Below are positions 1 to 64,000 of a stretch of DNA of 64,000 nucleotides, piece after piece (the first letter of the stretch is position 1; every line of letters begins with the position of its first letter). The DNA comes from Candidatus Palauibacter scopulicola (GTDB lineage Bacteria; Gemmatimonadota; Gemmatimonadetes; Palauibacterales; Palauibacteraceae). The notes under the pieces were generated by a model. It worked only from the letters and a program-made list of their open reading frames with translations. It searched no databases and was not told where the DNA came from. Both the position numbers and the translations under genes were made by a program. The stretch lies in assembly GCF_947581915.1 (NCBI RefSeq), contig NZ_CANPWG010000038.1, positions 89,429-153,428 of the forward strand. The letters run 5' to 3'.

Positions 1-468
1 GCCCACGAGTTCATCCTCGACCTGCGTCCGCTCCGGCGGGGGACGGGCGTGACGGACGAGGACGTCGCGAAGCGCCTCATGGACTACGGGTTCCACGCGC
101 CCACGATGTCGTTTCCGGTCGCGGGCACGATCATGATCGAGCCCACGGAGAGCGAGTCGAAGCGGGAACTGGACCGGCTCGTCCACGCCCTCGTCTCGAT
201 CCGCGAGGAGATTCGGCGGATCGCGGAGGGGGCGCTGGATGCGAAGGACAACCCGCTGAAAAATGCGCCCCACACCGCGCAGATGGTCACGGCCGACGCG
301 TGGGACCACGCCTACACGCGGCGGGAAGCCGCGTGGCCCGCGCCTTCGACCCGGGAGTGGAAGTTCTGGCCGCCCGTGCGCCGCGTGAACAACGCGTACG
401 GGGACCGGAACCTCATCTGCGCGTGTCCACCGATCGAGAGCTACGAAAGCGAGACCGCCGGCACATAG
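1..468 (+). CDS. gcvP: Glycine dehydrogenase (decarboxylating), C-terminal portion; 5' end lies outside the window
   Basis: The frame is open from base 1 ([10 protein letters not shown]...) and the C-terminal sequence matches GcvP P-protein ([26 protein letters not shown]). Stop codon at 466-468. Confidence 0.8.
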
Positions 469-508
469 GAACCGAGGCCGCCGGCTCACAGGAACAGGAG
501 GGAAGCGG

Positions 509-1201
509 ATGGCGCGACTCGTCTTTCACGGCCAGAGCTGCTACGAGATCGAAACGGCGGATGGCACGCGGATCCTCATCGACCCGTTCCTGACCGGGAA
601 TCCCGTGGCGGTCGTCGGACCGGAGCACTTCACGGATCGCCTCGACTATCTCCTGCTCACGCACGGGCACGGCGACCACATCGCGGACGCCTGGGACATC
701 CTCGCGGCGACGGACGCGCAGCTCATCGCCACGTACGAGATCGTGTCGTACGCCGGCGAGGTGCAGGGGCACGCGAACGCCCACCCGATGCACATCGGTG
801 GCGCTCACGAGTTCCCGTTCGGGCGCGTGAAGCTCACGGCGGCCCTCCACGGCGGGAAGATCGACGCGCCGGGCGCGGAGGCGTACACGACAACGCCCGC
901 CGGCATTCTCCTCAACGTGGACGGCACGCGCGTCTACCACGCCGGAGATACGGGGCTCACGCGCGACATGGAGCTTCTCAACGGGGAGGTGGACGTGGCG
1001 CTGGTGCCGATCGGCGACAACTTCACGATGGGCCCGGAGGACGCCGCGCGCGCGATCGAGATGATCGAACCCCGCATCGCCGTTCCGAACCACTACGGCA
1101 CGTGGGAGTTGATCGATGTCGATCCGGCCCGCTTCGTGGACGCCGTGGGCGACACCGCCGAGGTCGTGATCCTCAAGCCCGGAGAGGCTCTGGAGTTGTG
1201 A
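509..1201 (+). CDS. MBL-fold metal-dependent hydrolase (UPF0173-like)
   Basis: HGHGDH metal-binding motif (LLLTHGHGDHIAD) and beta-lactamase-fold architecture, 230 aa. Confidence 0.75.
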   Translation: MARLVFHGQSCYEIETADGTRILIDPFLTGNPVAVVGPEHFTDRLDYLLLTHGHGDHIADAWDILAATDAQLIATYEIVSYAGEVQGHANAHPMHIGGAHEFPFGRVKLTAALHGGKIDAPGAEAYTTTPAGILLNVDGTRVYHAGDTGLTRDMELLNGEVDVALVPIGDNFTMGPEDAARAIEMIEPRIAVPNHYGTWELIDVDPARFVDAVGDTAEVVILKPGEALEL

Positions 1202-1260
1202 CCGCGCGGGGCGCGCGTGCCCGGCCCCGGGGATCGCCGTGCGTCGTACTCCCCTACGCC

Positions 1261-2073
1261 GTGGCGGACGGCGCGCGCAACATGGCCGTGGACGAGGCGA
1301 TGCTCGAACTCGCCGCCGCCGGTTCGACGCTGCTCCGGTTTTATGGCTGGGAGCCCTGGTGCCTGTCGCTGGGGCGGCATCAGCGGGCTCCGGACCGGCT
1401 GCTCGGGCGCTCTCCCGACGACCTCCGCCCCGGTGTGGACGCCGTCCGGCGGCCGACGGGGGGCCGATCCGTCTTTCACGGACCCGAGATCACGTACGCC
1501 TTCGCCTGTCCCGCGCGGGCCTGGGGCGGGCCCCGGGCCGTCCTGCACGCCGTGCACCGCGCCCTGGCCGAAGGGCTGCGCGCCCTGGGCGTCCCGCTCG
1601 ACGAGGTTGGGAGCGACGGTGCGGAGGCGAGTTTCGCGGAGGCGGCCCGCATCTCGGCCGCGAGCTGCTTTCGCGATCCCGCCCCGGGAGAACTCACCGC
1701 GCGCGGCCGCAAGCTCGTGGGCAGCGCCCAGTGCCGCCGCCACGGGGGCCTGCTTCAGCACGGGTCCATCCTCCTCGAAGACCGGCAGCGCCTCGGCGAC
1801 CTCGACGGACGCGAGTTCGGGCCCGATGAGCGCCCCGGGGCCGGGGTCTCCGGCAAGGGGCCCGCAATCGGCCTGAACGAGCTGCTCGACCCCGTGCCCG
1901 GCCGTCACCTCATCGTAGAGTGCCTCGCGGACACCGTGGCCCGCGCGTTCGATACGCCCGCCGTGGACGAGGCGAACGCTTCGGCCGGGATCGCGACCTC
2001 CCCGGTTCTGATCCGCCTTGCGGCCCGCCACGAGCGCGTCCACCGGTCCGGCGCCTGGCTCTGGCGCCGCTAA
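1261..2073 (+). CDS. Lipoate-protein ligase / octanoyltransferase family (BPL/LPL catalytic domain)
   Basis: N-terminus conserved as NMAVDEAMLE...LLRFYGWEP. In-frame GTG at 1261 and ATG at 1282. The long ORF beginning at 1102 overlaps the upstream gene and looks artefactual. The position next to gcvP fits lipoylation of the H-protein. Confidence 0.6.
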   Translation: MADGARNMAVDEAMLELAAAGSTLLRFYGWEPWCLSLGRHQRAPDRLLGRSPDDLRPGVDAVRRPTGGRSVFHGPEITYAFACPARAWGGPRAVLHAVHRALAEGLRALGVPLDEVGSDGAEASFAEAARISAASCFRDPAPGELTARGRKLVGSAQCRRHGGLLQHGSILLEDRQRLGDLDGREFGPDERPGAGVSGKGPAIGLNELLDPVPGRHLIVECLADTVARAFDTPAVDEANASAGIATSPVLIRLAARHERVHRSGAWLWRR

Positions 2074-2204
2074 CGGTCCCGCTCCGACGCTTGACGGTCC
2101 CGCAGACCGCTTCTAGCTTGGTTCCGCTCGTACTCGGGCGCATCCGCGCCGGACGTGGCGAGTCAGCCGATCGATGAACCTTACCGCTTACCGGGAGGAC
2201 CACC

Positions 2205-2879
2205 TTGATAGCGTCCACACTCTGGTTGCAGGAGACACTGACGCTGGGTGAGGGTCAGTCGCTCAATCTGGTGGAGATCTGGGATGCCGGGGGTTGGATG
2301 ATGTGGCCGCTGGGGGCGGCGCTCGCCATTGGGATTCTCATCATCCTCTGGAAGCTCGTCGACCTGCAGTTGAAGGGCGGCAAGAACAAGACCGTTCTCC
2401 GGGAAGCCGACGAACAGATCGCCGCCGGCAACCTCGATGAAGCGCTCGAAGTCTGCACCGAGTCCGGCGCTCCGGCGGGGAACGTCCTCAGCGCGGGGCT
2501 CTCGCGCTACAACGAAGGGACCGACCGCGCGACGCAGGCGGTGGAGAACGCCGGCGCGATCGAAGTCGCGGGGCTCGAGAAGGGCCTCGTGTGGCTGGCG
2601 ACGCTGTCGAACGTCGCTCCGCTCCTCGGCTTCCTCGGGACCGTGATCGGGATGATCATGGCTTTCCAGGCCATCGAGATCGCGGGCGAGGTGGAAGCCA
2701 CGCTGGTCGCCGGCGGGATCAAGGTCGCGCTCATCACCACCGCCACGGGTCTCACGATCGCGATTCCGATCAACATCTTCCACAACTACTTCGTGACGAA
2801 GATCGACCGCCTCGTCATCGACATGGAAGAGAGTGCCCAGCGCCTCATCGACGCGCTGCACGCGCGCGCGGTCGGCTAG
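2205..2879 (+). CDS. MotA/TolQ/ExbB family proton-channel protein
   Basis: TTG start 7 nt after GGGAGGA. C-terminal TM region is typical of ExbB/TolQ (LGFLGTVIGMIMAF...ITTATGL). No ExbD/TolR partner adjacent. Confidence 0.75.
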   Translation: MIASTLWLQETLTLGEGQSLNLVEIWDAGGWMMWPLGAALAIGILIILWKLVDLQLKGGKNKTVLREADEQIAAGNLDEALEVCTESGAPAGNVLSAGLSRYNEGTDRATQAVENAGAIEVAGLEKGLVWLATLSNVAPLLGFLGTVIGMIMAFQAIEIAGEVEATLVAGGIKVALITTATGLTIAIPINIFHNYFVTKIDRLVIDMEESAQRLIDALHARAVG

Positions 2880-2935
2880 AAGAAGGGAAGCCGGTCGCCG
2901 GGGCGTCCCCGGCGCGCACAAGGGATTCCGAACAA

Positions 2936-2966
2936 GCGGCCCGCCATCCCGGCGGGCCGTTTTTCG
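2936..2966 (+). terminator. Rho-independent terminator after the ExbB-like gene
   Basis: 9-bp GC stem (cggcccgcc / ggcgggccg) with a 5-nt loop, followed by TTTTT. Confidence 0.55.
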
Positions 2967-3089
2967 TTCGGAGGCCCGGGCCCTCGGCTTGCATCGAGGG
3001 CACCGGAGCATCGAAGTTCGGTGTCGGGCCACGGGCTGCCACGGCCCGAAGTGAATGGGGTGGGGACGACGTGGGAAGGAGGCCTTCCT

Positions 3090-5474
3090 GTGCATGTTCA
3101 GCGGCGAATCCGGCGCCTCGTGCGCATCCACGGGCTGCGCGCTCCCTGGCTGGGGTCGCTACTGACGCTGGCCTTGACGTCCGCGCTCGCCGCGCAGGCC
3201 GGGAGCGCGGCGCGCGCCCCCGGCCCCGGACAGGTCGCGGCGATGTCGGCAGACGCCGATGTGCTGGAACGGGCGCGGCGCCTTCTCGAAGCCCGGATGC
3301 CGGTCTCGGCATCGGCTCTCCTGGCGCCCGCGCTGGCCGCGGGCGAGGTGGAGGGTGACGAGGCCGTGTTGCTGGCGGCGCGGGCCTTCGCGGATCAGCG
3401 GGCATGGGCCTCCGTGCTGGACCTCCTCTCGGAGCGCGAAAGCTGGCCACCGTCCGCGCCGTCGCAGGCGACGGTCCTCCTGGCGCGGGCGTACGCGGGG
3501 CTCGACAGCCTGACCCGTTCCGCGGCGCACTACCGCGCGTATCTGAGCGGGATCGACGGGACCCCGCCGCTTCGCGCGCGCGTCGAGTTCGCCCGCGTGT
3601 CCTACCGGCGCTACCAGTGGTACGAAGCGCGGGACCAGCTCGCGCTCGCCGAGGGCGAACACCCGGAACTCGCTTCGTGGTTGCGGCTCTCGCGCCTCTA
3701 CGCCCTGGCGGAGGCCGAGGACCGGGACGCCTTCGCCCTCGCCGACTCGATCGTGCGCGAGGCCCGCGTTCCGGCGGATTCCGCGCGCCTCCCCGCAGCC
3801 CGCCTGGCCTTCAAGCTCGAGGATCCGGAACGTGGGGCCGCGCTCGCGAGCCGCGCCGGCCAAGGCGTCCGGAACGTCCTCGCCGCCCGGCACCTCGGAC
3901 CGCACTACCTGGCGGTCGGGGATTCCGCCTCGGCCGCGTCGGCCTTCGCGGATGCGATCAGGAGAGGCCTCCAGACGCCGGAGACGGGACCCGCGCTCCT
4001 CGCGCTCACCAGGTCCTGGCGGACGCTGCGCGATGTCGGGCGCTCCGACACCCGCGCAGGACGTCACTCCCGCGGCGCCGGCTATCTGGCGGAGGCGCTG
4101 GAGCTCGCACCGGCGGCCGAACGCCCGGGCATCGCCGAATCCCTCGCGTCGGCGTACATGGCGCTGGGCGCTCCCGCGCGGGCGGCCGAGGCGCTGGCCC
4201 CGTGGACCGGGGACCCCGCTTCCGTCGCCGCGCCCCGGGCGTCGCTGTGGATGCTCGCCGCCAGCATCTACCGTGCGCTCGGTCGCCACGGCGACGCCGA
4301 CGAGGCTCGCGAGACGGCCGCCCGCGGCTCCGGGGATGTCGCCGCCCGCGCCGCCTACCTCATCGCGGACCTCGAGCACGATGCCGGCCGCCCCGACATC
4401 GCCGCGGAGGGCTTCGAGCGCTCCTACCGCGCGTTCCCGGACGCGAGCTACGGGACGCGGTCGCTGGAACGGCTCGCGCTGCTCGCGTACCACGAGGGCC
4501 GTTACGAGGAGGCGCGGATGCTCCTGGCCGAATACCGTGAGCGCTACCCGGAGGGCGAGTGGGTCCAGGGAGCGATCTACTGGGGTGGCAAGGTCGCGGA
4601 GGCGCTGGGCGACACCCAGGGCGCGAGCGCGTTCTACGCCCGCGCCCTCAGGTACAGCCCGCTCGACTACTACGCGATCCTCGCGGAGCCCCGCACCGGC
4701 ACGGATCGCCTGGCCGCGGTCGGAATCGGGGACGGCGAGCCGCTGCCCGACCTCGATCCCATCCACGCCACGGCGCTCCGGCGCATGAACGTGCTGCGAG
4801 AGGTGGGATGGCCCGAGCGCGCGCGCCGGGAATACCGCCGCGCCAGCGAGCGCGGCCCGGGGACCTACGGCGCCATCCTTGCCTTCGCCCACGCCCTGAA
4901 CGACGCGGAATGGACGCGGGAGGGAATCCGCGAGGGCTGGCGCGCGCAGTCGATTCGCGGCCGCTGGACCCGCCCGCTCCTCGAAGCGATCTATCCGCTG
5001 CCCTTCCGCGAGGCCCTCGTCGCCGCGGCCGAGCGGAACGGACTCCCGCCGCACTTCGTCGCCGGACTCTCGCGTCGCGAGTCGATGTTCGACCCGGAGA
5101 TCCGTTCCGTCGCCAATGCCATCGGTCTCATGCAGCTCCTGCCCGAGACGGCCCGCAACGTCTCCTCCCGCGCCGGACTCGCAGGCTATCGGCGTCACCA
5201 GCTCACGGTCCCGCAGGTCAACCTGATGCTAGGGACCCGGTACCTGTCGGAAGTCCTCGGCCGCTTCGACGGCTTCGATATCGCGGGGATGATCTCCTAC
5301 AACGCCGGCCCCCACCGATACACGCGCTGGCGCGACTTTCCCGAGTTCGCGGACGACGAAAAACTGGTCGAGCGGATCCCCTACCGGGAGACGCGCGAGT
5401 ACGTCCGGGCGGTCACGGAACTGGCCGAAATCTACCGTTTCCTGTACCCGGACCTGGGCGTCCCGAACCCCTGA
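3090..5474 (+). CDS. Soluble lytic murein transglycosylase (Slt-like: superhelical N-domain plus C-terminal SLT domain)
   Basis: GTG at 3090 preceded by GGAAGGAGG. Signal peptide ([17 protein letters not shown]). C-terminal SLT motifs ([30 protein letters not shown]...ISYNAG). Confidence 0.75.
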
Positions 5475-5619
5475 ACCGGTCGTTCCGGACGGCGTGTTGA
5501 CGGGTCGAAATGGCCCCCGTAGCATAGCAACGTCTCGTGTCCGGCGGCGCGAAAAACGACGCACAACCAGCTGCGCGGAGCGCCCGCAACACCCATCACC
5601 GAGGTACGCAGGAGGCAGG

Positions 5620-5826
5620 ATGCCATCAGGTACGGTCAAGTGGTTCAACGACTCCAAGGGGTACGGTTTCATCGAGCAGCCCGACGGCGGCGATGACGTC
5701 TTCGTGCACTACTCGTCCATCGACATGGACGGGTACAAGACGCTCGTCGAAGGGATGGCGGTGGACTTCGAGTTCACGCAGGGCGACAAGGGCCTGCACG
5801 CGACCCGCGTCGTGCGCACCGCCTGA
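5620..5826 (+). CDS. cspA: Cold-shock protein (CspA family)
   Basis: [18 protein letters not shown]...VFVHYS, 68 aa. GGAGG 5 nt upstream of the ATG. Confidence 0.9.
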
Positions 5827-5852
5827 CCGGAGGCCGTAGCCGGAGCTTCACG

Positions 5853-5883
5853 CGCCCCGCCCCTCGCGGCGGGGCGTTTTTTT
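5853..5883 (+). terminator. Rho-independent terminator after the csp gene
   Basis: Perfect 9-bp stem (cgccccgcc / ggcggggcg) with a 6-nt loop and a T7 run. Confidence 0.7.
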
Positions 5884-5963
5884 GTCGCCGGGCTTTGCCG
5901 CGGACGGCCCCAGGGACATACTGGATGCCATGTTGACCCTCCCCGCCGGCCCGTGAACGCCGT

Positions 5964-8771
5964 GTGGCAGCGCCACGCGTGGTGAAACCCCCGCAGTCCG
6001 CCGGTCCGTCGCTGTTCCTGCTCGACGGCTACGCGCTCATCTACCGCGCGTTCTTCGCCATGATCAACCGCCCGCTCACCACCTCGAGCGGCGAAAACAC
6101 GTCCGCCCCCTACGGCATCGCCCGCTTCCTCATGCGGCTGATCGCCGATCACGCCCCCGACTATCTCGGCGTCGCGTTCGATGCCGGCGACAGCTTCCGC
6201 ACCGACATCTACCCGGAGTACAAGGCCACGCGGGAGAAGATGCCCGACGAACTCCGGGCATCCCTCCCCCGCTGCCGGGAGATCTTCGCCGCCTTTCGGG
6301 TGCCCGTCATCGAGGCGGACGGGTGGGAGGCGGACGACGTGATCGGGACCCTCGCGCAGCAAGCCGCGGGCCAGGGTCTGCGCACCGTCATCGTCTCCGG
6401 AGACAAGGACTTCCACCAGCTCGTGGACGAACGCACCGCGTTGCTCAATCCGGGCCGCGGCGGACCCGCCGGAGTCGACCAGGTGTGGGTGACGCCCGCC
6501 AACGCCGAGGAACGGTTCGGCGTGCCCCCGGAGCGCGTGACCGATTTCCTCGCGCTGCTAGGCGACTCGTCCGACAACGTCCCCGGCGTCCCCGGCATCG
6601 GAAAGAAGATCGCGCCCGCCCTCATCCGGGAGTTCGGCGATCTGGAGTCCATCCTGGCGCGGGTGGAGGAAATCACGGCGGCTCGGGCTCGAAACGCGCT
6701 TCTCAAGCACGCCGAGGACGCTCGGCGCTCCCGGCGGTTGGTGACGATCCGCACCGACGCGCCCGTGAGCCTCGATCTGGAGGGCCTCCGGTCGCGACCG
6801 CTCGACGCCGGGAAAGCCGCGTCCGTATTCCGCGACCTGGAGTTCCACAACCTGCTGAGGGAGCTGGAGGCTCCGGCGACCGAGGCCGAGCGCTTCGCCG
6901 CGGAGGTGGTCGTGGTGGCCGACGCCGATCGGCTGGCCGCCGTGCTGGCCGAGTGCTCCCGAGCTGCGCGCATCGGACTCTTCGTCGCGGGCAGCTCCGA
7001 AGATCCGCTCGCCGCGGACCTCGTCGGCCTCGCGCTCGCCGCCTCCGAGGAGCGCGCCTTCTACCTGCCCCTTGGGCACCGGGCCCCGGAAGTCCAGCAC
7101 GACGCGGCGGGGAACCCCACGCTCGCCTTCGATGCGGGAGAGCCCGTGGGCCTGCCGGAGCTGATGTCGTCCGACATGCGAGGCCTGCGCGACCTGCTGG
7201 CCTCGGACACGCCGAAACTCGGGCACGATCTCAAGTACGCCGCCCAACTCCTGCGCCGGCACGAGGTCGAGTTGGGGGGCCTCGACGACGACGGTGCGTT
7301 CGACACGCAGATCTCCTCCTACTGTCTGGATCCGGCCCGTCGCGACCGCGCCCTCGCCACCCTCGCACCCGACCGGCTCGGCGTCGGCCTCGAGACGGGC
7401 GACGCCATCACGGGCACCGGACGGAACCGTCTTCCGCTGGCATCGATCGAGCCCGAGCGGGTCGCCGAGTGGGCCGGGCCGCGCGCCGCCCTCCTGCACC
7501 GGCTCGCGAAGGTCGACGAGGCCGACCTCGTCCGCACGGGCATGGGCCGCCTCTTCCGCGAGGTGGAGATGCCGCTCGTCACGGTGCTCGCGAGCATGGA
7601 GCGGGCCGGCATTGCGATCGACCTCGACTTCTTCGACGATTTGCAGGGGCGTCTGCGCGGCGATCTCGACGCCGTGCGCTCGGAGATCCACAAGATCGCC
7701 GGGACCGAGGTCAACCTCCGTTCCGTCCCGCAGATGCGGGAGCTGCTCTTCGACCGGCTCGCGCTGCCCGTCCTCAAGAAGACGAAGACCGGCCCCTCAA
7801 CGGACGAGTCCGTGCTCGAGCAACTGGCGACCATGGGCCACGAACTCCCCCGCCTCATCCTCGAACACCGGGAGCTCGACAAGCTGGACGGCACGTACGT
7901 GAGCGTGCTCCCGCGGCTCATTGACGACCGGGGACGCATCCACACGCGCTTCAACCAGACCATCGCCGCGACCGGCCGACTCTCCTCCTCGGATCCGAAC
8001 CTCCAGAACATTCCGATCCGGCGGGCGCTGGGACGCGAGATCCGGAAGGGGTTCGTCGCCGCACCGGGCCACCTGTTCACGGGAGCGGACTACTCGCAGA
8101 TCGAACTCCGCGTCATGGCCCATCTCTCCGGGGACGAGGCGTTCGTGGAAGCGTTCCGCGCGGAGCGCGACATCCACCGCGAGACCGCGGCCCGGATCTT
8201 CGGGGTCGAGCCGGATGACGTCACGCCGACCATGCGCGAGCAGGCGAAGACGATCAACTTCGCGACCATCTACGGCCAGGGCCCGTTCGCGCTCGCGCAG
8301 CAGCTCGGCATCTCGCGGGGGCAGGCGAGCGAGTTCATCGCCGGATACTTCGAGAGGTTCGCGGGCGTCGCGGCGTACCTCGAGGAGATGAAGGAGTTGG
8401 CGCGGGAGCGGAACTACGTCGAGACGCTGTTCGGGCGCCGCCGCTACATCCCCGAGATCCGGTCGAGGAACCCCGGGATCCGCGGCTACGGCGAGCGGAC
8501 CGCGACGAACTCCCCGATCCAGGGATCGGCGGCGGACCTCATCAAGGTGTCGATGATCCGGCTGCACGAACGTCTCGCGGGGACCGGGTCCCGCATGCTG
8601 CTCCAGGTGCACGACGAGTTGCTCATCGAGGCCCCGGAGTCCGATGTTGAATCGATCGGCCGGGTCGTGCGCGAGGAGATGGAGGGGGCCATCGAGCTGA
8701 CCGTCCCCCTGCGCGTCGATCTCGGGATCGGCCGCAGCTGGTACGACTGCAAATTCGGGAAGGGACCGTGA
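5964..8771 (+). CDS. polA: DNA polymerase I
   Basis: 935 aa. 5'-3' exonuclease N-terminus (LLDGYALIYRAFFA), Klenow polymerase motifs (RRxAKTINFGxIYG, QVHDEL). Confidence 0.9.
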   Translation: MAAPRVVKPPQSAGPSLFLLDGYALIYRAFFAMINRPLTTSSGENTSAPYGIARFLMRLIADHAPDYLGVAFDAGDSFRTDIYPEYKATREKMPDELRASLPRCREIFAAFRVPVIEADGWEADDVIGTLAQQAAGQGLRTVIVSGDKDFHQLVDERTALLNPGRGGPAGVDQVWVTPANAEERFGVPPERVTDFLALLGDSSDNVPGVPGIGKKIAPALIREFGDLESILARVEEITAARARNALLKHAEDARRSRRLVTIRTDAPVSLDLEGLRSRPLDAGKAASVFRDLEFHNLLRELEAPATEAERFAAEVVVVADADRLAAVLAECSRAARIGLFVAGSSEDPLAADLVGLALAASEERAFYLPLGHRAPEVQHDAAGNPTLAFDAGEPVGLPELMSSDMRGLRDLLASDTPKLGHDLKYAAQLLRRHEVELGGLDDDGAFDTQISSYCLDPARRDRALATLAPDRLGVGLETGDAITGTGRNRLPLASIEPERVAEWAGPRAALLHRLAKVDEADLVRTGMGRLFREVEMPLVTVLASMERAGIAIDLDFFDDLQGRLRGDLDAVRSEIHKIAGTEVNLRSVPQMRELLFDRLALPVLKKTKTGPSTDESVLEQLATMGHELPRLILEHRELDKLDGTYVSVLPRLIDDRGRIHTRFNQTIAATGRLSSSDPNLQNIPIRRALGREIRKGFVAAPGHLFTGADYSQIELRVMAHLSGDEAFVEAFRAERDIHRETAARIFGVEPDDVTPTMREQAKTINFATIYGQGPFALAQQLGISRGQASEFIAGYFERFAGVAAYLEEMKELARERNYVETLFGRRRYIPEIRSRNPGIRGYGERTATNSPIQGSAADLIKVSMIRLHERLAGTGSRMLLQVHDELLIEAPESDVESIGRVVREEMEGAIELTVPLRVDLGIGRSWYDCKFGKGP

Positions 8772-10030
8772 ACGCAGCCCGGACCGTCCTCATCGCCTGG
8801 ACATTGTGTGTGCTCACGTGTGCGCTCGCGTGCGCGCCGCCGCCCACGCCCGACAGTTCCGTGCCGGAAGGGGCTGCGGACGGCTCCCCCCAGGCGATCG
8901 TGGAGTCCTCGCTGCTGCCCACCTTCACGGTTCGGGGCGAGCCGGTCGTGCGGTCCTCGCTCGCCGACCGCATGGCCGAACTGGGTGTGCCCGGCGTGAG
9001 CGTCGCCGTCCTGGTCGACGGCGAGATCGCCTGGGCTCGCGGCTACGGGCTCGCCGACGTCGAATCGGGCCGCCCCGTGACGCCGAACACGCTCTTCCAG
9101 GCGGCCTCCATCTCCAAGCCCGTGGCCGCGCTCGCCGCGCTGCGGCTTGTCGAATCGGGCCGCGTTGACCTCGATGGCGACGTCAACGCCCACCTCACGA
9201 GCTGGCAGGTGCCCGACAACGAGTTCACGGAGCAGGCGCCCGTCACCCTGCGGGGGCTCCTCACGCACCGGGCCGGCCTCACCGTGTGGGGCTTCCCGGG
9301 CTACGGGCCGGCCGAGGAGGCGCCGGACGGGCCGGGCGTCCTCGACGGGCGCGGCAACACGGACCCCGTGCGCGTCTACAAGGCGCCGGGGGAGAGCTGG
9401 CGCTACTCCGGGGGCGGCTACACCGTGATGCAGCAACTCGTGGCGGACGTCCGCGGCGCACCGTTCGCCGAGGTCATGCGCGAGGAGGTGCTCGACCCGA
9501 TCGGCATGACGCGCTCGACGTACGAGCAGCCGATTCCCCCCGAGCGCCAGGACGACATCGCGACGGGCTACCGGCCGAACGGCGACCGGGTTCCCGGCGG
9601 GTGGCATACTTATCCGGAACAGGCGGCCGCCGGACTGTGGACGACGCCGAGCGAACTCGCGCTCTACGCCCGGGAGATGCAGCGTGCCTGGAAGGGCGAG
9701 TCGACCCGCGTGCTGGGAGAAGCGCTCGCGCGAGAGATGCTGACGCCCGACGCCGACGACTGGGGACTGGGCCCGGCGATCTCGGAGGATGGCGAACGCT
9801 TTCGGCACGGCGGCTCGAACCAGGGCTTCCGCTGCACGTTCGCGGCGTACATCGACGGCGACGACGGCGTCTTCGTGATGACGAACTCCGACTCGGGGAG
9901 CGAGCTCGCGGCGGAGATCGCGATCACGGTGGCGGACGCATACGGCTGGTCCGGACCCCGCGCCGCAGAGAGGGCGCCGGGCGAGGAAGGCACAGGAGCA
10001 GGCACAGAAGCAGGCACAGAAAGGGAGTAG
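8768..10030 (+). CDS. Serine hydrolase, beta-lactamase/PBP family lipoprotein
   Basis: GTG start overlaps the polA stop (GTGA). Lipobox (ALACAPP). Active-site motif SISK (QAASISKP). Confidence 0.75.
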   Translation: MNAARTVLIAWTLCVLTCALACAPPPTPDSSVPEGAADGSPQAIVESSLLPTFTVRGEPVVRSSLADRMAELGVPGVSVAVLVDGEIAWARGYGLADVESGRPVTPNTLFQAASISKPVAALAALRLVESGRVDLDGDVNAHLTSWQVPDNEFTEQAPVTLRGLLTHRAGLTVWGFPGYGPAEEAPDGPGVLDGRGNTDPVRVYKAPGESWRYSGGGYTVMQQLVADVRGAPFAEVMREEVLDPIGMTRSTYEQPIPPERQDDIATGYRPNGDRVPGGWHTYPEQAAAGLWTTPSELALYAREMQRAWKGESTRVLGEALAREMLTPDADDWGLGPAISEDGERFRHGGSNQGFRCTFAAYIDGDDGVFVMTNSDSGSELAAEIAITVADAYGWSGPRAAERAPGEEGTGAGTEAGTERE

Positions 10031-10036
10031 ATCACG

Positions 10037-11158
10037 ATGGCGTGGAACCAGACCCGACGAGAGTTCATGAAGACATCCGCCCGGGCCGGCGGGGCGCTCG
10101 GCGTACTCGGCGCCTTCGGGTCGGCCGCCTGCGCGGGGAGCGAGGGCGGCCCGCTCCGCATCCTCATCCTCGGCGGCACCCGCTTCATCGGTCCGCACCA
10201 GGTCAAGTACGCGCTCGACCGGGGCCACGAGGTGTCGATCTTCACGCGCGGGCAGACCGAGCCGCCCTTCTACCAGGACTACTTCGCGCGCGTGGAGCAC
10301 CTGATCGGCGACCGGACGAGCGATCTGTCGGCCCTCGAGGGCCGGGAGTGGGATGCGGTGATCGACAACTCCGCCTCCTACCCGAGCTGGGTCGCATCGA
10401 CGACCGAGCTCCTGCGCGACCAGGTCGACCGCTACCTCTTCGTCTCCTCCATCTCCGCCTACGCGGACTTCGCCCAGGTCGGGATCGACGAGGACTATCA
10501 CGTCGGCCAGTTGTCGCCCGACGAGGCCGAGGACGACGGAGGCTACGGGCCCAGGAAGGCGCGCTGCGAGCAGTACGCGCGCGACGCCTTCGGCGAGAAC
10601 GCGATCAATGTGCGCCCGGGGCTCATCGTCGGGCCCGGCGATAACACGGACCGCTGGACGTATTGGCCGGTCCGCGTCGACCGCGGAGGGGAGGTGCTCG
10701 CCCCCAACACCCCCGCCGACCCGGTGCAGAACGTTGACGCGCGCGACCTCTCCGAGTGGATCGTGCGCCTCGTCGAGGGCCCCGGGAACGGAGGCACGTA
10801 CAACGCCACGGGCGAGGTGCAGCAGTTCGGCGCCATGCTGGAGGAGATCCGCGCCGCGCTCGGCTCCAACGCCACGTTCACCTGGGTGTCGACCGAGTTC
10901 ATGCAGGAGCACGAGGTGGCGCCCTGGGGCCACATGACGAACTGGACGCCGCCCGAAGGGGAAACGGTCGGCATGAACCAGGTTTCCGTCGCTGCCGCCG
11001 TGCAGGCCGGGCTCACCTTCCGCCCGCTCGCCGACACCGCCCGCGACACGGTCGAGTGGTGGAACTCGCTCCCCGAGGATCGCCGCGCCGAACCCCGGGC
11101 CGGCCTCCCCGCCGAGATGGAAGCCGAGGTCCTCGCCGCCTGGCACGCCGGCGCCTGA
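10037..11158 (+). CDS. NAD(P)-dependent epimerase/dehydratase-family oxidoreductase with Tat signal
   Basis: Tat motif TRREFMK. Rossmann motif ILILGGTRFIGPH. Confidence 0.7.
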   Translation: MAWNQTRREFMKTSARAGGALGVLGAFGSAACAGSEGGPLRILILGGTRFIGPHQVKYALDRGHEVSIFTRGQTEPPFYQDYFARVEHLIGDRTSDLSALEGREWDAVIDNSASYPSWVASTTELLRDQVDRYLFVSSISAYADFAQVGIDEDYHVGQLSPDEAEDDGGYGPRKARCEQYARDAFGENAINVRPGLIVGPGDNTDRWTYWPVRVDRGGEVLAPNTPADPVQNVDARDLSEWIVRLVEGPGNGGTYNATGEVQQFGAMLEEIRAALGSNATFTWVSTEFMQEHEVAPWGHMTNWTPPEGETVGMNQVSVAAAVQAGLTFRPLADTARDTVEWWNSLPEDRRAEPRAGLPAEMEAEVLAAWHAGA

Positions 11159-11222
11159 GTCGCCGCCGGCTTCTCGCCGGGAAACCGGAACCTTCGGCGG
11201 ACTCGATCGGATAAAAGCCACC

Positions 11223-11957
11223 ATGATTCCCACGGTTGCGGAGTGTCGACAGGCGTGGCTTCGGCCAGTGGTGGGCGCGGTCGCTCTCGCCGCGATGGCG
11301 GGGTGCGGGGGTGCCGGGACCGATCCCGGACCGGGCCCGGAGCCTCAACCGCCACCACCGCCGCCCCCGGTCGCGGCGACCACGGCGACGTACCGCGTGG
11401 TCTTCGATGCGACGTGGAGCGCGTCGACGCACCCGACGAACTTTCCGGGCGGGGCCCACTTCTCACCGCTCATCGGCGCCGTGCACAAGGCCGGTGTGAC
11501 CTTCTGGGCCCGGGACGGCATAGCCACGCCGGGGATCGAGAGCATGGCCGAAACGGGCGGCACCTCCACGCTCACCGCGGAGATCCAGGCCGAAATCCCG
11601 GGAGACGCGCTGGCGGTCGTCAACGGCTCCGGGATCCGCAGCCCCGGGAGCACGACGATTCAGGCGATCGCGCTGCGGGAGGAGTTTCCGCTCGTCACCC
11701 TCGTCACGATGATCGCCCCGAGCCCGGACTGGTTCGTGGGCGTGTCGGGACTCTCGCTACGGGACGACGAGGGAAACTGGATCGAGGAACTCGAGGTCGT
11801 CCTCTATCCCTACGACGCGGGGACGGACAGCGGCCCGGTGTACACTTCCGCCAACGACGACACCCAGCCGAAGGAACCGATCCGCAGTCTGCGGGGCGAG
11901 AGCCCCTTCTCGGACGAGCCCATCGGCACCTTCACCTTCACGCGCACGGACGGCTAA
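11223..11957 (+). CDS. Spondin_N domain lipoprotein
   Basis: Lipobox (AMAGCGG) and Pro-rich linker. Spondin-N-like core (YRVVFDATWSASTHP...FSPLIGAVH...DWFVGVSGL). Confidence 0.5.
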   Translation: MIPTVAECRQAWLRPVVGAVALAAMAGCGGAGTDPGPGPEPQPPPPPPPVAATTATYRVVFDATWSASTHPTNFPGGAHFSPLIGAVHKAGVTFWARDGIATPGIESMAETGGTSTLTAEIQAEIPGDALAVVNGSGIRSPGSTTIQAIALREEFPLVTLVTMIAPSPDWFVGVSGLSLRDDEGNWIEELEVVLYPYDAGTDSGPVYTSANDDTQPKEPIRSLRGESPFSDEPIGTFTFTRTDG

Positions 11958-11980
11958 CGCCGTCGCCCCTCACGAGAGAC

Positions 11981-12367
11981 TCAGACGACGTCGTCGAGGA
12001 GGAAGAGGTCGGTGAGGAGTGCCCTCAGGTGGGACGAGGCGTTGAGGTTGTCGATCAACTGCGAACTGATCGTCTCCTGGGTGAGGACGATCCGGACCGC
12101 CGCCCCGGCCCGCGCGGCATCGGCCGAAGTCACGTCGATCATCTCGCCGTAGGCGCCCGCCGGTTCCAGCCCCTCCGCCGCCACCAGGCCGCCGAGGTCG
12201 TCCGCCAGCGCCCGGAGCGCGGCATCCGCCCGGCTCAGGTACTCCCGCAACTGGCCGCCGACCTTCGAGGCTTCCTCACGCTCGGCGCCGAGCGCGGCGT
12301 AGGAGAGGAAGAACTCGTACGCCTTTTCGAGCACCTCGATGTGAGCCTTCAGCTCCTCGCGGCTCAA
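11981..12367 (-). CDS. Hypothetical protein, last gene of the molybdoenzyme operon
   Basis: 128-aa ORF overlapping the cytochrome b gene by 4 nt (operon coupling). No recognisable domain. Confidence 0.4.
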   Translation of the reverse strand: MSREELKAHIEVLEKAYEFFLSYAALGAEREEASKVGGQLREYLSRADAALRALADDLGGLVAAEGLEPAGAYGEMIDVTSADAARAGAAVRIVLTQETISSQLIDNLNASSHLRALLTDLFLLDDVV

Positions 12368-13239
12368 GCGGGCACGACCCCGTCGGCGTCCGCGGACGAC
12401 GCGCTCCCCCCCGCCATCTCGGCCCCGGCCGGCTCCGTCCCCAGCTTCCAGAGGTCGGGATCATAGTGCTCGAGGTACTCCTCGCGCGTGATCCAGCCCT
12501 TGATCATGGAGCGGGTCATCCAGCGCTTCTCGGGCCGGATGGCGAAGTAGACGTGGGCGATGACCATCGTGACGAGCCCGACGCCGCACAGCCCGTGCAG
12601 GACGAACACGAGCCCCCACGTGGAGTCGGAGAGGAAATACGGATTGCTCGCCCAGAACCAGGTGTCGACCCCGAACATCATGAGGATTCCCGTGACGATG
12701 ACCCCGAGCGAGACGAGCGTCACGGCGTTGTGGTAGGCCCGCTGGTCGAGCGGGTATTTTCCGGACCGCTCCTCCTTGGCCGGCTGGCGGCGCAGGAACT
12801 TCCCGGCCGCCTGGAACGCCTGTCCGATCTCCTTCGCCCCGGTCCACACGGACCAGAAATCCTGCTTCGTCGAGGCGTGGATGATGTGCCAGATGATGAG
12901 GAGCGTCAGGACGATCCCCGCGATCCAGTGAATCGTGACCCAGGCGAACTGGACGCCGATCACGGGGAAGAACGCCGTGACCAGCAGCGTGAGCATCGTC
13001 GCCGCCATGAGCCAGTGGAAGGTCCGGGACGCCTGTGAGTGGCGCTCGACCCGCTCGGGCACGTCGGGCGCCGCCTCCGGCGCGGTCTTCGGAGCCTTGG
13101 GCGCCATGATCCAGACGTACAGATGGTGCCCGACCACGAACAGGAAACCGGCGATGGCGGCGGCCCAGAGCAGATCCCAGGCGACGCCGACGAGTACCTC
13201 CTGGCCCCAGGGATTCGGCGCCGTTCTGAGGATCTCCAT
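12364..13239 (-). CDS. b-type di-heme cytochrome membrane subunit (FdnI / Ni-Fe-hydrogenase cytochrome b family)
   Basis: About 4-5 TM helices with conserved His pairs (HHLYVW, FHWLMA, HWIAG...WHIIH, LHGLCG...AHVYF). Confidence 0.65.
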   Translation of the reverse strand: MEILRTAPNPWGQEVLVGVAWDLLWAAAIAGFLFVVGHHLYVWIMAPKAPKTAPEAAPDVPERVERHSQASRTFHWLMAATMLTLLVTAFFPVIGVQFAWVTIHWIAGIVLTLLIIWHIIHASTKQDFWSVWTGAKEIGQAFQAAGKFLRRQPAKEERSGKYPLDQRAYHNAVTLVSLGVIVTGILMMFGVDTWFWASNPYFLSDSTWGLVFVLHGLCGVGLVTMVIAHVYFAIRPEKRWMTRSMIKGWITREEYLEHYDPDLWKLGTEPAGAEMAGGSASSADADGVVPA

Positions 13240-14238
13240 TTAGGCCATGTCTCCTCGCACCGCGCGCCGGACGAGATTCCGCGCGAGCGGCACCTTGTAG
13301 TCGTTGTGGCGCAGCGGCTTGAAGCCGCGCGTAGCGAGTTCGCCGGCCGCCATGCCGGTGTCGTCGTTCGCCGGCATGCCCTGGATGAGGTCCTCGACGT
13401 CGGTCAGCCGCACCGGCGTCGGGGCCACGCCGTTGAGCGCGATCCGGGCGCGCTCGATCGTGCCGTTCGACTCGACGATCGCGGCGGCCACGCTGGCCAG
13501 CGCCCAGTCCCACGACTTCCGGTCGCGGACCTTCTCCCAGTAGAAGCGCGCGTCCGCCCAGTCGCCGGGGATGCGCACGTGCGTCAGGAGATCTCCCGGT
13601 TCCAGCACGGTCATACGCTCGATGTCGATCTCCGGGCCGACGAAGAAGTCCTCGGCCTCGTAGACGCGCTCGCCGCCTTGGCTCCGCACCATCATCTGCG
13701 CGCCGAGCGCGACCAGCGCCCCGGCCGTGTCGGCCCCGTTCACCGCCACGCAGCGGCTCTGTCCGGTCACGGCGTGCTCGCGGTTCATGGAGCGGGGCGT
13801 CCCCGCGTAGCAGATGTTTCCGCCCGCGCGGTAGCACGGCCACCCGCCACGGTAGTACCAGCAGCGCGTGTCCTGGATGAGGTTGCCGCCCAGCGTCCCC
13901 TGGTTGCGGATCTGCGGCGTCGCCACCTCGACGGCGGCGTCGGCGAGGAGTCCGAAGCGGGACCGCACGTCCTCGCTCGCCGCCACGTCGCGCAGCGAAG
14001 TCATGGCGCCGATCTCAAGCCCGTCCCCGCTCGCGCGGATTCCGGTCAGCTCGCTCACGGAGCCCAGCTCGACGACGACGTCGGGCCGCTTGATGCGGTC
14101 CTTGAACCAGTCCATCGAGTCGAGGCCGCCGGCCAGAACCCAGGTGTTGTCGTGGCGCTCGAGCACGTCCAGCGCCTCGTCCACGCTCGTCGGCTGGAAG
14201 AGCTCGAACGCGGGCATCATGTCGCGAATCACGGCCAT
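13240..14238 (-). CDS. FAD-binding subunit of xanthine dehydrogenase / aldehyde oxidoreductase family (CoxM/PaoB-like)
   Basis: FAD-binding motifs VLAGGLDSMDW, GTLGGNL. 332 aa. Confidence 0.8.
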   Translation of the reverse strand: MAVIRDMMPAFELFQPTSVDEALDVLERHDNTWVLAGGLDSMDWFKDRIKRPDVVVELGSVSELTGIRASGDGLEIGAMTSLRDVAASEDVRSRFGLLADAAVEVATPQIRNQGTLGGNLIQDTRCWYYRGGWPCYRAGGNICYAGTPRSMNREHAVTGQSRCVAVNGADTAGALVALGAQMMVRSQGGERVYEAEDFFVGPEIDIERMTVLEPGDLLTHVRIPGDWADARFYWEKVRDRKSWDWALASVAAAIVESNGTIERARIALNGVAPTPVRLTDVEDLIQGMPANDDTGMAAGELATRGFKPLRHNDYKVPLARNLVRRAVRGDMA

Positions 14239-14251
14239 CGTCCTATCTCCC

Positions 14252-16693
14252 CTAGCTGTGGATCTCGGTGAGTGCGTGCGGCTGCGCCCGGCCCTCGAGC
14301 TCGGCCAGGATCACGTCCGTCGTCAGCGGGATCCGGCACAGGCAGCGCCCGCCGAGCGCGTCCGCGATCGCGGAGGTGACCGCCGCGGATCCGGCTCCGA
14401 CCGGGGGCTCCCCGATTCCCTTGGCGCCGATCGGCGTCTGCGGGTCCGGCTCGCCCGCCGCCGCCCAGTCCATGCTGAGCGGCACGTCGAGGATGCCGGG
14501 AGGTCTCGCGGTATAGAGTCGGTGGGCGAACGGCACGCCCCACTTCGGGTCGTACACCCACTTCTGGCTGCGCGCCTGGCCGAAGCCCTGCACGCTGCCG
14601 CCGTGGATCTGCGCCGCGAGGCTGCGCGGGTGCACGACGACCCCGCAGTCGGCGGAGCCCGTGTAGTCGACGAGTACCACGTCGCCGGTCTCGGTATCGA
14701 GTTCGACGACCGCGAAGCCCACGACCCACGACCACGTCGAGCCCTCGTGCGAGAAGTTGTCCCGCGCGACGCCCATCAGGCCCTGGCCCGCCAGCTGAGT
14801 GGCGGACCCCCGGGTGTAGTCGTTGATGTCCTCCGGCAACTCCTGGCCGGAGTACTCGCCGCCCATGGCGATGGCGCGCTCCGCGGCCTGCGCGAAGCTC
14901 ATCGAGCCTCCCGGTCCGGTCACGCGGGCGCCCTCGACCCGGTAGCCGCTCGCCGCGCCGCCCAGCGCGGCGGCCGCGACCTCCTGCAGCTTCCGCTTCA
15001 TGTCGAGTGCGGCGGCGTAGTTGGCGCGCGTGTGCGCGTGGATCGTCTGGCTCCCCGCCTGCACCGAGCTGTACGGGTGGTGCTGCGAGCTGTCGCCCCA
15101 GATGACCGCGCAGTCGTCCCACTCGAGGCCGAGTTCATCCGCCGCGGCCCGGGCCGTGTCCGCCATCGAGTGCGTACCGAGGTTCCCGATCCCCTGGTGG
15201 ATGTAGAGCTTCCCGTCCGGGCGGATGAGGAGGAGCCCGTCGAACCCCGACGAACCGCCGACGTACGGGCTCAGCCCGACCCCGACCCCCGTGACCTTCG
15301 TCCCGTTCCGCTGTCCGCTGAGCGCCTGCTTGCCAGCCCAGTCGAACTGTTCCGCGCCCACGTCGATCGCCTCGCGCACGAAGGCGCTCGTCGTCGTGGC
15401 CCGCCCCGGCCCGAACTCCGAGTCGTGCGTGGGGGCGTTGATCTTCCGGATATCCACCCGGTCGATCCCAAGTTCGCGCGCCGCCTTGTCGACGAGCGGC
15501 TCCAGCATGGCGACGATCTGCGCGCCGCCCGGCGCCCGCTGCGCCGCCCGCGGCGGCGTGTTCGTGTAGAGCGTGAGGCCGCGGAAGCGCATCGCGTCGG
15601 GCTGGTACATGAGGTCCGTCACCGCGCCCGCGGTGTTGTAGTCGCCCGACCGTCCGTACGGCCCGTGGTCCTGGATGATGTAGAGGTCGATCCCCGTGAT
15701 CTTCCCGTCGCTGCGGAAGCCCATCTTCGTCCAGGCCTGGAAGCCGGGACGCGCACGCCCGATGTAGTTCTCCTCGTAACGGTTGATCCGCATCATCACC
15801 GGTCGCTGGATCTTCCTCGCGAGGAGCGCGGTGACCTGGTAGATCGTGGCGCCGGCGATCTTGGAGCCGAAGCCGCCGCCGCAGTACTGGCCCACGAATA
15901 CGACGTCCTCCGGCTCGAGGCCCAGCTGCCCCGCCAGCGCCTGGTGGGTGCGCTGGGTGCTCTGCGTGGATCCGTACAGGTAGCAGCGCCCGTCCTCCCA
16001 GTACGCCATGGAGCTGCGCGGCTCCATCGGGTGGTGGGTGAGCGACTGGTGCACGATGGTGTCCTCGAGCACGTAGTCCGCGTCGGCGAACGCCGCGTCG
16101 AGGTCTCCGTGCGACCACTCGTCCGTCGGATCGCCCATCGGCAGCCGATTCTCGGCCTCCGCCGCGTCGAACTCCGCCTGCGGCCACTTCAGGGACACCC
16201 ATTCCGGCCCGTCCTCGCCGAAGCGTCTGACGTTGCCTTCAACCCGGGCGTCCGGTCCGCCTGGCCGCAGGCTGTCGAGCGGGTCGATCGCGAACGGGAG
16301 CGGCTCGAGGTCGATGTCGATCAGCTCGATGGCGTCCGCCGCCGTCGTCTCGTCGACCGCCGCCAGCGCCAGGATGGGCTCGCCCACGTACTTCGGCTCA
16401 TCCGTGAGCGCGGCCTCGCCCGGTGCGTCGGGCTGGTTGACCTCGCTCGCCCGCAGGATCCCGAGCACGCCGGGCATGGCGAGCGCGCGGCTCGCGTCCA
16501 GGCTGCGCACGCGGGCGTGCGGCATGGGGCTGAGGAGGAGCTTCGCGAAGACCATGCCTTCGGCCCTGAAGTCCTCCGCGTACCTGGCTCGTCCCGTGAC
16601 TTTCGCGCGCAGATCCGGCGGCGAAATGTCCTGTCCGATTAGCGCCATGATCGTCCTCCCCTCACACCATGCGCCGCGCGTACTCGGCGGCAC
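14252..16693 (-). CDS. Molybdopterin-binding large subunit, xanthine dehydrogenase family (PaoC/CoxL-like)
   Basis: 813 aa with XDH-family aldehyde-oxidase a/b hammerhead and Moco-binding regions (GGGFG, AGEPP). Confidence 0.85.
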   Translation of the reverse strand: MPPSTRGAWCEGRTIMALIGQDISPPDLRAKVTGRARYAEDFRAEGMVFAKLLLSPMPHARVRSLDASRALAMPGVLGILRASEVNQPDAPGEAALTDEPKYVGEPILALAAVDETTAADAIELIDIDLEPLPFAIDPLDSLRPGGPDARVEGNVRRFGEDGPEWVSLKWPQAEFDAAEAENRLPMGDPTDEWSHGDLDAAFADADYVLEDTIVHQSLTHHPMEPRSSMAYWEDGRCYLYGSTQSTQRTHQALAGQLGLEPEDVVFVGQYCGGGFGSKIAGATIYQVTALLARKIQRPVMMRINRYEENYIGRARPGFQAWTKMGFRSDGKITGIDLYIIQDHGPYGRSGDYNTAGAVTDLMYQPDAMRFRGLTLYTNTPPRAAQRAPGGAQIVAMLEPLVDKAARELGIDRVDIRKINAPTHDSEFGPGRATTTSAFVREAIDVGAEQFDWAGKQALSGQRNGTKVTGVGVGLSPYVGGSSGFDGLLLIRPDGKLYIHQGIGNLGTHSMADTARAAADELGLEWDDCAVIWGDSSQHHPYSSVQAGSQTIHAHTRANYAAALDMKRKLQEVAAAALGGAASGYRVEGARVTGPGGSMSFAQAAERAIAMGGEYSGQELPEDINDYTRGSATQLAGQGLMGVARDNFSHEGSTWSWVVGFAVVELDTETGDVVLVDYTGSADCGVVVHPRSLAAQIHGGSVQGFGQARSQKWVYDPKWGVPFAHRLYTARPPGILDVPLSMDWAAAGEPDPQTPIGAKGIGEPPVGAGSAAVTSAIADALGGRCLCRIPLTTDVILAELEGRAQPHALTEIHS

Positions 16694-17294
16694 GCATGGC
16701 GGAGTTCAGGATTTTGTTGTAGTCCCCGCAGCGGCAGAGGTTGCCGGAGAGGGCCTCGGCCGCCTCCTCGCGCGTGGGCTCCGGATTCTCGTTCGTGAGC
16801 GCGACCATGCTCATGATGAAGCCGGGCGCGCAGAAGGCGCACTGGAAGCCGCCCTCGTCGATCACCGCCTGCTGCACCGGGTGCAGCGTGCCGTCCGCGC
16901 TCTCGAGCCCCTCGATCGACGTCACCGACCGGTCGCGCACCGCGTTCGTCAGCATCGAGCACGCGTAGTGCGAGACCCCGTCGATGAGCACCGTGCAGGC
17001 GCCGCACTCCGCGCGGTCGCACCCGAGCTTCGTGCCTGTGAGCCCCAGCTTGTAGCGGAGCGTCATGGCCAGCGTCTCCTGCGGCATGACATCGACCGAA
17101 CGCGACACCCCGTTCACGTTCAGCGAGATCATGCGGGGCATCGACGCCCGCACGGCCGCGCTGGCCGACAGGCTCCGGGCCCGGAAGAGGTGGCTGGAGG
17201 AGGAGACCACCGCGCCGGTCGCGATGACCCCCTTGATGAACGTCCTGCGGGAATGACCGGTTGGGGTCTCGGTCGTGATCTCGGCGTCACTCAT
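16662..17294 (-). CDS. (2Fe-2S)-binding small subunit with Tat signal (PaoA-like)
   Basis: Tat motif SRRTFIKG. Two 2Fe-2S cysteine clusters (CDRAECGACTV; CAFCAPG...CRCGDY). Confidence 0.85.
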   Translation of the reverse strand: MSDAEITTETPTGHSRRTFIKGVIATGAVVSSSSHLFRARSLSASAAVRASMPRMISLNVNGVSRSVDVMPQETLAMTLRYKLGLTGTKLGCDRAECGACTVLIDGVSHYACSMLTNAVRDRSVTSIEGLESADGTLHPVQQAVIDEGGFQCAFCAPGFIMSMVALTNENPEPTREEAAEALSGNLCRCGDYNKILNSAMRAAEYARRMV

Positions 17295-17437
17295 GTGCGA
17301 ACCTCAAGCGGGAGACCTTCTTGCGCGTTTGCGTCGCGCTCACCGCGTTCCCGCGGGAGACGCAACGATCCACGGTGAATCCTTACATCGCCCGCCCCGG
17401 GAAACAAGACTGCCGGCCACGCTCCCGGCGGGGGTTG

Positions 17438-19555
17438 TTACAGGATCCTGAGGAATCGGGGGTCCACGGAGAGGAGGACGATCCAGTCCTCTCCGCGCAT
17501 GACGTCGAGGCGCAGGATGTCGTAGAAAAGGCCCGCGCCGAGGCCGGCCGAGGCCCGCAGCCCCTCGCTTCCGCCCACGCCGAAGCGGCGGGCGGCGCTC
17601 TCGCCGGCGCGGCCGATGTCAGCCCGGCCGACGGCACCGATGGCGCGCAACCGCAGCCAGGGGGACGCGATCGCGCGCGACACCTCGGCACGCCACAGCG
17701 CCATGCGGTCCCCGCCCCAGCCGCGAAACTCGTAGCCGGGCAGCGAACCGCGCCCCCCGAGCAGGAAGAGGCGCTGGGCCGGCAGCGTGCCGCCCGCGGC
17801 CCCGAACTCGATCCCGCTCGCCCAGGTCCACGCGCCACCGGGATACCCCCGGGCCCGCAGCGCGGCCGTGGCGCGCGTGTAGCCGAAGTCCCCGATGCCA
17901 GGCGCCGCTGCTTCTCCCGCGAGTTCCAGCGTCCACCGCGTCCCCGGCCCGCCCTGGAGCTCCACAGTCAGTCCGGCATCGACCCGGGCCAGCTCCCCGT
18001 CGTCGACCGGGCGCACGGGGCGAAGCGGCCGGTCTCCGAACGGCGCGGTCCCGACGACCAGTCCGGCGCTCCGGTGACGCTCGAAGGAAGCGCCGACCTG
18101 CCAGCGCACGGGACCCTCGCGGCGCGCGATCCCGATCCGTCCGCCGGTCGTGAGGTAGGGGTCCTCGTAGTCCTCTCCCCCGGCGAGGAGGGCAAGCGTC
18201 CGCAACGCCCCGACGCCAGCCGGCGGCCCCACATCGCGGTGAGCCCGCAGCCAGCCGTCGACCTCCACCTCGACCGCCCCCACCCGTCGGCGCAGCCCAA
18301 GGCTCGCCTGGGGCCGCGCCTCCCCGATCGCATGGCCGCCCCCGAACGACACCCGCGTGAGGTCGTTCGGCCGGTAGGTGCCTCCCGCCCCGACGAACAG
18401 GCCCTCGGAACGCCGCGCCCGGATCCCCCCGGAGGCGTTCGGAAGCGCCAACTGCCAGCGTCGCCCCCCGAGCAGGGTCCGCCGCAGCAGGAGTCCGCGT
18501 GCGTCCGCGACGGCCGCCCCCAGATCGCCGTCGGCGCTTCCTCCCTCGAGCGGTCCCGCAAACAGCGGGTCTTCCCATGCGTCGAAGCGGGCCAGCTCCT
18601 CGTCCCGATAGCTGTAGATGAGGTCTCCCGGCCCGAGCCCGAAGAGCGCCTCCTCGCCAAAGTCGTAGTCGAGGACGCGGAGGCGGGTCCGGACGAGCGT
18701 CTCGAGCGGGAAGTCGAACCACGGAAGGGAGCGCACGATCTCGAGTTCCTGCTCGTCGGGCAGCCAGTAGCGGCCCTCCTGCAGGGCCGAGCGCAGGTCG
18801 ACGACGAGCCGCACGATCTGCGGGTCGCGATAGGCGGCGGGGGTGAACGTGACCCGCATCCGCGCGATGGCCCCCGTCTCCCGCTCGACGAAGAGCGACC
18901 CCACGGCGCCCGCGTCCGTCCCGTCCAGCGGACGGACCTCGAGTTCGAAGACCCGCGCCGTTCGGTCGCGGACCCGGATCTCGAGCGAGTCCGCGAGCCG
19001 GTATTCGTAGAACTCGCGCGCGCCGGCCGCCGCGGGATGAAGCACGTCACGGATCTCCTGGCCGTGGCCGTCTCCGATCCGGATCCGGTCCCCGAAGTTG
19101 TCGAGGACGAGAAAGAGGTGGTCGAGGTGATAGTGGATGGTGGTGGGCAGCCGGAGTTCGTGCCGGCGCCCGACGATCGTCTGCATCGAGCGGTCCGGGC
19201 GCTGCCAGCGCACATCCACCGCGACCTGGTCCGCCCGGATGACGTGCCGCTCCCCGAGGATGTCGCCGAGGTAGTACACGTGCCCCTGCACGTCGGCCCG
19301 AAATCGTTCGAGGGAGCTGTCGGCCCAGGCGTACCGCCGCGCATCGATCGCGTGCCCGATGAGCAGAAGCGCCGCTTCGGAGTTCCAGCCATCCGAGCCC
19401 CCGGCCCGCGGAGCCTCGGCCGGCGCTGCCGGGATCTCCTGGGCTCCGGCGCCGGAGGCGAAACAGAGCACGGCCAGGGCGACCGCCGCCGCGGTGGCCA
19501 CCGTGGAGGCGGCCACGCGCCTCCCGTCAGCCGAAGAGGTCCTCCTGGCCGTCAT
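17438..19555 (-). CDS. Hypothetical secreted / outer-membrane protein with signal peptide
   Basis: 705 aa. N-terminal signal peptide (AVALAVLCFASGAGAQE). Gly-rich C-terminal half that could form a beta-barrel. No confident family assignment. Confidence 0.5.
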   Translation of the reverse strand: MTARRTSSADGRRVAASTVATAAAVALAVLCFASGAGAQEIPAAPAEAPRAGGSDGWNSEAALLLIGHAIDARRYAWADSSLERFRADVQGHVYYLGDILGERHVIRADQVAVDVRWQRPDRSMQTIVGRRHELRLPTTIHYHLDHLFLVLDNFGDRIRIGDGHGQEIRDVLHPAAAGAREFYEYRLADSLEIRVRDRTARVFELEVRPLDGTDAGAVGSLFVERETGAIARMRVTFTPAAYRDPQIVRLVVDLRSALQEGRYWLPDEQELEIVRSLPWFDFPLETLVRTRLRVLDYDFGEEALFGLGPGDLIYSYRDEELARFDAWEDPLFAGPLEGGSADGDLGAAVADARGLLLRRTLLGGRRWQLALPNASGGIRARRSEGLFVGAGGTYRPNDLTRVSFGGGHAIGEARPQASLGLRRRVGAVEVEVDGWLRAHRDVGPPAGVGALRTLALLAGGEDYEDPYLTTGGRIGIARREGPVRWQVGASFERHRSAGLVVGTAPFGDRPLRPVRPVDDGELARVDAGLTVELQGGPGTRWTLELAGEAAAPGIGDFGYTRATAALRARGYPGGAWTWASGIEFGAAGGTLPAQRLFLLGGRGSLPGYEFRGWGGDRMALWRAEVSRAIASPWLRLRAIGAVGRADIGRAGESAARRFGVGGSEGLRASAGLGAGLFYDILRLDVMRGEDWIVLLSVDPRFLRIL

Positions 19556-19889
19556 CGTCCGACTCCATGACCCGCCGCAGTCTGCCGGCCCAGTACTCGA
19601 CGTCGAAACCCTCTTCGTTCTTCAGCATCCGCTTGAGCACCGGCGACAGGTCGCGCAGCGCGCCCACGAGGTCCTCGGCGATGGAGCCGGCCTCGGCCAC
19701 CCGGGCCTCGTCCGGGAGCGACGCCATGTCCCGGAGGATCGAAGCTTCGGATCGCGAGGCCGTAACGGGTTCGGAACGGCTGGCGACGAAGACCTCCGTG
19801 CGCCGGCCGGGTCCACGATCTTCCTCGATCGGGAGCAGTCCGACGATCTGGTCGGAGCGCCAGTACTTCGCGTACCCGAGGTGCACCAT
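19527..19889 (-). CDS. Hypothetical protein, possibly DUF370-like
   Basis: MVHLGYAKYWRSDQIVGLLP resembles the DUF370 N-terminus (LINIGFGNxVxxxRIVAIVSP). Start assigned to the internal ATG at 19889. Confidence 0.35.
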   Translation of the reverse strand: MVHLGYAKYWRSDQIVGLLPIEEDRGPGRRTEVFVASRSEPVTASRSEASILRDMASLPDEARVAEAGSIAEDLVGALRDLSPVLKRMLKNEEGFDVEYWAGRLRRVMESDDDGQEDLFG

Positions 19890-20104
19890 CCGGTCGCGTT
19901 TGATCTCCACGCCGCCTCCGTTCCGCCTGCTCGTGCTCCCGTGGGAAAGCCCCTGCCGAAGCCCTGACGGGTCCAAGCTCGCGAACGTCCCGACCGCGCC
20001 GCAACACCGCCAGCACCTCCAACTGGCCGTATGCCGCGGGCCACATGCCGCCGCCCCGGTTGATTGGCCGTTGAACGCCGCGCGGATCATGTTCAGCGAC
20101 GCCC

Positions 20105-21457
20105 ATGGCCAGAATACGAACCATCCGTGATCCCCTGTGGGGGAACGTCCGCGTGGAGGGGGACGCGGCCGAGATTCTCGACGCGCCGCAGTTCCAGCGC
20201 CTGCGGCGGGTCAAGCAACTCGGCTTCGCGCACCTCGTGTATCCCGGCGGCGTGCACAACCGCTTCCTGCACGCCCTCGGCGTCTACCATCTCGTCTCGC
20301 GGGCCATCTCCCGTCTGGAGCGCGACGGACACCTCGAGGCGCTGGATGCGGAAGACATGGGCGAACTGCCGGTCGTCCGTCTCGGCGCGCTCCTCCACGA
20401 CGTGGGGCACTACGCCTTCTCGCACGCGGTGGAGGAACTCGGTCCGAGCGCGATCCCGGGAGACCACGAGGAGATCGCGGCGCGCTTCATGGCGGCGGAC
20501 CCCATCCGGCGCGTCCTCGAGCGGTACGGCCCGGATGCCCCGGCGCGCATCGGTGCCCTCATCCGCGGGAGGTCCGGCCACCCGCTGCAGGGACTGATCT
20601 CCGGATCGCTGGACCTCGACAAGATCGACTACCTCCGGCGCGACTCCCTCTTCTGCGGCGTGCCGTACGGGGCCGTGGACGTCGACCGCCTGCTCCCCGC
20701 GCTCACCGTCGCCCGGGAGGGAGAGGGACGCCGGCTCGAACTCGCGGTCAGCGAGAAGGGGCTCAGCGCGCTGGAGACGCTCCTCTTCTCCAAGTACCAG
20801 ATGTTCCGCAACGTCTACTGGCACCACGCCGTGCGCGCCGCGACGCTGACCTTCGTGCGCCTCGTGCAGACGGCGCTCGGCAGCGGACTGCTCGCGTCCG
20901 AGGACTTGGCGGGCCCCAGCGACGAGGAACTGCTCGCGCTCATCGGCCGGCGCATCGAACGATCGTCGGCGGGCGCGGGTTACGACGGCGCGTCCGCCGT
21001 CGGCCGGGCGGCGAAGCTGCTGCGGGCGCTCGTCGACCGGCGCCTTCCGAAGCGGCTCGTGGAGCTGACGGGCGATCAGCTTCCGGACGCGTTGTCGTCG
21101 TGGCCGTCGCGGCGCCCGGACCTCGTCGCCGCGCTCGAACGGCGCATGGCGCTCGAGTGGGGACTCGCCGAGGGCGCGGTCATGCTCGACTACCCGAGCT
21201 ACCCGGGCATGCTCGAGCTCAACCTGCTCCTCGTGCGGAACGACGGCGAAGTTCGCCGGCTGACGGCGCTGGGCGAGCGCGGCCTCATCGACATCCCGCG
21301 GCTCGGGCGTTCCCTGCACCACTCGGCGCGGGTTCTGCGCATCTTCTCCTTCGAACCTTCCGCTCCGCGCGATCCGAAGCCGGTGCTGGCGCTGATCGAA
21401 GCCGCGGAGGAGGAAGTGGAGGCGCGGCTCGGCTCGGGAGTGCCGCTCCTGGCCTGA
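20105..21457 (+). CDS. HD-domain dNTP triphosphohydrolase (dGTPase / SAMHD1 family)
   Basis: NRFLHALGVYHLV and LLHDVGHYAFSH match the dGTPase HD motifs. 450 aa. Confidence 0.75.
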   Translation: MARIRTIRDPLWGNVRVEGDAAEILDAPQFQRLRRVKQLGFAHLVYPGGVHNRFLHALGVYHLVSRAISRLERDGHLEALDAEDMGELPVVRLGALLHDVGHYAFSHAVEELGPSAIPGDHEEIAARFMAADPIRRVLERYGPDAPARIGALIRGRSGHPLQGLISGSLDLDKIDYLRRDSLFCGVPYGAVDVDRLLPALTVAREGEGRRLELAVSEKGLSALETLLFSKYQMFRNVYWHHAVRAATLTFVRLVQTALGSGLLASEDLAGPSDEELLALIGRRIERSSAGAGYDGASAVGRAAKLLRALVDRRLPKRLVELTGDQLPDALSSWPSRRPDLVAALERRMALEWGLAEGAVMLDYPSYPGMLELNLLLVRNDGEVRRLTALGERGLIDIPRLGRSLHHSARVLRIFSFEPSAPRDPKPVLALIEAAEEEVEARLGSGVPLLA

Positions 21458-21586
21458 AGACCTTGCACGACCTGCCTGTTGGCATGCGCCACGGGCGCTT
21501 GGCTCCTGAGCGCCCCGGCGCTCGTTCGCGCGTGCCCCGGCGCGCGCGGTAGGATCAACAGCCTGCGGTAAGGAAAGGTTTGTCCG

Positions 21587-22585
21587 ATGCCTGGATCGGC
21601 GCTGCCGATCGAACCACAGCGAGACAGCGCGAGAGCGCGGAAGATCCACTCGCCCGCGCCCGCGTCGAACGGCGCGGGTCCGGCTGCGGAGCCGCGCGCG
21701 GATGCGCCCCTCGTGCGGCTGGACCACCTGGACACGCTCTGGTTTCAGGTGACCGGGACGATCTGCAACCTGCGCTGCGTCCACTGCTTCATCAGCTGTG
21801 CCCCGGACAACGACAGCTTCGAGTTTCTCTCCCTCGCCGAGGTCGAGGACTGGCTCGGGCGCTCCGAGAAGTGGGGCGTCAAGGAGTACTACTTCACCGG
21901 CGGCGAGCCCTTCATGCATCCCGACCTCCCCGCCATGCTGGAACGGACCCTGGAGCGGGGGCCCGCTTCCGTGCTGACGAACGGGACTCTGCTCCCCGCG
22001 CGGGCCCTGAAGCCCATCGCCCGGACCGCCCGCGCGGCGAGCTACTCGCTCGAGATGCGCGTTTCCCTCGACGGGCCGTCGCCCGAGACGAACGACCCCA
22101 TCCGGGGCGCGGGCACCTTCGATCGCGCGATGGACGGCGTCCGGAAGCTGCTCGCCGAGGGATTCCTTCCGATCATCACCGCGACGCAGGTATGGGAACC
22201 GGAACGGGATGAAGAGGTTCGACAAGCCTTCGTCGCACGGCTTCGGTCGCTCGGGTACGAGAACCCGCGGCTCAAGATTCTCCCGTCGCTCCGCATCGGA
22301 CGCGAAGCCGACCGGGTGCGCCCCTATGCGGATGAGGAGCGCGTGACGGAGGCGATGCTGGAGGGATACGACGAGAACCAGCTGCTCTGCGCGTCGAGCC
22401 GGGTAGTGACGAACCGCGGCATCTACGCCTGTCCCATCCTCATCGAGACGCCCGCGGCGCGCATGGGTTCGACGCTCGAAGAGGCGTCCCGCCCGGTGCG
22501 GCTCGGCGAGTCCGCGTGCCACACGTGCTGGCTGCACGGCGCGATCTGCTCCAACTACGGGGGCATCGGGCAGGATGTCTCCTGA
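21587..22585 (+). CDS. Radical SAM protein with C-terminal auxiliary Cys-rich (SPASM/twitch-like) domain; MoaA-like
   Basis: CNLRCVHC (CX3CX2C), GGEP motif (YYFTGGEPFMH). C-terminal cysteines: CASSRVVTNRGIYAC and CHTCWLHGAIC. GG near the C-terminus. AAGGAAAGG RBS upstream of the ATG. Confidence 0.75.
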   Translation: MPGSALPIEPQRDSARARKIHSPAPASNGAGPAAEPRADAPLVRLDHLDTLWFQVTGTICNLRCVHCFISCAPDNDSFEFLSLAEVEDWLGRSEKWGVKEYYFTGGEPFMHPDLPAMLERTLERGPASVLTNGTLLPARALKPIARTARAASYSLEMRVSLDGPSPETNDPIRGAGTFDRAMDGVRKLLAEGFLPIITATQVWEPERDEEVRQAFVARLRSLGYENPRLKILPSLRIGREADRVRPYADEERVTEAMLEGYDENQLLCASSRVVTNRGIYACPILIETPAARMGSTLEEASRPVRLGESACHTCWLHGAICSNYGGIGQDVS

Positions 22586-23378
22586 ACCGCGACGGATCGC
22601 CGTCTTCGGCGGCGTCTACAGCAATCACCTGGCGCTGGCGGCGGCAATTGAGGACGCGGCCTCCCGGGGGGCGGAAGCGATCTACTGCCTGGGCGACCTC
22701 GGGGCGTTCGGCCCCCACCCGGACCGGGTCTTTCCGCTCCTCATCGACCACGACGTTCGCGTTCTGCGCGGGAACTACGACGATTCGATCGCGCGCGGCC
22801 TCGATGATTGCCAGTGCGGCTACACCGACCCGCGCGACAACTACTTCGCCCGGCTCTCGTACCGCTACACGTTCCGGAACACGGACGAGCGGTGGCGCCG
22901 CTGGATGGGCCGCCTCCCCGGCGAGATCCGCCTCGAGGCGAACGGGACGCGGGTGCTCATGTGCCACGGCAGCCCCCGGCGCATGAACGAGTTCCTCTGG
23001 GAATCCGCGACCTCAACACAGTTTCTGGCCTGGCTCGCCGGCGAGTACGAGGCGGACATCGTGCTCGCGACCCATACCGGGATCCCTTGGCATCGCCCGC
23101 TGCCCGGCGGCGGATTCTTCGCCAACGTCGGCGTCCTGGGCAGGCCCGCGAACGACGGGCGGCCGGAGGTGTGGTACGCACTGCTCGATTTCGGCGCCGA
23201 CACGGGGGCGCCGCCGAGTCTCGAGTTCGTGCCGGTGAGCTACGATCACGAGCGCCTCGCCGGCGAGATGCGCGACGAAGGACTGCCGGAGGAGTTCGTG
23301 GAGACGATCGTCACGGGGTGGTGGACCACCTGCCTCGAGGTCCTCCCGGCCCGCGAACGCGCCCGCGGCCGGTTCTGA
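22575..23378 (+). CDS. Metallophosphoesterase (calcineurin-like; YfcE/MJ0936-like)
   Basis: Metal-binding motifs GDLGAFGP, GNYD, MCHGSP. Overlaps the radical-SAM gene by 11 nt. Confidence 0.75.
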   Translation: MSPEPRRIAVFGGVYSNHLALAAAIEDAASRGAEAIYCLGDLGAFGPHPDRVFPLLIDHDVRVLRGNYDDSIARGLDDCQCGYTDPRDNYFARLSYRYTFRNTDERWRRWMGRLPGEIRLEANGTRVLMCHGSPRRMNEFLWESATSTQFLAWLAGEYEADIVLATHTGIPWHRPLPGGGFFANVGVLGRPANDGRPEVWYALLDFGADTGAPPSLEFVPVSYDHERLAGEMRDEGLPEEFVETIVTGWWTTCLEVLPARERARGRF

Positions 23379-23510
23379 CGCACTCACCCGACCATATCTT
23401 TTGCGGCGCGGGCGATCCGCGTTATTTTCAATTCAGCGTCGGATGGTCCGCGCGCGACGGAGCCGGAATCGGGAGCCTGACCGGGTCGACGTCAGAGAGA
23501 GGAAGTTGCG

Positions 23511-24350
23511 ATGGATCGCGAGGGTTTGTCGCCGAACATCCTGGAACGTTACCTCGAGGAGCTGGGTCGTTATCCACTCCTGAGCCCCAGCGAGGAACGT
23601 GAGACCGCGCGCTCGGCTCGCAGCGGCGACTCCTCCGCCCTCGACCGCCTCATCCGCGCGAATCTCCGCTTCGTCATTTCCATCGCCCGACGATACCGCA
23701 ACAAGGGGCTGAGCTTCCTCGACCTGATTCAGGAGGGGAACGTCGGCCTGGTCATCGCTGCCCGGAAGTTCGACCCGGACCACGGCGTGAAGTTCATCAG
23801 CTACGCCGTGTGGTGGATCCGCCAGGCGATCCTGTCCGCCATCGCGAAGCAGGGCCGGCCGGTGCGGGTGCCTCTCAATCGGGCGAACGAGCTGGCGCGT
23901 ATGATCCGCGCGCGGGGTGAACTGCGTCAGACCCTCGACCGTGAGCCCAGCGATCGGGAGCTCGCCGAGGAGACGGGGTTGACGATGCCCACGGTCGCGC
24001 TGCTGCGGAGACTGAACGCGCGCGAGGTTCGACTCGACGCGCGGGTCGGGGCCGCCGACGACAGCGATCTCGCGGAGCGGTTCCTCGCGGACGAGACGGA
24101 TGTCGAGGAAGTCGTCGAGCAGCGCCTGCTGAAGCGGCACATCGCCGAGGGTCTGCGCCGGCTGCGGCCACGCGACGCGCGCGTGGTGCGGCTGTACTAC
24201 GGACTGCAGGGCGAAGACCCGCACACGCTGGAGCAGATCGGCCGCTTGCTGGGCGTGACGCGCGAACGCGTCCGGCAGCTCCGGGACCGGGCGCTCCGGG
24301 AGCTGCGGGAGGGCCCCGAGGGACAGAGCCTCGCCACCTTCGCGACCTAG
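23511..24350 (+). CDS. RNA polymerase sigma factor, sigma-70 family (group 2/3-like)
   Basis: Region 2 (DLIQEGNVGLVIAARKFD, ISYAVWWIRQAI) and region 4 (LEQIGRLLGVTRERVRQL). RBS GAGAGAGGAAG. Confidence 0.85.
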   Translation: MDREGLSPNILERYLEELGRYPLLSPSEERETARSARSGDSSALDRLIRANLRFVISIARRYRNKGLSFLDLIQEGNVGLVIAARKFDPDHGVKFISYAVWWIRQAILSAIAKQGRPVRVPLNRANELARMIRARGELRQTLDREPSDRELAEETGLTMPTVALLRRLNAREVRLDARVGAADDSDLAERFLADETDVEEVVEQRLLKRHIAEGLRRLRPRDARVVRLYYGLQGEDPHTLEQIGRLLGVTRERVRQLRDRALRELREGPEGQSLATFAT

Positions 24351-24484
24351 CAACCCGTGGCAAGACCCCGCGCGGCCGGCTTGAGGCGGCGGCGCTGACG
24401 CCGGTCGGGCTGGTTCAGCATCCCGACTGCAGCCGGCACGACACGGGCTGGGGTCACCCGGAGCACCAGGGACGGCTCCGCGCG

Positions 24485-25363
24485 GTGATGACCGCGCTCG
24501 AGCGGGCGCTGCCCGAGCTTCACGAGGATGTCCTCCCCGTCATGCCGTCGCCGGCCGAAGTCGCCGCACTGGAACGGGCCCACGCGCCGGGACATGTGGA
24601 ACGGGTGCGGGCGGTCTGCGACCGGTCCGTCGAGAGCGGAGGGATCGTGCGGATCGATCCCGATACGCCGGTCTCGCCGGGAAGCTGGGACGCCGCCGTC
24701 GCCGCGTCCGGGTGCGGAATCGCGGCGGTGGACGCGGTCCTCGACGGAACGTGCCGCGCGGCCTTCTGCGCCGTGCGCCCGCCGGGCCACCACGCGACCC
24801 CGGATCGGGCGATGGGCTTCTGCCTCTTCAACCACATCGCCGTGGCCGCCCGTCACGCCCTGACGCGGCCGGGAGTCGAGCGGGTTCTGATCGTGGACTG
24901 GGACGTGCACCACGGAAACGGGACCCAGGACATCTTCTACGACGACCCTTCCGTGTTCTTTCTCTCGATGCACCAGCACCCGCTCTTCCCCGGCACCGGA
25001 GCCGCCGGCGAACGGGGACGGGGAGCGGGAGAGGGGACGACGCTGAACCTGCCCATGCCCGCAGGGCTTCCGCCCGAACGCTACGTGCAGACGCTGCTCG
25101 ACGGCGTCGATCGCGCGCTGGCCCGCTTCGAGCCCGACCTCACGCTCATCTCCGCCGGGTTCGACGCGGGGGCGGAGGATCCGCTGGGAGGCTTCACCCT
25201 CACCCCGGCGCACTTCGACACGCTGACGCACGAGGTCGTCGGGCGGACGCGGGCCACGGCCCGAAACCGCGTGGTCTCCTTCCTCGAGGGCGGTTACAAT
25301 CCCGACGAACTGGGACGCAACGTCGTCTCGCACCTGACCGCCCTTCGCGACGCCACGGGCTGA
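24485..25363 (+). CDS. Histone deacetylase-family protein (AcuC/HDAC-like amidohydrolase); real N-terminus lies upstream
   Basis: Motifs RPPGHHA, DWDVHHGNGTQ, GGYN. Conserved N-terminal residues (GLVQHPDCSRHDTGWGHPE) are encoded in-frame upstream of the first GTG/ATG, back to about 24362. Confidence 0.75.
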   Translation: MMTALERALPELHEDVLPVMPSPAEVAALERAHAPGHVERVRAVCDRSVESGGIVRIDPDTPVSPGSWDAAVAASGCGIAAVDAVLDGTCRAAFCAVRPPGHHATPDRAMGFCLFNHIAVAARHALTRPGVERVLIVDWDVHHGNGTQDIFYDDPSVFFLSMHQHPLFPGTGAAGERGRGAGEGTTLNLPMPAGLPPERYVQTLLDGVDRALARFEPDLTLISAGFDAGAEDPLGGFTLTPAHFDTLTHEVVGRTRATARNRVVSFLEGGYNPDELGRNVVSHLTALRDATG

Positions 25364-25413
25364 CCGCCACGGACTGACCGCCACGGCGCGCCCCGCAGAA
25401 CAGGAGTCCGGCC

Positions 25414-26649
25414 TTGCCCGACCTCGATGCCACCTTCCTGGAGACCGCTTCCAGCGAACTCGAACGACAGGAAATCGACGCTTGGCTGCTGTACGACTTC
25501 CGGGCCCTCAATCCGCTGGCGGCGCACCTCGTCGGCCTGCCCGAAGGCCAGAAGCGCCGTTACTTCGTACTCGTCGAACCGGGGAAAACGCCGCACGCGC
25601 TCGTCCAGAAGATCGAGGTCTCCGGATGGGACGGTTGGCCGCACCGGCTCACGAGTTACGTCGGCTGGGACGAGATGGAGGCGGCGCTGCGCGAGATGCT
25701 GCGGGGCATGGATACGGTCGCGATGGAGGTGAGCCCGCGCGACTCGATCCCGTACGTGGACCACGTCCCCGCCGGCGTCGTCGAACTCGTCGAGTCGCTT
25801 GGCCCCCGGGTCGTGAGTTCGGTGGACCTGATCTCGGGGACGGCGGCCCAGTGGGGTGCCCACGGGCAAGCGCTGCACCACGCCGCGGCCGAGATCCTGG
25901 CCCGCACCGCGCGGACGGCGTTCGAACTGGCGGCGCGCGCGGCGGGGCTGACGCCCGAGGCGGACCCCGGGACGGCCGCCGCCTTCGAAACCTCCGGCGA
26001 GCCGACCCCGGCCACGGAGTACGATCTCGCCGAGTGGATCCGGGCGCGGCTGCGCGCCGAGGGCCTGACGGAGACGGACACGATCGTCGCGGTGGGGCCC
26101 AACGCCGCCAAGCCGCACTACGGACCTCCCGCCGAGGGATCGTCGGTCCTCGCGGCGGACCAGGTGTTCATGGTGGACCTGTGGGGGCGCGTGGCGGGGG
26201 AGCCCGACGCGGTCTTCGCCGACCAGACATGGATGGGTTTCCTGGGCCCGGAGCCGCCGGCCGAGGTGACCGCCGCCTGGGATGCGGTCGTCGCGGCCCG
26301 CGACGCGGCGGTCGAGGTCATCCGGCAGAACCCGGGCGCCACCGGCGCGGACGCGGACCGGGCGGCGCGAGAGACGCTGATCGAGCGCGGTTACGAGGAC
26401 GCCATCTTCCATCGCACGGGGCACGGGATCGACCGCGAACTCCACGGCGTCGGTCCCACCCTCGACAGCATCGAGATGCGCGACGACCGGCGGCTCGTGG
26501 CGGGCGTCGGCTTCTCCGTCGAGCCCGGCGTCTACCTGGAGGGACGCTTCGGCCACCGGACGGAGATCGATGTCTACATGCGCGAGGACGGGCCCGAGGT
26601 CACTCCGTCCCGCATCCAGTACGATCTCTGGCGGACGACCGGCGGATGA
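25414..26649 (+). CDS. M24-family metallopeptidase (Xaa-Pro aminopeptidase / creatinase-like)
   Basis: TTG start after CAGGAG. C-terminal pita-bread-fold motifs (HRTGHGIDRELHG, GFSVEPGVY). Confidence 0.75.
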   Translation: MPDLDATFLETASSELERQEIDAWLLYDFRALNPLAAHLVGLPEGQKRRYFVLVEPGKTPHALVQKIEVSGWDGWPHRLTSYVGWDEMEAALREMLRGMDTVAMEVSPRDSIPYVDHVPAGVVELVESLGPRVVSSVDLISGTAAQWGAHGQALHHAAAEILARTARTAFELAARAAGLTPEADPGTAAAFETSGEPTPATEYDLAEWIRARLRAEGLTETDTIVAVGPNAAKPHYGPPAEGSSVLAADQVFMVDLWGRVAGEPDAVFADQTWMGFLGPEPPAEVTAAWDAVVAARDAAVEVIRQNPGATGADADRAARETLIERGYEDAIFHRTGHGIDRELHGVGPTLDSIEMRDDRRLVAGVGFSVEPGVYLEGRFGHRTEIDVYMREDGPEVTPSRIQYDLWRTTGG

Positions 26650-27683
26650 GAATCTCGTGGGAGCCGTTCCACGTCGAGACGGCGCACCCCTTCGGCATCA
26701 GCCGCGGCGTGAAGACGGGCGACGACCTCGTGTGGGTGCGGCTGGAGCACGAGGGGATCGAGGGCTGGGGCGAGGCGGATCCGTCCGGGTACTACGGGGA
26801 GACCGCGGACACGGTGGAAGCCGCGCTGAGAAAGCTGGCCCCGCGGATCGAGGAGGTCGAAGACCCGTTCCGGCTCGAGAACATCGAGCGGGAACTCGCG
26901 AGCCTCCTCGGCCGCAACGGGTCGGCCCGCTGCGCCATCTCGTCGGCGCTCCACGACTGGGTCGGAAAGCGCGCCGGGCTTCCGCTCTGGAAGCTCTGGG
27001 GCCTGGACCCGGCCGACGCGCCGCTCAGTTCGTTCACGATCGGCATCGACGCCCCGGACGTCATGGCCCGGAAGACGCGCGAGGCCGAAGCGTGGCCCAT
27101 CCTCAAGATCAAGCTCGGGAGCAACGACGACGAAGCGCGACTGAGCGCCGTCCGCGGCGCGGCGCCCGACAAGACTCTGCGCGTGGACGCGAACGCGGCC
27201 TGGACGCCGGCGGAAGCCATCGAGGGGATCGCGATGTGCGCCGAGTACGGGGTGGAGTTCGTGGAGCAGCCGCTCCCGCCGACGGAGAACGACGAGTTGG
27301 CCTTCGTCCGCTCGCGCGCGGTTCTCCCCATCGTCGTGGACGAGTCGAGCATCGTGGCGAGCGACATCCCGCGACTCGACGGGCTCGTCGATGGCATCAA
27401 CATCAAGCTCGCCAAGTGCGGCGGTCCGCGAGAGGCGCTGCGCATGATCCACACCGCCCGCGCGTGCGGCCTTTCGGTGATGCTCGGGTGCATGCTCGAG
27501 ACGAGCCTCGGGATCGCGCCCGCGGCGCACCTGGCCTCGCTCGTGGACTACGCCGACCTGGATGGCGCCGCGCTCCTCCGGTCCGATCCGTTCACGGGCC
27601 CGCGCCTGGAGGAGGGTCGCATCGTCCTGACCGACGGTCCGGGGCTCGGTGTCGAGCGCGCCGCCGCGGGGGCGCCCGCCTGA
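26646..27683 (+). CDS. Dipeptide epimerase (enolase superfamily, L-Ala-D/L-Glu epimerase-like)
   Basis: ATG overlaps the M24 stop (ATGA). MR/MLE-family motifs (KIKLG, LRVDANAAW, VEQPL, DES, KLAKCGG). Confidence 0.75.
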   Translation: MRISWEPFHVETAHPFGISRGVKTGDDLVWVRLEHEGIEGWGEADPSGYYGETADTVEAALRKLAPRIEEVEDPFRLENIERELASLLGRNGSARCAISSALHDWVGKRAGLPLWKLWGLDPADAPLSSFTIGIDAPDVMARKTREAEAWPILKIKLGSNDDEARLSAVRGAAPDKTLRVDANAAWTPAEAIEGIAMCAEYGVEFVEQPLPPTENDELAFVRSRAVLPIVVDESSIVASDIPRLDGLVDGINIKLAKCGGPREALRMIHTARACGLSVMLGCMLETSLGIAPAAHLASLVDYADLDGAALLRSDPFTGPRLEEGRIVLTDGPGLGVERAAAGAPA

Positions 27684-27700
27684 ACGATCGAACGCCCGCG

Positions 27701-28351
27701 GTCAAGATCTGCTGCATCGAGAGCCCCGGGGAGGCCGAGCTCGCCGCCCGGTGCGGGGCGACGGCGATCGGGCTCGTGTCGGCGATGCCGAGCGGGCCGG
27801 GGGTCATCGAGGAAGCCGCGATCCGCCGCATCGTGGCCGGGGCCCCGCCCGGCGTCGCGACCTTCCTGCTCACGTCGCGGACGGACCTCGGGGAGATCGT
27901 GGATCAGCAGCGCCGGACCCGGGCCGACACGCTCCAGCTCGTGGACCGGGTGGCGCCCGACGCGCTCCGCGGCCTGCGCCGCCGGCTGCCGGGCGTCTCG
28001 CTCGTTCAGGTCGTCCACGTCCGGGGAGAGCACTCCGTGGAAGAGGCGGTCGCGGTGGCGCCGCTCGTCGACGCGGTCCTGCTCGACTCGGGGGACCCGG
28101 ACCTCCCCGTGCGGCAACTCGGGGGCACGGGTCGCGTCCACGACTGGAGCCACAGCCGCGCCATCGTCGAGCGGGCCGGCTGCCCGGTCTACCTCGCGGG
28201 CGGCCTCCGTCCAACCAACGTGGCCGCGGCCGTGCGCGCGGTCCGTCCCTTCGGCGTGGACGTCTGCTCGGGGGTGAGAACGGACGGGCGGCTCGACGAG
28301 AGGCTGCTGCGACGCTTCATGCGCGCCGCGCGAGGCGGCCGGGACGGGTAG
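27701..28351 (+). CDS. trpF: Phosphoribosylanthranilate isomerase; start codon uncertain
   Basis: VKICCIESPGEA...LAGGL matches TrpF. No ATG/GTG/TTG at the conserved N-terminus. The first canonical in-frame starts are GTG 27776 and ATG 27785. Confidence 0.65.
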   Translation, partial: VKICCIESPGEAELAARCGATAIGLVSAMPSGPGVIEEAAIRRIVAGAPPGVATFLLTSRTDLGEIVDQQRRTRADTLQLVDRVAPDALRGLRRRLPGVSLVQVVHVRGEHSVEEAVAVAPLVDAVLLDSGDPDLPVRQLGGTGRVHDWSHSRAIVERAGCPVYLAGGLRPTNVAAAVRAVRPFGVDVCSGVRTDGRLDERLLRRFMRAARGGRDG

Positions 28352-28381
28352 CCGGTCGGGGCGCCGCCGCCGGCGGGTGGC

Positions 28382-29794
28382 TTAGTCCGTCCGCACCAGG
28401 GCGCCGCGCCGGCACGCGAGGGCGAGTTCCTCCGTCTCCGACGCCTCGCACGCCTCGCGCCGCGCGGCTTCGTCCGCGTAGAGCGAGTACAGCGCCTCTC
28501 CCATCGCCTGGTGACACCGCGGCTTGGCCGACTCTTCGAGCGCGCGGCAGAACGAGAACCCGGCGTCCGTCGTCGCGGTCACGTCCACGAAGTTCCTGAC
28601 GGCGCCCACGTAGCACCACACGCGCCACTCCTCCGGCGACTTCCGGCACTCGCGGCGTGCATCGTCCTCGTCCTGCAGCGTGCGGCCGCTGATGTCGCGG
28701 CCGAGGCTCATGAAGCAGTCGTCTCGCCAGCCGTCGGGCGCGTCGAGGCAGGAGGAGGCCGCGTCCGCGACGTCCCAGTCGTTGTGCCAGAGCATGGCGG
28801 ATGTCTGCATCTGGTAACAGGACATCAGGTACTTCTCGTCCAGAATCGAGCAGGGATAATGCGGGTCGTCGGCACGCAGCGGCTCGAAGGCTTCGAAGCC
28901 CTCGGCCAGCGCCATCACGCCGTGGTCGTGCGCGCCCGCGCCATGGGCCGAGGCCTCGGCCCCTTCGCCCGCCCCGTCCTCCGAGGCGCTTCCGGCGGAC
29001 ACGAGCGTGGCGGCCGGATGGTGAGGAGCGACCGCGTTAACCACGTTCTCCATGAACGCCCCGCCGTAGCACGAATTCCGGTTCCACTCGTTCGTCAGCA
29101 GGTCGCAGCCGTCGAGGGCCGTGAGAAGGTGGTGGCCGTAGTACATCGTGAGACCGTGTCCGAGCCCGTGCAGGCACTGGAAGAGCAGCCAGCGGTCGGC
29201 AGGGTCCGTTTCGTAGGGCGCGCAGAGCGCGGCGACCATCTCCGCGTTCGGTTCGCCCATCGCGATGAAGTAGGCCTGGACGACGCCGTGGTAGCACCCG
29301 GACTGGAAGGCCTCCGTACACTCCTCGAAGACGTCTGTGAAGGTCTCTCCGGGCGCGTAGGCGTTGATGCCGATCGCATGAGTGAGGACGTGGGCCTGTG
29401 CCTGAGCCGTCCTGTCCGCGGCGGCCAGCGACTCGAGCATCTCCAGCGCCGCGCCCGCCCCGACCGCGGCGAGTTCGTCGAGAAGCCGGGCTTCATAGCA
29501 CTCCTGCTTCTCCTCCCACGCCAAATCGCGGCACGCCTCGAACGCGGCCGCAGCCTCGGCCGAAGCGATGGGTGGCAGCGATGCCCCCCCGCAGCTCGTC
29601 GCCGCGATCCCGATCGCCATGACAAGCCCCGGCAGCCCCCGGCTCCGGGCGTGACGGCGCCGGTGGACTCCCGCGGACACGGCGGTCCGCGATCCTGGTT
29701 CCCTCATTTCCTCTCCCTCGTCTTGCACCGGCCCCGGCGGGTGGAATGCGGGGCACAACTTGACGGAGCGCGATCCTCCCAACAAGCGAAGCAC
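28382..29794 (-). CDS. Hypothetical Cys- and His-rich repeat lipoprotein
   Basis: Lipobox (IAATSCGG). About 8 degenerate repeats built around C-[YFH]-x-G or C-x-x-[AM]. His-rich segment (HGAGAHDHG). About 24 Cys. Confidence 0.5.
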   Translation of the reverse strand: MLRLLGGSRSVKLCPAFHPPGPVQDEGEEMREPGSRTAVSAGVHRRRHARSRGLPGLVMAIGIAATSCGGASLPPIASAEAAAAFEACRDLAWEEKQECYEARLLDELAAVGAGAALEMLESLAAADRTAQAQAHVLTHAIGINAYAPGETFTDVFEECTEAFQSGCYHGVVQAYFIAMGEPNAEMVAALCAPYETDPADRWLLFQCLHGLGHGLTMYYGHHLLTALDGCDLLTNEWNRNSCYGGAFMENVVNAVAPHHPAATLVSAGSASEDGAGEGAEASAHGAGAHDHGVMALAEGFEAFEPLRADDPHYPCSILDEKYLMSCYQMQTSAMLWHNDWDVADAASSCLDAPDGWRDDCFMSLGRDISGRTLQDEDDARRECRKSPEEWRVWCYVGAVRNFVDVTATTDAGFSFCRALEESAKPRCHQAMGEALYSLYADEAARREACEASETEELALACRRGALVRTD

Positions 29795-29810
29795 GAGTTC
29801 GATGGCCCGC

Positions 29811-32180
29811 TCAGAGGAGCGCCTCTGGATCGCGGTCGATCTCGAGGCGGAGGCCCGAACCGGGCTGGCCCCGCTGCTCTCCGAGAAAGCGCAGCACGCC
29901 GCCGAGCGTGGCGGCGCGATCCGCCTTGATCAGGAAGTGCCACCTCCACCGCTCCCGGAGTCGGTCGATCGGGCAGGGAGCCGGACCGATGACCTCGATC
30001 CCGGCGAGCCTGCGATCCCTGATCAGCCGCCGCGTCCACTCGGACAGCTCTTCGGTGACGTCGATCACCCGGGACTCCGTCTTCCCGGAGACGACGAGGT
30101 TGGCGAGCCGGCGGTGCGGCGGATAGCCGGGTTCCTCCCGGTCCCCGAGTTCCCGTTCCGCAAAGCCGACGTAGTCATGCTCCGCGGCCGCGGCGAGCGC
30201 GTAGTGCCGCGGACGCGAGGTCTGGACGAGCACCTCCCCCGGCTCCTCGCCCCGCCCGGCCCGTCCGGCGACCTGCTCGAGGAGTTGGAAGGTGCGTTCG
30301 CTGGCGCGGAAGTCCGGGAGATGGAGACCGACATCCGCGTTGATCACTCCCACGAGCGTGACCTGCGGGAAGTCGAGGCCCTTGGCGATCATCTGCGTGC
30401 CGAGCAGGATGTCGACCTCCCGCCTCCGGAACGCGTCCAGAATCTCGACGTGCGCCCACTTGGAGCCCGTCGTGTCGAGGTCCATGCGGGCGATGCCGGC
30501 CGCCGGAAACAGCTCGCCCACGCGGCGTTCGACCTGTTCGGTGCCGATCCCGGTGTAGCGCGGCGCGGGACCACCGCACTCGCCGCACCCGGACGGTGGA
30601 GGGCTCGTCGCGCCGCAGTGATGACACACGAGTTGCCGGCGCCGGCGATGATACGTGAGGGTCACGGAGCAGGCGTCGCAACTCCACACGTGCCCGCAGG
30701 CCGCGCACTCGGCGTAGGAGGCGTATCCGCGGCGGTTGAGGAAGAGGATCGTCTGCTCGTCCCGTTCCAGGCGGGCGGCGATCGCCTTCCGCAGCCGTTC
30801 GGAGAAGACCCGGGGTCCGCCGCCCGGAGGGGGGTCCTCCGCGTCCCGTCCCGGGCCCTCGCCGGCGTCGGCGCGCAGGTCGACGAGTTCCACGGACGGG
30901 AGCCCGTGGCCCGTCACCCGTTCCTCGAGTTCGAGCAGGCGATAGAGCCCGGTTCGCGCATTCTCCCAGCTCTCGAGGGCCGGAGTCGCGGACCCGAGCA
31001 CGCACAACGCCCCTTCCAGGCGCGCGCGCACGATCGCGACCGAACGGGCGTGGTAGCGCGGCACGTCGGACTGCTTGTAGCTGCTCTCGTGTTCCTCGTC
31101 GACGATGATCGCGCCCAGGTTCCGGACCGGCGCGAACACCGCCGAACGCGGGCCGATCGCGATCCGCTTCCTGCCCTCGCGCAGACTCCGCCAGGCGTCG
31201 AAGCGTTCCCCGTCCGAGAGCCCCGAGTGCAGCACGGTGACCTCGTCGCCGAAGCGGGCCCGGAAGCGCTGCACGGTCTGGGGGGTGAGCGCGATCTCCG
31301 GCACGAGGAAGATGCCGGAGCGGCCCAGCGCGAGTTGGCGCTCCAGCACCTCGAGGTAGACGGCGGTCTTACCCGAGCCCGTCACGCCGCGCAGGAGTGC
31401 GACGCGGCCCGGCGCGTCGAGCCGTTCGAGGTCGCTGACGACCCGAACCTGGTCCGGAGTCAACGTGAACCGGACCTCAGGCTCGACCGGGCCGGCGAAC
31501 GGATCCCGCTCCACCTCGCGCTCGACGAACTCCGCGAGCCGCCGCTCCACGAGCCCGTCGAGCACGCCCCGGCTGAAGCCGAGTTGCTTCGTCAGGTGCC
31601 CGACGTCCGCCTGCCCGCCGACCGACTCGAGCGTCTCGTACAGCTCGCGCTGCCGATTCGCCCGCCCGAATGCGTGCTCCCGCTCGTTCAGCGTTCGCAG
31701 CTCCCGCACGAGCCGCAGCACGCGCTCGGTGCGCGGTCTTCCGGGACTCCCGCCCCCACCGGCCCGGGACCCGAGCGCACCCGGGGGGAGGGCTGCTCGG
31801 AGGACCACGCCGAGCGGCGCCACGTAGTAGTCCGAGACCCACCGGCAGAGCTCGAGGAGGGGCGCGTCAAGCACCGGCGCATCGTCGAGGACGCCCCGCA
31901 GCTCCCGCAGTCGCGGTTTCCGTTCCCGGTCCGCCCTCAGCCCGAGGCGGTCCACGACGCCGACCGCCGTCCCGCCGCCTAGCGGGACGCGAACGCGCAT
32001 GCCCGGCTCCACGGCGCCGACGAGCGAGGCGGGGATCGAGTACGCGAGCGTGCCGAGGAACGTCCGCGCGACGGCGACCTCGCACACGCCGGCGGAGCAC
32101 GCCTCCCGCGGCGCCTTCACGCGGGGGCCTTCGCTTGACACGTCGCGGCCGGATTGCTTGTTTTCCGCCACCGAATCCAA
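29811..32180 (-). CDS. priA: Primosomal protein N' (replication-restart helicase)
   Basis: Walker A (GVTGSGKT), DEEH box, Cys4 zinc-binding region (CAACGHVWSCDAC...CHHCG...CGEC). The true start is probably GTG at about 32120 or 32087. Confidence 0.85.
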   Translation of the reverse strand: MDSVAENKQSGRDVSSEGPRVKAPREACSAGVCEVAVARTFLGTLAYSIPASLVGAVEPGMRVRVPLGGGTAVGVVDRLGLRADRERKPRLRELRGVLDDAPVLDAPLLELCRWVSDYYVAPLGVVLRAALPPGALGSRAGGGGSPGRPRTERVLRLVRELRTLNEREHAFGRANRQRELYETLESVGGQADVGHLTKQLGFSRGVLDGLVERRLAEFVEREVERDPFAGPVEPEVRFTLTPDQVRVVSDLERLDAPGRVALLRGVTGSGKTAVYLEVLERQLALGRSGIFLVPEIALTPQTVQRFRARFGDEVTVLHSGLSDGERFDAWRSLREGRKRIAIGPRSAVFAPVRNLGAIIVDEEHESSYKQSDVPRYHARSVAIVRARLEGALCVLGSATPALESWENARTGLYRLLELEERVTGHGLPSVELVDLRADAGEGPGRDAEDPPPGGGPRVFSERLRKAIAARLERDEQTILFLNRRGYASYAECAACGHVWSCDACSVTLTYHRRRRQLVCHHCGATSPPPSGCGECGGPAPRYTGIGTEQVERRVGELFPAAGIARMDLDTTGSKWAHVEILDAFRRREVDILLGTQMIAKGLDFPQVTLVGVINADVGLHLPDFRASERTFQLLEQVAGRAGRGEEPGEVLVQTSRPRHYALAAAAEHDYVGFAERELGDREEPGYPPHRRLANLVVSGKTESRVIDVTEELSEWTRRLIRDRRLAGIEVIGPAPCPIDRLRERWRWHFLIKADRAATLGGVLRFLGEQRGQPGSGLRLEIDRDPEALL

Positions 32181-32192
32181 GGGGGGTCGCTC

Positions 32193-32741
32193 ATGGGCTG
32201 TCTGGCCCTGAACGCTTCATACGAGCCGTTGACGATCATTCCGGTCCGGCGCGCCGTTCGCCTGCTCATCGACCGGAAGGCCGACGCGCTGGAGGTGGAT
32301 TCGGAACGTCCGATCCGATCCGAGCGCGTCCGGATGGATACGCCCGTCGTCATCCGCCTCGTCCGGTTCATCCAGATTCCCCGCCGTTTCCGCCGCCAGG
32401 TCACGAACACCTTCCTGTTCGCGCGCGACGCCTATCGCTGTCAGTACTGCGGCCGTCACCGGCGGGAGCTGGGGTATCGCGAGTCGCTGACCCGCGACCA
32501 CGTGACGCCGATCTCGCGTGGCGGAGACAACGGGTGGTCGAACGTGGTCACGGCCTGCAGCAAGTGCAACCTGAAGAAGGCGGACCGTCTGCTGGAGGAG
32601 TGCGGGTTCTCGCTTCCGGTGGAACCCCGCGAACCCAACCACGTCGAGCTGATCTGGGCCGTCCGCAGCGTCACGCCGGTGCAGGCGCGGTACATCGGCA
32701 TGTTCTATGGTGAGGACGTGCTGCGCGCGCTGACGCCCTGA
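32193..32741 (+). CDS. HNH endonuclease
   Basis: CQYCG...H, DHVTPISRGG and CSKCNLKK motifs. ATG at 32193 preceded by AAGGGGGG. Confidence 0.75.
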   Translation: MGCLALNASYEPLTIIPVRRAVRLLIDRKADALEVDSERPIRSERVRMDTPVVIRLVRFIQIPRRFRRQVTNTFLFARDAYRCQYCGRHRRELGYRESLTRDHVTPISRGGDNGWSNVVTACSKCNLKKADRLLEECGFSLPVEPREPNHVELIWAVRSVTPVQARYIGMFYGEDVLRALTP

Positions 32742-32774
32742 GTTCGGCCCGGCCGGCCGGCTGATCGCACCGTC

Positions 32775-33338
32775 ATGAATATGACCGGGTTCGGAATCGG
32801 CGAGATCCTCCTCATCGCGATGCTCGTGCTCATCGTGTTCGGGCCCCGCCGCCTCCCGGAGATCACCCGCACCATCGGCAAGGGGATCCGCGAGTTCCGG
32901 AAGGGGATGAACGAGATCCAGCGCGAACTCGAGGCCGCCGGCCGGGAGACGCAGTGGAAGTCGCCGCCCGCGCCTCCGAAACCGCCGGCCGCGAACCGCG
33001 CGACGATCGCCGGAACCGCCACCGCGGCCGGAACCGCCGCGGCCGCCGGAGCGTCCAGCGCCGCCGCGGACGAGACGGGCGACGAGGAGGACGCCGCCGA
33101 GGCGGCTGCGGGGCCGGTCGTGGAGGAACAGGAACCGCCCACGCCGCGCGATGAAGTGGATCCGGCTCAGGAGTTCATCGATCCCTGGTCCACGGATTCC
33201 TCGCGCCCGACGTTCGGCCCCAAACCCCCCTCGGAGCCCGTTATCGCCCCGCCGACGACGGAGCCCGCGCCGACGGCCGATTCGGCCGAGCCGACTGAAC
33301 CGCCTGAAGGAGAGGATCCGGCGACGGACCCTCGATGA
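32775..33338 (+). CDS. tatA: Twin-arginine translocase TatA/TatB-family protein
   Basis: GIGEILLIAMLVLIVFGPRRLPEI..GKGIREFRK, followed by a long acidic / Pro-rich tail. Confidence 0.8.
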   Translation: MNMTGFGIGEILLIAMLVLIVFGPRRLPEITRTIGKGIREFRKGMNEIQRELEAAGRETQWKSPPAPPKPPAANRATIAGTATAAGTAAAAGASSAAADETGDEEDAAEAAAGPVVEEQEPPTPRDEVDPAQEFIDPWSTDSSRPTFGPKPPSEPVIAPPTTEPAPTADSAEPTEPPEGEDPATDPR

Positions 33339-34845
33339 GAGCGCGGTAACGGCGGTTATCCCCTTCCAGCGCCCGGAGCAACTCGACCGCCGAGGGCACT
33401 CCGGTTTCAGGCAGATCCGGGAACCCGGGACCCGCGATGCGCGCGCGCGGCGGCTCCGCATCGGCGCCGGCGGTCCCTCGGAACTCGATTTCCAGCCGGC
33501 GGCCGCGCTCGCACGGGTCGCACAGGAGGCCGTCCTCCGCCGCGGTGCCGTCAACGGTCCACGATCCCTCCTCACCTCGCAGCGTGAAGCCGGCCAGGGC
33601 CTCGGGAACCCGAAGCCTGCCGCGCCACACGCCGTCCGTCCCGGCATCGAGCGCCAGGTCCAGCGCCCCGTGGAGCGCCCTCAGCACGGGCGCCGCGGGC
33701 ATGCGGCCCTCGCCATCTCCGTCTCCGCCGTCCCAGCGGAACTCGCCCTTCATGCCGTCGTCGCGCAGCGCGGCCTCACGGAGCTTCCGGAACGGGATGA
33801 CACCCTCGAAGGAGACGGGCACGCCCGGCTCGAGGTCGTTGGAGGCGGCGACGAACGACTCGTCCGCGAGGCGCAACTCCACGGAACCCTGTCTCGGCGC
33901 CGGGGCACGGGGTTCCGGCCGGCCCAGCAGTTGCGCGACCATCCGCGCCCGCATTCCCTCCGGGTCGGTCGGACCGGTTTCGTCTTCCCCCTCACCGGCC
34001 TCACCCGCTTCGCCCGCCTCGCCCGCCCCGCCCGGGGCGCCGCCGCTCCGGCGGGGAAGATCGAAGGGGCTCCGGAATCCGAGCGGGGGACGCTGGATCC
34101 CCGGGGCGCCGGTGCCCTCCATGCGGGCTTCGAACTCGCCCCCCCAACTCGCGAGTTCGTAGCGGATGGCGGCTTGCAGGTCGTCGTCGTCCGGGTGCCA
34201 GGCGAGCCCGGTGATGCGGGGGGTGGAGACCGTCACGACGCCCGCGGGCCAGGTCGGCCGTACGCCGGGAGGCCGGGAGGCCTGAACGGTCAACCGGTCG
34301 CCGGACGGGTCGTCGCGCCTCGCCCGCACGTTCGGACCCGTTTGCCCGGAGAGCCGCGCGGCGAGCGTGCGCGCACATCCGGGTTCGCCGTCGAGCACGA
34401 CGAGGAGCGTGTTCCAGCCCGCCGCCAGCCGCACCTCGTGCGCGGTTCCGGGGTCCGCGATGGACTGCGCGTTCAACCACGCCTCGAGCCGCGCGCAGGG
34501 CTCGGCGGTAAGTTCGAGCCGCACGCTCGCGTCCGCCGGTGACTTCAGGTACACGTGGGCGAGCGTCGCCTGCCCGGTTTCCGAGAACTCCGAGAAATCC
34601 AGCGTCGCCTGTCCGTCACGGCGAAAGAGGGACCACGTGCCGGCGGCGGTCTCGAGGTTCCGGTCCGGGAAGCGGTCCGCCCCCGCCACGGGAAGCGGGT
34701 GGTCCCCCGCCGCGTGCTCCGCCCCCGTGACCAGCCAGCGGTCGACCGGGACCTCCTGGGCCCACGCGGCTTCGGGGACGAGCGCGCACACTCCCGAAGC
34801 GCAGAGCAGGAGCGAAAGCAGAGTTCGTCGAACAGGGCGCTGCAT
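33241..34845 (-). CDS. Hypothetical secreted protein
   Basis: Signal peptide (LLSLLLCASGVCALVPEAAWAQE). GEAGEAGEAGEGE acidic repeat. No recognisable domain. 3' end overlaps tatA by 98 nt. Confidence 0.45.
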   Translation of the reverse strand: MQRPVRRTLLSLLLCASGVCALVPEAAWAQEVPVDRWLVTGAEHAAGDHPLPVAGADRFPDRNLETAAGTWSLFRRDGQATLDFSEFSETGQATLAHVYLKSPADASVRLELTAEPCARLEAWLNAQSIADPGTAHEVRLAAGWNTLLVVLDGEPGCARTLAARLSGQTGPNVRARRDDPSGDRLTVQASRPPGVRPTWPAGVVTVSTPRITGLAWHPDDDDLQAAIRYELASWGGEFEARMEGTGAPGIQRPPLGFRSPFDLPRRSGGAPGGAGEAGEAGEAGEGEDETGPTDPEGMRARMVAQLLGRPEPRAPAPRQGSVELRLADESFVAASNDLEPGVPVSFEGVIPFRKLREAALRDDGMKGEFRWDGGDGDGEGRMPAAPVLRALHGALDLALDAGTDGVWRGRLRVPEALAGFTLRGEEGSWTVDGTAAEDGLLCDPCERGRRLEIEFRGTAGADAEPPRARIAGPGFPDLPETGVPSAVELLRALEGDNRRYRALIEGPSPDPLLQAVQSARPNRPSARAPSSAGR

Positions 34846-35028
34846 TGTGTATTCCCTCATGTGGCCGTGATCCGTGTGGCCGTGCGGCCGTCCGCTGCGG
34901 GCGGACAATCTCCAGACGGCTCAACATGGGGCTTTCGTCACACGATGCGCACCCGACCTGTCCCGCGGACTTCGCCCGCCGCCCGATTTCGGTTGCCGCC
35001 GGCGAGCCCCCGGAACAACTTGGTCATC

Positions 35029-35553
35029 ATGCACAAAGTGGTGGAACTGCGGGTGAACGGAGACCGGCGCCGGGTCGGAGTACCGTCCCACTACACCCTC
35101 CTCGAGACCCTCCGCTACGGGCTCGGTCTCACCGGATCGAAGCAGGGGTGCGACAAGGGGGATTGCGGGGCGTGCACGGTGCTCCGCGATGGCGAGGCGG
35201 TGCTCTCCTGCATCATGCCGGTGCACGAGGCCACGGGTCACGAGATCACGACCGTCGAAGGACTCGCCGACGCGTCCGGCCCCCACCCGCTTCAGGACGC
35301 CTTCGATCTCACGGGAGGGGCGCAATGCGGCTTCTGCACACCGGGCATTCTCTGCTCGGCCCACGGACTGCTGGCTCGCGATCCGGACCCCGCCCGCGAG
35401 GACATCGCGCGGGCGCTCTCCGGCAATCTCTGCCGCTGCACCGGCTATACGAAGATCTTCGAGGCCGTGGACATCGCGGCCGAGGCGATCCGCACCGGCG
35501 AGACCCCCGAGGAGATCGTCACACGGCGGCGCGATCCGGCGGGGACCGCATGA
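35029..35553 (+). CDS. (2Fe-2S)-binding protein (XDH-family small subunit, CoxS/IorA-like), orphan
   Basis: CDKGDCGACTV and CGFCTPG...CRCTGY motifs. Confidence 0.8.
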   Translation: MHKVVELRVNGDRRRVGVPSHYTLLETLRYGLGLTGSKQGCDKGDCGACTVLRDGEAVLSCIMPVHEATGHEITTVEGLADASGPHPLQDAFDLTGGAQCGFCTPGILCSAHGLLARDPDPAREDIARALSGNLCRCTGYTKIFEAVDIAAEAIRTGETPEEIVTRRRDPAGTA

Positions 35554-36119
35554 CTTCGCCCCCGTCGCGATCCGGGCCCGCGCCGCGCCCCGTCGTCGGT
35601 GCGCTCGCGGGACTCTTCCTTCTCCTGCCCCTGGCCGCCGGAGCCGCCGCCCAGACTCCGGAAGAGCGCCTCGCCGAACTCGGGATCGAACTCCCGACAC
35701 CGGACGCCCCGACCGCCAACTTCGTGAAGGCCGTGACGACCGGGAATCTCGTCTTCCTCGCCGGGCACGGCCCGTGCGGCGGCCTCGACGAGACCAACAC
35801 CGGGAAGGTCGGCCTCGACCACACAGTCGAGGAGGGCTACGCGATTGCGCGCTGGGTCGGCGTTTGCCTCCTCGCGTCGCTCGCCCGCGAGATCGGCGAC
35901 CTCTCCCGCGTGAAGCGCATCGTGCGCGTGCTCGGGATGGTGAACACGCCGCCCGACTTCACGCAGCACTCACAGGTCATCAACGGCTACTCCGACCTGA
36001 TGGAACAGGTGTTCGGCCCCGCGATCTCGAAGCACGCCCGCGCGGCCGTGGGCATGGCGTCGCTCCCGCGCGACCAGTCGGTCGAGATCGAGATGCTGGT
36101 CGAACTCCACGATCCCTGA
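35550..36119 (+). CDS. RidA/YjgF (Rid) family protein with signal peptide
   Basis: ATG overlaps the upstream stop (ATGA). Signal peptide plus Rid-family core (GNLVFLAGHG...AR...VEIEMLVEL). Confidence 0.65.
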   Translation: MTSPPSRSGPAPRPVVGALAGLFLLLPLAAGAAAQTPEERLAELGIELPTPDAPTANFVKAVTTGNLVFLAGHGPCGGLDETNTGKVGLDHTVEEGYAIARWVGVCLLASLAREIGDLSRVKRIVRVLGMVNTPPDFTQHSQVINGYSDLMEQVFGPAISKHARAAVGMASLPRDQSVEIEMLVELHDP

Positions 36120-36135
36120 TCGCACGGCCACCCGC

Positions 36136-37638
36136 ATGCGTCCCGTAGTCCCCGCCCCCGCCCCCGCCGCGCTCCTCGCGCTCGTCGGCGTCGCCCTGCT
36201 CGCCGGGTGCGGAGGCGCCGGAGATCCGGCTACGTCCTCCGACCTCGCGCGCGGGATCGACGCCGTGTTCGCCGACCTGGACCGCCCGGGCTCGCCGGGC
36301 GCCGCCGTATCGGTCATCCGCGACGGTGAGATCATCCACTCGCGCGGCTACGGCTACGCGCAGATCGAGCATGGCGTCCCCGTCACCCCGCGCACGGTCT
36401 TCCACGTCGCCTCCGTGTCGAAGCAGTTCACGGCCATGGCGGTGACGATGCTCGCGGCCGAAGGGGCGCTCTCGCTGGACGACCGCGTGCAGGCGCACCT
36501 TGGGTTCGTCCCCGAGTTCGAGCATCCGGTCACCGTCCGCCAGATGATCCACCACACGAGCGGGATCCGGGACCAGTGGCAGCTTCTCGGGATCTCCGGC
36601 TGGCGCCTCGACGACGTGATCACGACCGAGCAGATCCTCGGCCTCATGTCGCGCCAGCGGGAACTCAACTTCGTGCCCGGCTCGGAGTACCTCTACTCCA
36701 ACATGGGCTACACCCTCCTCGCCCGGACGGCGGCGGCGGTCAGCGGGATGTCCTTCCCGGAGTTCACCGCCGCGAGGATCTTCCGGCCGCTCGGCATGGA
36801 CCGCACCCACTCCCACGACGACCACGAACACATCGTCCCCGACCGGGCGTATTCCTACCGGCCGGCAGCCGCGGACGAGGATGAGGGAGACGGCGGGGGG
36901 CCGGGCGCGGAGTACACCAAGGCGGTCCTCAGCTACGCGAACGCGGGGGCGACGAGCCTCTTTACGACCGCGGACGACCTCGCCCGCTGGCTCGACAACT
37001 TCCGGCACGAGACGGTCGGCGGCCCGGAGGTGATGGAGATGATGACGACGCGCGGGGTCCTGAACAGCGGAGATACGATCCCCTACGCGCACGGCATCAG
37101 CATCGGCGACCACCGGGGGCTGCGCACGGTGGGGCACGGGGGGGCCGACGCGGGGTTCCGGACGCAGGCGACCTGGTATCCCGAGGCGAACGTCGGGGTC
37201 GTCGTCCTCACGAACGTCGCCAACGGCAACCCGGGTGGCCGGGCGCGGCAGGTGGCGGAGGTCGTCCTCGCCGAGGTCTTCCCCGAGGCGGAGCCGGAGG
37301 AGGAAGAGGATCCGCCGTCTCCGCCCGCCGATTCCGTCGCGCCCCCGACGCCCGACGCCGCGACGCTCGCCGGTTACGCGGGCAGCTACTACAGTCCGGA
37401 ACTCGACGCCCTGTACCACCTCGAGGCAACGGGCGAGGGGCTCGTCGCGCGCCACATACGCCACGGCGACATCGCCCTCGAGCCGCGCGCCCGCGACGAA
37501 TTCGCCACGGACCGCTGGTTCATGCGCGAGGTGCGCTTCGAGCGCGCGCCCGACGGCTCCGTCTCGGCGATGCGCGTGGGCGGCGGCCGGGTCCGAAACC
37601 TGCTCTTCATCAAGCTCGCCCGCCCACTCCCCAGGTAG
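36136..37638 (+). CDS. Serine hydrolase, beta-lactamase family lipoprotein (paralogue of 8768-10030)
   Basis: Lipobox (LLAGCGG). SVSK active-site motif. YSN motif (LYSNMGY). Confidence 0.75.
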   Translation: MRPVVPAPAPAALLALVGVALLAGCGGAGDPATSSDLARGIDAVFADLDRPGSPGAAVSVIRDGEIIHSRGYGYAQIEHGVPVTPRTVFHVASVSKQFTAMAVTMLAAEGALSLDDRVQAHLGFVPEFEHPVTVRQMIHHTSGIRDQWQLLGISGWRLDDVITTEQILGLMSRQRELNFVPGSEYLYSNMGYTLLARTAAAVSGMSFPEFTAARIFRPLGMDRTHSHDDHEHIVPDRAYSYRPAAADEDEGDGGGPGAEYTKAVLSYANAGATSLFTTADDLARWLDNFRHETVGGPEVMEMMTTRGVLNSGDTIPYAHGISIGDHRGLRTVGHGGADAGFRTQATWYPEANVGVVVLTNVANGNPGGRARQVAEVVLAEVFPEAEPEEEEDPPSPPADSVAPPTPDAATLAGYAGSYYSPELDALYHLEATGEGLVARHIRHGDIALEPRARDEFATDRWFMREVRFERAPDGSVSAMRVGGGRVRNLLFIKLARPLPR

Positions 37639-37738
37639 GGGACTCCCCCCTTCCCCCCTCCCGCTCCCAAACGGAGTCAGGTGACACCGTGACGCTCTAA
37701 TCGTTGCACGTACTTGCTGATTAGCGCACATTTCCTGC

Positions 37739-38386
37739 ATGAAATTCATGCAGTTGCTGGAAATCGTCGCGGATGAGCCCGTGTTCGAGACCGGATTCCT
37801 TCGCAGCGGGCGCGCCCGGGAGCCGGGTCTGGAGGCGCAGCTCAGCCGTTGGTGCGCCGCCGGCAAGCTGCTGCGGCTCCGGCGCGGCTTGTTCGCGCTG
37901 GCGCCGCCGTACCGGAAGGTGATTCCGCATCCCTTCCTCCTCGCCAACCGGCTCTCGCCCGGCTCGTACGTGAGCGGGCTGTCGGCGCTCGCCTTCGCGA
38001 ACGCGATCCCGGAGTACGTCCCGGAGGTCACCAGTTGCGGGCCCGCGCGTCCCCACGTGCGGGAGACGCCGCTGGGGCGGTTCTCCTTCCGCTACGTGAA
38101 GCCGGAGTTGCGGACCGGCTATCGGCTCGTGAGCCTGGTCGACGGACAGAGCGCGTTCGTCGCCCGCCCCGAGAAGGCCTTCCTCGACCTCGCGCACCTG
38201 CAGCCGGGCGGAGATGCTCCGGCCTGGATCGACGCACTGCGGCTGGACTTCGAGGCACTCTCGTCCACGCGCCTGCGAGCGGCTGCGGCCGCCACGGGGA
38301 GTCCGAAGCTGGTCCGCGCCGCGGCGCACGTCATTCGCCGCGCGAGCAATCCGGCGTCCGCTTACGAACCCCTGCCCGTCACGTGA
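37739..38386 (+). CDS. AbiEi-family antitoxin / transcriptional regulator (type IV TA)
   Basis: AbiEi_4-like N-terminal winged helix and C-terminal domain. Precedes and overlaps AbiEii (GTGA). Confidence 0.65.
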   Translation: MKFMQLLEIVADEPVFETGFLRSGRAREPGLEAQLSRWCAAGKLLRLRRGLFALAPPYRKVIPHPFLLANRLSPGSYVSGLSALAFANAIPEYVPEVTSCGPARPHVRETPLGRFSFRYVKPELRTGYRLVSLVDGQSAFVARPEKAFLDLAHLQPGGDAPAWIDALRLDFEALSSTRLRAAAAATGSPKLVRAAAHVIRRASNPASAYEPLPVT

Positions 38387-39186
38387 AGGACCATCTCCGG
38401 GAACTGATCCGGGATCTCGATCCGCATGCCGCACGCAACGCGATGCGGGAGTACCTTCAGGCCCGAATCCTGGAGGGCCTGCAGCGGGCGGGCGCCATGT
38501 CGCCGCTGGCGTTCCAGGGTGGGACGGCGCTGCGTTTCCTGTACCGGTTGCCGAGGTACTCCGAGGATCTCGACTTCGCCCTCGAGGGGCCGCGCGAGAG
38601 CTACGATCTGCGAAGCTGGCTGGCGGCCATCGACGCGCAGTTCCGGCGGGAGGGCTACGACGCGGTCGCTTCGCTACGCGATGCCGGCACTGTCCACGCC
38701 GCGTGGCTCCGTTTCGAGGGACTCCCCCACGAGTTCGGTCTGTCGAGCCACCGCGACGAAACGCTCCGGATCAAGCTCGAGGTCGACACCCGCCCGCCCG
38801 CGGGCGCCGTGACCGAGACGCGCCTCGTGCGGCGGCACGTGTCACTGCGGATCCATCACCACGACCGGGCCTCGCTGCTGGCCGGCAAACTCCACGCCGT
38901 ACTCCACCGGCCCTGGCTGAAGGGGAGGGACATCTACGATCTGGTCTGGTACCTGAGCGACCCCGCGTGGCCGCCCCCGAATCTGGATCTCCTCAACGCG
39001 GCCCGCCGCCAGACGGACCCCGCCGCGTCGGCGCTCACGGAGGACACGTGGCGCCAGGCCGTCGCGGCGAGAGTCGCGGACGTGGAACGGAAAGCGGTCG
39101 AAGCCGACATCCGCCCGTTTCTGGAGAGCGGCGACGACGTGCCCGCACGGGCCGACGCGCTGGACCTGCTACGCCTCCGCCGCTGA
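38383..39186 (+). CDS. AbiEii/AbiGii-family nucleotidyltransferase toxin (DUF1814)
   Basis: Nucleotidyltransferase motif (GGTALRFLYRLPRYSEDLDFAL) and conserved C-terminal region. GTG start overlaps the AbiEi stop. Confidence 0.7.
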   Translation: MKDHLRELIRDLDPHAARNAMREYLQARILEGLQRAGAMSPLAFQGGTALRFLYRLPRYSEDLDFALEGPRESYDLRSWLAAIDAQFRREGYDAVASLRDAGTVHAAWLRFEGLPHEFGLSSHRDETLRIKLEVDTRPPAGAVTETRLVRRHVSLRIHHHDRASLLAGKLHAVLHRPWLKGRDIYDLVWYLSDPAWPPPNLDLLNAARRQTDPAASALTEDTWRQAVAARVADVERKAVEADIRPFLESGDDVPARADALDLLRLRR

Positions 39187-39232
39187 CGTCTTCAGAGGCG
39201 GGGGGGCTCGACCCGGAACGGAGGAGGCTTGC

Positions 39233-39442
39233 TCAGCCCGCCTCTCTCGAGCGGGCGGTGTAGCCTTCGAGGAGGCCTTCGATGCGGGCGATGCGCTCGC
39301 CGAGGGCGGAGATGTCCTTCCGAACTTCCTGCTGCTCGTCGTGGATCGCACGGATCTCGGGCACGGTGAATGCCCAGAGCGCAACCCCGATTCCCAGGAT
39401 CGAGAGAATGATGTACAACGTGTCCGCAGCCGGCTTCTTCAT
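39233..39442 (-). CDS. Small membrane protein (hypothetical)
   Basis: 69 aa, one TM helix. Strong RBS (GGGAGGGGGG, 6 nt, then ATG). Confidence 0.5.
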   Translation of the reverse strand: MKKPAADTLYIILSILGIGVALWAFTVPEIRAIHDEQQEVRKDISALGERIARIEGLLEGYTARSREAG

Positions 39443-39533
39443 CGCGGTCCCCCCTCCCTTGTTACGGTAGGCCCGCGGGCTGTACCGATCAAAGGGTAGG
39501 GGTTTGCGTCACCGGCGTATCAACGCGCGTTTC

Positions 39534-40091
39534 CTACGCGCCGCCGGGATCCTCCGCAGCGAGGCGGTCGATGACGAGGGGGGTGATGTCGACGCGTTCG
39601 CTGAACAGGATGATGATGGGGCTCGTCGCGTTCAGGATCAGGTCGTACCCGAGTTCCGCCTGGATCGCCTCGATCACCGGCGCGAGTTCCGCTCGGATCC
39701 GCTCGCGCCCGTCGGTCTGCAGCGCGGCCGCTTCCTCCTGCTTGTCCTGCTGGTAGCGCTGGAAGGCCGTGAGGGCGTCCTGATACTCGCGTTCGAGCAC
39801 CCGGCGTTCGTCCACGGTCAGGCTGTCCGCCTCGGCCACGCGTAGCTCGACGGCGCGCACCGCGTCCTGGCGCGCCTGTAGCTCCGCGGCGAGTTCCTGC
39901 TGGAAGTCGGTGAGCTGCTGGGCGAGCGCCTGTCCCGCGGGCGAGCCGAACGCGGCGGCGTCCAGATCGATGACGCCGATGCTGAGCGGCGCGTCCGCGG
40001 CCTGGCCCTCGGTCTGGCCCGCCAGCGTCGCAGGCGCCAGCGCCAGGAGCAGGGTGGCGGACGAAAGCGGAAGACGTGCGTATCTTTTCAT
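39534..40091 (-). CDS. skp: OmpH/Skp-family periplasmic chaperone
   Basis: Signal peptide followed by a coiled-coil-rich, Gln/Glu/Ala-rich sequence typical of Skp. ATG at 40091. Confidence 0.7.
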   Translation of the reverse strand: MKRYARLPLSSATLLLALAPATLAGQTEGQAADAPLSIGVIDLDAAAFGSPAGQALAQQLTDFQQELAAELQARQDAVRAVELRVAEADSLTVDERRVLEREYQDALTAFQRYQQDKQEEAAALQTDGRERIRAELAPVIEAIQAELGYDLILNATSPIIILFSERVDITPLVIDRLAAEDPGGA

Positions 40092-40214
40092 CAGTTGTAC
40101 CTCTAGTTGTACCTCTATTGGAACCTGCCGACGTCCGAGCTGGTCCAATCATGGGGGACCGCGCCCGGGTCAGCTTCACGGGTTGATCGTCACGGAAACA
40201 CGAAGGTACGCGAT

Positions 40215-41783
40215 ATGTCCGAACGAACGAAACGCGCACGCCAAGGCGGCCGCGGCCTCCGCCTCCTGGCGGCGCCGATCCTGACGATCGCAGTCGGCGC
40301 CGGCGCTCCGGAACGGGTCGCCGCGCAGGCGGCCATGGGCGCGGCGGAAGAGCCGGCCACCGTCCTGTTCACGAACGCGACGCTCGTCGACGGGACGGGT
40401 GCGCCCGGATATGTCGGGGACCTGCTCATCGAGGGGGGGGCCATCGCGGCGCTCGGCGCCCCGGGTTCCATCGAGGCTCCGCCCGACGCGGAACGGCGCG
40501 ACCTCACGGGTCTCGTCCTCGCCCCGGGCTTCATCGACATCCACAACCACTCCACGAACCGCCTGTTCGACTTCCCGCTGGCCACGACCCAGCTCGCGCA
40601 GGGGATCACGACGATCGTGGTCGGGGCCGACGGCTCCTCGCCGTGGCCGGTCGCGGACTACCTCGGGCGCATCGATGAACTCCGGCCCACGGTGGATGTC
40701 GCGACGCTCGTCGGGCACGGGACCGTGCGCAGTCTCGTGCTGGATGAGGATTTCCGGCGCACGGCGACCGACGCCGAGATCGCGGACATGACGGTTCGCG
40801 TCGAGCGCGGGATGGCGGAAGGTGCGTTCGGCCTCTCGAGCGGCCTCGAGTACGACCCCGGCTTCTACTCCACGACGGGCGAACTCATCGCCCTCGCGCG
40901 GGCCGCGGCGGACCACGGCGGCTTCTATATGACCCACATGCGCGACGAGGAAGAGGGGCTCCTCGAAGCCGTCGACGAGGCCATCCGCATCGGGCGCGAG
41001 GCGGGCCTCCCCGTGCAGATGTCGCACATCAAGGCGGGGAACGCCTCCGTGTGGGGACGGGCGCCCGACGTGCTGGAGCGGATCCGGCGGGCGAACGAGG
41101 AGGGACTGGACGTGACGGCGGACCAGTACCCGTACCAGGCCTGGCAATCCGGGCTCGCGATCGTGGTCCGTTCGAGGATGTTCACGAACCCGGACTCCGT
41201 GGCGAAGGGGATCGCCGCGGCGGGCGGCGGGAACCGGCTGCAGATCGTCGCCTTCTGGTCCGAACCCGAACTGAACGGACTGAGGCTGGACGAGATCGCC
41301 CGGCGCCGGGGGATGACGGACGTCGAAGCCTACATTTGGATCATGGAGAACGGGGGCTCGGGGCTCATCGGCCACACGATGAACGAGGAGGACGTCGATA
41401 CGTTCATGGCCTCGGAGTGGGTGATGACGGCGAGCGACGGCGGGGTGCGGAGCGCGCACCCGCGCGGGGCGGGGACCTTCCCGCGCGTGCTGGGCCACTA
41501 CGTGCGGGAGCGCGGCATCCTGACGCTGGAGCGTGCGGTGCGGCGCGCGACCTCGCTGCCGGCGCGGCGGCTGGGGCTGGACGACCGGGGCGTGCTGCGC
41601 GCCGGAGCCCGGGCCGACCTCGTGATCTTCGACCCGGAGCGCGTGGTGGACCGGTCGACGTTCGACAACGGGACCCGGCAGGCGGAGGGCGTGGAGAGCG
41701 TGTGGCTCGGCGGCATCGAGACCTGGTCCGCCGGGGAGCCGACCGGCGCCCGCCCCGGCCGCGCCATCCGGCACGCGCGCTGA
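40215..41783 (+). CDS. N-acyl-D-amino-acid deacylase (D-aminoacylase) family amidohydrolase
   Basis: Signal-like N-terminus. GFIDIHNHS metal motif. D-aminoacylase C-terminal region. Confidence 0.75.
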   Translation: MSERTKRARQGGRGLRLLAAPILTIAVGAGAPERVAAQAAMGAAEEPATVLFTNATLVDGTGAPGYVGDLLIEGGAIAALGAPGSIEAPPDAERRDLTGLVLAPGFIDIHNHSTNRLFDFPLATTQLAQGITTIVVGADGSSPWPVADYLGRIDELRPTVDVATLVGHGTVRSLVLDEDFRRTATDAEIADMTVRVERGMAEGAFGLSSGLEYDPGFYSTTGELIALARAAADHGGFYMTHMRDEEEGLLEAVDEAIRIGREAGLPVQMSHIKAGNASVWGRAPDVLERIRRANEEGLDVTADQYPYQAWQSGLAIVVRSRMFTNPDSVAKGIAAAGGGNRLQIVAFWSEPELNGLRLDEIARRRGMTDVEAYIWIMENGGSGLIGHTMNEEDVDTFMASEWVMTASDGGVRSAHPRGAGTFPRVLGHYVRERGILTLERAVRRATSLPARRLGLDDRGVLRAGARADLVIFDPERVVDRSTFDNGTRQAEGVESVWLGGIETWSAGEPTGARPGRAIRHAR

Positions 41784-41835
41784 GCCCCCCGGCTGACGTG
41801 CGCCCGCGCCCGCACTCGCGGAGAGGGCGGAAACT

Positions 41836-42240
41836 TCAGTCGGCGGCCGCCTCCCCGCGCTCGGCGGTCGCGACGATCTCGATGCCGCCGCGCACGTTCT
41901 GCTCCACCTCGACGCGCACCCGGCGCGGCGCCACGGCGTAGACCACGTCGTCGGCGATCCGGGCCGCGAGCGTCTCGCAGAACTCCCCCTCGTCCCGGAA
42001 CGACCACAGGTAGAACTTGAGCGCCTTCGACTCCAGGCAGCGGTCGCGCGGCTCGTAGTCGATCGTCACCCGTCCGAAGTCCGGCTGTCCCGTCTTGGGG
42101 CACAGCGAGGTGAACTCCAGCGCCCGCAGCCGGACGCGCTGGATGTCGGCCGCCGGGATCGCCTCCGCGCGCAGCGTCTCGCGTCCCTCCTCCGGATCCC
42201 GGGGCCGCGGCAGCGGACCCGCGGCGGGGAGTCTCGTCAT
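41836..42240 (-). CDS. queF: NADPH-dependent 7-cyano-7-deazaguanine reductase
   Basis: Unimodular QueF motifs (EFTSLCPKTGQPDF; E(S/L)K-type motif ESKALKFYLWSFR). Confidence 0.85.
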   Translation of the reverse strand: MTRLPAAGPLPRPRDPEEGRETLRAEAIPAADIQRVRLRALEFTSLCPKTGQPDFGRVTIDYEPRDRCLESKALKFYLWSFRDEGEFCETLAARIADDVVYAVAPRRVRVEVEQNVRGGIEIVATAERGEAAAD

Positions 42241-43481
42241 CCGTCCTCCGTCCCTTCGTCCATCTCTTCATCGTCATCGTTATCGTTCTGCGTCATCGCA
42301 TCGACGGTCGTGGCGGCGGCCATGTGGCCGATGACGTTCGTCGCCGAGCGGAAGACGTCGGGCACGCGGTCGATCCCGAGCAGGATCCCGAGTCCGGCCA
42401 GCGGCACGCCCACGACATCGAGCGCCGGCACCATCGACACGATGCTCGCGCTCGGCACCGGTGCCACCGTCATGGCGGCGAGGAAGATCGCGAGGACCGC
42501 CGCGGCGATCAGTCCCGCGTCGAGCGGCACCCCGTACATGGCCGCGAGGAAGACGAGCGACGCGCTCTGGAAGAGGGCGCTCCCCGGCCGGTTGATCGAG
42601 GCCGCCAGTGGGAGGATCAGCCGGTAGCGGTCCTGCCGGAGCCCCAGCTTCTCCGCCTCCTGCAGCATCATCGGCAGCGTGCCCACCGACGTCGTCGTGG
42701 AGAAGCCCACGGTGTACGTCCCCACCGTGCCGCGGATGAAGCGCCCCGCCGGCATGCCGCCCACGAAGCGGACCATCGGCAGCAGGATGAGACCCTTGAG
42801 GATGAAGAGGCCCACGACGACCGCGAGGATGAAGACGGCGAGGTTCTGGAGCAGCGCCAGCCCCGTGCGCGCGACCACCGGCGCCGCGAGGCCGAACACG
42901 CCAACGGGCGCCGTCCACAGGACCCAGTTCATGAGCTTGATAAGCGCGTCGCCGAGCGACTCCGCGAATCCCGTGAGCGTCTCCCGCTTCTCCCGCGGCA
43001 GCGTCGTTGTGGCCGCCGCGAGAAGGACGGTGAAGATGAGGATCGAGAGCAGCGACCCATCCGCCGCCGCCTGTACCGGGTTCCTGGGCACGAGGTTCAC
43101 GAGGAAGTCGATCACGCCCGGGTTCGCCGTGTTCAGTTCCGTCGTCGGCGTCGGGGGCGGCACCGGCGCCGTGAAGGTGAGCGCGAAACCCATCACGCCC
43201 ATCCCGATGAGGATCGCCGGCAGCGTCGTGACCCAGAAGAAGCCGACCGAGAGGCCGCCGATCCGCCCCAGCTTGCGGAGGTTTCCGATCCGCGCCACGC
43301 CGACGAACACGACCGCGGCCACGAGCGGAATCACGACCATCTGGATCGCGCGCAGGAAGACCTGTCCGAGCGGCGCGACGGCCTCGGCCGCCCGCAGGAG
43401 CGCGGGAGATCCGGTGGCGGAGGCCGCGACGCCGAGCCCCAGCCCGAGCACGAGGCCGATGAGAATGGCGCGCGTGTTCAC
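42237..43481 (-). CDS. Dicarboxylate / amino acid:cation symporter (DAACS, GltP/DctA-like)
   Basis: 414 aa, multi-TM. Overlaps queF by 4 nt. Confidence 0.7.
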   Translation of the reverse strand: MNTRAILIGLVLGLGLGVAASATGSPALLRAAEAVAPLGQVFLRAIQMVVIPLVAAVVFVGVARIGNLRKLGRIGGLSVGFFWVTTLPAILIGMGVMGFALTFTAPVPPPTPTTELNTANPGVIDFLVNLVPRNPVQAAADGSLLSILIFTVLLAAATTTLPREKRETLTGFAESLGDALIKLMNWVLWTAPVGVFGLAAPVVARTGLALLQNLAVFILAVVVGLFILKGLILLPMVRFVGGMPAGRFIRGTVGTYTVGFSTTTSVGTLPMMLQEAEKLGLRQDRYRLILPLAASINRPGSALFQSASLVFLAAMYGVPLDAGLIAAAVLAIFLAAMTVAPVPSASIVSMVPALDVVGVPLAGLGILLGIDRVPDVFRSATNVIGHMAAATTVDAMTQNDNDDDEEMDEGTEDG

Positions 43482-44605
43482 GTCCCCTCGCTCCCTTCGG
43501 TTGTCCCGGCGGTTCCCGCTTCTCGCCGCTTACGGAACGCGAGCCACGCGCCGACGGTGAGGACGGGCAGGACGTAGTAGACGATGAACCCCCACGTGAT
43601 CGTCCCGTATCCCTGGCGGATGAGGTCGATGAGGCCGAGAGGAGTGAGGGAGAGCGCGACCCCGAGGAAGACCGCCGCGACCGCCGGCCGCGCCCAGCTC
43701 GGCATCCCGGCCCCCCGCTCGCGCCGCGTGACGGCGAGCCGCTCGTTCACCGCGTGGATCATCCCCGTCCCGGTCTCGATCAGGGTGCCGAAGAGGATGA
43801 CCTGGTAGGCGATCTGGAACGTCCTCGACCCGAGCGTCTCGAGGATGAAGTTCGAGGGAACGGTCGCGTCGACGATCGCGGGGTAGTGCGGCACCATCGC
43901 GAGGTAGAAGAAGAACGCCGGCAGCATCCCGATGACGCCGGCCAGCAGTCCGGCCCACACGGCCTGGTTCCGGGTCCGGATGTGGCGCACGGTGAACAGG
44001 GCCACGGCGGCGGCGGAGAGGTTGTAGCCGCCGTACTGGACCCCCTTCACGAGCCAGTCGCCGTCGAGGCTGCTGGCGGCGAAGCTCGGGCCCAGCGTGG
44101 ACCCGAAGCGCACCAGCGACCACACGACGAGCGCCACGAACACGGCATAGAGGGCGAACGACCAGCCGGCGAAGAAGCGCTCGATCGCGGCGCTGCCGTA
44201 GAAGAGGAGCAGCGCGACCGCGCCCAGGGCCACGATCACGCCCAGCCAGTAGGGGAGTCCGAAGGTCTCGTCCGCGATCGAGCCCGCCGCCGCCCCGATG
44301 ACGGCCAGCACGAGCAGCGTCAGCAGCACGTACGTGACCTCGAACAGGGCCCAGGACGGCCCGAGCAGCCGCTTGAAGAAGGTGCGGTACTCGTAGCTGC
44401 GGGACTGCCGCGCGAGTTCGAACGTGACCGCGCACACCGCGCTCCAGATCGCGGTCGAGAGCGCCATCGCCCACAGGCCGGGCGTGGGGCCGATCGAGAG
44501 GAAGAACTCGACGTTCTCCCGCCCGGTGCCGTATCCGCCGGCGATGACGGCCGACTGGAAGACGAGCCCCGGCAGCAGATAGCGGCGGAACCAGGGAGCT
44601 TTCAC
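43478..44605 (-). CDS. YkvI-family membrane protein (putative permease)
   Basis: 375 aa, multi-TM. GTG start after AAAGGGA. Overlaps the DAACS gene by 4 nt. Confidence 0.55.
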   Translation of the reverse strand: MKAPWFRRYLLPGLVFQSAVIAGGYGTGRENVEFFLSIGPTPGLWAMALSTAIWSAVCAVTFELARQSRSYEYRTFFKRLLGPSWALFEVTYVLLTLLVLAVIGAAAGSIADETFGLPYWLGVIVALGAVALLLFYGSAAIERFFAGWSFALYAVFVALVVWSLVRFGSTLGPSFAASSLDGDWLVKGVQYGGYNLSAAAVALFTVRHIRTRNQAVWAGLLAGVIGMLPAFFFYLAMVPHYPAIVDATVPSNFILETLGSRTFQIAYQVILFGTLIETGTGMIHAVNERLAVTRRERGAGMPSWARPAVAAVFLGVALSLTPLGLIDLIRQGYGTITWGFIVYYVLPVLTVGAWLAFRKRREAGTAGTTEGSEGT

Positions 44606-44738
44606 GCTGGCGTCCCTTTCTCTCGGCCGGCCCCTGCCCCAAGGTTTCGCCCGTCAGCGAGGGGCGAGTGCACCGGGGCGCCGGGCGCCGGCGGCCACAT
44701 GCGACCCGCCAAGCTACTCTCGACACCGAGGGCCGGCG

Positions 44739-47414
44739 ATGGAACGAGACAGCCGAGAGACGTTCGGCTCACGCTTCGGGCTCGTGGCCACGATGATCGG
44801 CGTCGCCGTCGGTCTCGGGAACGTGTGGCGCTTCCCGTACATGGTCGGCGAGTTCGGCGGGGCTCCCTTCGTGGCCTTCTACGTCCTCGCCGTGGTGCTG
44901 ATCGGCGTTCCCGCGCTCATGGCGGAATGGACGCTGGGCCGGCACACCCGCCGCGGCCCGGTCGGCGCGTTCGAGTCGGCCGGTCTCCCCTTCGGCCGCG
45001 CCCTCGGCTGGATCTTCTTCGTCGGCGTCACCGCGGCCACCGGCTACTACTCGAACGCGCTCGGCTGGGTACTGTACCACGCCCTGGCCGGGCTGCTCTC
45101 CGGCGTCGGGATCGAGATCGCCGCCGCCGCGATCCTGCCCCCGGACGAGGGGTTTTCGCTGCGCTCCTTCCTCCTGCAGTGCGTCTGCACCGGCGCGGTG
45201 CTCCTCACCTGCGCCGCGGTGCTGCGGCGCGGCCTCCGGGGCGGGATCGAGAAGGCGAGCCGCTTCATCGTGCCGGCGCTCCTCGGCGGCCTCCTCATCC
45301 TCATCATCCGCTCGCTCACGCTGCCCGGCGCGGGCGAGGGCCTCCGCTGGTACCTCGGCGCCTTCGATCCCGGCGCGCTCACGCCGCCCGTCATGCTGGG
45401 GGCGCTGGGCCAGGCGATCTTCAGCCTCTCGCTGGGCGGCACGTTCATGGTCGTGTACGGCTCCTACCTGAACCGCGGCGACCCTCTGCGCGGCAACGCC
45501 GTCTTCACCGCGGGCGGCGACCTGTGCGCCGGACTCCTGGCGGGGCTCGCCATCTTCCCCGCCGTGTTCGCCTTCGGGCTCGAACCGGCGAGCGGTCCCG
45601 GTCTCCTCTTCGTCACGCTGCCCGACGTGTTCGGGCAGATCCCGGCCGGGGCCGTGTTCGGGACGCTCTTCTTCCTGGCGCTGTTCGGGGGCGCCTACCT
45701 GTCGGACGTGGCGGCGCTGGAGGTGCTGGTGGCCGGGGTCACCGACAACACCGGGATCGGGCGCTCGCGCGCCGTCACGCTGACGACCGTGGTCGTGTTC
45801 GCGTTTGCGCTGCCCCCGATGATCAACATGAACGTGTTCACGCCCTGGGATCTGACCTTCGGATCGGGTTTCCAGACGCTCGGCGCGCTGCTCTCGGTTG
45901 TCGCCGTGGGGTGGGCGCTGGACCGCTCCGAAGTGCTGCGGCAACTGGCGGCGGGCGAGGATGGGCCCCGCGGGCGGCGGGTGCCCACGCTCTGGCTCTA
46001 CTACTGGCTCCGCTTCGTCATCCCCGCCGCGATCCTCGCCGTCGGAGCCTGGTGGCTGCTGCGGGACGTGCTGGGCAATGCGGGCGCCGGCCCGCCGCCC
46101 GCTGCCCGGGCCACTCTGGCCATCGAGGAGGTCTCGGTCCTTCCGATGGATGGCGAGCGCGTGCTCGCCGGCGTGACGGTGCTCATCGGCGACGGCCGCG
46201 TGCTCGCCGTGAGTCCGTCGGCCGAAGCGGAGGTCCCGGACGGCGCCGAGCGGGTCGACGGCCGCGGCCGCTTCCTCATCCCGGGCCTCCACGACATGCA
46301 CGTCCACTTCGGGGAGGAGTCGGCGCTCGGGCGGTTCCTGGCCACCGGAGTCACCGGCGTGCGCATCCTGTCGGGCGGGCCGCACACGCTCGACTTTCGC
46401 GACCGCGTCCGGAGCGGCGCACTGGCCGGCCCGGACATCCACACGGCGGGGCCGATCATCGAGGGGTTGCCGCCGCCGGGGTTCGCCGCCGTCATCGACA
46501 CGGCGGGACGCGCGATCGTCCACGACAGCCTCGACGGCGCCCGCACTGTGCGGGAGCAGCATGCCGCCGGGTACGACTTCATCAAGGTGTACAACAACGT
46601 GCCCGCGGCGGCCTACCGGGGCGTCGTCGCCGAGGCGCGCGGGCTCGGGATCCCGGTGGCGGGACACGTGCCCTTCGAGGTGGGACTCGATGGCGTCCTC
46701 GCGGCGGGCCAGGCCAGCATCGAACACCTGCGCGGGTACATCTGGCACCTCGTGCCCGAGGAGGCGCCGGCCCAGCCCGGCCCTGATTTGCGGTCGCGCA
46801 CGCTCGCCTGGGCTCACGGAGATCCCGCGCGGATCGGAGCGCTCGCCGAGCGGACCCGCCGGGCCGGCTCGTGGAACGTGCCCACGCTCTCGGTCCGCAT
46901 GATTCACAAGCCGGACCGCCTCCTCGATGCGTACCTCGCCACGGAGGAGGCGTCGCACATGACCGCCGCCATGCGCCGCTTCTACACCGAGCGCATGTCG
47001 ATCCCCTGGATGAGCAACTTCTCGCCGGATGACTTCGAGGCCGCGCTGGATGGTTTCGCGGTGGCGGATTCCCTCATCCGCGCCCTCGTGGCCGCCGGCG
47101 CTCCCGTGATGGCCGGCACGGATACGCCGCCCCTCGGCTTCGCCCTCCATCGCGAACTGGAGGAACTCGTCGCGGCGGGTCTGTCACCGTACGAGGCGCT
47201 GCGGAGCGCCACGGTCAACCCGGCCCGCTTCCTCGGACGGGAGGGGGGCGCCGGCATGGTGGTCGACGGGAGCCCCGCCGACCTCGTGCTGCTGGAGGGC
47301 AATCCGCTGGAAGCGATCGGCAACACGCGCCGCATCGCCGGCGTCGCGAGGCGCGGCGAATGGCTCGACCGCGCGACACTGGACGCGATGCTGCGGGAGG
47401 CCGCAGGCCGCTGA
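44739..47414 (+). CDS. Fusion protein: N-terminal Na+-dependent NSS-family transporter plus C-terminal amidohydrolase domain
   Basis: NSS signature GLGNVWRFPY with about 12 TM helices. Extra hydrophobic segment (WLRFVIPAAILAVGAWWLL). C-terminal metal-dependent hydrolase domain (LIPGLHDMHVHF...AGTD). Confidence 0.75.
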   Translation: MERDSRETFGSRFGLVATMIGVAVGLGNVWRFPYMVGEFGGAPFVAFYVLAVVLIGVPALMAEWTLGRHTRRGPVGAFESAGLPFGRALGWIFFVGVTAATGYYSNALGWVLYHALAGLLSGVGIEIAAAAILPPDEGFSLRSFLLQCVCTGAVLLTCAAVLRRGLRGGIEKASRFIVPALLGGLLILIIRSLTLPGAGEGLRWYLGAFDPGALTPPVMLGALGQAIFSLSLGGTFMVVYGSYLNRGDPLRGNAVFTAGGDLCAGLLAGLAIFPAVFAFGLEPASGPGLLFVTLPDVFGQIPAGAVFGTLFFLALFGGAYLSDVAALEVLVAGVTDNTGIGRSRAVTLTTVVVFAFALPPMINMNVFTPWDLTFGSGFQTLGALLSVVAVGWALDRSEVLRQLAAGEDGPRGRRVPTLWLYYWLRFVIPAAILAVGAWWLLRDVLGNAGAGPPPAARATLAIEEVSVLPMDGERVLAGVTVLIGDGRVLAVSPSAEAEVPDGAERVDGRGRFLIPGLHDMHVHFGEESALGRFLATGVTGVRILSGGPHTLDFRDRVRSGALAGPDIHTAGPIIEGLPPPGFAAVIDTAGRAIVHDSLDGARTVREQHAAGYDFIKVYNNVPAAAYRGVVAEARGLGIPVAGHVPFEVGLDGVLAAGQASIEHLRGYIWHLVPEEAPAQPGPDLRSRTLAWAHGDPARIGALAERTRRAGSWNVPTLSVRMIHKPDRLLDAYLATEEASHMTAAMRRFYTERMSIPWMSNFSPDDFEAALDGFAVADSLIRALVAAGAPVMAGTDTPPLGFALHRELEELVAAGLSPYEALRSATVNPARFLGREGGAGMVVDGSPADLVLLEGNPLEAIGNTRRIAGVARRGEWLDRATLDAMLREAAGR

Positions 47415-47429
47415 CCCCCGCCCGCGGGC

Positions 47430-48548
47430 CTACTTCGTCCAGATCGCGACCACGCCGCACCGGGAACTGGATCCGCCGAACTCGGCCGGCAGCGATGCCG
47501 GACCCTTGTACACCTCGACGCCTCCGATTTCGACGGGCGACACCCACAGGTCAGCCTCGCCGAGGCTGCTGATGTGAACGCCATCGAGGTAAATCTGCAT
47601 GTGGCAACGCGAACCGGAACCGCTGGCCAGCCGCGTCGAGTACAGCCTGCAGGTGCGCGAACCCACACGACAATAGCGTCGGATCGACGCTTCCTCCATG
47701 ACCATGTCGGATATGACCCCAGGGTGGCGGCGCTCGATATCGGCCGCGGTGTAGAAGGTGCCGAGGCCGAGCAGTTCGCCCCAGCGCTTCCGCTCGTAGA
47801 AGCCCTTGATCTCCAGCCGGCGCAGGCGCACCGCCGTCGCCACGAGCGGTTCCATCTCGAGCGGAGCGGGGACCAGACCGATCTGGATGTCCGTGGTGGC
47901 TCCGCGGGCCACGTTGACCATGTGTCGCAGCGGAGCATACCCGAGATGCCGCACGGACAGTTCGTACACCCCCACCGGCACGTCGCTGAGGATGAATCCG
48001 CCCTGCCGGTTCGTCTGAACCGCCTGGGGACGGCCCCTGAGGGACACGGCGGCCGCGCTCACCGGAGCGTCGCTGAGGGCGTCCGTCACGGTGCCCAGCA
48101 GACGCCCATTCTCCACTGAAGCGACGCGAAGTCGGAGGACCACGTCCTGCACCGCCCCAGGCTGGAGCGGGACCTCCGTCTCGTCGCTGGCGGCGTCGCC
48201 GAACTCCGCCCACAGCGTAGCGCGCCCGACGCCGACGGGGACGCAGAGGACGAGTCGACCATCGGCCCCGGCCTGACCCCGCAGCGGCCCGTCCAACGCC
48301 CCCTCGTCTTCCGACGTCAGACGCACGGTCGCGAATGGAATCGGGATCGAGCCGGACTCATCCAGGACCGCGACCCCCAGGGGAACATCAGCGCCGCAGT
48401 CCTCCGTCTCCTGTCCCGCCAGCCCGGCGGCACCCGTCGCGAACGGCAGCGCGCCGAACAGGAGGCCGGTTCGCAGCGTCGCCCCACCCGTTTGCGCCGC
48501 GACGACGCAGCGGGACCGCTGCCGCGAGCATTCGCCCCGTTGATTCAT
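47430..48548 (-). CDS. TonB-dependent receptor N-terminal fragment: CarboxypepD_reg-like plus plug domains, no beta-barrel
   Basis: GGAGG upstream of the ATG. Plug motifs (IYLDGVHISS...VEIGGVEVYKGPAS...GVVAIWTK). ORF stops 16 nt from the convergent neighbour. Confidence 0.6.
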   Translation of the reverse strand: MNQRGECSRQRSRCVVAAQTGGATLRTGLLFGALPFATGAAGLAGQETEDCGADVPLGVAVLDESGSIPIPFATVRLTSEDEGALDGPLRGQAGADGRLVLCVPVGVGRATLWAEFGDAASDETEVPLQPGAVQDVVLRLRVASVENGRLLGTVTDALSDAPVSAAAVSLRGRPQAVQTNRQGGFILSDVPVGVYELSVRHLGYAPLRHMVNVARGATTDIQIGLVPAPLEMEPLVATAVRLRRLEIKGFYERKRWGELLGLGTFYTAADIERRHPGVISDMVMEEASIRRYCRVGSRTCRLYSTRLASGSGSRCHMQIYLDGVHISSLGEADLWVSPVEIGGVEVYKGPASLPAEFGGSSSRCGVVAIWTK

Positions 48549-48796
48549 GGCGCCTCCGAAGTACGTCCGTAAACGAGTTTCTCCGCGGAAGACCTGGCCG
48601 CTGACCGGCTTCGGTTGCGGCGGCACGATAGTCTGACGGCCAAATGTCGGGCGGCGTCACTCGTCACGCGGGCCCGCACTTGCAACGCGGCGCGGAGGTT
48701 GGTGAGGTTGGCCGTGAGATCCGGGTGCGCCGCCGGTCGAGGCGCCGGCCGCGTCGAGAGCCCATTTGGACCGCATCGGGCCATCGCAACGAGGAT

Positions 48797-50044
48797 TTGA
48801 ACATCCGCTACCGCACGCTTCCGGCGCTCTGCGCCCTTCTCCTTCTCCCGCAAGCTGCCGTCGGTCAGGAAGCTGTGCGCCGGGTCTCGCTCGCGCGGGC
48901 CCTGGAGGCGTTCGCGGAGAACAGCCTCGCGCTCAGGATCGCGCGCTCCGAGGCCGCCGAAGTCGCCGGAATCGCGCGCCAATCTCGTGTCTGGTTCAAC
49001 CCGTCGCTTTCGGTCAGGCGCGACGACCTCGACCGCAACGGCGACGAGTACTGGGAGGAGAATCTGCTCCTCTCTCAACCCCTGGAGTGGCCGGGTCGAA
49101 CCGCGGCCCGTCACCGGGCGGCCACCCACACGATCGAAGCGAGCGCCGCCCGTTTCCGCGGCGACTCGATGCGGCTCGCCTTCGACGTTCGCGAGGCCTG
49201 GGCGCTCGCGTGGTTCGCGGAAGCGGCGGAACGCACGGCGCGGCAGGCCGCGGCGGTGATCCGGGAGGTGGCGGAGGACGCGGAAATCCGCCTGGAGGAG
49301 GGGGACATCTCCGCCTACGAAACGAGGCGGTTACGACTGGCACGAGTGCGGGCCGAACAGGATGTGGCGGAGGCCGAACTCCGCGCCCGTGACGCGCGCC
49401 GGCGCCTCGCGGCGCTGACCTTTCCCGGCACGGGAATCGAGGAGGTCGGACCGTCCACGGGGCTTGAAGGGTTGCCGCCCCTGGTGACTCGAGATGACGC
49501 GCTGGGCGCGTTGCTCGAGCGGCCGGACCTGGAGGCCGCGGGCCGAGATCTGGACGCCGCGCAAGCCGAACTCGCCGTCGCGAGGTCCCGTTGGATGCCC
49601 GACCCGACCGTCAGCCTGGGATATCGCCGGCAGGAGGGCGGATTCGAGGGACTCAGCCTCGGTCTCGACCTTCCGTTACCGCTGTTCGACCGGGGAGCGG
49701 GAACCCGGCAGGCATCCGACGCCCGCAGCGCCGCGGCCGCCCATCGTCTCGACCTCCGGAGACGGCTGGCGGAGAACGATCTCCTGACGACCTCGGACCG
49801 CTACGCCTCCAGCCGCGCCCGTCTCGAAACAGCGGCCGATGGCTTGTCGGCGGATGCCGAGGCGCTGCTCGCCTCCGCGATGGCGGCCTACGGTGAGGAC
49901 GAAATGTCGCTCCTGGAGTTGCTCGACGCGGCGAACGCCTTCCGGGGCGCCCGGCTCAGCGCCCTCTCCATGCGATCCGCGGCGTGGATCGACTACTGGG
50001 ACCTCCTGCGCGCCATGGGAAGGGCCCCGGAACGCGAGCCGTGA
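48797..50044 (+). CDS. TolC-family outer-membrane efflux protein
   Basis: TTG start after GAGGA. Signal peptide (LPALCALLLLPQAAVGQEA). Two OEP repeats. Confidence 0.7.
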   Translation: MNIRYRTLPALCALLLLPQAAVGQEAVRRVSLARALEAFAENSLALRIARSEAAEVAGIARQSRVWFNPSLSVRRDDLDRNGDEYWEENLLLSQPLEWPGRTAARHRAATHTIEASAARFRGDSMRLAFDVREAWALAWFAEAAERTARQAAAVIREVAEDAEIRLEEGDISAYETRRLRLARVRAEQDVAEAELRARDARRRLAALTFPGTGIEEVGPSTGLEGLPPLVTRDDALGALLERPDLEAAGRDLDAAQAELAVARSRWMPDPTVSLGYRRQEGGFEGLSLGLDLPLPLFDRGAGTRQASDARSAAAAHRLDLRRRLAENDLLTTSDRYASSRARLETAADGLSADAEALLASAMAAYGEDEMSLLELLDAANAFRGARLSALSMRSAAWIDYWDLLRAMGRAPEREP

Positions 50045-50102
50045 GCCGGAAGCCCCGTCCACGGCTCATGCCCGGTCTGCGGGTCGAACGTAGATTGGAC
50101 GC

Positions 50103-52517
50103 ATGCACCCGAACGAACTGACGCCCGCACAGCAGGCCGCCGCGGAGGATCCGGATCGGCTCCCCGGGCTCGCCGACGCCGAGTTCACGGCGCTGGGCCG
50201 CCGCGCGCGCCGGGTCGAGGGGCTGCGCAAGTCGACCGGCCGCGAGATCTACACGGACGACATCGTCCTGCCGGGCATGCTGCACGGGAAGATCCTCCGC
50301 TCCACCGAGGCGCACGCGCGGATCGTCTCCATCGACACGTCCGAAGCCGAGGCCCTCGACGGCGTGTACGGCGTCATCACCGGACGGGACCTGCCGACGC
50401 CGTACGGGATCATCCCCTGGACGCGCGACGAGCACGCCCTCTGCTTCGACAAGGTGCGCTTCATCGGAGATGCGGTGGCTGCCGTGGCCGCGGTCGACGA
50501 GGACACGGCGAACGCGGCGCTCGGGCGCATCCACGTCGAGTACGAGCCGCTTCCCGTCTATCTCTCGCCCGAGGAGTCGCTGACGCCCGAGGCCGCCGCG
50601 GAGCCCATCCACGCGCCGCGCAAGCCGGGGGCGAACGGCAACGTCCTCAAGCACGTCCACCTCGAGTTCGGGGACGTGGACGCGCGGATGGCGGAAGCGG
50701 ACGTCACGATCGAGGGGGAGTACTTCTTCCACGGGACGACGCACACGCCGATCGAGCCGCACTGCGCGATCTCCCGCCTCAACCCGGATGGCGCCCTCGA
50801 GGTGTGGTCCTCGACGCAGGTCCCGCACTACCTGCAGCGCGAACTCGCGCGGGTGCTCGACCACGACGTGGCGAAGGTGCGGGTCGTACAGCCGGCCGTC
50901 GGCGGGGCCTTCGGCGGCAAGTCCGAGCCGTTCGATCTCGAGTTCTGCGTGGCGCTCCTCGCGATGCGCACGGGCCGTCCGGTGAAGATCCTCTACACGC
51001 GCGAGGAGCTTTTCTACTCGCACCGCGGCCGCCACCCCATGCACATGAAGTATCGGCTCGGCGCCTCGCGCGACGGGAAGCTCCGGGCGCTCGACGCGCA
51101 CACGACGCTGGACGGGGGCGCCTACGCCTCGTTCGGTCTCGTGACGACGTACTACTCGGGGCAGCTCCTCACCTCGCCCTGCCACATCGAGTCCTACCGC
51201 TTCGACTCGACCCGGGTCTACACGAACGTGGCCCCGTGCGGCCCCAAGCGCGGCCACGGCTCGGTACAGCCGCGCTTCGCGTACGAGATCTCGCTGGACA
51301 AGATGGCCGAGAAGCTCGGCCTCGACCCGTTCGAACTCCGCCGCCGCAACTTCATGGGCACGGGTCGGACGGTGAACGAGTTCAAGGTCCAATCCAACGG
51401 CTTCCTGGAGTGCCTCGAGGCGGTGGAACGCGCCAGCGACTGGAAGAAGCGCCACCGGCGGCTGCCGAGGGGTCGCGGTCTCGGGATGGCGGCCTCCTCG
51501 TACATCTCCGGCACGAACTACCCGATCTACCCGAACGCGATGCCCCAGGCGGCGGTGCAGGTGCAGATCGAGCGCTCCGGCCGGGTCGCGATCCTGCACG
51601 GCGCCTCGGAGATCGGGCAGGGGTCCGACTCCACGATGGCCTACATCGCGTGCGAGGAACTCGGCGTCCCGCTCGAATACGTGCGCGTCTTCTCCGCCGA
51701 CACGGACCTCACGCCGGTGGACCTGGGCGCCTACTCCTCGCGCGAGACCGTCATGGTGGGGAACGCCTGCGTCGAGGCCTGCCGTACGCTGCGCGCGCAG
51801 GTCGAGGAAGCCGTCGGGGAGCAGTGGGGCGTGCCGGCGCCGCGGGTCCGTCTGGCCCGCGGCTGGGCTTTCGACGCGGAGGCTCCCGAAGACGCCGGCC
51901 GCCGGATCCCGATCTCCGAGGCGTTCAACGTCGCCGAGACGAAGTTCGGACTGCTCGGCGCCGTCGGCTCCTACGACACGCCGAAGGATGTCCACGGCGA
52001 GTACCGCGGCGGCACGATCGGATCCTCGCCCGCCTACTCGTTCACCGCGCACGTGGCCGAAGTCGAGGTCGAGGAGGACACGGGCGTCGTCGGCGTGAAG
52101 AACATCTGGGTGGCGCACGACTGCGGCCGCGCGCTCAACCCGGTGCTCGTCGAAGGCCAGATCGAGGGCTCCGCCTACATGGGCTTCGCTGAGGCGATCT
52201 TCGAGGAGCAACTCTTCCGCGAAGGAGAGGTGGAGGGCGGCCTGCATACGTCGCCGTCGCTCCTCGACTACCGGATCCCCACCTCCATGGACTGCCCGGA
52301 GTTCGAGGCGCTCATCGTCGAGTCAGTGGATCCGGAAGGCCCGTACGGCGCCAAGGAGGCGGGCGAGGGGCCGCTGCACCCGTCGCTCCCGGCGATCGCG
52401 AACGCGATCCACGACGCGGTCGGCGTCCGCCTCGATGCGCTCCCCTTCACGCCGCAACGCGTGTGGAGAGCCCTGCGCGCCCACGCCGCCGGGGCCGCGC
52501 GCGAGGACGTCGCCTGA
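50103..52517 (+). CDS. Molybdopterin-binding large subunit of XDH-family oxidoreductase (orphan)
   Basis: 804 aa. Aldehyde-oxidase / XDH a/b hammerhead and Moco-binding domains (GGAFGGK, AGEGP). Confidence 0.8.
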   Translation: MHPNELTPAQQAAAEDPDRLPGLADAEFTALGRRARRVEGLRKSTGREIYTDDIVLPGMLHGKILRSTEAHARIVSIDTSEAEALDGVYGVITGRDLPTPYGIIPWTRDEHALCFDKVRFIGDAVAAVAAVDEDTANAALGRIHVEYEPLPVYLSPEESLTPEAAAEPIHAPRKPGANGNVLKHVHLEFGDVDARMAEADVTIEGEYFFHGTTHTPIEPHCAISRLNPDGALEVWSSTQVPHYLQRELARVLDHDVAKVRVVQPAVGGAFGGKSEPFDLEFCVALLAMRTGRPVKILYTREELFYSHRGRHPMHMKYRLGASRDGKLRALDAHTTLDGGAYASFGLVTTYYSGQLLTSPCHIESYRFDSTRVYTNVAPCGPKRGHGSVQPRFAYEISLDKMAEKLGLDPFELRRRNFMGTGRTVNEFKVQSNGFLECLEAVERASDWKKRHRRLPRGRGLGMAASSYISGTNYPIYPNAMPQAAVQVQIERSGRVAILHGASEIGQGSDSTMAYIACEELGVPLEYVRVFSADTDLTPVDLGAYSSRETVMVGNACVEACRTLRAQVEEAVGEQWGVPAPRVRLARGWAFDAEAPEDAGRRIPISEAFNVAETKFGLLGAVGSYDTPKDVHGEYRGGTIGSSPAYSFTAHVAEVEVEEDTGVVGVKNIWVAHDCGRALNPVLVEGQIEGSAYMGFAEAIFEEQLFREGEVEGGLHTSPSLLDYRIPTSMDCPEFEALIVESVDPEGPYGAKEAGEGPLHPSLPAIANAIHDAVGVRLDALPFTPQRVWRALRAHAAGAAREDVA

Positions 52518-52570
52518 CAGCCCATGGCGCAAGCCCCGCTGCGTTCGAGCGGCGAGCGCATCCCGCCGGA

Positions 52571-52990
52571 ATGAAGCAGTTCGTCCGACAACTCGGGGTC
52601 GAGACGCGGGGGAAGGGTCTGTACGAGATCACCGGCCCGATTCTCGAGTGGGTCGCCACCCTTGAGATCGAGACGGGCATGCTCACCGTCTACATCCGCC
52701 ACACGTCGGCGTCTCTGACGATCCAGGAGAACGCGGATCCGGACGTCCTCCACGACCTCTCGAACTTCTTCGCCCGCCTCGTTCCGGAGGGCGACCCCCG
52801 CTACCGGCACACGATGGAGGGGCCGGATGACATGCCGGCCCACATCCGGTCGGCCCTGACCCAGACGCACTTGGCCATCCCGGTGCTCGACGGAGCGCCG
52901 GCACTGGGTACCTGGCAGGGGATCTTCCTCTTCGAGCACCGCCGCCGCCCCCACCGGCGAACGGTCGTGCTGCACGCCGTCGGCGAATAG
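52571..52990 (+). CDS. YjbQ / UPF0047-family protein (secondary thiamine-phosphate synthase-like)
   Basis: LTVYIRHTSASLTIQENADPDV...VVLHAVGE matches the YjbQ family. Confidence 0.7.
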   Translation: MKQFVRQLGVETRGKGLYEITGPILEWVATLEIETGMLTVYIRHTSASLTIQENADPDVLHDLSNFFARLVPEGDPRYRHTMEGPDDMPAHIRSALTQTHLAIPVLDGAPALGTWQGIFLFEHRRRPHRRTVVLHAVGE

Positions 52991-52997
52991 GGAGTTC

Positions 52998-54206
52998 CTA
53001 GCGAAGGTGTGGCTCGAGCTGTCCGGTGGGGCCGTATCTGCCGATCGCTCCGAAGTCGAGACCAACGACAGATTCACCTGCGACCGAATCCTGCTCGAAG
53101 ACGATGAAGCCAAGTTCCGCAAGGCGCGTGAGTTCTCGAACGAAAGTCCTGGGAGTAACGACGCGATACACCGTGCGGACGAAGGGTGAATCCACCAGCT
53201 CGCGGAGCAACACTCGTCTGGAGGGGTCTTCCGAGAACGGGTCGATCGGCTCGGTTTCCTCAAGGAGAAAAACCAGAAGACCATGCTCCCGCTCGTTGAT
53301 GAGACGGCGACGTTTGCTGATTCGTTCTCCGAGCGCCCAAGTCAGCGTCGAACGATAGACCAAGCGATTCAGCTTCGACTTAATGAAGGAGTTGATCCCC
53401 TTCAACTCGGCGTCAAACCCCTGAAGCCCGAACTCCACGAAGGGATCCACGCTGACCGGTTGCTCCCTGCGGCATTCCTGCAGGCGCCTCTTGTAGAGGT
53501 CCCCGTTGCGGTAGAAGTAGTTCGAGAGCCCGTAGAAACCATGGACGTTGTATCCTCCTTCGAAGAGGATGGCTGCCTCGACCAGTCTCGACACACGTCC
53601 GTTGCCGTCTCCGAACGGATGGATGGTCGCCAGGAAGAAATGGGCAAGCAGCGCTCTGACCACCGGATGTTCATCCCGCACGCGCCGAGGATTAACGAAA
53701 GCCACGAAGCCGTCGAGCAGATTCGAGAGGTTCTCGTGAGGCGCCCCCAGGTGAACTCCCCCCAGTGCCGGCGTACCGACCTGCACGCCGTGTGCTCGCA
53801 AGCGGCCGGGAACGTTGTTGACCTCGTCGGACCCCCGCGTCATCAGCCTATGCATGTGGAGGATATCCGCAACGCTTAGCGGCGGCTTACCGGGCCCGAA
53901 TCTCTCGCGAACCCAGTCTTGGGCGGCGTTCGCATTCTCGACCTGAAGGGCTTCCTTTGTTGTCGAATCGGCACGCGTATCGCGTTCCAGCAGTTCACGC
54001 ACCTGAGCCTCCGACAGCGGGTTTCCCTCGAGGGCAGTCGTACCGCGAATGGTTCTGATGCGGTTCAGTCGGTCGAGTTGGTCCTTCCAGTCCGGCGGCA
54101 GCAGAAGATTCTCTACCGCCTTCTTGCTTGCCTCGATTTCTACCAGGAGGCTCTGCAGGTGCCGTCCGTCAAGGTGATATTCGAAGCTGAACTCTCGCCA
54201 ATCCAT
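52998..54206 (-). CDS. Fic-family protein (AMPylase) with N-terminal inhibitory motif
   Basis: Fic motif HPFGDGNGRVSR. TTALEGN matches the (S/T)xxxE(G/N) inhibitory helix. Confidence 0.8.
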   Translation of the reverse strand: MDWREFSFEYHLDGRHLQSLLVEIEASKKAVENLLLPPDWKDQLDRLNRIRTIRGTTALEGNPLSEAQVRELLERDTRADSTTKEALQVENANAAQDWVRERFGPGKPPLSVADILHMHRLMTRGSDEVNNVPGRLRAHGVQVGTPALGGVHLGAPHENLSNLLDGFVAFVNPRRVRDEHPVVRALLAHFFLATIHPFGDGNGRVSRLVEAAILFEGGYNVHGFYGLSNYFYRNGDLYKRRLQECRREQPVSVDPFVEFGLQGFDAELKGINSFIKSKLNRLVYRSTLTWALGERISKRRRLINEREHGLLVFLLEETEPIDPFSEDPSRRVLLRELVDSPFVRTVYRVVTPRTFVRELTRLAELGFIVFEQDSVAGESVVGLDFGAIGRYGPTGQLEPHLR

Positions 54207-54247
54207 AGGTCATGACACCTCATGTGACTTCTTATTTGACATCTTGT

Positions 54248-54275
54248 TTGACACGATAAGATACCATATTATAAC
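54248..54275 (+). promoter_or_regulatory. Near-consensus sigma70-type promoter (TTGACA-16-TATAAC) reading toward the M8 protease gene
   Basis: TTGACA at 54248-54253 and TATAAC at 54270-54275 inside an AT-rich island. A second TTGACA lies at 54236-54241. Confidence 0.35.
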
Positions 54276-54422
54276 TAGATACGCAGTTTATGGCAACAGC
54301 CACGACCACTTACATGACAGCTTGCATGACAAGATGCTTGTATGCTCGTCCGAACGCCCCTCCGCAATCTTGTTACCTTCGCTTGAGCCAACGGGAGGAT
54401 GAATGACCGATGTTGAAAGCGC

Positions 54423-55706
54423 TTGAGAGTGGAGGACGTTCGGGCCAGCCACGCGTGCGGGCGGGATAGTTCGGGCGCTCGGCTGCGCCGGACGGTTTCC
54501 GGAAGGCCCGGTTTCAGGGCGTTCGTGGTGCTGGTTGCCGCCTGGGCGGCGGCGTGCGGGGACGGGAGCACGGACCTTCCTCTGACGCACGCGCCGAGGG
54601 CCATCGGCGTGCTTCCCGACCTGGAACTTCCCCGGGGTGAGTCCGCGCTGGTGGAGGTGTCGGGCCTCTTCAGCGACGCGGACGGGGATGTGCTTTCCTA
54701 CGAGGTCCGGTCTTCGGCCCCCGGGGTGGTCGCGGCGGAGGTGTCGGGCGGCACGGTGCGGCTGGTCGCCCTGGCGCACGGGATGGCCACGGTGGCGATC
54801 ACGGCACGCGATCCCCAGGGCCGGGCCGCCGCCCTCCGCTTCGAGGTCACCGTACCGAACAGGTTCGACATCGAGGTCCGCTTCGACAGTACGGCTACCG
54901 AGCCGCGGCGGGCGGTAGTCCTCGCGGCGGCGGAACTCTGGATGTCGGTGCTGGCGGATACGGAGCTGCCGGAGGTGCCGGTCGATGACCGCATCGAATG
55001 TTACGGCGCGCACACGGCGGAACCGGTGGGGAGCGTCGATGACCTGATGATCCTCGTCGAGTTTCGGGACATCGACGGTCCGGGCCGCACGCTCGCCCAG
55101 GCCGGCGTGTGCCGCCTGCGCGAAGGGTCGATGCTGCCGTTCGCGAGCGTGGCGTTCTTCGACGTGTCGGACTTCGGCGGCCTCATCGACTCCGGCGACG
55201 CGACCGAACTCGCCGTTCACGAGATCGCGCACGCGCTCGGATTCGGCCTGCTGTGGCGCCCGCTCGGTCTACTCCGGGATCCTGCCCTCGGCGTGGGGGC
55301 GATCGACGCGCACTTCGTCGGTCCCGAGGCCGTCGCCGCCTTCGACGCGGCGGGCGGCACGGAGTACACCGGCGGGGCGAAGGTCCCGGTCGAGAACCTC
55401 GGCGGAGCCGGGAGCGCGAACCTCCATTGGCGGGGCGCCGTGCTGCGCGGGGAACTCATGAGGCCGCTCAACAGGATCGGAGTCCGGGAGACCCTGAGCG
55501 CGATCACGATCCGGTCGCTGGCCGATCTGGGTTACGTGGTCGACGCGAGCCTGGCGGAGCCGTACCTGCTCCCCGGCGTCGGCGCCGCGGACGAGGAACC
55601 CGGCCGCGTGGTCGATCTGGGCGACGATGTTCTCAGGGGTCCGGTGCAGGTCGTCGATGCGCAAGGACGCGTCGTGCGCGTGCTCCGCGACCGTTCGCCG
55701 GGGTAG
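54423..55706 (+). CDS. Leishmanolysin-like (M8) zinc metalloprotease lipoprotein with N-terminal Ig-like domain
   Basis: HEIAHALGFG (HExxH). Lipobox (LVAAWAAACG). TTG at 54423 or GTG at 54429; start uncertain. Confidence 0.6.
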   Translation: MRVEDVRASHACGRDSSGARLRRTVSGRPGFRAFVVLVAAWAAACGDGSTDLPLTHAPRAIGVLPDLELPRGESALVEVSGLFSDADGDVLSYEVRSSAPGVVAAEVSGGTVRLVALAHGMATVAITARDPQGRAAALRFEVTVPNRFDIEVRFDSTATEPRRAVVLAAAELWMSVLADTELPEVPVDDRIECYGAHTAEPVGSVDDLMILVEFRDIDGPGRTLAQAGVCRLREGSMLPFASVAFFDVSDFGGLIDSGDATELAVHEIAHALGFGLLWRPLGLLRDPALGVGAIDAHFVGPEAVAAFDAAGGTEYTGGAKVPVENLGGAGSANLHWRGAVLRGELMRPLNRIGVRETLSAITIRSLADLGYVVDASLAEPYLLPGVGAADEEPGRVVDLGDDVLRGPVQVVDAQGRVVRVLRDRSPG

Positions 55707-55783
55707 TCCATCCCGTTGACCGAATAAACCGTACATTCCTATGCTCAGGCCGGCGTCCCTCGACCTCCATGGGGTAAGGCACA

Positions 55784-57004
55784 ATGCTGCGCAGACTGCT
55801 GTTCGGATCCAGCCTCAGGATCATCGCCGTGATCACGGTCGGTACGATTGCGGTCGTGGCACTCATGCTCTCGCTGGCCCCCGAACCGGGAAGCCAGGAA
55901 CCGCCCCCCCAGATCCCGTTTGCGCAAACGGCCAACGTTGTGGCCGGATCGGGTGCCATACCCGTGTTCGGATCCGGCACCGTGCGGCCAAGCGAGGAGA
56001 TCGACGTCGCACCGCAGGTGGGCGGCAAGGTCGTCCGGGTGAGTCCGCGATTCCAGAGTGGAGGGCGCGTGGAGGCGGGCGAGACGCTCTTCCGCATCGA
56101 AGAAGCCGATTACGCCTACCGCGTGCAGGTAGCGGAAGCGAACGTCGCGGCCAGCCGCGTCGCCTTCCTCGAGGAACAGGAACGGGCAACGATCGCCAGC
56201 GCCCAGTATGAACTGTACGTGGAGCGGCGCGAGACGGGGCCTCCGCCGGCCGAGGCGAGTCCGCTCACGCTGAGGGAGCCTCAGCTGGAAGCGGCCAGCG
56301 CCGCGCTGAGCCGGGATCAGGCCCGGCTTGAGGAGGCGAAACTCGCGTTCTCCAGGACCCGGGTCACCGCGCCGTTCGATGGCTTCGTGCGCGAGGAATC
56401 CGTCGATGCGGGGCAGGTCGTGAACCCCGGGCAGCCCGTCGGACGCCTCTTCGCTTCGGGGGCGGTGGAGGTCGTCGTTCCCCTCTCCGACGCCGACGCC
56501 GCCCTGGTCCCCGGATTGTGGGGGCTTGAGGCGGGGGACGGGGCACGGGACGTAGCGGCTCGTGTGGTCGCCCACTACGGGGATGCCACGTACGCCTGGG
56601 AGGGCTACGTGGATCGGGGTGAGACTTCCGTTGACGCGCAGACACGCACCATCGACGTGATCGTGCGCGTGCCGGACCCGTTCGACCCAAGCGCGCCGGC
56701 GGGCCCGTCCGCCGCCGTCGGGGGCGATCCTCCGTTGCTGGTCGGCAAGTTCGTGGAGGTGGAGATCGAGGGAATCTCACCGGAGGACTACTTCCGGATC
56801 CCGCGAGCTGCGCTGCAACCCGGCAACGAAGTCTGGACGGTGGACGGCGACGGCGTCGTGAGCATCGTTCCGGTTCAGGTGCTGCAACGCGCCAACGATG
56901 CGGTGTTCGTCACCGGCGCCCTGCGGGGCGGCCAGGCGGTAGTCACCGGTGGACTTCAGTTCGCCACCGAAGGGATGCGCGTCCAGACCGACCCGGCGCG
57001 ATGA
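55784..57004 (+). CDS. Efflux RND transporter periplasmic adaptor subunit (HlyD/MFP family)
   Basis: N-terminal TM, coiled-coil, and beta-barrel/MP domains. Confidence 0.8.
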   Translation: MLRRLLFGSSLRIIAVITVGTIAVVALMLSLAPEPGSQEPPPQIPFAQTANVVAGSGAIPVFGSGTVRPSEEIDVAPQVGGKVVRVSPRFQSGGRVEAGETLFRIEEADYAYRVQVAEANVAASRVAFLEEQERATIASAQYELYVERRETGPPPAEASPLTLREPQLEAASAALSRDQARLEEAKLAFSRTRVTAPFDGFVREESVDAGQVVNPGQPVGRLFASGAVEVVVPLSDADAALVPGLWGLEAGDGARDVAARVVAHYGDATYAWEGYVDRGETSVDAQTRTIDVIVRVPDPFDPSAPAGPSAAVGGDPPLLVGKFVEVEIEGISPEDYFRIPRAALQPGNEVWTVDGDGVVSIVPVQVLQRANDAVFVTGALRGGQAVVTGGLQFATEGMRVQTDPAR

Positions 57005-60000
57005 ATCCCGACGCGGGTCCCGAGCCGGACGACCGCCGCGAGCGGTCCGGCCCGCTCGCCTACATGGCCAGCAACGGCATCGCGGCCAATCTCCTGATGA
57101 TGGGCATCGTCGCGGCCGGACTCGTGGCCCTGACCGGCCTCGAGCGGGAAGCCTGGCCCATCACCCCCTTCTACCACATCGAAGTCTCGATGGCCTATCC
57201 CGGCGCCACGCCGGAGGAGATCGAGGAGTCGATCGTCGTCAAGATCGAGGACCAGGTCAGCGGGCTCGATGACGTGAGGGCCGTCAAGTCCCTGGCGGCT
57301 CCGGGCATTGCCTCCGTGCGGATCCAGATGGATTCCCGTACGGACATGGATCGGGCCCTGGACGACATCGAATCTGCCGTCAATCGCATCCAGTCCTTCC
57401 CGGCCGGAGCCGAACGTCCGCGCTTCCAGGAGATGGACAACCGCTTCAGCATGATGCGGCTCATCGTCCACGGCGACGTCTCCGAGCGCTCGCTGAAGGA
57501 ACTGGCGCATCGGATCGAGGATGACCTCGCCGCGCTACCCTCCGTCTCCCAGGTCGAGGTCAGCGGGGTCCGGAACTACGAGATCTCCATCGAGGTATCG
57601 CTTCACCGCCTCAGAGCCCTGGGACTCTCCCTCACCGACGTTGCCGGGGCGATCCGCCGCAGTTCGCTCGACTTGTCGGCCGGCAGCATCGACACGCGGG
57701 AATCCCAGGTTCGGGTGCGGACCCTCGGGCAGAACTACGACCAGCAGGACTTCGAGGAGATCGTCCTTCTCAGCGGCCGCGACGGCACGGTCGTGCGCCT
57801 CGGCGACATTGCCGAGGTCCGCGACGGGTTCCAGGAGGCAGACCTGATCGTCCGCCATCAGGACCGGCCCGCCGTATTCGTCGAGGTCTATCGGGCCGGT
57901 GGCGAGCAGGTGATGGATGTGGCCACGACGGTTCGCGAGCACCTGGCGAACGAGGTGATCCCGGCCTTGCCGGACGGCGTGGGCATCACCCTGTGGAACG
58001 ACGAATCCCAGGCCTACGAGGAACGCGCCGATCTTCTTCTGAAGAACGGATTTCTGGGTTTGTTGCTGGTGCTGGTCGCACTGAGCCTGTTTTCTCCAGG
58101 TTCGGCTCGCCCTGTGGGTCGCCGTGGGCCTCGCCGTTTCGGGTGTAGGCGCGCTCGCCGCCATGATGGCATTCGACGTGGCGATCAACACCATCAGCCT
58201 CTTCTCCTTTGTCCTCGCCATTGGGATCGTCGTTGACGACGCCATCGTTGTGGCCGAGCACATTCAACACGAACGCAATCAGGGGACCCCGGGGGTCGCG
58301 GCCGCGATCCGGGGCGTCCGGCGGATCAAGGTGCCGTTGACGTTCGCGGTTCTCACTTCGGTGGTGGCCTTCGTCCCCTTGCTGTTCATCCCCGGCGGCG
58401 TCGGTGACGTATGGCGGGCTCTGCCGATCATCATGATCGCCATGCTGCTGTTTTCGCTGGTGGAATCGCTGTTCGTTCTGCCGAACCACCTGTCCCACCT
58501 GCCCGGTCCGGACTGGGTGCCGGCCAACGCGTTCGACCGATTCTTCTCGCGACTCCAGAGTCGTGTCGACGCCCAACTGCAGCGGTTCATCCAGGGGCCC
58601 CTGGACCGGGCCCTGCGGTTCGCCACGGCCCGGCCCGGGGTGACGATGACGGGGGCCGTTGCACTGCTCGTGCTGAGCATTTCCCTGCTGCCCGCGGGAA
58701 TCGTCCCCACCACGCTGGCCGACGACGTGGAGGGCGATATCGTGACGGTCGTGTTGGAGATGCCCGATGGGGCCACCGCTCCGCGAACGTACGAAGTCGC
58801 GCTGGAGCTGGAGGCCGCGGGCCACCGGGTCATCGAACAACTCTCTCGAAGCCGCCCCGCGGACGCGCCGCCGCTGCTGACCGGTGTCACCGTGACCGTC
58901 GGACTGGGATCGAGAATCGAGGGCGGACTCAACCCGCAGCCCACCCTCAATCCGCAGGCCAATATCGCCACCATCGAGTTCAAACTCCTCGGTGCGCAGC
59001 AGAGGCGGATCTCCACCGGAGACGTCGTGCAGGCGTGGCGGGAGGAGGTGGGTGTGCTGCCCTACGTCCGCGGCATCACCTTCAGCGGCGAGATCTTCAC
59101 CCTGGGGAACCCGGTCGAGGTCGTACTGTCACACCCGGACCCGGAGCGCCTCGCCGGGATCGCCGGCTCGGTGGTCGACGGACTCCGCAGCGTGAGGGGC
59201 GTCTACGACATACGGTCGGATCACGCCCCGGGCATCCCGGAGGTTCAGCTCGAGTTGCGGCCCGAAGCGCGCACGCTCGGTCTCACCGTGCAGGAGTTGG
59301 CGGGACAGGCGAGGGCCGCGTTCTTCGGCGCGGAAGCCGTCCGGGTGCAGCGCGGCCGGGAAGAGGTACGAGTCTACGTCCGGCTGCCCGCCGAAGAGCG
59401 AAACTCGATTACCGATATCGAGGGCTACCTGCTCCGGACGCCGGGCGGGGACGAGGTGCCGATGGTCAGTGTGGCGTCGCTGATCCCGGGCGTATCGCCC
59501 TCGGCCCTCCGGCGCAGGGATGGCCAGCGCGTCGTCACCGTCACCGCCGATGTGGACGCCTCGGTGATTTCCGGCGACGAAGCCAACGAGATCCTGGCCG
59601 GTTCGATCCTCGCGGACCTGGCCGCGGCGTACCCGGGCCTGACATACACGTTCGGGGGCGAGCAGCAGCAGCAGCTGGAGTCCATCGACGCGCTGTACCG
59701 CGGTTTCGCGGTCGCGCTGATCCTGATTTTCGCGCTCCTCGCCATCCCCCTCCGTTCATACACCAAGCCGTTCATCATCATGGCCGTCATCCCCTTCGGG
59801 TTCATCGGCGTGATCCTGGGCCACTGGATCCTGGGAGTAGCCCTGAGCGCCGTCTCCTTCATGGGGATCTTCGGTCTGAGCGGCGTGGTGGTGAACGATT
59901 CCCTGGTCATGATCGATTTCATCGATCAGAAACTCCGGGAAGGCGTCCCGCCGAGAACCGCGATCATGGAGGGGGCAAAGGGGCGTTTTCGTCCGATCAT

Positions 60001-60208
60001 GCTCACTTCCCTGACCACGTTCCTCGGCTTCACGCCCCTGATCCTCGAGCGCGCGATCCAGGCCCAGTTCCTGATACCGTTTGCCGCTTCGCTCGGTTGC
60101 GGCATTCTCTTCATAACGGCCATACTTATGATGGTGGTTCCGGCGCTATGCACTCTACATCTGCGCTTGATGCCGTCGCGGCGTCCTTCGATTCCGAGCG
60201 CCGCATAG
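57001..60208 (+). CDS. RND efflux permease (AcrB/CzcA family), interrupted by a +1 frameshift at 58090-58093
   Basis: Two adjacent ORFs (57001-58236 and 58124-60208) together align with one RND permease. The frame changes within a T4 run (LVALSLF | LQVRLALWVAV). Confidence 0.75.
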
Positions 60209-60242
60209 TGCACGTCGACCGCGGCGAGGCGAGAACCGACAA

Positions 60243-62270
60243 ATGACGGTGCAGAGTCTGAAGGTCGAATCCCTGAGCCTCGTCGACGAACTCATCCTGA
60301 TGCTTCTCGACGAGAAGGGAGGCTACTTCCATCAGGTCCCCGGCTGGCAGCTGAACTGCGCCGTGGTCGGCGGGGTGCTGGCGGAACTCTCCTTCCGGTC
60401 GCGGCTCGACTCGGACCTGACATCCCTGTACGTGGTGGACCGGGCCGAGACGGGCGATCCCGTCCTGGATCCCATCCTGAAGGAGATTGCGGACGAACCG
60501 GTCCAACACACGGCCCGGTACTGGGTCGAACGGCTCGCCCCCCGCGCCGAATCGGTTGTCGACCTGACCCTGGATCGCCTGGTTGAACGGGGGATCCTCC
60601 AACACCACGAGGGCGAATTCTGGACGCTGGCTCCCCCCGTCATGCATCGGCAGCAGTACGGGATGTTCGAGGAAGACGCGACTGACCAGTTCATCAAGGC
60701 GCGCATCGGCAACGTCATCTTCGCCGACGAGGTTCCCGAACCGAGAGACGCCGTCATCGTGTGCCTCGTCAACACCTGCGATGTGTTTCGCCTGATCTTC
60801 GAACTCGATGAAGCGGCGGAGGAGCGCATCAAGTGGATCTGTCAGTTGGACCTGATCGGCCGGTCCATCGCCGCTGTGGTCTCCGAGAACCTCGTCGGTC
60901 CGATCCGGAGACATACTGCTCTCGCCAAGAAGATTCCGACGGTTCCGCTGACCAGGCTGATGCGCAACCCGCATGTTCGCGACGGCAACCTGAACGCGCT
61001 CTTCGGCAGTCTCGCGGAGGAGTACGGCCCGGTGTTCCAGATCCGCCCGCCCTTCTCGAAGCGCATGATCTTCCTGGCCGGACTCGAGACGAATGAATGG
61101 ATGCAAAAGCGCGGGCGCATGTACCTGAGGACCAGGGACTACTTCGCCGACTTCGAGAAGGTCTACGGCGCGGCCGGCGTTCTGCCCGCTCTGGACGGGG
61201 CCGACCACTTCCGGCTTCGCAAGTTCCTGTCGCCGGCCTATTCCCGCACGAGACTTGCAGGGCAGCTGGACGACCTCTACGGCAGGGGGCGCGCGTACAT
61301 GTCGACCCTGACGGTCGGGGACTCCTACCGCGCCACGTCCATGGGCCGGGCCATGGTGAACGCCCAGCTGTCGCCGCTGTTCATCGGCGTCGACACGCAG
61401 GATCTCATGGACGACCTGATGGTCTACAAGGAGCGGGCCCTCAGCGTGCACATCGCCAGGATCCTGCCCAGGTTCACGCTGCATACCCCGGGCATGAGGC
61501 GTCGGGCGGCCGTCCTGGACACGCTGATGAAGCGGATCTTGAGCGTCCATACTCCCGCCCAACGCGTGGACAGCCCGCGGAACCTGGTGGACGACTATCT
61601 CAGCCTGCATGCCAGCGACCCGCAGTTTCTCCCGGAGTCCAACCTGCTCTTCGCTTTTTCCGCGGCTCTGATTGCCAGCGTGTACCTCGGCGACACGTTC
61701 AGCCTCGCAGTCTACGCCATGGTATCGCAGCCGGCGCTCTACGAGAGGATCCGCGCCGAAGCGGATGCGCTGTTTGCCAACGGTGACCCCGAAAAAGAGG
61801 ATTTCACCCCCGCCAACATCGACGTGACGCATCGCTTCCTCATGGAGTGCATGCGCATGTACCCGATCGTGTCCATGTCCGTTCGGAACGTGATGAATAC
61901 CTGCACGGTCGAGAACTACGAGTTGCCCCTGGGGGAACGGGTCCACATCGCCATGACCGCCACGCATTACATGAGCGACATCTTTCCCGAACCCCACAGG
62001 TTCGACATCGACCGCTTCCTGCCGTCGCGTCGTGAGCATCACAGTCTCGGGTTCGCCCCGTACGGGCTGGGTACGCACAAATGTCTCGGCACCCGCTGGA
62101 TGGAGATGCACCTGGCGGCCAACCTGTTGATGCTGGCGCACTATTTCACGATCGAGGTGTCGCCGGCGAAATACGCCCGGAAGCTCCGCTTCAATCCGCT
62201 TCCATCGCTGAAGCCGAGCAAGAAGGTCAGGTTCCGCATCGCCGAGCAGAGGCGGGAGCTGCCCGCCTGA
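60243..62270 (+). CDS. Fusion protein: N-terminal GPP34 (GOLPH3/Vps74-like) domain plus C-terminal cytochrome P450
   Basis: N-terminal LSLVDELILMLLDEKGG is typical of the GPP34 family. C-terminal P450 signatures: ExxR (ECMRMYP), PxRF (PEPHRF), heme loop FAPYGLGTHKCLG. Confidence 0.75.
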   Translation: MTVQSLKVESLSLVDELILMLLDEKGGYFHQVPGWQLNCAVVGGVLAELSFRSRLDSDLTSLYVVDRAETGDPVLDPILKEIADEPVQHTARYWVERLAPRAESVVDLTLDRLVERGILQHHEGEFWTLAPPVMHRQQYGMFEEDATDQFIKARIGNVIFADEVPEPRDAVIVCLVNTCDVFRLIFELDEAAEERIKWICQLDLIGRSIAAVVSENLVGPIRRHTALAKKIPTVPLTRLMRNPHVRDGNLNALFGSLAEEYGPVFQIRPPFSKRMIFLAGLETNEWMQKRGRMYLRTRDYFADFEKVYGAAGVLPALDGADHFRLRKFLSPAYSRTRLAGQLDDLYGRGRAYMSTLTVGDSYRATSMGRAMVNAQLSPLFIGVDTQDLMDDLMVYKERALSVHIARILPRFTLHTPGMRRRAAVLDTLMKRILSVHTPAQRVDSPRNLVDDYLSLHASDPQFLPESNLLFAFSAALIASVYLGDTFSLAVYAMVSQPALYERIRAEADALFANGDPEKEDFTPANIDVTHRFLMECMRMYPIVSMSVRNVMNTCTVENYELPLGERVHIAMTATHYMSDIFPEPHRFDIDRFLPSRREHHSLGFAPYGLGTHKCLGTRWMEMHLAANLLMLAHYFTIEVSPAKYARKLRFNPLPSLKPSKKVRFRIAEQRRELPA

Positions 62271-62281
62271 GCCCCCCCACA

Positions 62282-63313
62282 ATGCGACTCGGCAAACTGT
62301 CGAAAGCGCTGAGAGCTGCGCACGCGGGATCGGGCGTCGCGCGTCGAGTCCGGCACCTCGAAGGCTGGCTTGATCGAGCGGCATCGGAGGCTGCGGGCGC
62401 GGGCACCTACGACCACGCGGAAACGGTCAGGGACTACTACGAGCTGTGCAACGGCTTCATGGTGTACGGCTGGGGCGAATCCCTGCACTTCGCGCCCCTC
62501 ACGCCCAGTGAAAGCCTGGAGGAGTCCAAGCTCCGGCACCAGCGGGCGATGATCTCCATGTTGGAGCTGCAACAGGGCATGGAGGTGATCGACGTCGGGT
62601 GTGGAATCGGCGGCCCCATGCGCCGAGTCGTCCGCGAGGCGGGTGTCAGGGTCGTGGGCATCAACATCAATGAGATCCAGCTGGGGGAGGCGAAGAAGCT
62701 GAACGCCGAGGCGGGGCTGGAGCACATGACCGATTTCAGGAAGCGCAGCTTCGAGGACATGAGCGCCATCGAGGACGACACCTTCGACGCGGGTTACGCG
62801 ATCGAGTCGACGTGCCATGCGCAGGACAAGCAACGCGCGTTCGCGGAGGTATTCCGCGTACTGAAGCCGGGCGCCCTGTTCTGGGGCCAGGAAATGTGCC
62901 TGACGGACCGGTTCGATCCGCGGGACGGCCGGCACCGGACCATCAAGCGGGAGCTCATGCGCGGTATCGCGCTGCACGACATCGCCACGTTCGGAGAAGT
63001 GAATCGCGCTCTCGAAGGGGCGGGATTCCAGGTCATCGAGGGGAGTGACTGGGAGGTCCGGGAAGGACCCGCTACGCCCTGGTATCAACCCATGGAGAGT
63101 CGGCACGGGACGTTGGGGAACGCGGTGCGCAGGCTCCCCTGGGGCCGCAAGGCGTTCATCGCGGGGTCGAAGTTGGCCGAGGTGCTGCGGTTCTTTCCGA
63201 AGGGCTCGGCGGAGGTGGTTCGACTCCTTGACCGAACCGCGGAGGCTTACGTCGCAGGCGGCAAGACGGGCATCTTCACGCCCCTGTATTGTTTCCTGGC
63301 GCGCAAGCCCTAG
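62282..63313 (+). CDS. SAM-dependent methyltransferase of the sterol 24-C-methyltransferase (ERG6/SMT) family
   Basis: SMT region I YYELCNGFMVYGWGESLHFA. SAM motif I VIDVGCGIGGP. Sterol_MT_C-like C-terminal region. Confidence 0.7.
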   Translation: MRLGKLSKALRAAHAGSGVARRVRHLEGWLDRAASEAAGAGTYDHAETVRDYYELCNGFMVYGWGESLHFAPLTPSESLEESKLRHQRAMISMLELQQGMEVIDVGCGIGGPMRRVVREAGVRVVGININEIQLGEAKKLNAEAGLEHMTDFRKRSFEDMSAIEDDTFDAGYAIESTCHAQDKQRAFAEVFRVLKPGALFWGQEMCLTDRFDPRDGRHRTIKRELMRGIALHDIATFGEVNRALEGAGFQVIEGSDWEVREGPATPWYQPMESRHGTLGNAVRRLPWGRKAFIAGSKLAEVLRFFPKGSAEVVRLLDRTAEAYVAGGKTGIFTPLYCFLARKP

Positions 63314-63999
63314 TCGGCGCTGCGGTCAGGGCTTCGAGGCGCCATCGCCGGGTCCGGATAGAACTGTCGGCAGTGTCGGCGGTACTTCCCGATGGGGCCG
63401 TCCGTCCGGCAAAGCCGCGGGGGAGACCGGTAGCGCTTCCTGTCCCAGATCACGATGTCCTGCAGGACGAACCGCCTCTCCTCGCGGAGGATGAAGTAAT
63501 TCAGCACCCGGTGGCGCAGCGGCACGGGCAGGAAGCCCAGGCCCGAGATGAACCGCCCCGGTTTCCGGATCTCCCGCACCTGATTGACCATCGTCAACTC
63601 CACGAATTCGCCGTCGACGGGCGTCGTAAGCACCCACATGCGCGACCTTATGCCGACCGACTTCTCGTGAATCTCGACGAAGGAGTAGCCGAGTCCGTGG
63701 ACGTGCGTGATGACCGAGACTTCGGAATGAATGTCCACCAGACCCAGGATCCGGCGCACCGCCTTGAAGTCGAAACAACTCTTCAGGTAGGCGCCGTCGA
63801 CGGAAAAGTCGGTCGGCTCCACGTCGTGGTAGCCATGTGTGTACTCGAGGTGCTCCACGTCCACGGAGTTTTCCGTCGTCTCCTGGGGATGGCCTCGAAA
63901 CCGCAGCTTGCAGGATCGGAGCCCGGTCCACTGGGCGCCGGTGGGTGGTTCGTCCGGCAGGTGCCACTGGGGGGCTCGGCCGCCGCTCCCCCACCAGGC
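63310..63999 (-). CDS. Rieske-type non-heme iron oxygenase, catalytic domain (partial; N-terminal Rieske domain lies beyond the window edge)
   Basis: Frame open to the window end. Mononuclear-iron motif ENSVDVEHLEYTH (E-N-x2-D-x2-H-x4-H). C-terminal LQDIVIWDRK resembles the oxygenase QDxxI motif. Confidence 0.55.
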   Translation of the reverse strand, partial: AWWGSGGRAPQWHLPDEPPTGAQWTGLRSCKLRFRGHPQETTENSVDVEHLEYTHGYHDVEPTDFSVDGAYLKSCFDFKAVRRILGLVDIHSEVSVITHVHGLGYSFVEIHEKSVGIRSRMWVLTTPVDGEFVELTMVNQVREIRKPGRFISGLGFLPVPLRHRVLNYFILREERRFVLQDIVIWDRKRYRSPPRLCRTDGPIGKYRRHCRQFYPDPAMAPRSPDRSAD

Positions 64000-64000
64000 G

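Follow-up and report, generated by a model that had tools for sequence, protein, structure and literature searches.

The gene analysed here is predicted to encode, on a single polypeptide, an intact GOLPH3-fold (GPP34) domain and an intact, apparently functional cytochrome P450. The architecture itself is already known. What appears to be new is the loss of the PI4P pocket from the GPP34 domain and the place of the fusion in a horizontally transferred cassette for sterol modification and export. We consider it an even bet that the protein is a cytoplasmic sterol-tailoring P450, working with a sterol methyltransferase (SMT) and a Rieske oxygenase, in which the GOLPH3-fold domain is a tether that replaces the transmembrane (TM) anchor, and which is probably coupled to an RND transporter.

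The gene and its parts have the following positions in the window, i.e., the whole 64-kb stretch of DNA that was analysed:

60243..62270, + strand: GPP34-P450 fusion gene, 675 aa, a GPP34_L member (ORF, both Pfam domains, full-length homologues)
60279..60881, + strand: GPP34/GOLPH3-fold domain, aa 13-213 (Pfam, family profile, structure model)
60594..60629, + strand: β3/β4 hairpin ILQHHEGEFWTL, aa 118-129 (models, alignment, family columns)
60891..60950, + strand: interdomain linker and Pro hinge, KKIPTVPL (low pLDDT at 217-225; P232 invariant)
60939..62267, + strand: cytochrome P450 domain, aa 233-675 (Pfam, alignments, model, motifs)
61683..61697, + strand: I-helix YLGDT, aa 481-485
61845..61856, + strand: ExxR, E535-R538
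61992..62018, + strand: PHRFDIDRF (PHRF = aa 584-587)
62052..62090, + strand: Cys loop FAPYGLGTHKCLG, aa 604-616, with the ligand C614

An earlier note on this DNA had claimed a single 675-aa ORF in which an N-terminal GPP34 domain is followed by a complete P450, and these claims hold. The ORF starts with ATG and has no internal stop. PF05719 (GPP34) matches aa 13-213 with E=1.2e-29 and 104 bits, for a gathering score of 29.1 bits, and covers nearly the full model (positions 1-198 of 201). The ExxR, PHRF and Cys-loop motifs and the GPP34 hallmark LVDELILMLLDEKGG (aa 13-27) are all in place. The N terminus of the fusion has no signal-peptide-like hydrophobic stretch and no twin-arginine motif. 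Could the junction result from a misassembly or a missed stop? This was ruled out, since hundreds of independent assemblies agree on the junction and its invariant P232. The architecture of ~675 aa is shared by more than 200 database clusters, and in each of two homologue searches the top 120 clusters are all 633-704 aa long with both Pfam domains. We find the continuous protein in 80 species-representative genomes that span about 10 phyla; many are closed chromosomes of 3-6 Mb, long-read ones included. Hence, the fusion is not a junction artefact, because the same continuous architecture recurs across independent assemblies and closed chromosomes. The AlphaFold model of the full-length fusion has a pLDDT of 84.8 and a pTM of 0.77.

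The earlier note also regarded the architecture as undescribed, which is wrong: our literature search found it in Ferreira et al. 2025 (Microbiome 13:4, PMC11706023), under the name GPP34_L and as a characteristic feature of sponge symbionts, and we dropped that reading. GPP34_L has the same N-terminal PF05719 and C-terminal PF00067 in about 675 aa, and comes from the same organisms. According to that study, 656/663 long GPP34 proteins have the GPP34+P450 architecture, 92.6% of the sponge-associated Gemmatimonadota MAGs carry GPP34_L, a Rieske domain or an ABC ATPase can also be the fusion partner of GPP34, and some short GPP34 genes have a P450 gene beside them (PMC11706023). Sterols and methyltransferases are never mentioned in it, and the sterol link of GPP34-P450 appears to be unreported in the literature that we searched. 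Our protein shows no structural difference from the published one; it is the reading that differs, with a lost pocket and sterol/RND cassettes on our side and a secreted PI4P effector on theirs. The fusion is 98% identical to a protein of Ca. Palauibacter denitrificans SB0661_bin_40. It is also carried by Ca. Palauibacter poriticola and other “Plut_” MAGs and, going by the names of these MAGs, is not strictly exclusive to sponges.

The P450 domain has the features expected of a working enzyme. PF00067 (p450) matches aa 397-646 (E=1e-33), and the N-terminal half is present as well, the alignment with M. capsulatus CYP51 spanning aa ~249-646. We observe the acid-alcohol pair of the I helix (G483-D484-T485, AGxDT-like across subfamilies), and C614, E535, R538 and R591 are, like P232 at the junction, invariant across fusion subfamilies that are only 25-55% identical. 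Superposition of the full-length model gives a TMt of 0.77-0.82 to CYP184A1, CYP51 and BM3 across about 460 columns, in line with a complete P450 fold; in the Foldseek comparison, which does not discriminate the substrate class, the fatty-acid P450s (CYP184A1, BM3) are as close as CYP51. By sequence, the closest solved P450s are bacterial CYP51 sterol demethylases (E≈5e-19). Membership of CYP51 is ruled out, since the identity is about 20% when the family needs at least 40%, and the CYP51 signatures (B'-helix YxxF..PxFGxxVxYD, I-helix GQHTS) are absent: similarity to the B' motif is only loose, and the I helix reads YLGDTFS where M. capsulatus CYP51 has AGHHTSS. We also rejected a fusion to a redox partner, as in BM3 or CYP51-Fx, because the protein has no Pfam match to flavodoxin, FAD, ferredoxin or Rieske domains and because the N-domain matches only GOLPH3/Vps74. 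The nearest unfused relatives are named merely “cytochrome P450” or “P450 120” (CYP120), and a scan with NCBIfam gave only matches far below threshold for the P450 and none for the Rieske oxygenase.

The genes around the fusion point to its possible substrates. They are the following:

55784..57004, + strand: membrane-fusion protein (MFP) of the HlyD family, first gene of the cassette (Pfam)
57001..60208, + strand: AcrB-type RND transporter, with 34 nt between its end and the fusion (each half matches Pfam ACR_tran)
62282..63313, + strand: SMT, 343 aa (Pfam Sterol_MT_C, E=2e-15)
63310..64000, - strand: Rieske/KshA_C-type oxygenase, 3' part, running off the window end (Pfam KshA_C, E=2e-22)

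The genes for MFP, RND, fusion and SMT are co-directional and, with gaps of 34 nt (RND-fusion) and 11 nt (fusion-SMT), make up a predicted MFP–RND–fusion–SMT operon that faces a convergent KshA-like Rieske oxygenase. The MFP gene is kept upstream of the RND gene in related loci. The latter is split in the window by a 1-nt insertion in the T run at 58081-58100 (a frameshift relative to locus L003), and its protein is 80-96% identical across phyla. The SMT, whose ATG follows the stop codon of the fusion, has the YGWGESLHF motif and adjoins the fusion in most orthologous loci. The Rieske gene has a full-length homologue with Rieske and KshA_C domains, and the best PDB relatives of its product are KshA 3-ketosteroid 9α-hydroxylases. 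No oxidosqualene cyclase was found within the 64-kb window, the cassette showed neither a ferredoxin nor a reductase partner, and the first 52 kb of the window hold housekeeping genes with no further sterol genes.

How general is this neighborhood? Within ±10 kb of the fusion in the 80 species genomes (about 10 phyla), an SMT is present at 59 loci, a KshA_C Rieske oxygenase at 64 and an RND-superfamily transporter at 73 (about 75 with two truncated loci), counts that are not those of independent events, as many loci share ancestry. In Chloroflexota, Acidimicrobiia and Proteobacteria, the transporter belongs to the MMPL/sterol-sensing-domain type; elsewhere, it belongs to the AcrB type. There are at least six distinct gene orders around the fusion, and distant subfamilies (L082-L085), which are 34-47% identical, show the same association with sterol genes. 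The richest case is L084, where the fusion sits in a complete de novo sterol cluster: it neighbors a KshA_C Rieske oxygenase, two ERG4/ERG24 reductases, a 3β-HSD, a VanA_C Rieske oxygenase, a stand-alone CYP51-like P450 and a squalene epoxidase-oxidosqualene cyclase (SE-OSC) fusion. The others have a squalene synthase (L083), a 3β-HSD with a VanA_C Rieske oxygenase (L085), or DUF1295 with a KshA_C Rieske oxygenase (L082). Sterol linkage ranges from the adjacent SMT and the KshA-like Rieske oxygenase of the window to the full cluster, SE-OSC included, of L084. The exceptions are three Nitrospirota loci and one Ca. Aldehydirespirator locus, with little or no linkage of the sterol type, and Acidimicrobiia loci have acyl-CoA dehydrogenase and aldehyde dehydrogenase genes nearby. 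The cassette also shows compositional signs of transfer, its GC content being 0.56-0.66 whether that of the flanks is 0.51 or 0.72. Previous studies found horizontally transferred sterol clusters in sponge symbionts of these phyla (PMC9531527) and revealed that SMTs of sponge symbionts alkylate sterols in vitro (PMC10070321).

What could a GOLPH3-fold domain do on such an enzyme? A direct phmmer search of the N-domain against the PDB is almost blind (E=0.01 only), so a profile of the fusion family was needed to match the GOLPH3 structure 3kn1 (E=4e-12). In the N-domain model (pLDDT 85, pTM 0.83), a β3/β4 hairpin (aa 119-129) projects from an α-helical core, as in GOLPH3/Vps74, and these two proteins are its only significant PDB matches (TM 0.60-0.71, with 0.66-0.71 for GOLPH3). 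The domain begins at residue ~10-13, the alignment opens at GOLPH3 residue 60, and the flexible N-terminal arm that binds COPI in GOLPH3 (residues 1-58) is absent from the fusion. When the N-domain only was used to search for homologues, mostly frameshift-truncated fusions were returned rather than true short GPP34 proteins. In GOLPH3, the hairpin inserts into the bilayer and the acidic face binds short basic tails of membrane enzymes; in crystal structures, the hairpin makes contacts in GOLPH3 dimers and Vps74 tetramers. The membrane-inserting FLLF of GOLPH3 (194-197) aligns with FWTL of the fusion (126-129), and these columns are hydrophobic or aromatic throughout the family of GPP34-P450 fusions. 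Judged from this alignment, the hairpin of the fusion is homologous to that of GOLPH3 and retained. The acidic face of the fold is retained as well, with a net charge of -15 over aa 1-232 (family median -12, about +1 for the GOLPH3 core), and R54, R154 and R195 are nearly invariant.

The pocket tells a different story. In human GOLPH3, PI4P is bound by W81, R90, R171 and R174 (Wood et al. 2009), and alanine substitution of pairs of pocket residues abolishes PI4P binding in GOLPH3/Vps74. The fusion has P33, V42, E103 and V106 at these positions. Among 50 diverse GPP34-P450 fusions in which the pocket columns were scored, none has R/K at the R90 column (A/V/S instead), none has R/K at the R171 column (35/50 have D/E) and none has Trp at the W81 column; Arg occurs at the R174 column in 23. 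With three of four residues never conserved, the canonical PI4P pocket is, on sequence grounds, lost. The earlier note had proposed phosphoinositide binding and asked whether the lipid-binding pocket is retained; by these columns it is not, and that part of the proposal finds no support. The built-in membrane-targeting module that it also suggested fits better, given the retained hairpin and the fact that the invariant Pro hinge marks the exact end of the GPP34 domain, which takes the place of the N-terminal membrane anchor of microsomal P450s.

These observations weigh heavily on the sole functional proposal in print, according to which the proteins are secreted effectors that bind host PI4P on phagosomes and block the maturation of phagolysosomes, allowing the symbiont to persist (Ferreira et al. 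2025). In its favor, the domain has a PI4P effector of eukaryotes as a homologue, and GPP34 proteins are strongly enriched in sponge symbionts, absent from free-living relatives and expressed in sponge metatranscriptomes. Yet, the proposal fails the test of the pocket, whose key positions have changed (R90 to A/V/S, R171 to D/E, W81 to P), and it must also face a strongly acidic domain, an N terminus devoid of export signals of the kinds named above, a haem enzyme that needs the redox partners of the cytoplasm, and an operon whose other products include a pump of the inner membrane and a SAM methyltransferase of the cytoplasm. Sterol cassettes, themselves a hallmark of the sponge microbiome, explain the enrichment in symbionts equally well (PMC9531527), and we regard the effector reading as very improbable. 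Even more doubtful is steroid catabolism, in which the P450 (like CYP125/142) and the KshA-like oxygenase would start to break down sterols of the host for use as a carbon source. The KshA relatives of the Rieske partner and the acyl-CoA and aldehyde dehydrogenase genes near the Acidimicrobiia loci are in its favor, but the conserved neighbors include no KstD, Hsa or Mce4-type genes, and the conserved partners (SMT, ERG4/ERG24, 3β-HSD, SE-OSC, squalene synthase) act in biosynthesis or tailoring.

Toxic metabolites abound in sponges, and the cassette could serve in defence against xenobiotics, with phase I oxidation by the P450, expulsion by a tripartite RND pump, and sterol genes that merely share the island. 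The transporter is indeed the most constant neighbor, often directly adjacent, and the P450 structure resembles fatty-acid and broad-specificity P450s as much as CYP51. We nevertheless find this rather unlikely. It leaves unexplained the tight coupling to the SMT and the recurrence of KshA-like Rieske, ERG4/ERG24, 3β-HSD and SE-OSC genes in independent gene orders and distant subfamilies, and the pump of monoderm-type lineages, with its MMPL/sterol-sensing domain, is typical of lipid export and not of drug efflux. A further alternative, also unlikely in our opinion, keeps the sterol-pathway P450 but makes of GPP34 an oligomerisation or regulatory module, or one that presents lipids by handing the substrate to the haem domain. 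The crystal contacts of the hairpin and the three nearly invariant arginines would suit it, and the pTM of the two-domain model may hint at a defined packing of the domains. On the other hand, we know of no hydrophobic cavity in the GOLPH3 fold, the position of the domain at the N-terminal hinge of the P450 mirrors that of membrane anchors, and the GPP34 fusions to Rieske and ABC ATPase fit a targeting role better.

We thus favor a tethered sterol-tailoring enzyme. Its catalytically competent P450 would most likely oxidise a sterol or a closely related triterpenoid, as the gene association suggests, together with the SMT translated directly downstream and the KshA-like Rieske oxygenase, and the adjacent RND transporter would probably move the substrate or the product. 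The GOLPH3-fold domain may act as a tether that keeps the enzyme on the cytoplasmic side of the inner membrane, by its hydrophobic β-hairpin and/or its strongly acidic face rather than by PI4P; the acidic face might have as its client either the RND pump or a sterol enzyme bound to the membrane. GPP34 is also fused to Rieske domains and ABC ATPases (PMC11706023), as would suit a tether that can be combined with various partners acting at membranes. The whole cassette may move horizontally, across phyla, among symbionts of sponges and some corals.

A broader proposition, which we would put just short of even chances, is that GPP34-P450s are a large unrecognised family of sterol-tailoring P450s in which a PI4P-independent GOLPH3-fold adaptor, within a mobile “modify-and-export” cassette, would dock at the membrane or onto the RND lipid exporter in place of a TM helix. 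If so, sponge and coral symbionts would make or remodel unusual sterols with a cassette of RND, SMT, KshA-like Rieske oxygenase and GPP34-P450, and the tethering of enzymes to membranes could be what the GOLPH3 fold did originally, with the binding of PI4P and COPI added in eukaryotes. Once placed in a sterol cassette, the gene is no longer just an enigmatic “symbiosis marker” but encodes an enzyme that can be tested. This bears on which organisms make the unusual sponge sterols with alkylated side chains, from which the “oldest animal” biomarker, 24-isopropylcholestane, derives, and on how bacteria, which have no ER, position P450s on membrane-embedded substrates. Studies of how the GOLPH3 fold evolved may also gain a bacterial adaptor of this kind that does not depend on PI4P.

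Finally, the fusion can be compared with known systems. It shares with GOLPH3/Vps74 (3KN1, 9QPQ, 2ZIH) the fold, the hydrophobic β3/β4 hairpin and the acidic surface and, by analogy, the proposed job of holding enzymes at the membrane. It differs by lacking the PI4P pocket and the COPI-binding arm, by being much more acidic, and by being covalently joined to its presumed client instead of binding client tails. M. capsulatus CYP51 and the CYP51-ferredoxin fusion (6MCW, 7SNM), the closest solved proteins by sequence, offer a sterol-pathway P450 with an extra fused domain, but they have His-Thr-Ser where the I helix of our protein has G-D-T, and the extra domain of our fusion is N-terminal and is not a redox partner. 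Microsomal (class II) P450s likewise have a targeting element directly N-terminal to a conserved Pro hinge and take their substrate from the membrane, as we presume for the fusion; their anchor is a single TM helix and not a peripheral α-helical domain of 220 aa, and no CPR partner is evident here. The closest logic of neighborhood is that of bacterial sterol systems, such as SdmAB C-4 demethylation, Bst/HpnN-type RND lipid exporters and ERG24-CYP51-OSC clusters (PMC9531527), where sterol enzymes also lie beside RND-superfamily exporters and spread horizontally among sponge symbionts. The cassette described here (RND, GPP34-P450, SMT and KshA-like Rieske oxygenase, with or without a FAD amine-oxidase-like protein) is distinct from the ERG24-CYP51-OSC core and looks like an add-on for tailoring and export.

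The fusion is encoded by a single gene on the forward strand:

60243-62270, + strand: GPP34-P450 fusion gene, one 675-aa ORF with no internal stops

The earlier note rightly described it as one uninterrupted ORF. Both Pfam domains, GPP34 (PF05719) and P450, are matched, and all the motifs it quoted are found: LVDELILMLLDEKGG at aa 13-27, ExxR at 535-538, PHRF at 584-587 and the Cys loop at 604-616, including C614. In a search of 5.8 billion proteins, the best 120 clusters all had 664-686 aa, both domains and 68-97% identity to the query, on contigs reaching 6.8 Mb; the top 120 of a profile search, too, were two-domain proteins throughout. Scanning species-representative genomes revealed the same continuous protein at 80 loci, many of them in closed chromosomes, in Gemmatimonadota, Latescibacterota, Acidobacteriota, Rhodothermales, Chloroflexota, Acidimicrobiia, Nitrospirota, and Alpha- and Gammaproteobacteria. 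Many subfamilies, 25-55% identical, have arisen within the family: at least 45 clusters (50% identity level) retrieved by an exhaustive HMMER search are full-length fusions with just this similarity to the query. A misassembly or a missed stop at the junction can be excluded, since the architecture recurs in the best 120 clusters, the 80 loci and the divergent subfamilies, and the junction residue P232 is invariant among the fusions compared. The AlphaFold model of the full-length protein has a pLDDT of 84.8 and a pTM of 0.77. The window itself is 98% identical to another Candidatus Palauibacter locus (L001).

Two GPP34-P450 paralogues lie side by side in several genomes (locus L081, 7807-11995; L053, 7168-12016; L063, 9989-14099), and in L063 an additional 639-aa P450-containing protein adjoins the fusion. 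One homologue (P0254, 872 aa) has about 215 additional residues N-terminal to the GPP34 domain. At locus L083 (12987-16669), an IS110-family transposase splits a second copy into a GPP34 part and a P450 part; genes for an MFP and a KshA-like Rieske oxygenase lie beside it. All eight "short" (245-384 aa) GPP34-only database entries that we inspected, among P0121-P0240 (e.g., P0124, P0126, P0127, P0133, P0171, and P0184), are truncated fusions: five enter the P450 N terminus before a frame loss or stop, two end right past the hinge, and in P0184 an internal stretch is deleted. Entries of this kind could inflate the counts of short GPP34 proteins inside the long-form clade.

The earlier note had not seen this architecture described, yet it has been published: the query is a member of the family named "GPP34_L" by Ferreira et al. 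2025 (PMC11706023). That study found GPP34 plus P450 in 656 of 663 long GPP34 proteins. GPP34_L spans 16 phyla, 92.6% of the sponge-associated MAGs of Gemmatimonadota carry it, and its expression was detected in sponge metatranscriptomes. The authors suggested that GPP34 proteins act as secreted effectors that bind PI4P and block phagosome maturation. The study's flanking-gene analysis covered the short GPP34 form only, and the words "sterol" and "methyltransferase" do not occur in it. Pairing GPP34 with sterol, or GOLPH3 with bacteria, sterol or symbiont, in literature searches turned up no paper linking GPP34 to sterols. We add here a failed test of the PI4P pocket and a sterol/RND cassette context, which together make the function directly testable and appear to be unreported in the searchable literature.

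The N-terminal domain has a secure place in the GOLPH3 fold:

aa 13-213, + strand: GPP34 domain (Pfam), model positions 1-198 of 201, E=1.2e-29

Built from 24 diverse N-domains, a profile aligns with human GOLPH3 over the whole domain (E=4e-12), and a model of the N-domain only (pLDDT 85, pTM 0.83) matches GOLPH3 and Vps74 alone in the PDB (TM 0.60-0.71; next match E≈0.5). W81, R90, R171, and R174 form the PI4P pocket of GOLPH3, in which double alanine substitutions abolish both PI4P binding and targeting to the Golgi (Wood et al. 2009). We scored these columns across 50 diverse fusions aligned to GOLPH3.

GOLPH3 pocket residues, their equivalents in the query, and the residues in 50 diverse fusions
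W81: P33 in the query; P in 27, W in 0
R90: V42 in the query; A in 36, V in 7, S in 4, R or K in 0
R171: E103 in the query; D in 25, E in 10, R or K in 0
R174: V106 in the query; R in 23

The net charge of the N-domain is −15 (family median, −12) versus about +1 for the GOLPH3 core. Given these columns and the strong negative charge, the canonical phosphoinositide site is not retained. The β3/β4 hairpin is kept: FLLF of GOLPH3 aligns to FWTL at 126-129, and the columns are hydrophobic across the family. The acidic character of the GPP34 domain is kept as well. A recent COPI-GOLPH3 structure shows the hairpin embedded in the bilayer and short basic tails of membrane enzymes bound at the acidic face. 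Of the proposal that the domain is a phosphoinositide-binding, membrane-targeting module, the targeting part is plausible and the phosphoinositide part is unsupported.

The P450 half was matched by Pfam (E=1e-33), with the best stretch spanning the C-terminal half alone. Still, the haem domain is complete, since the alignment to Methylococcus CYP51 covers aa ~249-646 and the AlphaFold model superposes on whole P450s (TMt ≈0.8). The Cys ligand, ExxR, the PERF-type Arg, and the AGxDT-type I helix are kept in all subfamilies. By sequence, the solved P450s closest to it are CYP120 and the bacterial sterol demethylases of the CYP51 type (E≈5e-19); by structure, they are CYP184A1, CYP51-Fx, and BM3. 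Among unfused relatives, the nearest with a name is annotated as "P450 120." We rejected identity with CYP51, given ~20% identity and the absence of its I-helix signature.

In the window, the fusion lies in a co-directional string of genes, listed here together with its neighbours on either side:

52998-54206, − strand: Fic-domain protein
54423-55706, + strand: leishmanolysin-like (M8) peptidase
55784-57004, + strand: HlyD-type MFP, first of the string
57001-60208, + strand: AcrB-type RND, 34-nt gap before the fusion
62282-63313, + strand: sterol methyltransferase (SMT), 11-nt gap after the fusion; Sterol_MT_C domain and YGWGESLHF motif
63310 to the window end, − strand: Rieske/KshA_C oxygenase, convergent with the SMT

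GC content falls from ~0.71 (1-52000) to 0.63-0.66 (~52000-64000), and the Fic and M8 genes lie in this low-GC stretch directly upstream of MFP-RND; a Fic gene also adjoins the RND/MFP/OEP set of L085 and lies upstream in L017. The RND gene is broken into two overlapping ORFs at 58081-58100 by one additional T in a T run (TTTT; TTT in L003). Its orthologues are intact; either the homopolymer was misread in sequencing or the pump has recently become a pseudogene. The remaining 52 kb carry ordinary genes of the chromosome (e.g., PolA, PriA, sigma-70). The window also contains an 891-aa ORF (44739-47414, +) with sodium:neurotransmitter symporter (SNF) and C-terminal amidohydrolase domains, which may be a further fusion or two merged genes, and two xanthine-dehydrogenase-family molybdoenzyme large subunits (listed at 14252-16705 (−), 13240-14310 (−), and 50103-52517 (+)), one adjoined by its FAD subunit and cytochrome b561.

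By tblastn, an SMT occurs within ±10 kb of the fusion in 59 of 80 loci and a Rieske oxygenase in 64 of 80. Unbiased ORF clustering gave the following neighbours.

Conserved neighbours of the fusion in 80 loci, from ORF clustering
Rieske + KshA_C oxygenase: 55/80
AcrB-type RND: 46/80
SMT: 45/80
FAD amine-oxidase-like protein: 35/80
MMPL/sterol-sensing-domain RND: 23/80, plus 4 proteobacterial-type loci (3 of these with a LolA-like carrier)

Counting all types, RND-superfamily transporters occur in 73 of 80 loci, plus two truncated loci found by tblastn. In three loci of Proteobacteria and Ca. Poriferihabitaceae (L052, L061, L064), an MMPL/sterol-sensing-domain transporter and a LolA-like periplasmic lipid carrier stand in for the tripartite pump of AcrB type; this transporter is also found at L071, where no LolA-like gene was seen. 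There are at least six different gene orders, and the association is therefore not one inherited block. Distant subfamilies (34-47% identity) repeat the association with sterol genes.

Neighbours of the fusion in distant subfamilies
L082: DUF1295, KshA_C Rieske
L083: squalene synthase, KshA_C Rieske
L084: RND, Rieske KshA_C, two ERG4/ERG24 reductases, 3β-HSD, Rieske VanA_C, stand-alone P450, squalene epoxidase-oxidosqualene cyclase fusion
L085: RND/MFP/OEP, amine oxidase, 3β-HSD, Rieske VanA_C

The L084 set makes up an entire cluster for de novo sterol synthesis. Its epoxidase and cyclase form one protein of >1100 aa (19342-22028), and in the supplement of Brown et al. ERG1 and ERG7 likewise hit one and the same gene of a metagenome cluster from A. 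aerophoba.

The GC content of the cassette is constant (0.56-0.66) in host flanks of 0.51 or 0.72, and its RND proteins are 80-96% identical between phyla, which indicates horizontal transfer. Independent studies are in agreement: sponge symbionts of the same phyla are enriched in SMTs and carry horizontally transferred ERG24-CYP51-OSC clusters (PMC9531527), and in vitro, SMTs of sponge symbionts add alkyl groups to the side chains of sterols (PMC10070321); neither paper mentions GPP34. The fusion and cassette also occur in three loci (L030, L031, and L032; isolates Plut_88886/88899/88884; Ca. Palauibacter poriticola) whose MAG names point to the coral Porites, so that the published description "exclusive to sponge symbionts" is probably too narrow.

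We give about even credence to the following model. The P450 would tailor a sterol or triterpenoid in the cytoplasm, jointly with the downstream SMT and Rieske oxygenase, and the RND transporter would carry its substrate or product. The GOLPH3-fold domain would tether the enzyme to the inner membrane by its hydrophobic hairpin, and/or its acidic face could dock on a basic stretch that a membrane partner exposes to the cytosol. What we observed are the gene linkage, the motifs, the lost pocket and the retained hairpin; the substrate, the tether and the coupling to the pump are inferred. One candidate reaction, hinted at only by the tight SMT coupling, is an oxidation or desaturation of the side chain linked to alkylation at C-24.

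The GPP34 domain could instead serve for oligomerisation, regulation or lipid presentation, the last of these also raised by the earlier note; we consider this rather unlikely. Slightly less probable is detoxification by a P450 plus efflux, which accounts for the constant RND neighbour but leaves the sterol genes unexplained. That the fusion is a secreted PI4P effector seems improbable: the pocket is lost, the domain is acidic, no export signal is present, and the surrounding operon contradicts it as well. Steroid catabolism is the least probable, since the catabolic gene set is absent.

The model of a sterol- or triterpenoid-tailoring P450 tethered to the membrane has a parallel in known systems. 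Microsomal P450s have a transmembrane anchor at their Pro hinge, whereas in the fusion it is the GOLPH3-fold domain that ends at the equivalent, invariant Pro hinge.

Follow-up and report, generated by a model that had tools for sequence, protein, structure and literature searches.

A divergent "type 2" sterol methyltransferase homologue in a gene cassette shared by sponge and coral symbionts

The methyltransferase gene studied here, which lies near the end of the window (the whole 64,000-nucleotide stretch that was analyzed), is confirmed as a true bacterial relative of yeast ERG6. Judged from its sequence, it belongs to a distinct and divergent paralogous subfamily of the sterol methyltransferases (SMTs), here called type 2, with an altered sterol-binding motif. 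We give a probability of about 0.55 to the reading that its product is a catalytically competent SAM-dependent C-methyltransferase which, as a type-2 SMT, would act on a sterol or steroid-like substrate other than desmosterol, within a mobile sterol-tailoring cassette of symbionts. A plain bacterial ERG6 homologue is no longer new. Brown et al. (2023) published 7,966 SMT homologues and assayed 24 metagenomic SMTs (PMC10070321), and we found 574 related stretches in species-representative genomes, so the view of bacterial SMTs as few, given in the first-pass annotation, no longer holds.

The gene had been placed at positions 62282 to 63313, and the reading frame bears this out: it runs from an ATG at 62282 to a stop codon at 63311-63313 and encodes 343 amino acids, with the same start codon in the public gene calls of three independent contigs. 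The P450 gene upstream ends at 62270, 11 nt before this start. The source organism, Candidatus Palauibacter scopulicola, is a sponge-associated member of the Gemmatimonadota. The features of the gene are as follows.

62282..63313, + strand: SMT-family methyltransferase of the divergent "type 2" clade, 343 aa, identical to WP_310778251.1 / MDE2662834.1 of Candidatus Palauibacter scopulicola
62435..62500, + strand: Region I, residues 52-73, YYELCNGFMVYGWGESLHFAPL, from the ERG6 alignment
62585..62617, + strand: SAM-binding Region II, VIDVGCGIGGP, residues 102-112, from Pfam and the ERG6 alignment
63128..63310, + strand: Sterol_MT_C domain, residues 283-343, from Pfam (57.3 bits, cut-off 21.7)

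The protein has a class I SAM methyltransferase domain followed by a C-terminal Sterol_MT_C domain (PF08498), which is the architecture of the SMT/ERG6 family; Methyltransf_11 matches with 64.5 bits in Pfam. The SMT-like C-terminal domain that had been predicted is thus well above the Sterol_MT_C cut-off, and the same profile gave 97 bits for ERG6 and 67 bits for a bacterial canonical SMT as controls. In BLASTP against yeast ERG6 (a query checked to be exactly NP_013706.1), 113 of 326 positions were identical (35%, E = 1e-64) and the alignment was collinear from Region I through the C-terminus, a likeness that is far beyond chance. ERG6 and the window SMT share the class I core and Sterol_MT_C over these 326 residues, but the window SMT is 40 residues shorter, its Sterol_MT_C score is lower (57 versus 97 bits), and, unlike ERG6, it is encoded in a bacterial genome as part of an operon-like cassette. 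A search of the sequences of solved structures with the window SMT returned only generic methyltransferases (e.g., MitM) and no SMT. An AlphaFold2 model built on a shallow alignment (75 to 89% identity) had a mean pLDDT of 62, with values below 50 over residues 258-331, and was set aside.

A comparison of the Sterol_MT_C and CMAS profiles had been proposed as a check, and its outcome was mixed, as Sterol_MT_C was above its cut-off but the CMAS Pfam match was slightly higher (60.7 versus 57.3 bits). The CMAS match is partial, covering profile positions 7-196 of 273, and ERG6 itself, taken as a control, scores 52 bits on CMAS. Because ERG6 also matches CMAS, the higher CMAS score does not refute SMT membership, which stands, and CMAS as the better family could be ruled out. 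The CMAS/cyclopropane-fatty-acid synthases (PF02353) have the class I methyltransferase core and olefin-methylating chemistry in common with the SMTs but lack Sterol_MT_C, which the window SMT has. The NCBIfam models for CFA and mycolic-acid enzymes scored 37 to 51 bits against cut-offs of 390 to 650. With a partial profile match and Sterol_MT_C present, the protein does not belong to the CMAS/cyclopropane fatty-acyl synthase family.

The residues required for SAM binding and catalysis are conserved. Both motif strings quoted in the annotation are exact, at residues 52-73 and 102-112, and the second, given there as SAM motif I (VIDVGCGIGGP), contains D104-V-G-C-G-I-G-G-P112, which follows the D125-x-G-x-G-x-x-G-P133 pattern of the SMT/ERG6 family. 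D104, G106, G108, G111, and P112 correspond to D125, G127, G129, G132, and P133 of ERG6; the D, G127, G129, and P positions are present in 119/119 homologues and G132 in 97/119. All five residues that are essential in yeast ERG6, H90, D125, G129, P133, and E195 (preprint 10.64898/2025.12.19.695621), are kept, as H69, D104, G108, P112, and E175, and so are Region III (YAIE.TCHA) and G217 of Region IV. The earlier ERG6-type reading therefore holds as far as family membership is concerned (Sterol_MT_C, the SAM motif, Regions II to IV, and the essential residues), but the protein is not of the canonical ERG6 type.

The departure from the canonical type is clearest in Region I. The canonical sequence (F)Y81-E82-[YFW]-G-W-G-x-S-F89-H-F reads F-M-V-Y-G-W-G-E-S-L-H-F in the window; in ERG6 numbering, T78 is replaced by N57, D79 by G58, Y81 by M60, E82 by V61, and F89 by L68, and H90 is kept. 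What had been called an SMT-specific region I is thus present in its GWG..HF core, with Y81, E82, F89, T78, and D79 replaced. Loss of the acidic sterol-binding residues had been named as evidence that would speak against an SMT; E82 is indeed lost, but E195, D125, D189, and D276 are kept. Further changes relative to ERG6 are G218A, T219L, Y223Q, E246M, D249I, and L362C. These differences are fixed in the clade: among 119 close homologues, M81, L89, and C362 are each found in 119, Q223 in 118, and V82 and I249 in 117. The motif FYE[YFW]GWGxSFHF is present in almost every other SMT cluster representative, and among the 106 representatives with a readable motif, M at position 81 occurs only in the 9 type-2 proteins and L at position 89 only in these 9 and in an intermediate protein (P0173). 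The type-2 clade stands apart from the canonical SMTs in a midpoint-rooted tree and also in a neighbor-joining analysis (bootstrap 100/100). In published models with a docked sterol, residues 81 and 249 lie along its side chain. Propylating bacterial SMTs, which form 24-isopropyl side chains, carry Gly at ERG6 position 249 together with Phe at 81 and/or 83 (Brown & Welander 2025 preprint); the window SMT has I229 at 249, M60 at 81, and Y62 at 83 and does not fit this type. The same preprint lists 25 residues shared by every SMT with demonstrated function, of which 23 are kept in the window SMT, T78 being N and F89 being L. The replacement of these two residues, common to all functional SMTs, counts against our preferred reading.

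Two types of SMT known from sponge and coral symbionts can be compared with the window SMT through the Nitrospirales, in which they occur together.

L004:6786-7862 and L063:4636-5670: canonical SMT of the Nitrospirales cluster, example of the "1 of 2" type
L063:10001-11035: type-2 SMT, 76% identical to the window SMT

The functional bacterial SMTs of the "1 of 2" type described by Brown et al. (2023) are of the same family as the window SMT and also come from sponge and coral symbionts, but they have a canonical Region I (YYDLATDFYEFGWGQSFHF), are 39 to 42% identical to ERG6, and fall in the other clade; the canonical Nitrospirales SMT is 41% identical to the window SMT. They methylate desmosterol and/or 24-methylenecholesterol in vitro (PMC10070321). 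The "Nitrospira sp., coral reef 2 of 2" SMT (IMG 2682229270), from another phylum and encoded within a complete sterol cluster, belongs to the same clade as the window SMT. The gene at L063:10001-11035 has the clade signature (S78, M81, V82, and L89), and its 35.632% identity to ERG6 agrees with the published value of 35.63. The "2 of 2" homologues of A. aerophoba and of Theonella-Chromatiales probably also belong to this clade. IMG 2682229270 was assayed on desmosterol and 24-methylenecholesterol (PMC10070321), and the reported counts of inactive SMTs were 2/10 and 2/14. Because T78 and F89, common to all functional SMTs, are replaced in this 76%-identical orthologue, and in view of these counts, we infer that it was inactive on both substrates. 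The desmosterol assay that had been suggested for the window SMT has in effect already been run on an orthologue, by the same inference with a negative result. This apparent inactivity on the two standard substrates is a further point against our preferred reading.

One explanation would be that the window SMT is a canonical C-24 SMT, like ERG6 or plant SMT1, and that its orthologues seemed inactive for want of another sterol nucleus (lanosterol, cycloartenol, zymosterol, or another intermediate) or through poor expression in Escherichia coli lysates. We regard this as unlikely. In its favor, the protein has the family domains and every residue essential in yeast, the group that ran the assays points out that inactive SMTs may require other substrates (preprint 10.64898/2025.12.19.695621), and eukaryotic SMTs favor particular nuclei (PMC5711494). 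However, nearly all canonical SMTs agree at positions 81, 82, and 89, where the type-2 clade has other, fixed residues. Moreover, the type-2 orthologues of sponge and coral Nitrospirales, 76 to 78% identical to the window SMT, lie inside a full sterol cluster that encodes an SE-OSC, a CYP51-like P450, ERG24, SdmA, SdmB, and a canonical SMT. As that cluster already has a canonical SMT, another enzyme of the canonical kind would duplicate its function, which suggests that the type-2 SMT is a non-redundant second SMT. Most genomes, moreover, have the gene in the company of oxygenases and not of OSC or CYP51, which also argues against the canonical function. Alternatively, the paralogue may be catalytically dead or decaying, as the orthologues assayed appear inactive, two of the 25 "functional" residues differ, and the adjacent RND gene is frameshifted in the window. 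This is very improbable, given a dN/dS of 0.14 to 0.23, which indicates purifying selection, the SAM motif and catalytic residues, which do not vary across 119 or more sequences from at least 8 phyla, and the retention of the gene through repeated horizontal transfer.

The genes around the window SMT form a string on the + strand and meet a convergent oxygenase gene.

55716..55745, + strand: sigma-70-like promoter match TTGACC-18-TATGCT (weak evidence), 5' of the MFP-RND-P450-SMT string
55784..57004, + strand: membrane-fusion (HlyD-type) protein (MFP), stop overlapping the RND start
57001..60208, + strand: RND (AcrB-type) permease, split in two ORFs (57001-58236 and 58124-60208)
60243..62270, + strand: GPP34 (GOLPH3-like) N-terminal domain fused to cytochrome P450, 675 aa, from Pfam (GPP34 104 bits, p450 117 bits)
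63310..64000, - strand: Rieske [2Fe-2S] / KshA_C oxygenase, C-terminal ~230 codons, convergent with the SMT and overlapping its stop codon

The split of the RND gene is due to a frameshift, caused by one inserted nucleotide in a run of T at about 58088-58092. The full Rieske gene encodes 347 aa and extends to about 64353, past the end of the window. Its best sequence matches among solved structures are KshA 3-ketosteroid 9-alpha-hydroxylases, and those of the GPP34-P450 fusion are CYP51 (E = 1e-18). The closest likeness of both partner enzymes is thus to steroid enzymes, which we count in favor of a sterol reading. The Rieske protein was also considered as a possible SdmA and rejected, as it scores 34 bits on NF052579 against a cut-off of 600 and has KshA_C, not VanA_C; the true SdmA of L063 scores 415 bits on this model and has VanA_C.

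The neighborhood recurs in other genomes. In the best 80 genomes, from at least 8 phyla, a GPP34-P450 gene was found within 10 kb of the SMT in 65, a KshA-like Rieske gene in 70, an RND gene in 46, and a flavoprotein gene in 38, the flavoprotein being of the amine-oxidase/protoporphyrinogen-oxidase type. In one Gemmatimonadota MAG (L012), an ERG4/ERG24 sterol reductase gene lies directly upstream of the cassette. The type-2 SMT is common to different phyla at 74 to 99% protein identity, and it has spread horizontally between phyla of sponge and coral symbionts. The gene at 60243-62270 has exactly the architecture of GPP34_L (GPP34 plus cytochrome P450) of sponge symbionts, which is carried by 92.6% of Gemmatimonadota symbiont genomes and was proposed as a symbiosis factor for PI4P binding and evasion or control of phagocytosis (PMC11706023). 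That work does not mention sterols or methyltransferases, whereas here the GPP34-P450 gene is physically coupled to the type-2 SMT gene and, in the Nitrospirales, to a sterol cluster. We did not find a link of the type-2 SMT clade to this symbiosis factor in the searchable literature.

Sterol-core genes are scarce near the cassette outside the Nitrospirales. No OSC, squalene epoxidase, CYP51, or canonical SMT gene was found within 10 kb, in the window or in most non-Nitrospirales genomes. With the Nitrospirales SE-OSC, CYP51-like P450, ERG24, canonical SMT, flavoprotein, and desaturase as tblastn queries, only the SMT and GPP34-P450 genes were detected in the window plus 10 kb beyond it, and Pfam assigned only housekeeping genes among 20 other large ORFs. 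None of the 120 closest SE-OSC fusion proteins (72 to 99% identical to that of Nitrospira) is named as Gemmatimonadota. ERG24-CYP51-LSS clusters have been described in Ircinia-associated Gemmatimonadetes MAGs (PMC9531527). The lack of sterol-core genes within 10 kb and the frameshifted RND gene of the window count against our preferred reading, as does the published role of GPP34-P450, which is in PI4P binding and phagocytosis and not in sterol chemistry (PMC11706023).

These observations bear on another possibility, which we consider quite unlikely: that the methyl acceptor is a lipid other than a sterol (candidates being squalene and other linear triterpenes, carotenoids, hopanoids, and host membrane lipids) or that the cassette serves a PI4P-based host interaction without any sterol. 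At least 70 of the best 80 genomes lack sterol-core genes near the cassette, and the flavoprotein neighbor is of the amine-oxidase/protoporphyrinogen-oxidase type. In Botryococcus, enzymes of the SMT family have been recruited to the methylation of squalene and botryococcene. GPP34 binds PI4P in eukaryotes, and GPP34_L is the proposed symbiosis factor (PMC11706023). Against this possibility, Sterol_MT_C and the sterol-binding E195 are kept, the cassette is embedded in a sterol cluster in the Nitrospirales, the partners resemble CYP51 and KshA, and a sterol reductase gene adjoins the cassette in L012.

In our preferred reading of a type-2 SMT with a sterol or steroid-like substrate, SAM would be held by Region II (D104, G106, G108, and P112), by analogy with ERG6, and the methyl acceptor would be an olefinic carbon in a sterol or a steroid-like lipid. 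The resulting carbocation would be resolved by deprotonation via His69 (H90 in ERG6), and Glu175 (E195) would take part in sterol binding. The substrate pocket is rebuilt (Y81M, E82V, F89L, T219L, Y223Q, E246M, D249I, and L362C), which suggests that the preferred substrate is neither desmosterol nor 24-methylenecholesterol. It is probably a sterol, from the symbiont's own pathway or from the host, that would first be modified by the GPP34-P450, by the KshA-like Rieske oxygenase, and, in many genomes, by the amine-oxidase-like flavoprotein. The MFP/RND pump could plausibly carry the substrate or the product across the cell envelope; BstA is a precedent for an RND sterol transporter (PMC10942540). 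The cassette itself moves between symbionts of sponges and corals that belong to many phyla.

Alkylated steranes such as 24-isopropylcholestane and 26-methylstigmastane serve as the oldest chemical evidence for animals, and it is still debated whether sponges or their bacteria make the precursors (PMC10070321, PMC12541326). Brown et al. (2023; PMC10070321) and a PNAS paper of 2025 both state that the enzymes for the "unconventional" sterol alkylation of sponges have yet to be identified. As a long shot, the type-2 SMT together with the GPP34-P450, the Rieske oxygenase, and the flavoprotein might be this missing enzyme set, for example with a 26-SMT that uses delta-25(27) sterols, (epi)codisterol among them, and yields side chains of the aplysterol or 26-methylstigmastane type, or with methylation at another position; the evidence speaks neither for nor against any specific methylation position. 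Aplysterol, a 26-methyl sterol, is the main sterol in A. aerophoba. If this were true, the source of a "sponge" biomarker precursor would be horizontally shared genes of bacterial symbionts, and the GPP34-P450 "symbiosis factor" would have to be reinterpreted as a sterol-modifying enzyme. For GPP34-P450, the cassette also offers a biochemical explanation based on sterols, as an alternative to the published hypothesis of PI4P binding and phagocytosis. Among symbionts of sponges and corals, the type-2 paralogue is widespread, and it evolves under purifying selection. Its tight coupling to the symbiont-exclusive GPP34-P450 and to a Rieske oxygenase of steroid type delimits a cassette, four to six genes in size, that is open to expression and assay. 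A 477-aa protein (P0078) was also considered as an SMT-Rieske fusion, but it appears to be a read-through from the C-terminus of an upstream Rieske protein into the SMT and may be a gene-call artefact.

The sterol methyltransferase (SMT) gene is the last of four genes that lie on the forward strand, overlapping or separated by gaps of 11 to 34 nt:

55784-57004, forward strand: MFP
57001-60208, forward strand: RND permease, interrupted by a 1-nt insertion near 58090
60243-62270, forward strand: GPP34 (GOLPH3-like) domain fused to a CYP51-like P450
62282-63313, forward strand: SMT, ATG start, 343 codons plus stop

By exact-sequence match, the SMT protein is WP_310778251.1/MDE2662834.1 of Candidatus Palauibacter scopulicola, and public gene calls predict an identical protein on three public contigs. 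Palauibacter (group PAUC43f) is found in many sponge species, and one genus lives mostly in association with coral and sponge hosts. The first-pass annotation described a bacterial ERG6-type SMT, and its two quoted motifs occur verbatim at residues 52-73 and 102-112. The family assignment holds, with a Sterol_MT_C score of 57.3 bits against a cut-off of 21.7 (Pfam, which also matched generic class I methyltransferase domains) and 35% identity to yeast ERG6 over 326 residues (BLASTP, E = 1e-64), but the intact Region I does not, as Y81M, E82V, and F89L are fixed. A better CMAS match, proposed as a refutation, is not a meaningful test, because ERG6 itself scores 52 bits on CMAS and the NCBIfam CFA models score far below their cut-offs on the window protein. 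A bacterial ERG6 homologue as such is real, but its novelty is gone. The view that bacterial SMTs are few is outdated, given 7,966 homologues in metagenomes (Brown et al. 2023, PMC10070321) and the 574 related stretches found in our scan of one genome per species.

What is added is an SMT subfamily, here called type-2 SMT, that is well separated, restricted to symbionts, and altered in its sterol-binding motif. We aligned 119 homologues at least 75% identical with ERG6 (NP_013706.1, exact match, whose numbering agrees with all literature residue numbers) and the canonical SMT of one Nitrospirales cluster. The SAM-binding and catalytic positions D125, G127, G129, P133, H90, E195, G217, W286, G333, G352, F357, and P359 are invariant, and sterol-pocket positions are fixed to other residues, namely Y81M, F89L, and L362C (119/119 each), Y223Q (118/119), and E82V and D249I (117/119 each), along with T78S/N, D79G, T219L, and E246M. 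The window protein keeps all five yeast-essential residues and 23 of the 25 residues conserved throughout functional SMTs (Brown & Welander, 2025 preprint); the two replaced are T78 and F89. With I at position 249 and M at 81, it is not predicted to form 24-isopropyl side chains. Searching 1.84 billion cluster representatives gave 244 proteins (E < 1e-30); only about ten of the best 150 carry the M81/L89 signature, and the remainder have the canonical FYE[YFW]GWGxSFHF. In a neighbor-joining tree, the signature-bearing sequences form one clade, which the midpoint root separates from all other SMTs, with 100/100 bootstrap support when the intermediate representative P0173 is included. The window protein is thus an SMT-family member, but of a separate clade.

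An orthologue of this clade seems to have been assayed already. Several clusters hold two SMTs, "1 of 2" being 39-42% and "2 of 2" 34.5-35.6% identical to ERG6 (PMC10070321). Locus L063, a Porites lutea Nitrospirales scaffold of 70,077 bp, was used in that study. At 35.632%, the identity of its SMT (10001-11035) to ERG6 equals the value of 35.63 published for IMG 2682229270 ("Nitrospira sp., coral reef 2 of 2"). This SMT shares 76% identity with the window protein and carries S78, M81, V82, and L89. Since the 2025 preprint finds T78 and F89 in every functional SMT, this orthologue cannot be one of them, and we infer that it appears inactive on desmosterol and 24-methylenecholesterol. Among 24 metagenomic SMTs assayed, 20 alkylated one or both of these sterols (PMC10070321); 2 of 10 symbiont and 2 of 14 environmental SMTs are reported as inactive, including the environmental Beatty hot-spring SMT, and these counts fit an inactive L063 orthologue. 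The assay authors noted that inactive SMTs may require other substrates. A canonical C-24 SMT requiring another sterol nucleus would be one such case; with Region I positions 81, 82, and 89 fixed to other residues, we consider this unlikely.

Our preferred reading, with a probability of roughly 0.55, is that of an active SAM-dependent SMT-type methyltransferase with a rebuilt pocket. It would be an olefin C-methyltransferase with ERG6-like chemistry. Its substrate would be neither desmosterol nor 24-methylenecholesterol but another sterol, plausibly a product of the P450, Rieske oxygenase, or flavoprotein transferred along with the gene, and the lipid would be moved within the cell envelope by the MFP/RND pump, a role for which BstA of Methylococcus is a precedent (PMC10942540).

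The neighborhood belongs to a mobile cassette. The top solved-structure sequence matches are CYP51s for the P450 domain and KshA steroid 9-alpha-hydroxylases for a convergent Rieske/KshA_C oxygenase downstream of the SMT; profile comparison ruled out SdmA for the latter. The best 80 of the 574 related stretches are 74-99% identical and come from Gemmatimonadota, Acidobacteriota, Latescibacterota, Nitrospirota, Nitrospinota, Chloroflexota, Bacteroidota (Rhodothermales), and Actinomycetota. Many isolate names among them agree with reef-sponge sample codes (e.g., RHO, IRC, and COS), some bins are assigned to Palauibacter irciniicola and P. rhopaloidicola, and the "Plut" genomes include the scaffold that Brown et al. 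labelled "coral reef". Within 10 kb of the SMT, these 80 have a KshA-like Rieske oxygenase in 70, the GPP34-P450 fusion in 65, an RND permease in 46, an amine-oxidase-like flavoprotein in 38, and core sterol-synthesis genes in 5 to 9, mostly Nitrospirota. In those Nitrospirota the cassette (flavoprotein, Rieske oxygenase, type-2 SMT, and GPP34-P450) lies inside a complete sterol cluster with an SE-OSC fusion, CYP51-like P450, ERG24, SdmA, SdmB, and canonical SMT. The window and the 10 kb beyond it yielded no OSC, squalene epoxidase, CYP51, ERG24, or canonical SMT; elsewhere the window holds ordinary chromosomal genes, such as PolA, PriA, transporters, and hydrolases.

Between phyla the SMT gene is 78-90% identical in nucleotides, with dS of 0.17-0.95 and dN/dS of 0.14-0.23, and the cassette has a G+C of 0.655 against 0.707 in the rest of the window. 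Together these values indicate that a functional gene set was transferred recently between phyla. The window's SMT gene matches an Acidobacteria copy at 90% of nucleotides and one from Rhodothermales at 86%; these matches and the fall in G+C from about 0.71 (1-52000) to 0.63-0.66 across the Fic, M8-peptidase, and cassette region point to 52000-64000 as a putative horizontally acquired island. A dead paralogue is contradicted by the strong purifying selection on the SMT gene and is very improbable.

The fusion has the GPP34_L architecture, described in 2025 as a monophyletic group of 656 proteins found only in sponge symbionts and absent from free-living relatives, with 92.6% of Gemmatimonadota and 85.7% of Nitrospirota symbiont genomes carrying it (PMC11706023). 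Its proposed role is PI4P binding and a block of phagosome maturation; rare GPP34+Rieske fusions were also reported, which fits the Rieske partner in the cassette. The words "sterol" and "methyltransferase" occur nowhere in that paper, where flanking genes were analysed for the Actinobacteriota short GPP34 form only. A non-sterol substrate, or a solely host-interaction role, would suit such a partner; beside the steroid-enzyme-like neighbors and the Nitrospirota sterol cluster, it seems quite unlikely. We found no paper linking GPP34, P450, sterol, and bacteria, and therefore the physical coupling of GPP34_L to type-2 SMT and, in Nitrospirales, to the sterol cluster appears to be undescribed in the searchable literature. 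The separate subfamily, its seemingly inactive assayed orthologue, and the mobile cassette with this symbiosis marker make type-2 SMT a defined, testable candidate behind the unexplained sterol chemistry of the sponge holobiont.

Several further observations concern the cassette. A closed Palauibacter chromosome (L007) has two GPP34-P450 paralogues flanking it. The flavoprotein (amine-oxidase/protoporphyrinogen-oxidase-like, about 460 aa, 77-90% identical across phyla) sits between the SMT and Rieske genes in L004, L063, and 38/80 loci and is absent from the window. A sponge Gemmatimonadota genome (L012) has an ERG4/ERG24-family sterol reductase (133 bits) and an SDR directly upstream (1350-2489, reverse strand, and 3250-4305, forward strand). 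In P0078, a 477-aa call on a 24-kb metagenome contig, a type-2 SMT follows in frame on the last 133 residues of a KshA_C Rieske protein; this is either read-through that fuses the two or an artefact of gene calling. SE-OSC fusions of about 1,130 aa (L004:2226-5621 and 120 homologues, 72-99% identical) occur in many metagenome-assembled genomes. Their few named carriers include Nitrospira, Acidimicrobiia, Rhodospirillales, and Gammaproteobacteria, and a Petrosia ficiformis sponge metagenome contributes one cluster member; as with the SMT cassette, sharing between phyla seems likely.

After the Rieske gene, just past the window's right end, lies an 868-aa GH116-family glycosidase (L001:12176-14782); this arrangement, also present in L007, L008-L010, L016, and L026, occurs in 11/29 Gemmatimonadota loci. 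The family includes the glucosylceramidase and steryl-glucoside-active GBA2, and any connection with steryl glycosides is speculative. One surplus T in a T run at about 58088-58092 breaks the RND permease into two ORFs (CTGTTTTCTCC versus CTG-TTTCTCC in the intact, ~95% identical L010 homologue), and gene calls of two public assemblies show the same break. The gene may truly be a pseudogene, or the additional base may be a homopolymer error. A Fic-domain protein (52998-54206, reverse strand) and a weakly matched, leishmanolysin-like Peptidase_M8 (54423-55706, forward strand), both of eukaryote-interaction type, adjoin the cassette, a pair conserved at L007. Farther away, an 891-aa ORF (44739-47414, forward strand) joins a sodium:neurotransmitter symporter (SNF) domain to a C-terminal amidohydrolase domain; if genuine, this ORF encodes an unusual fusion.
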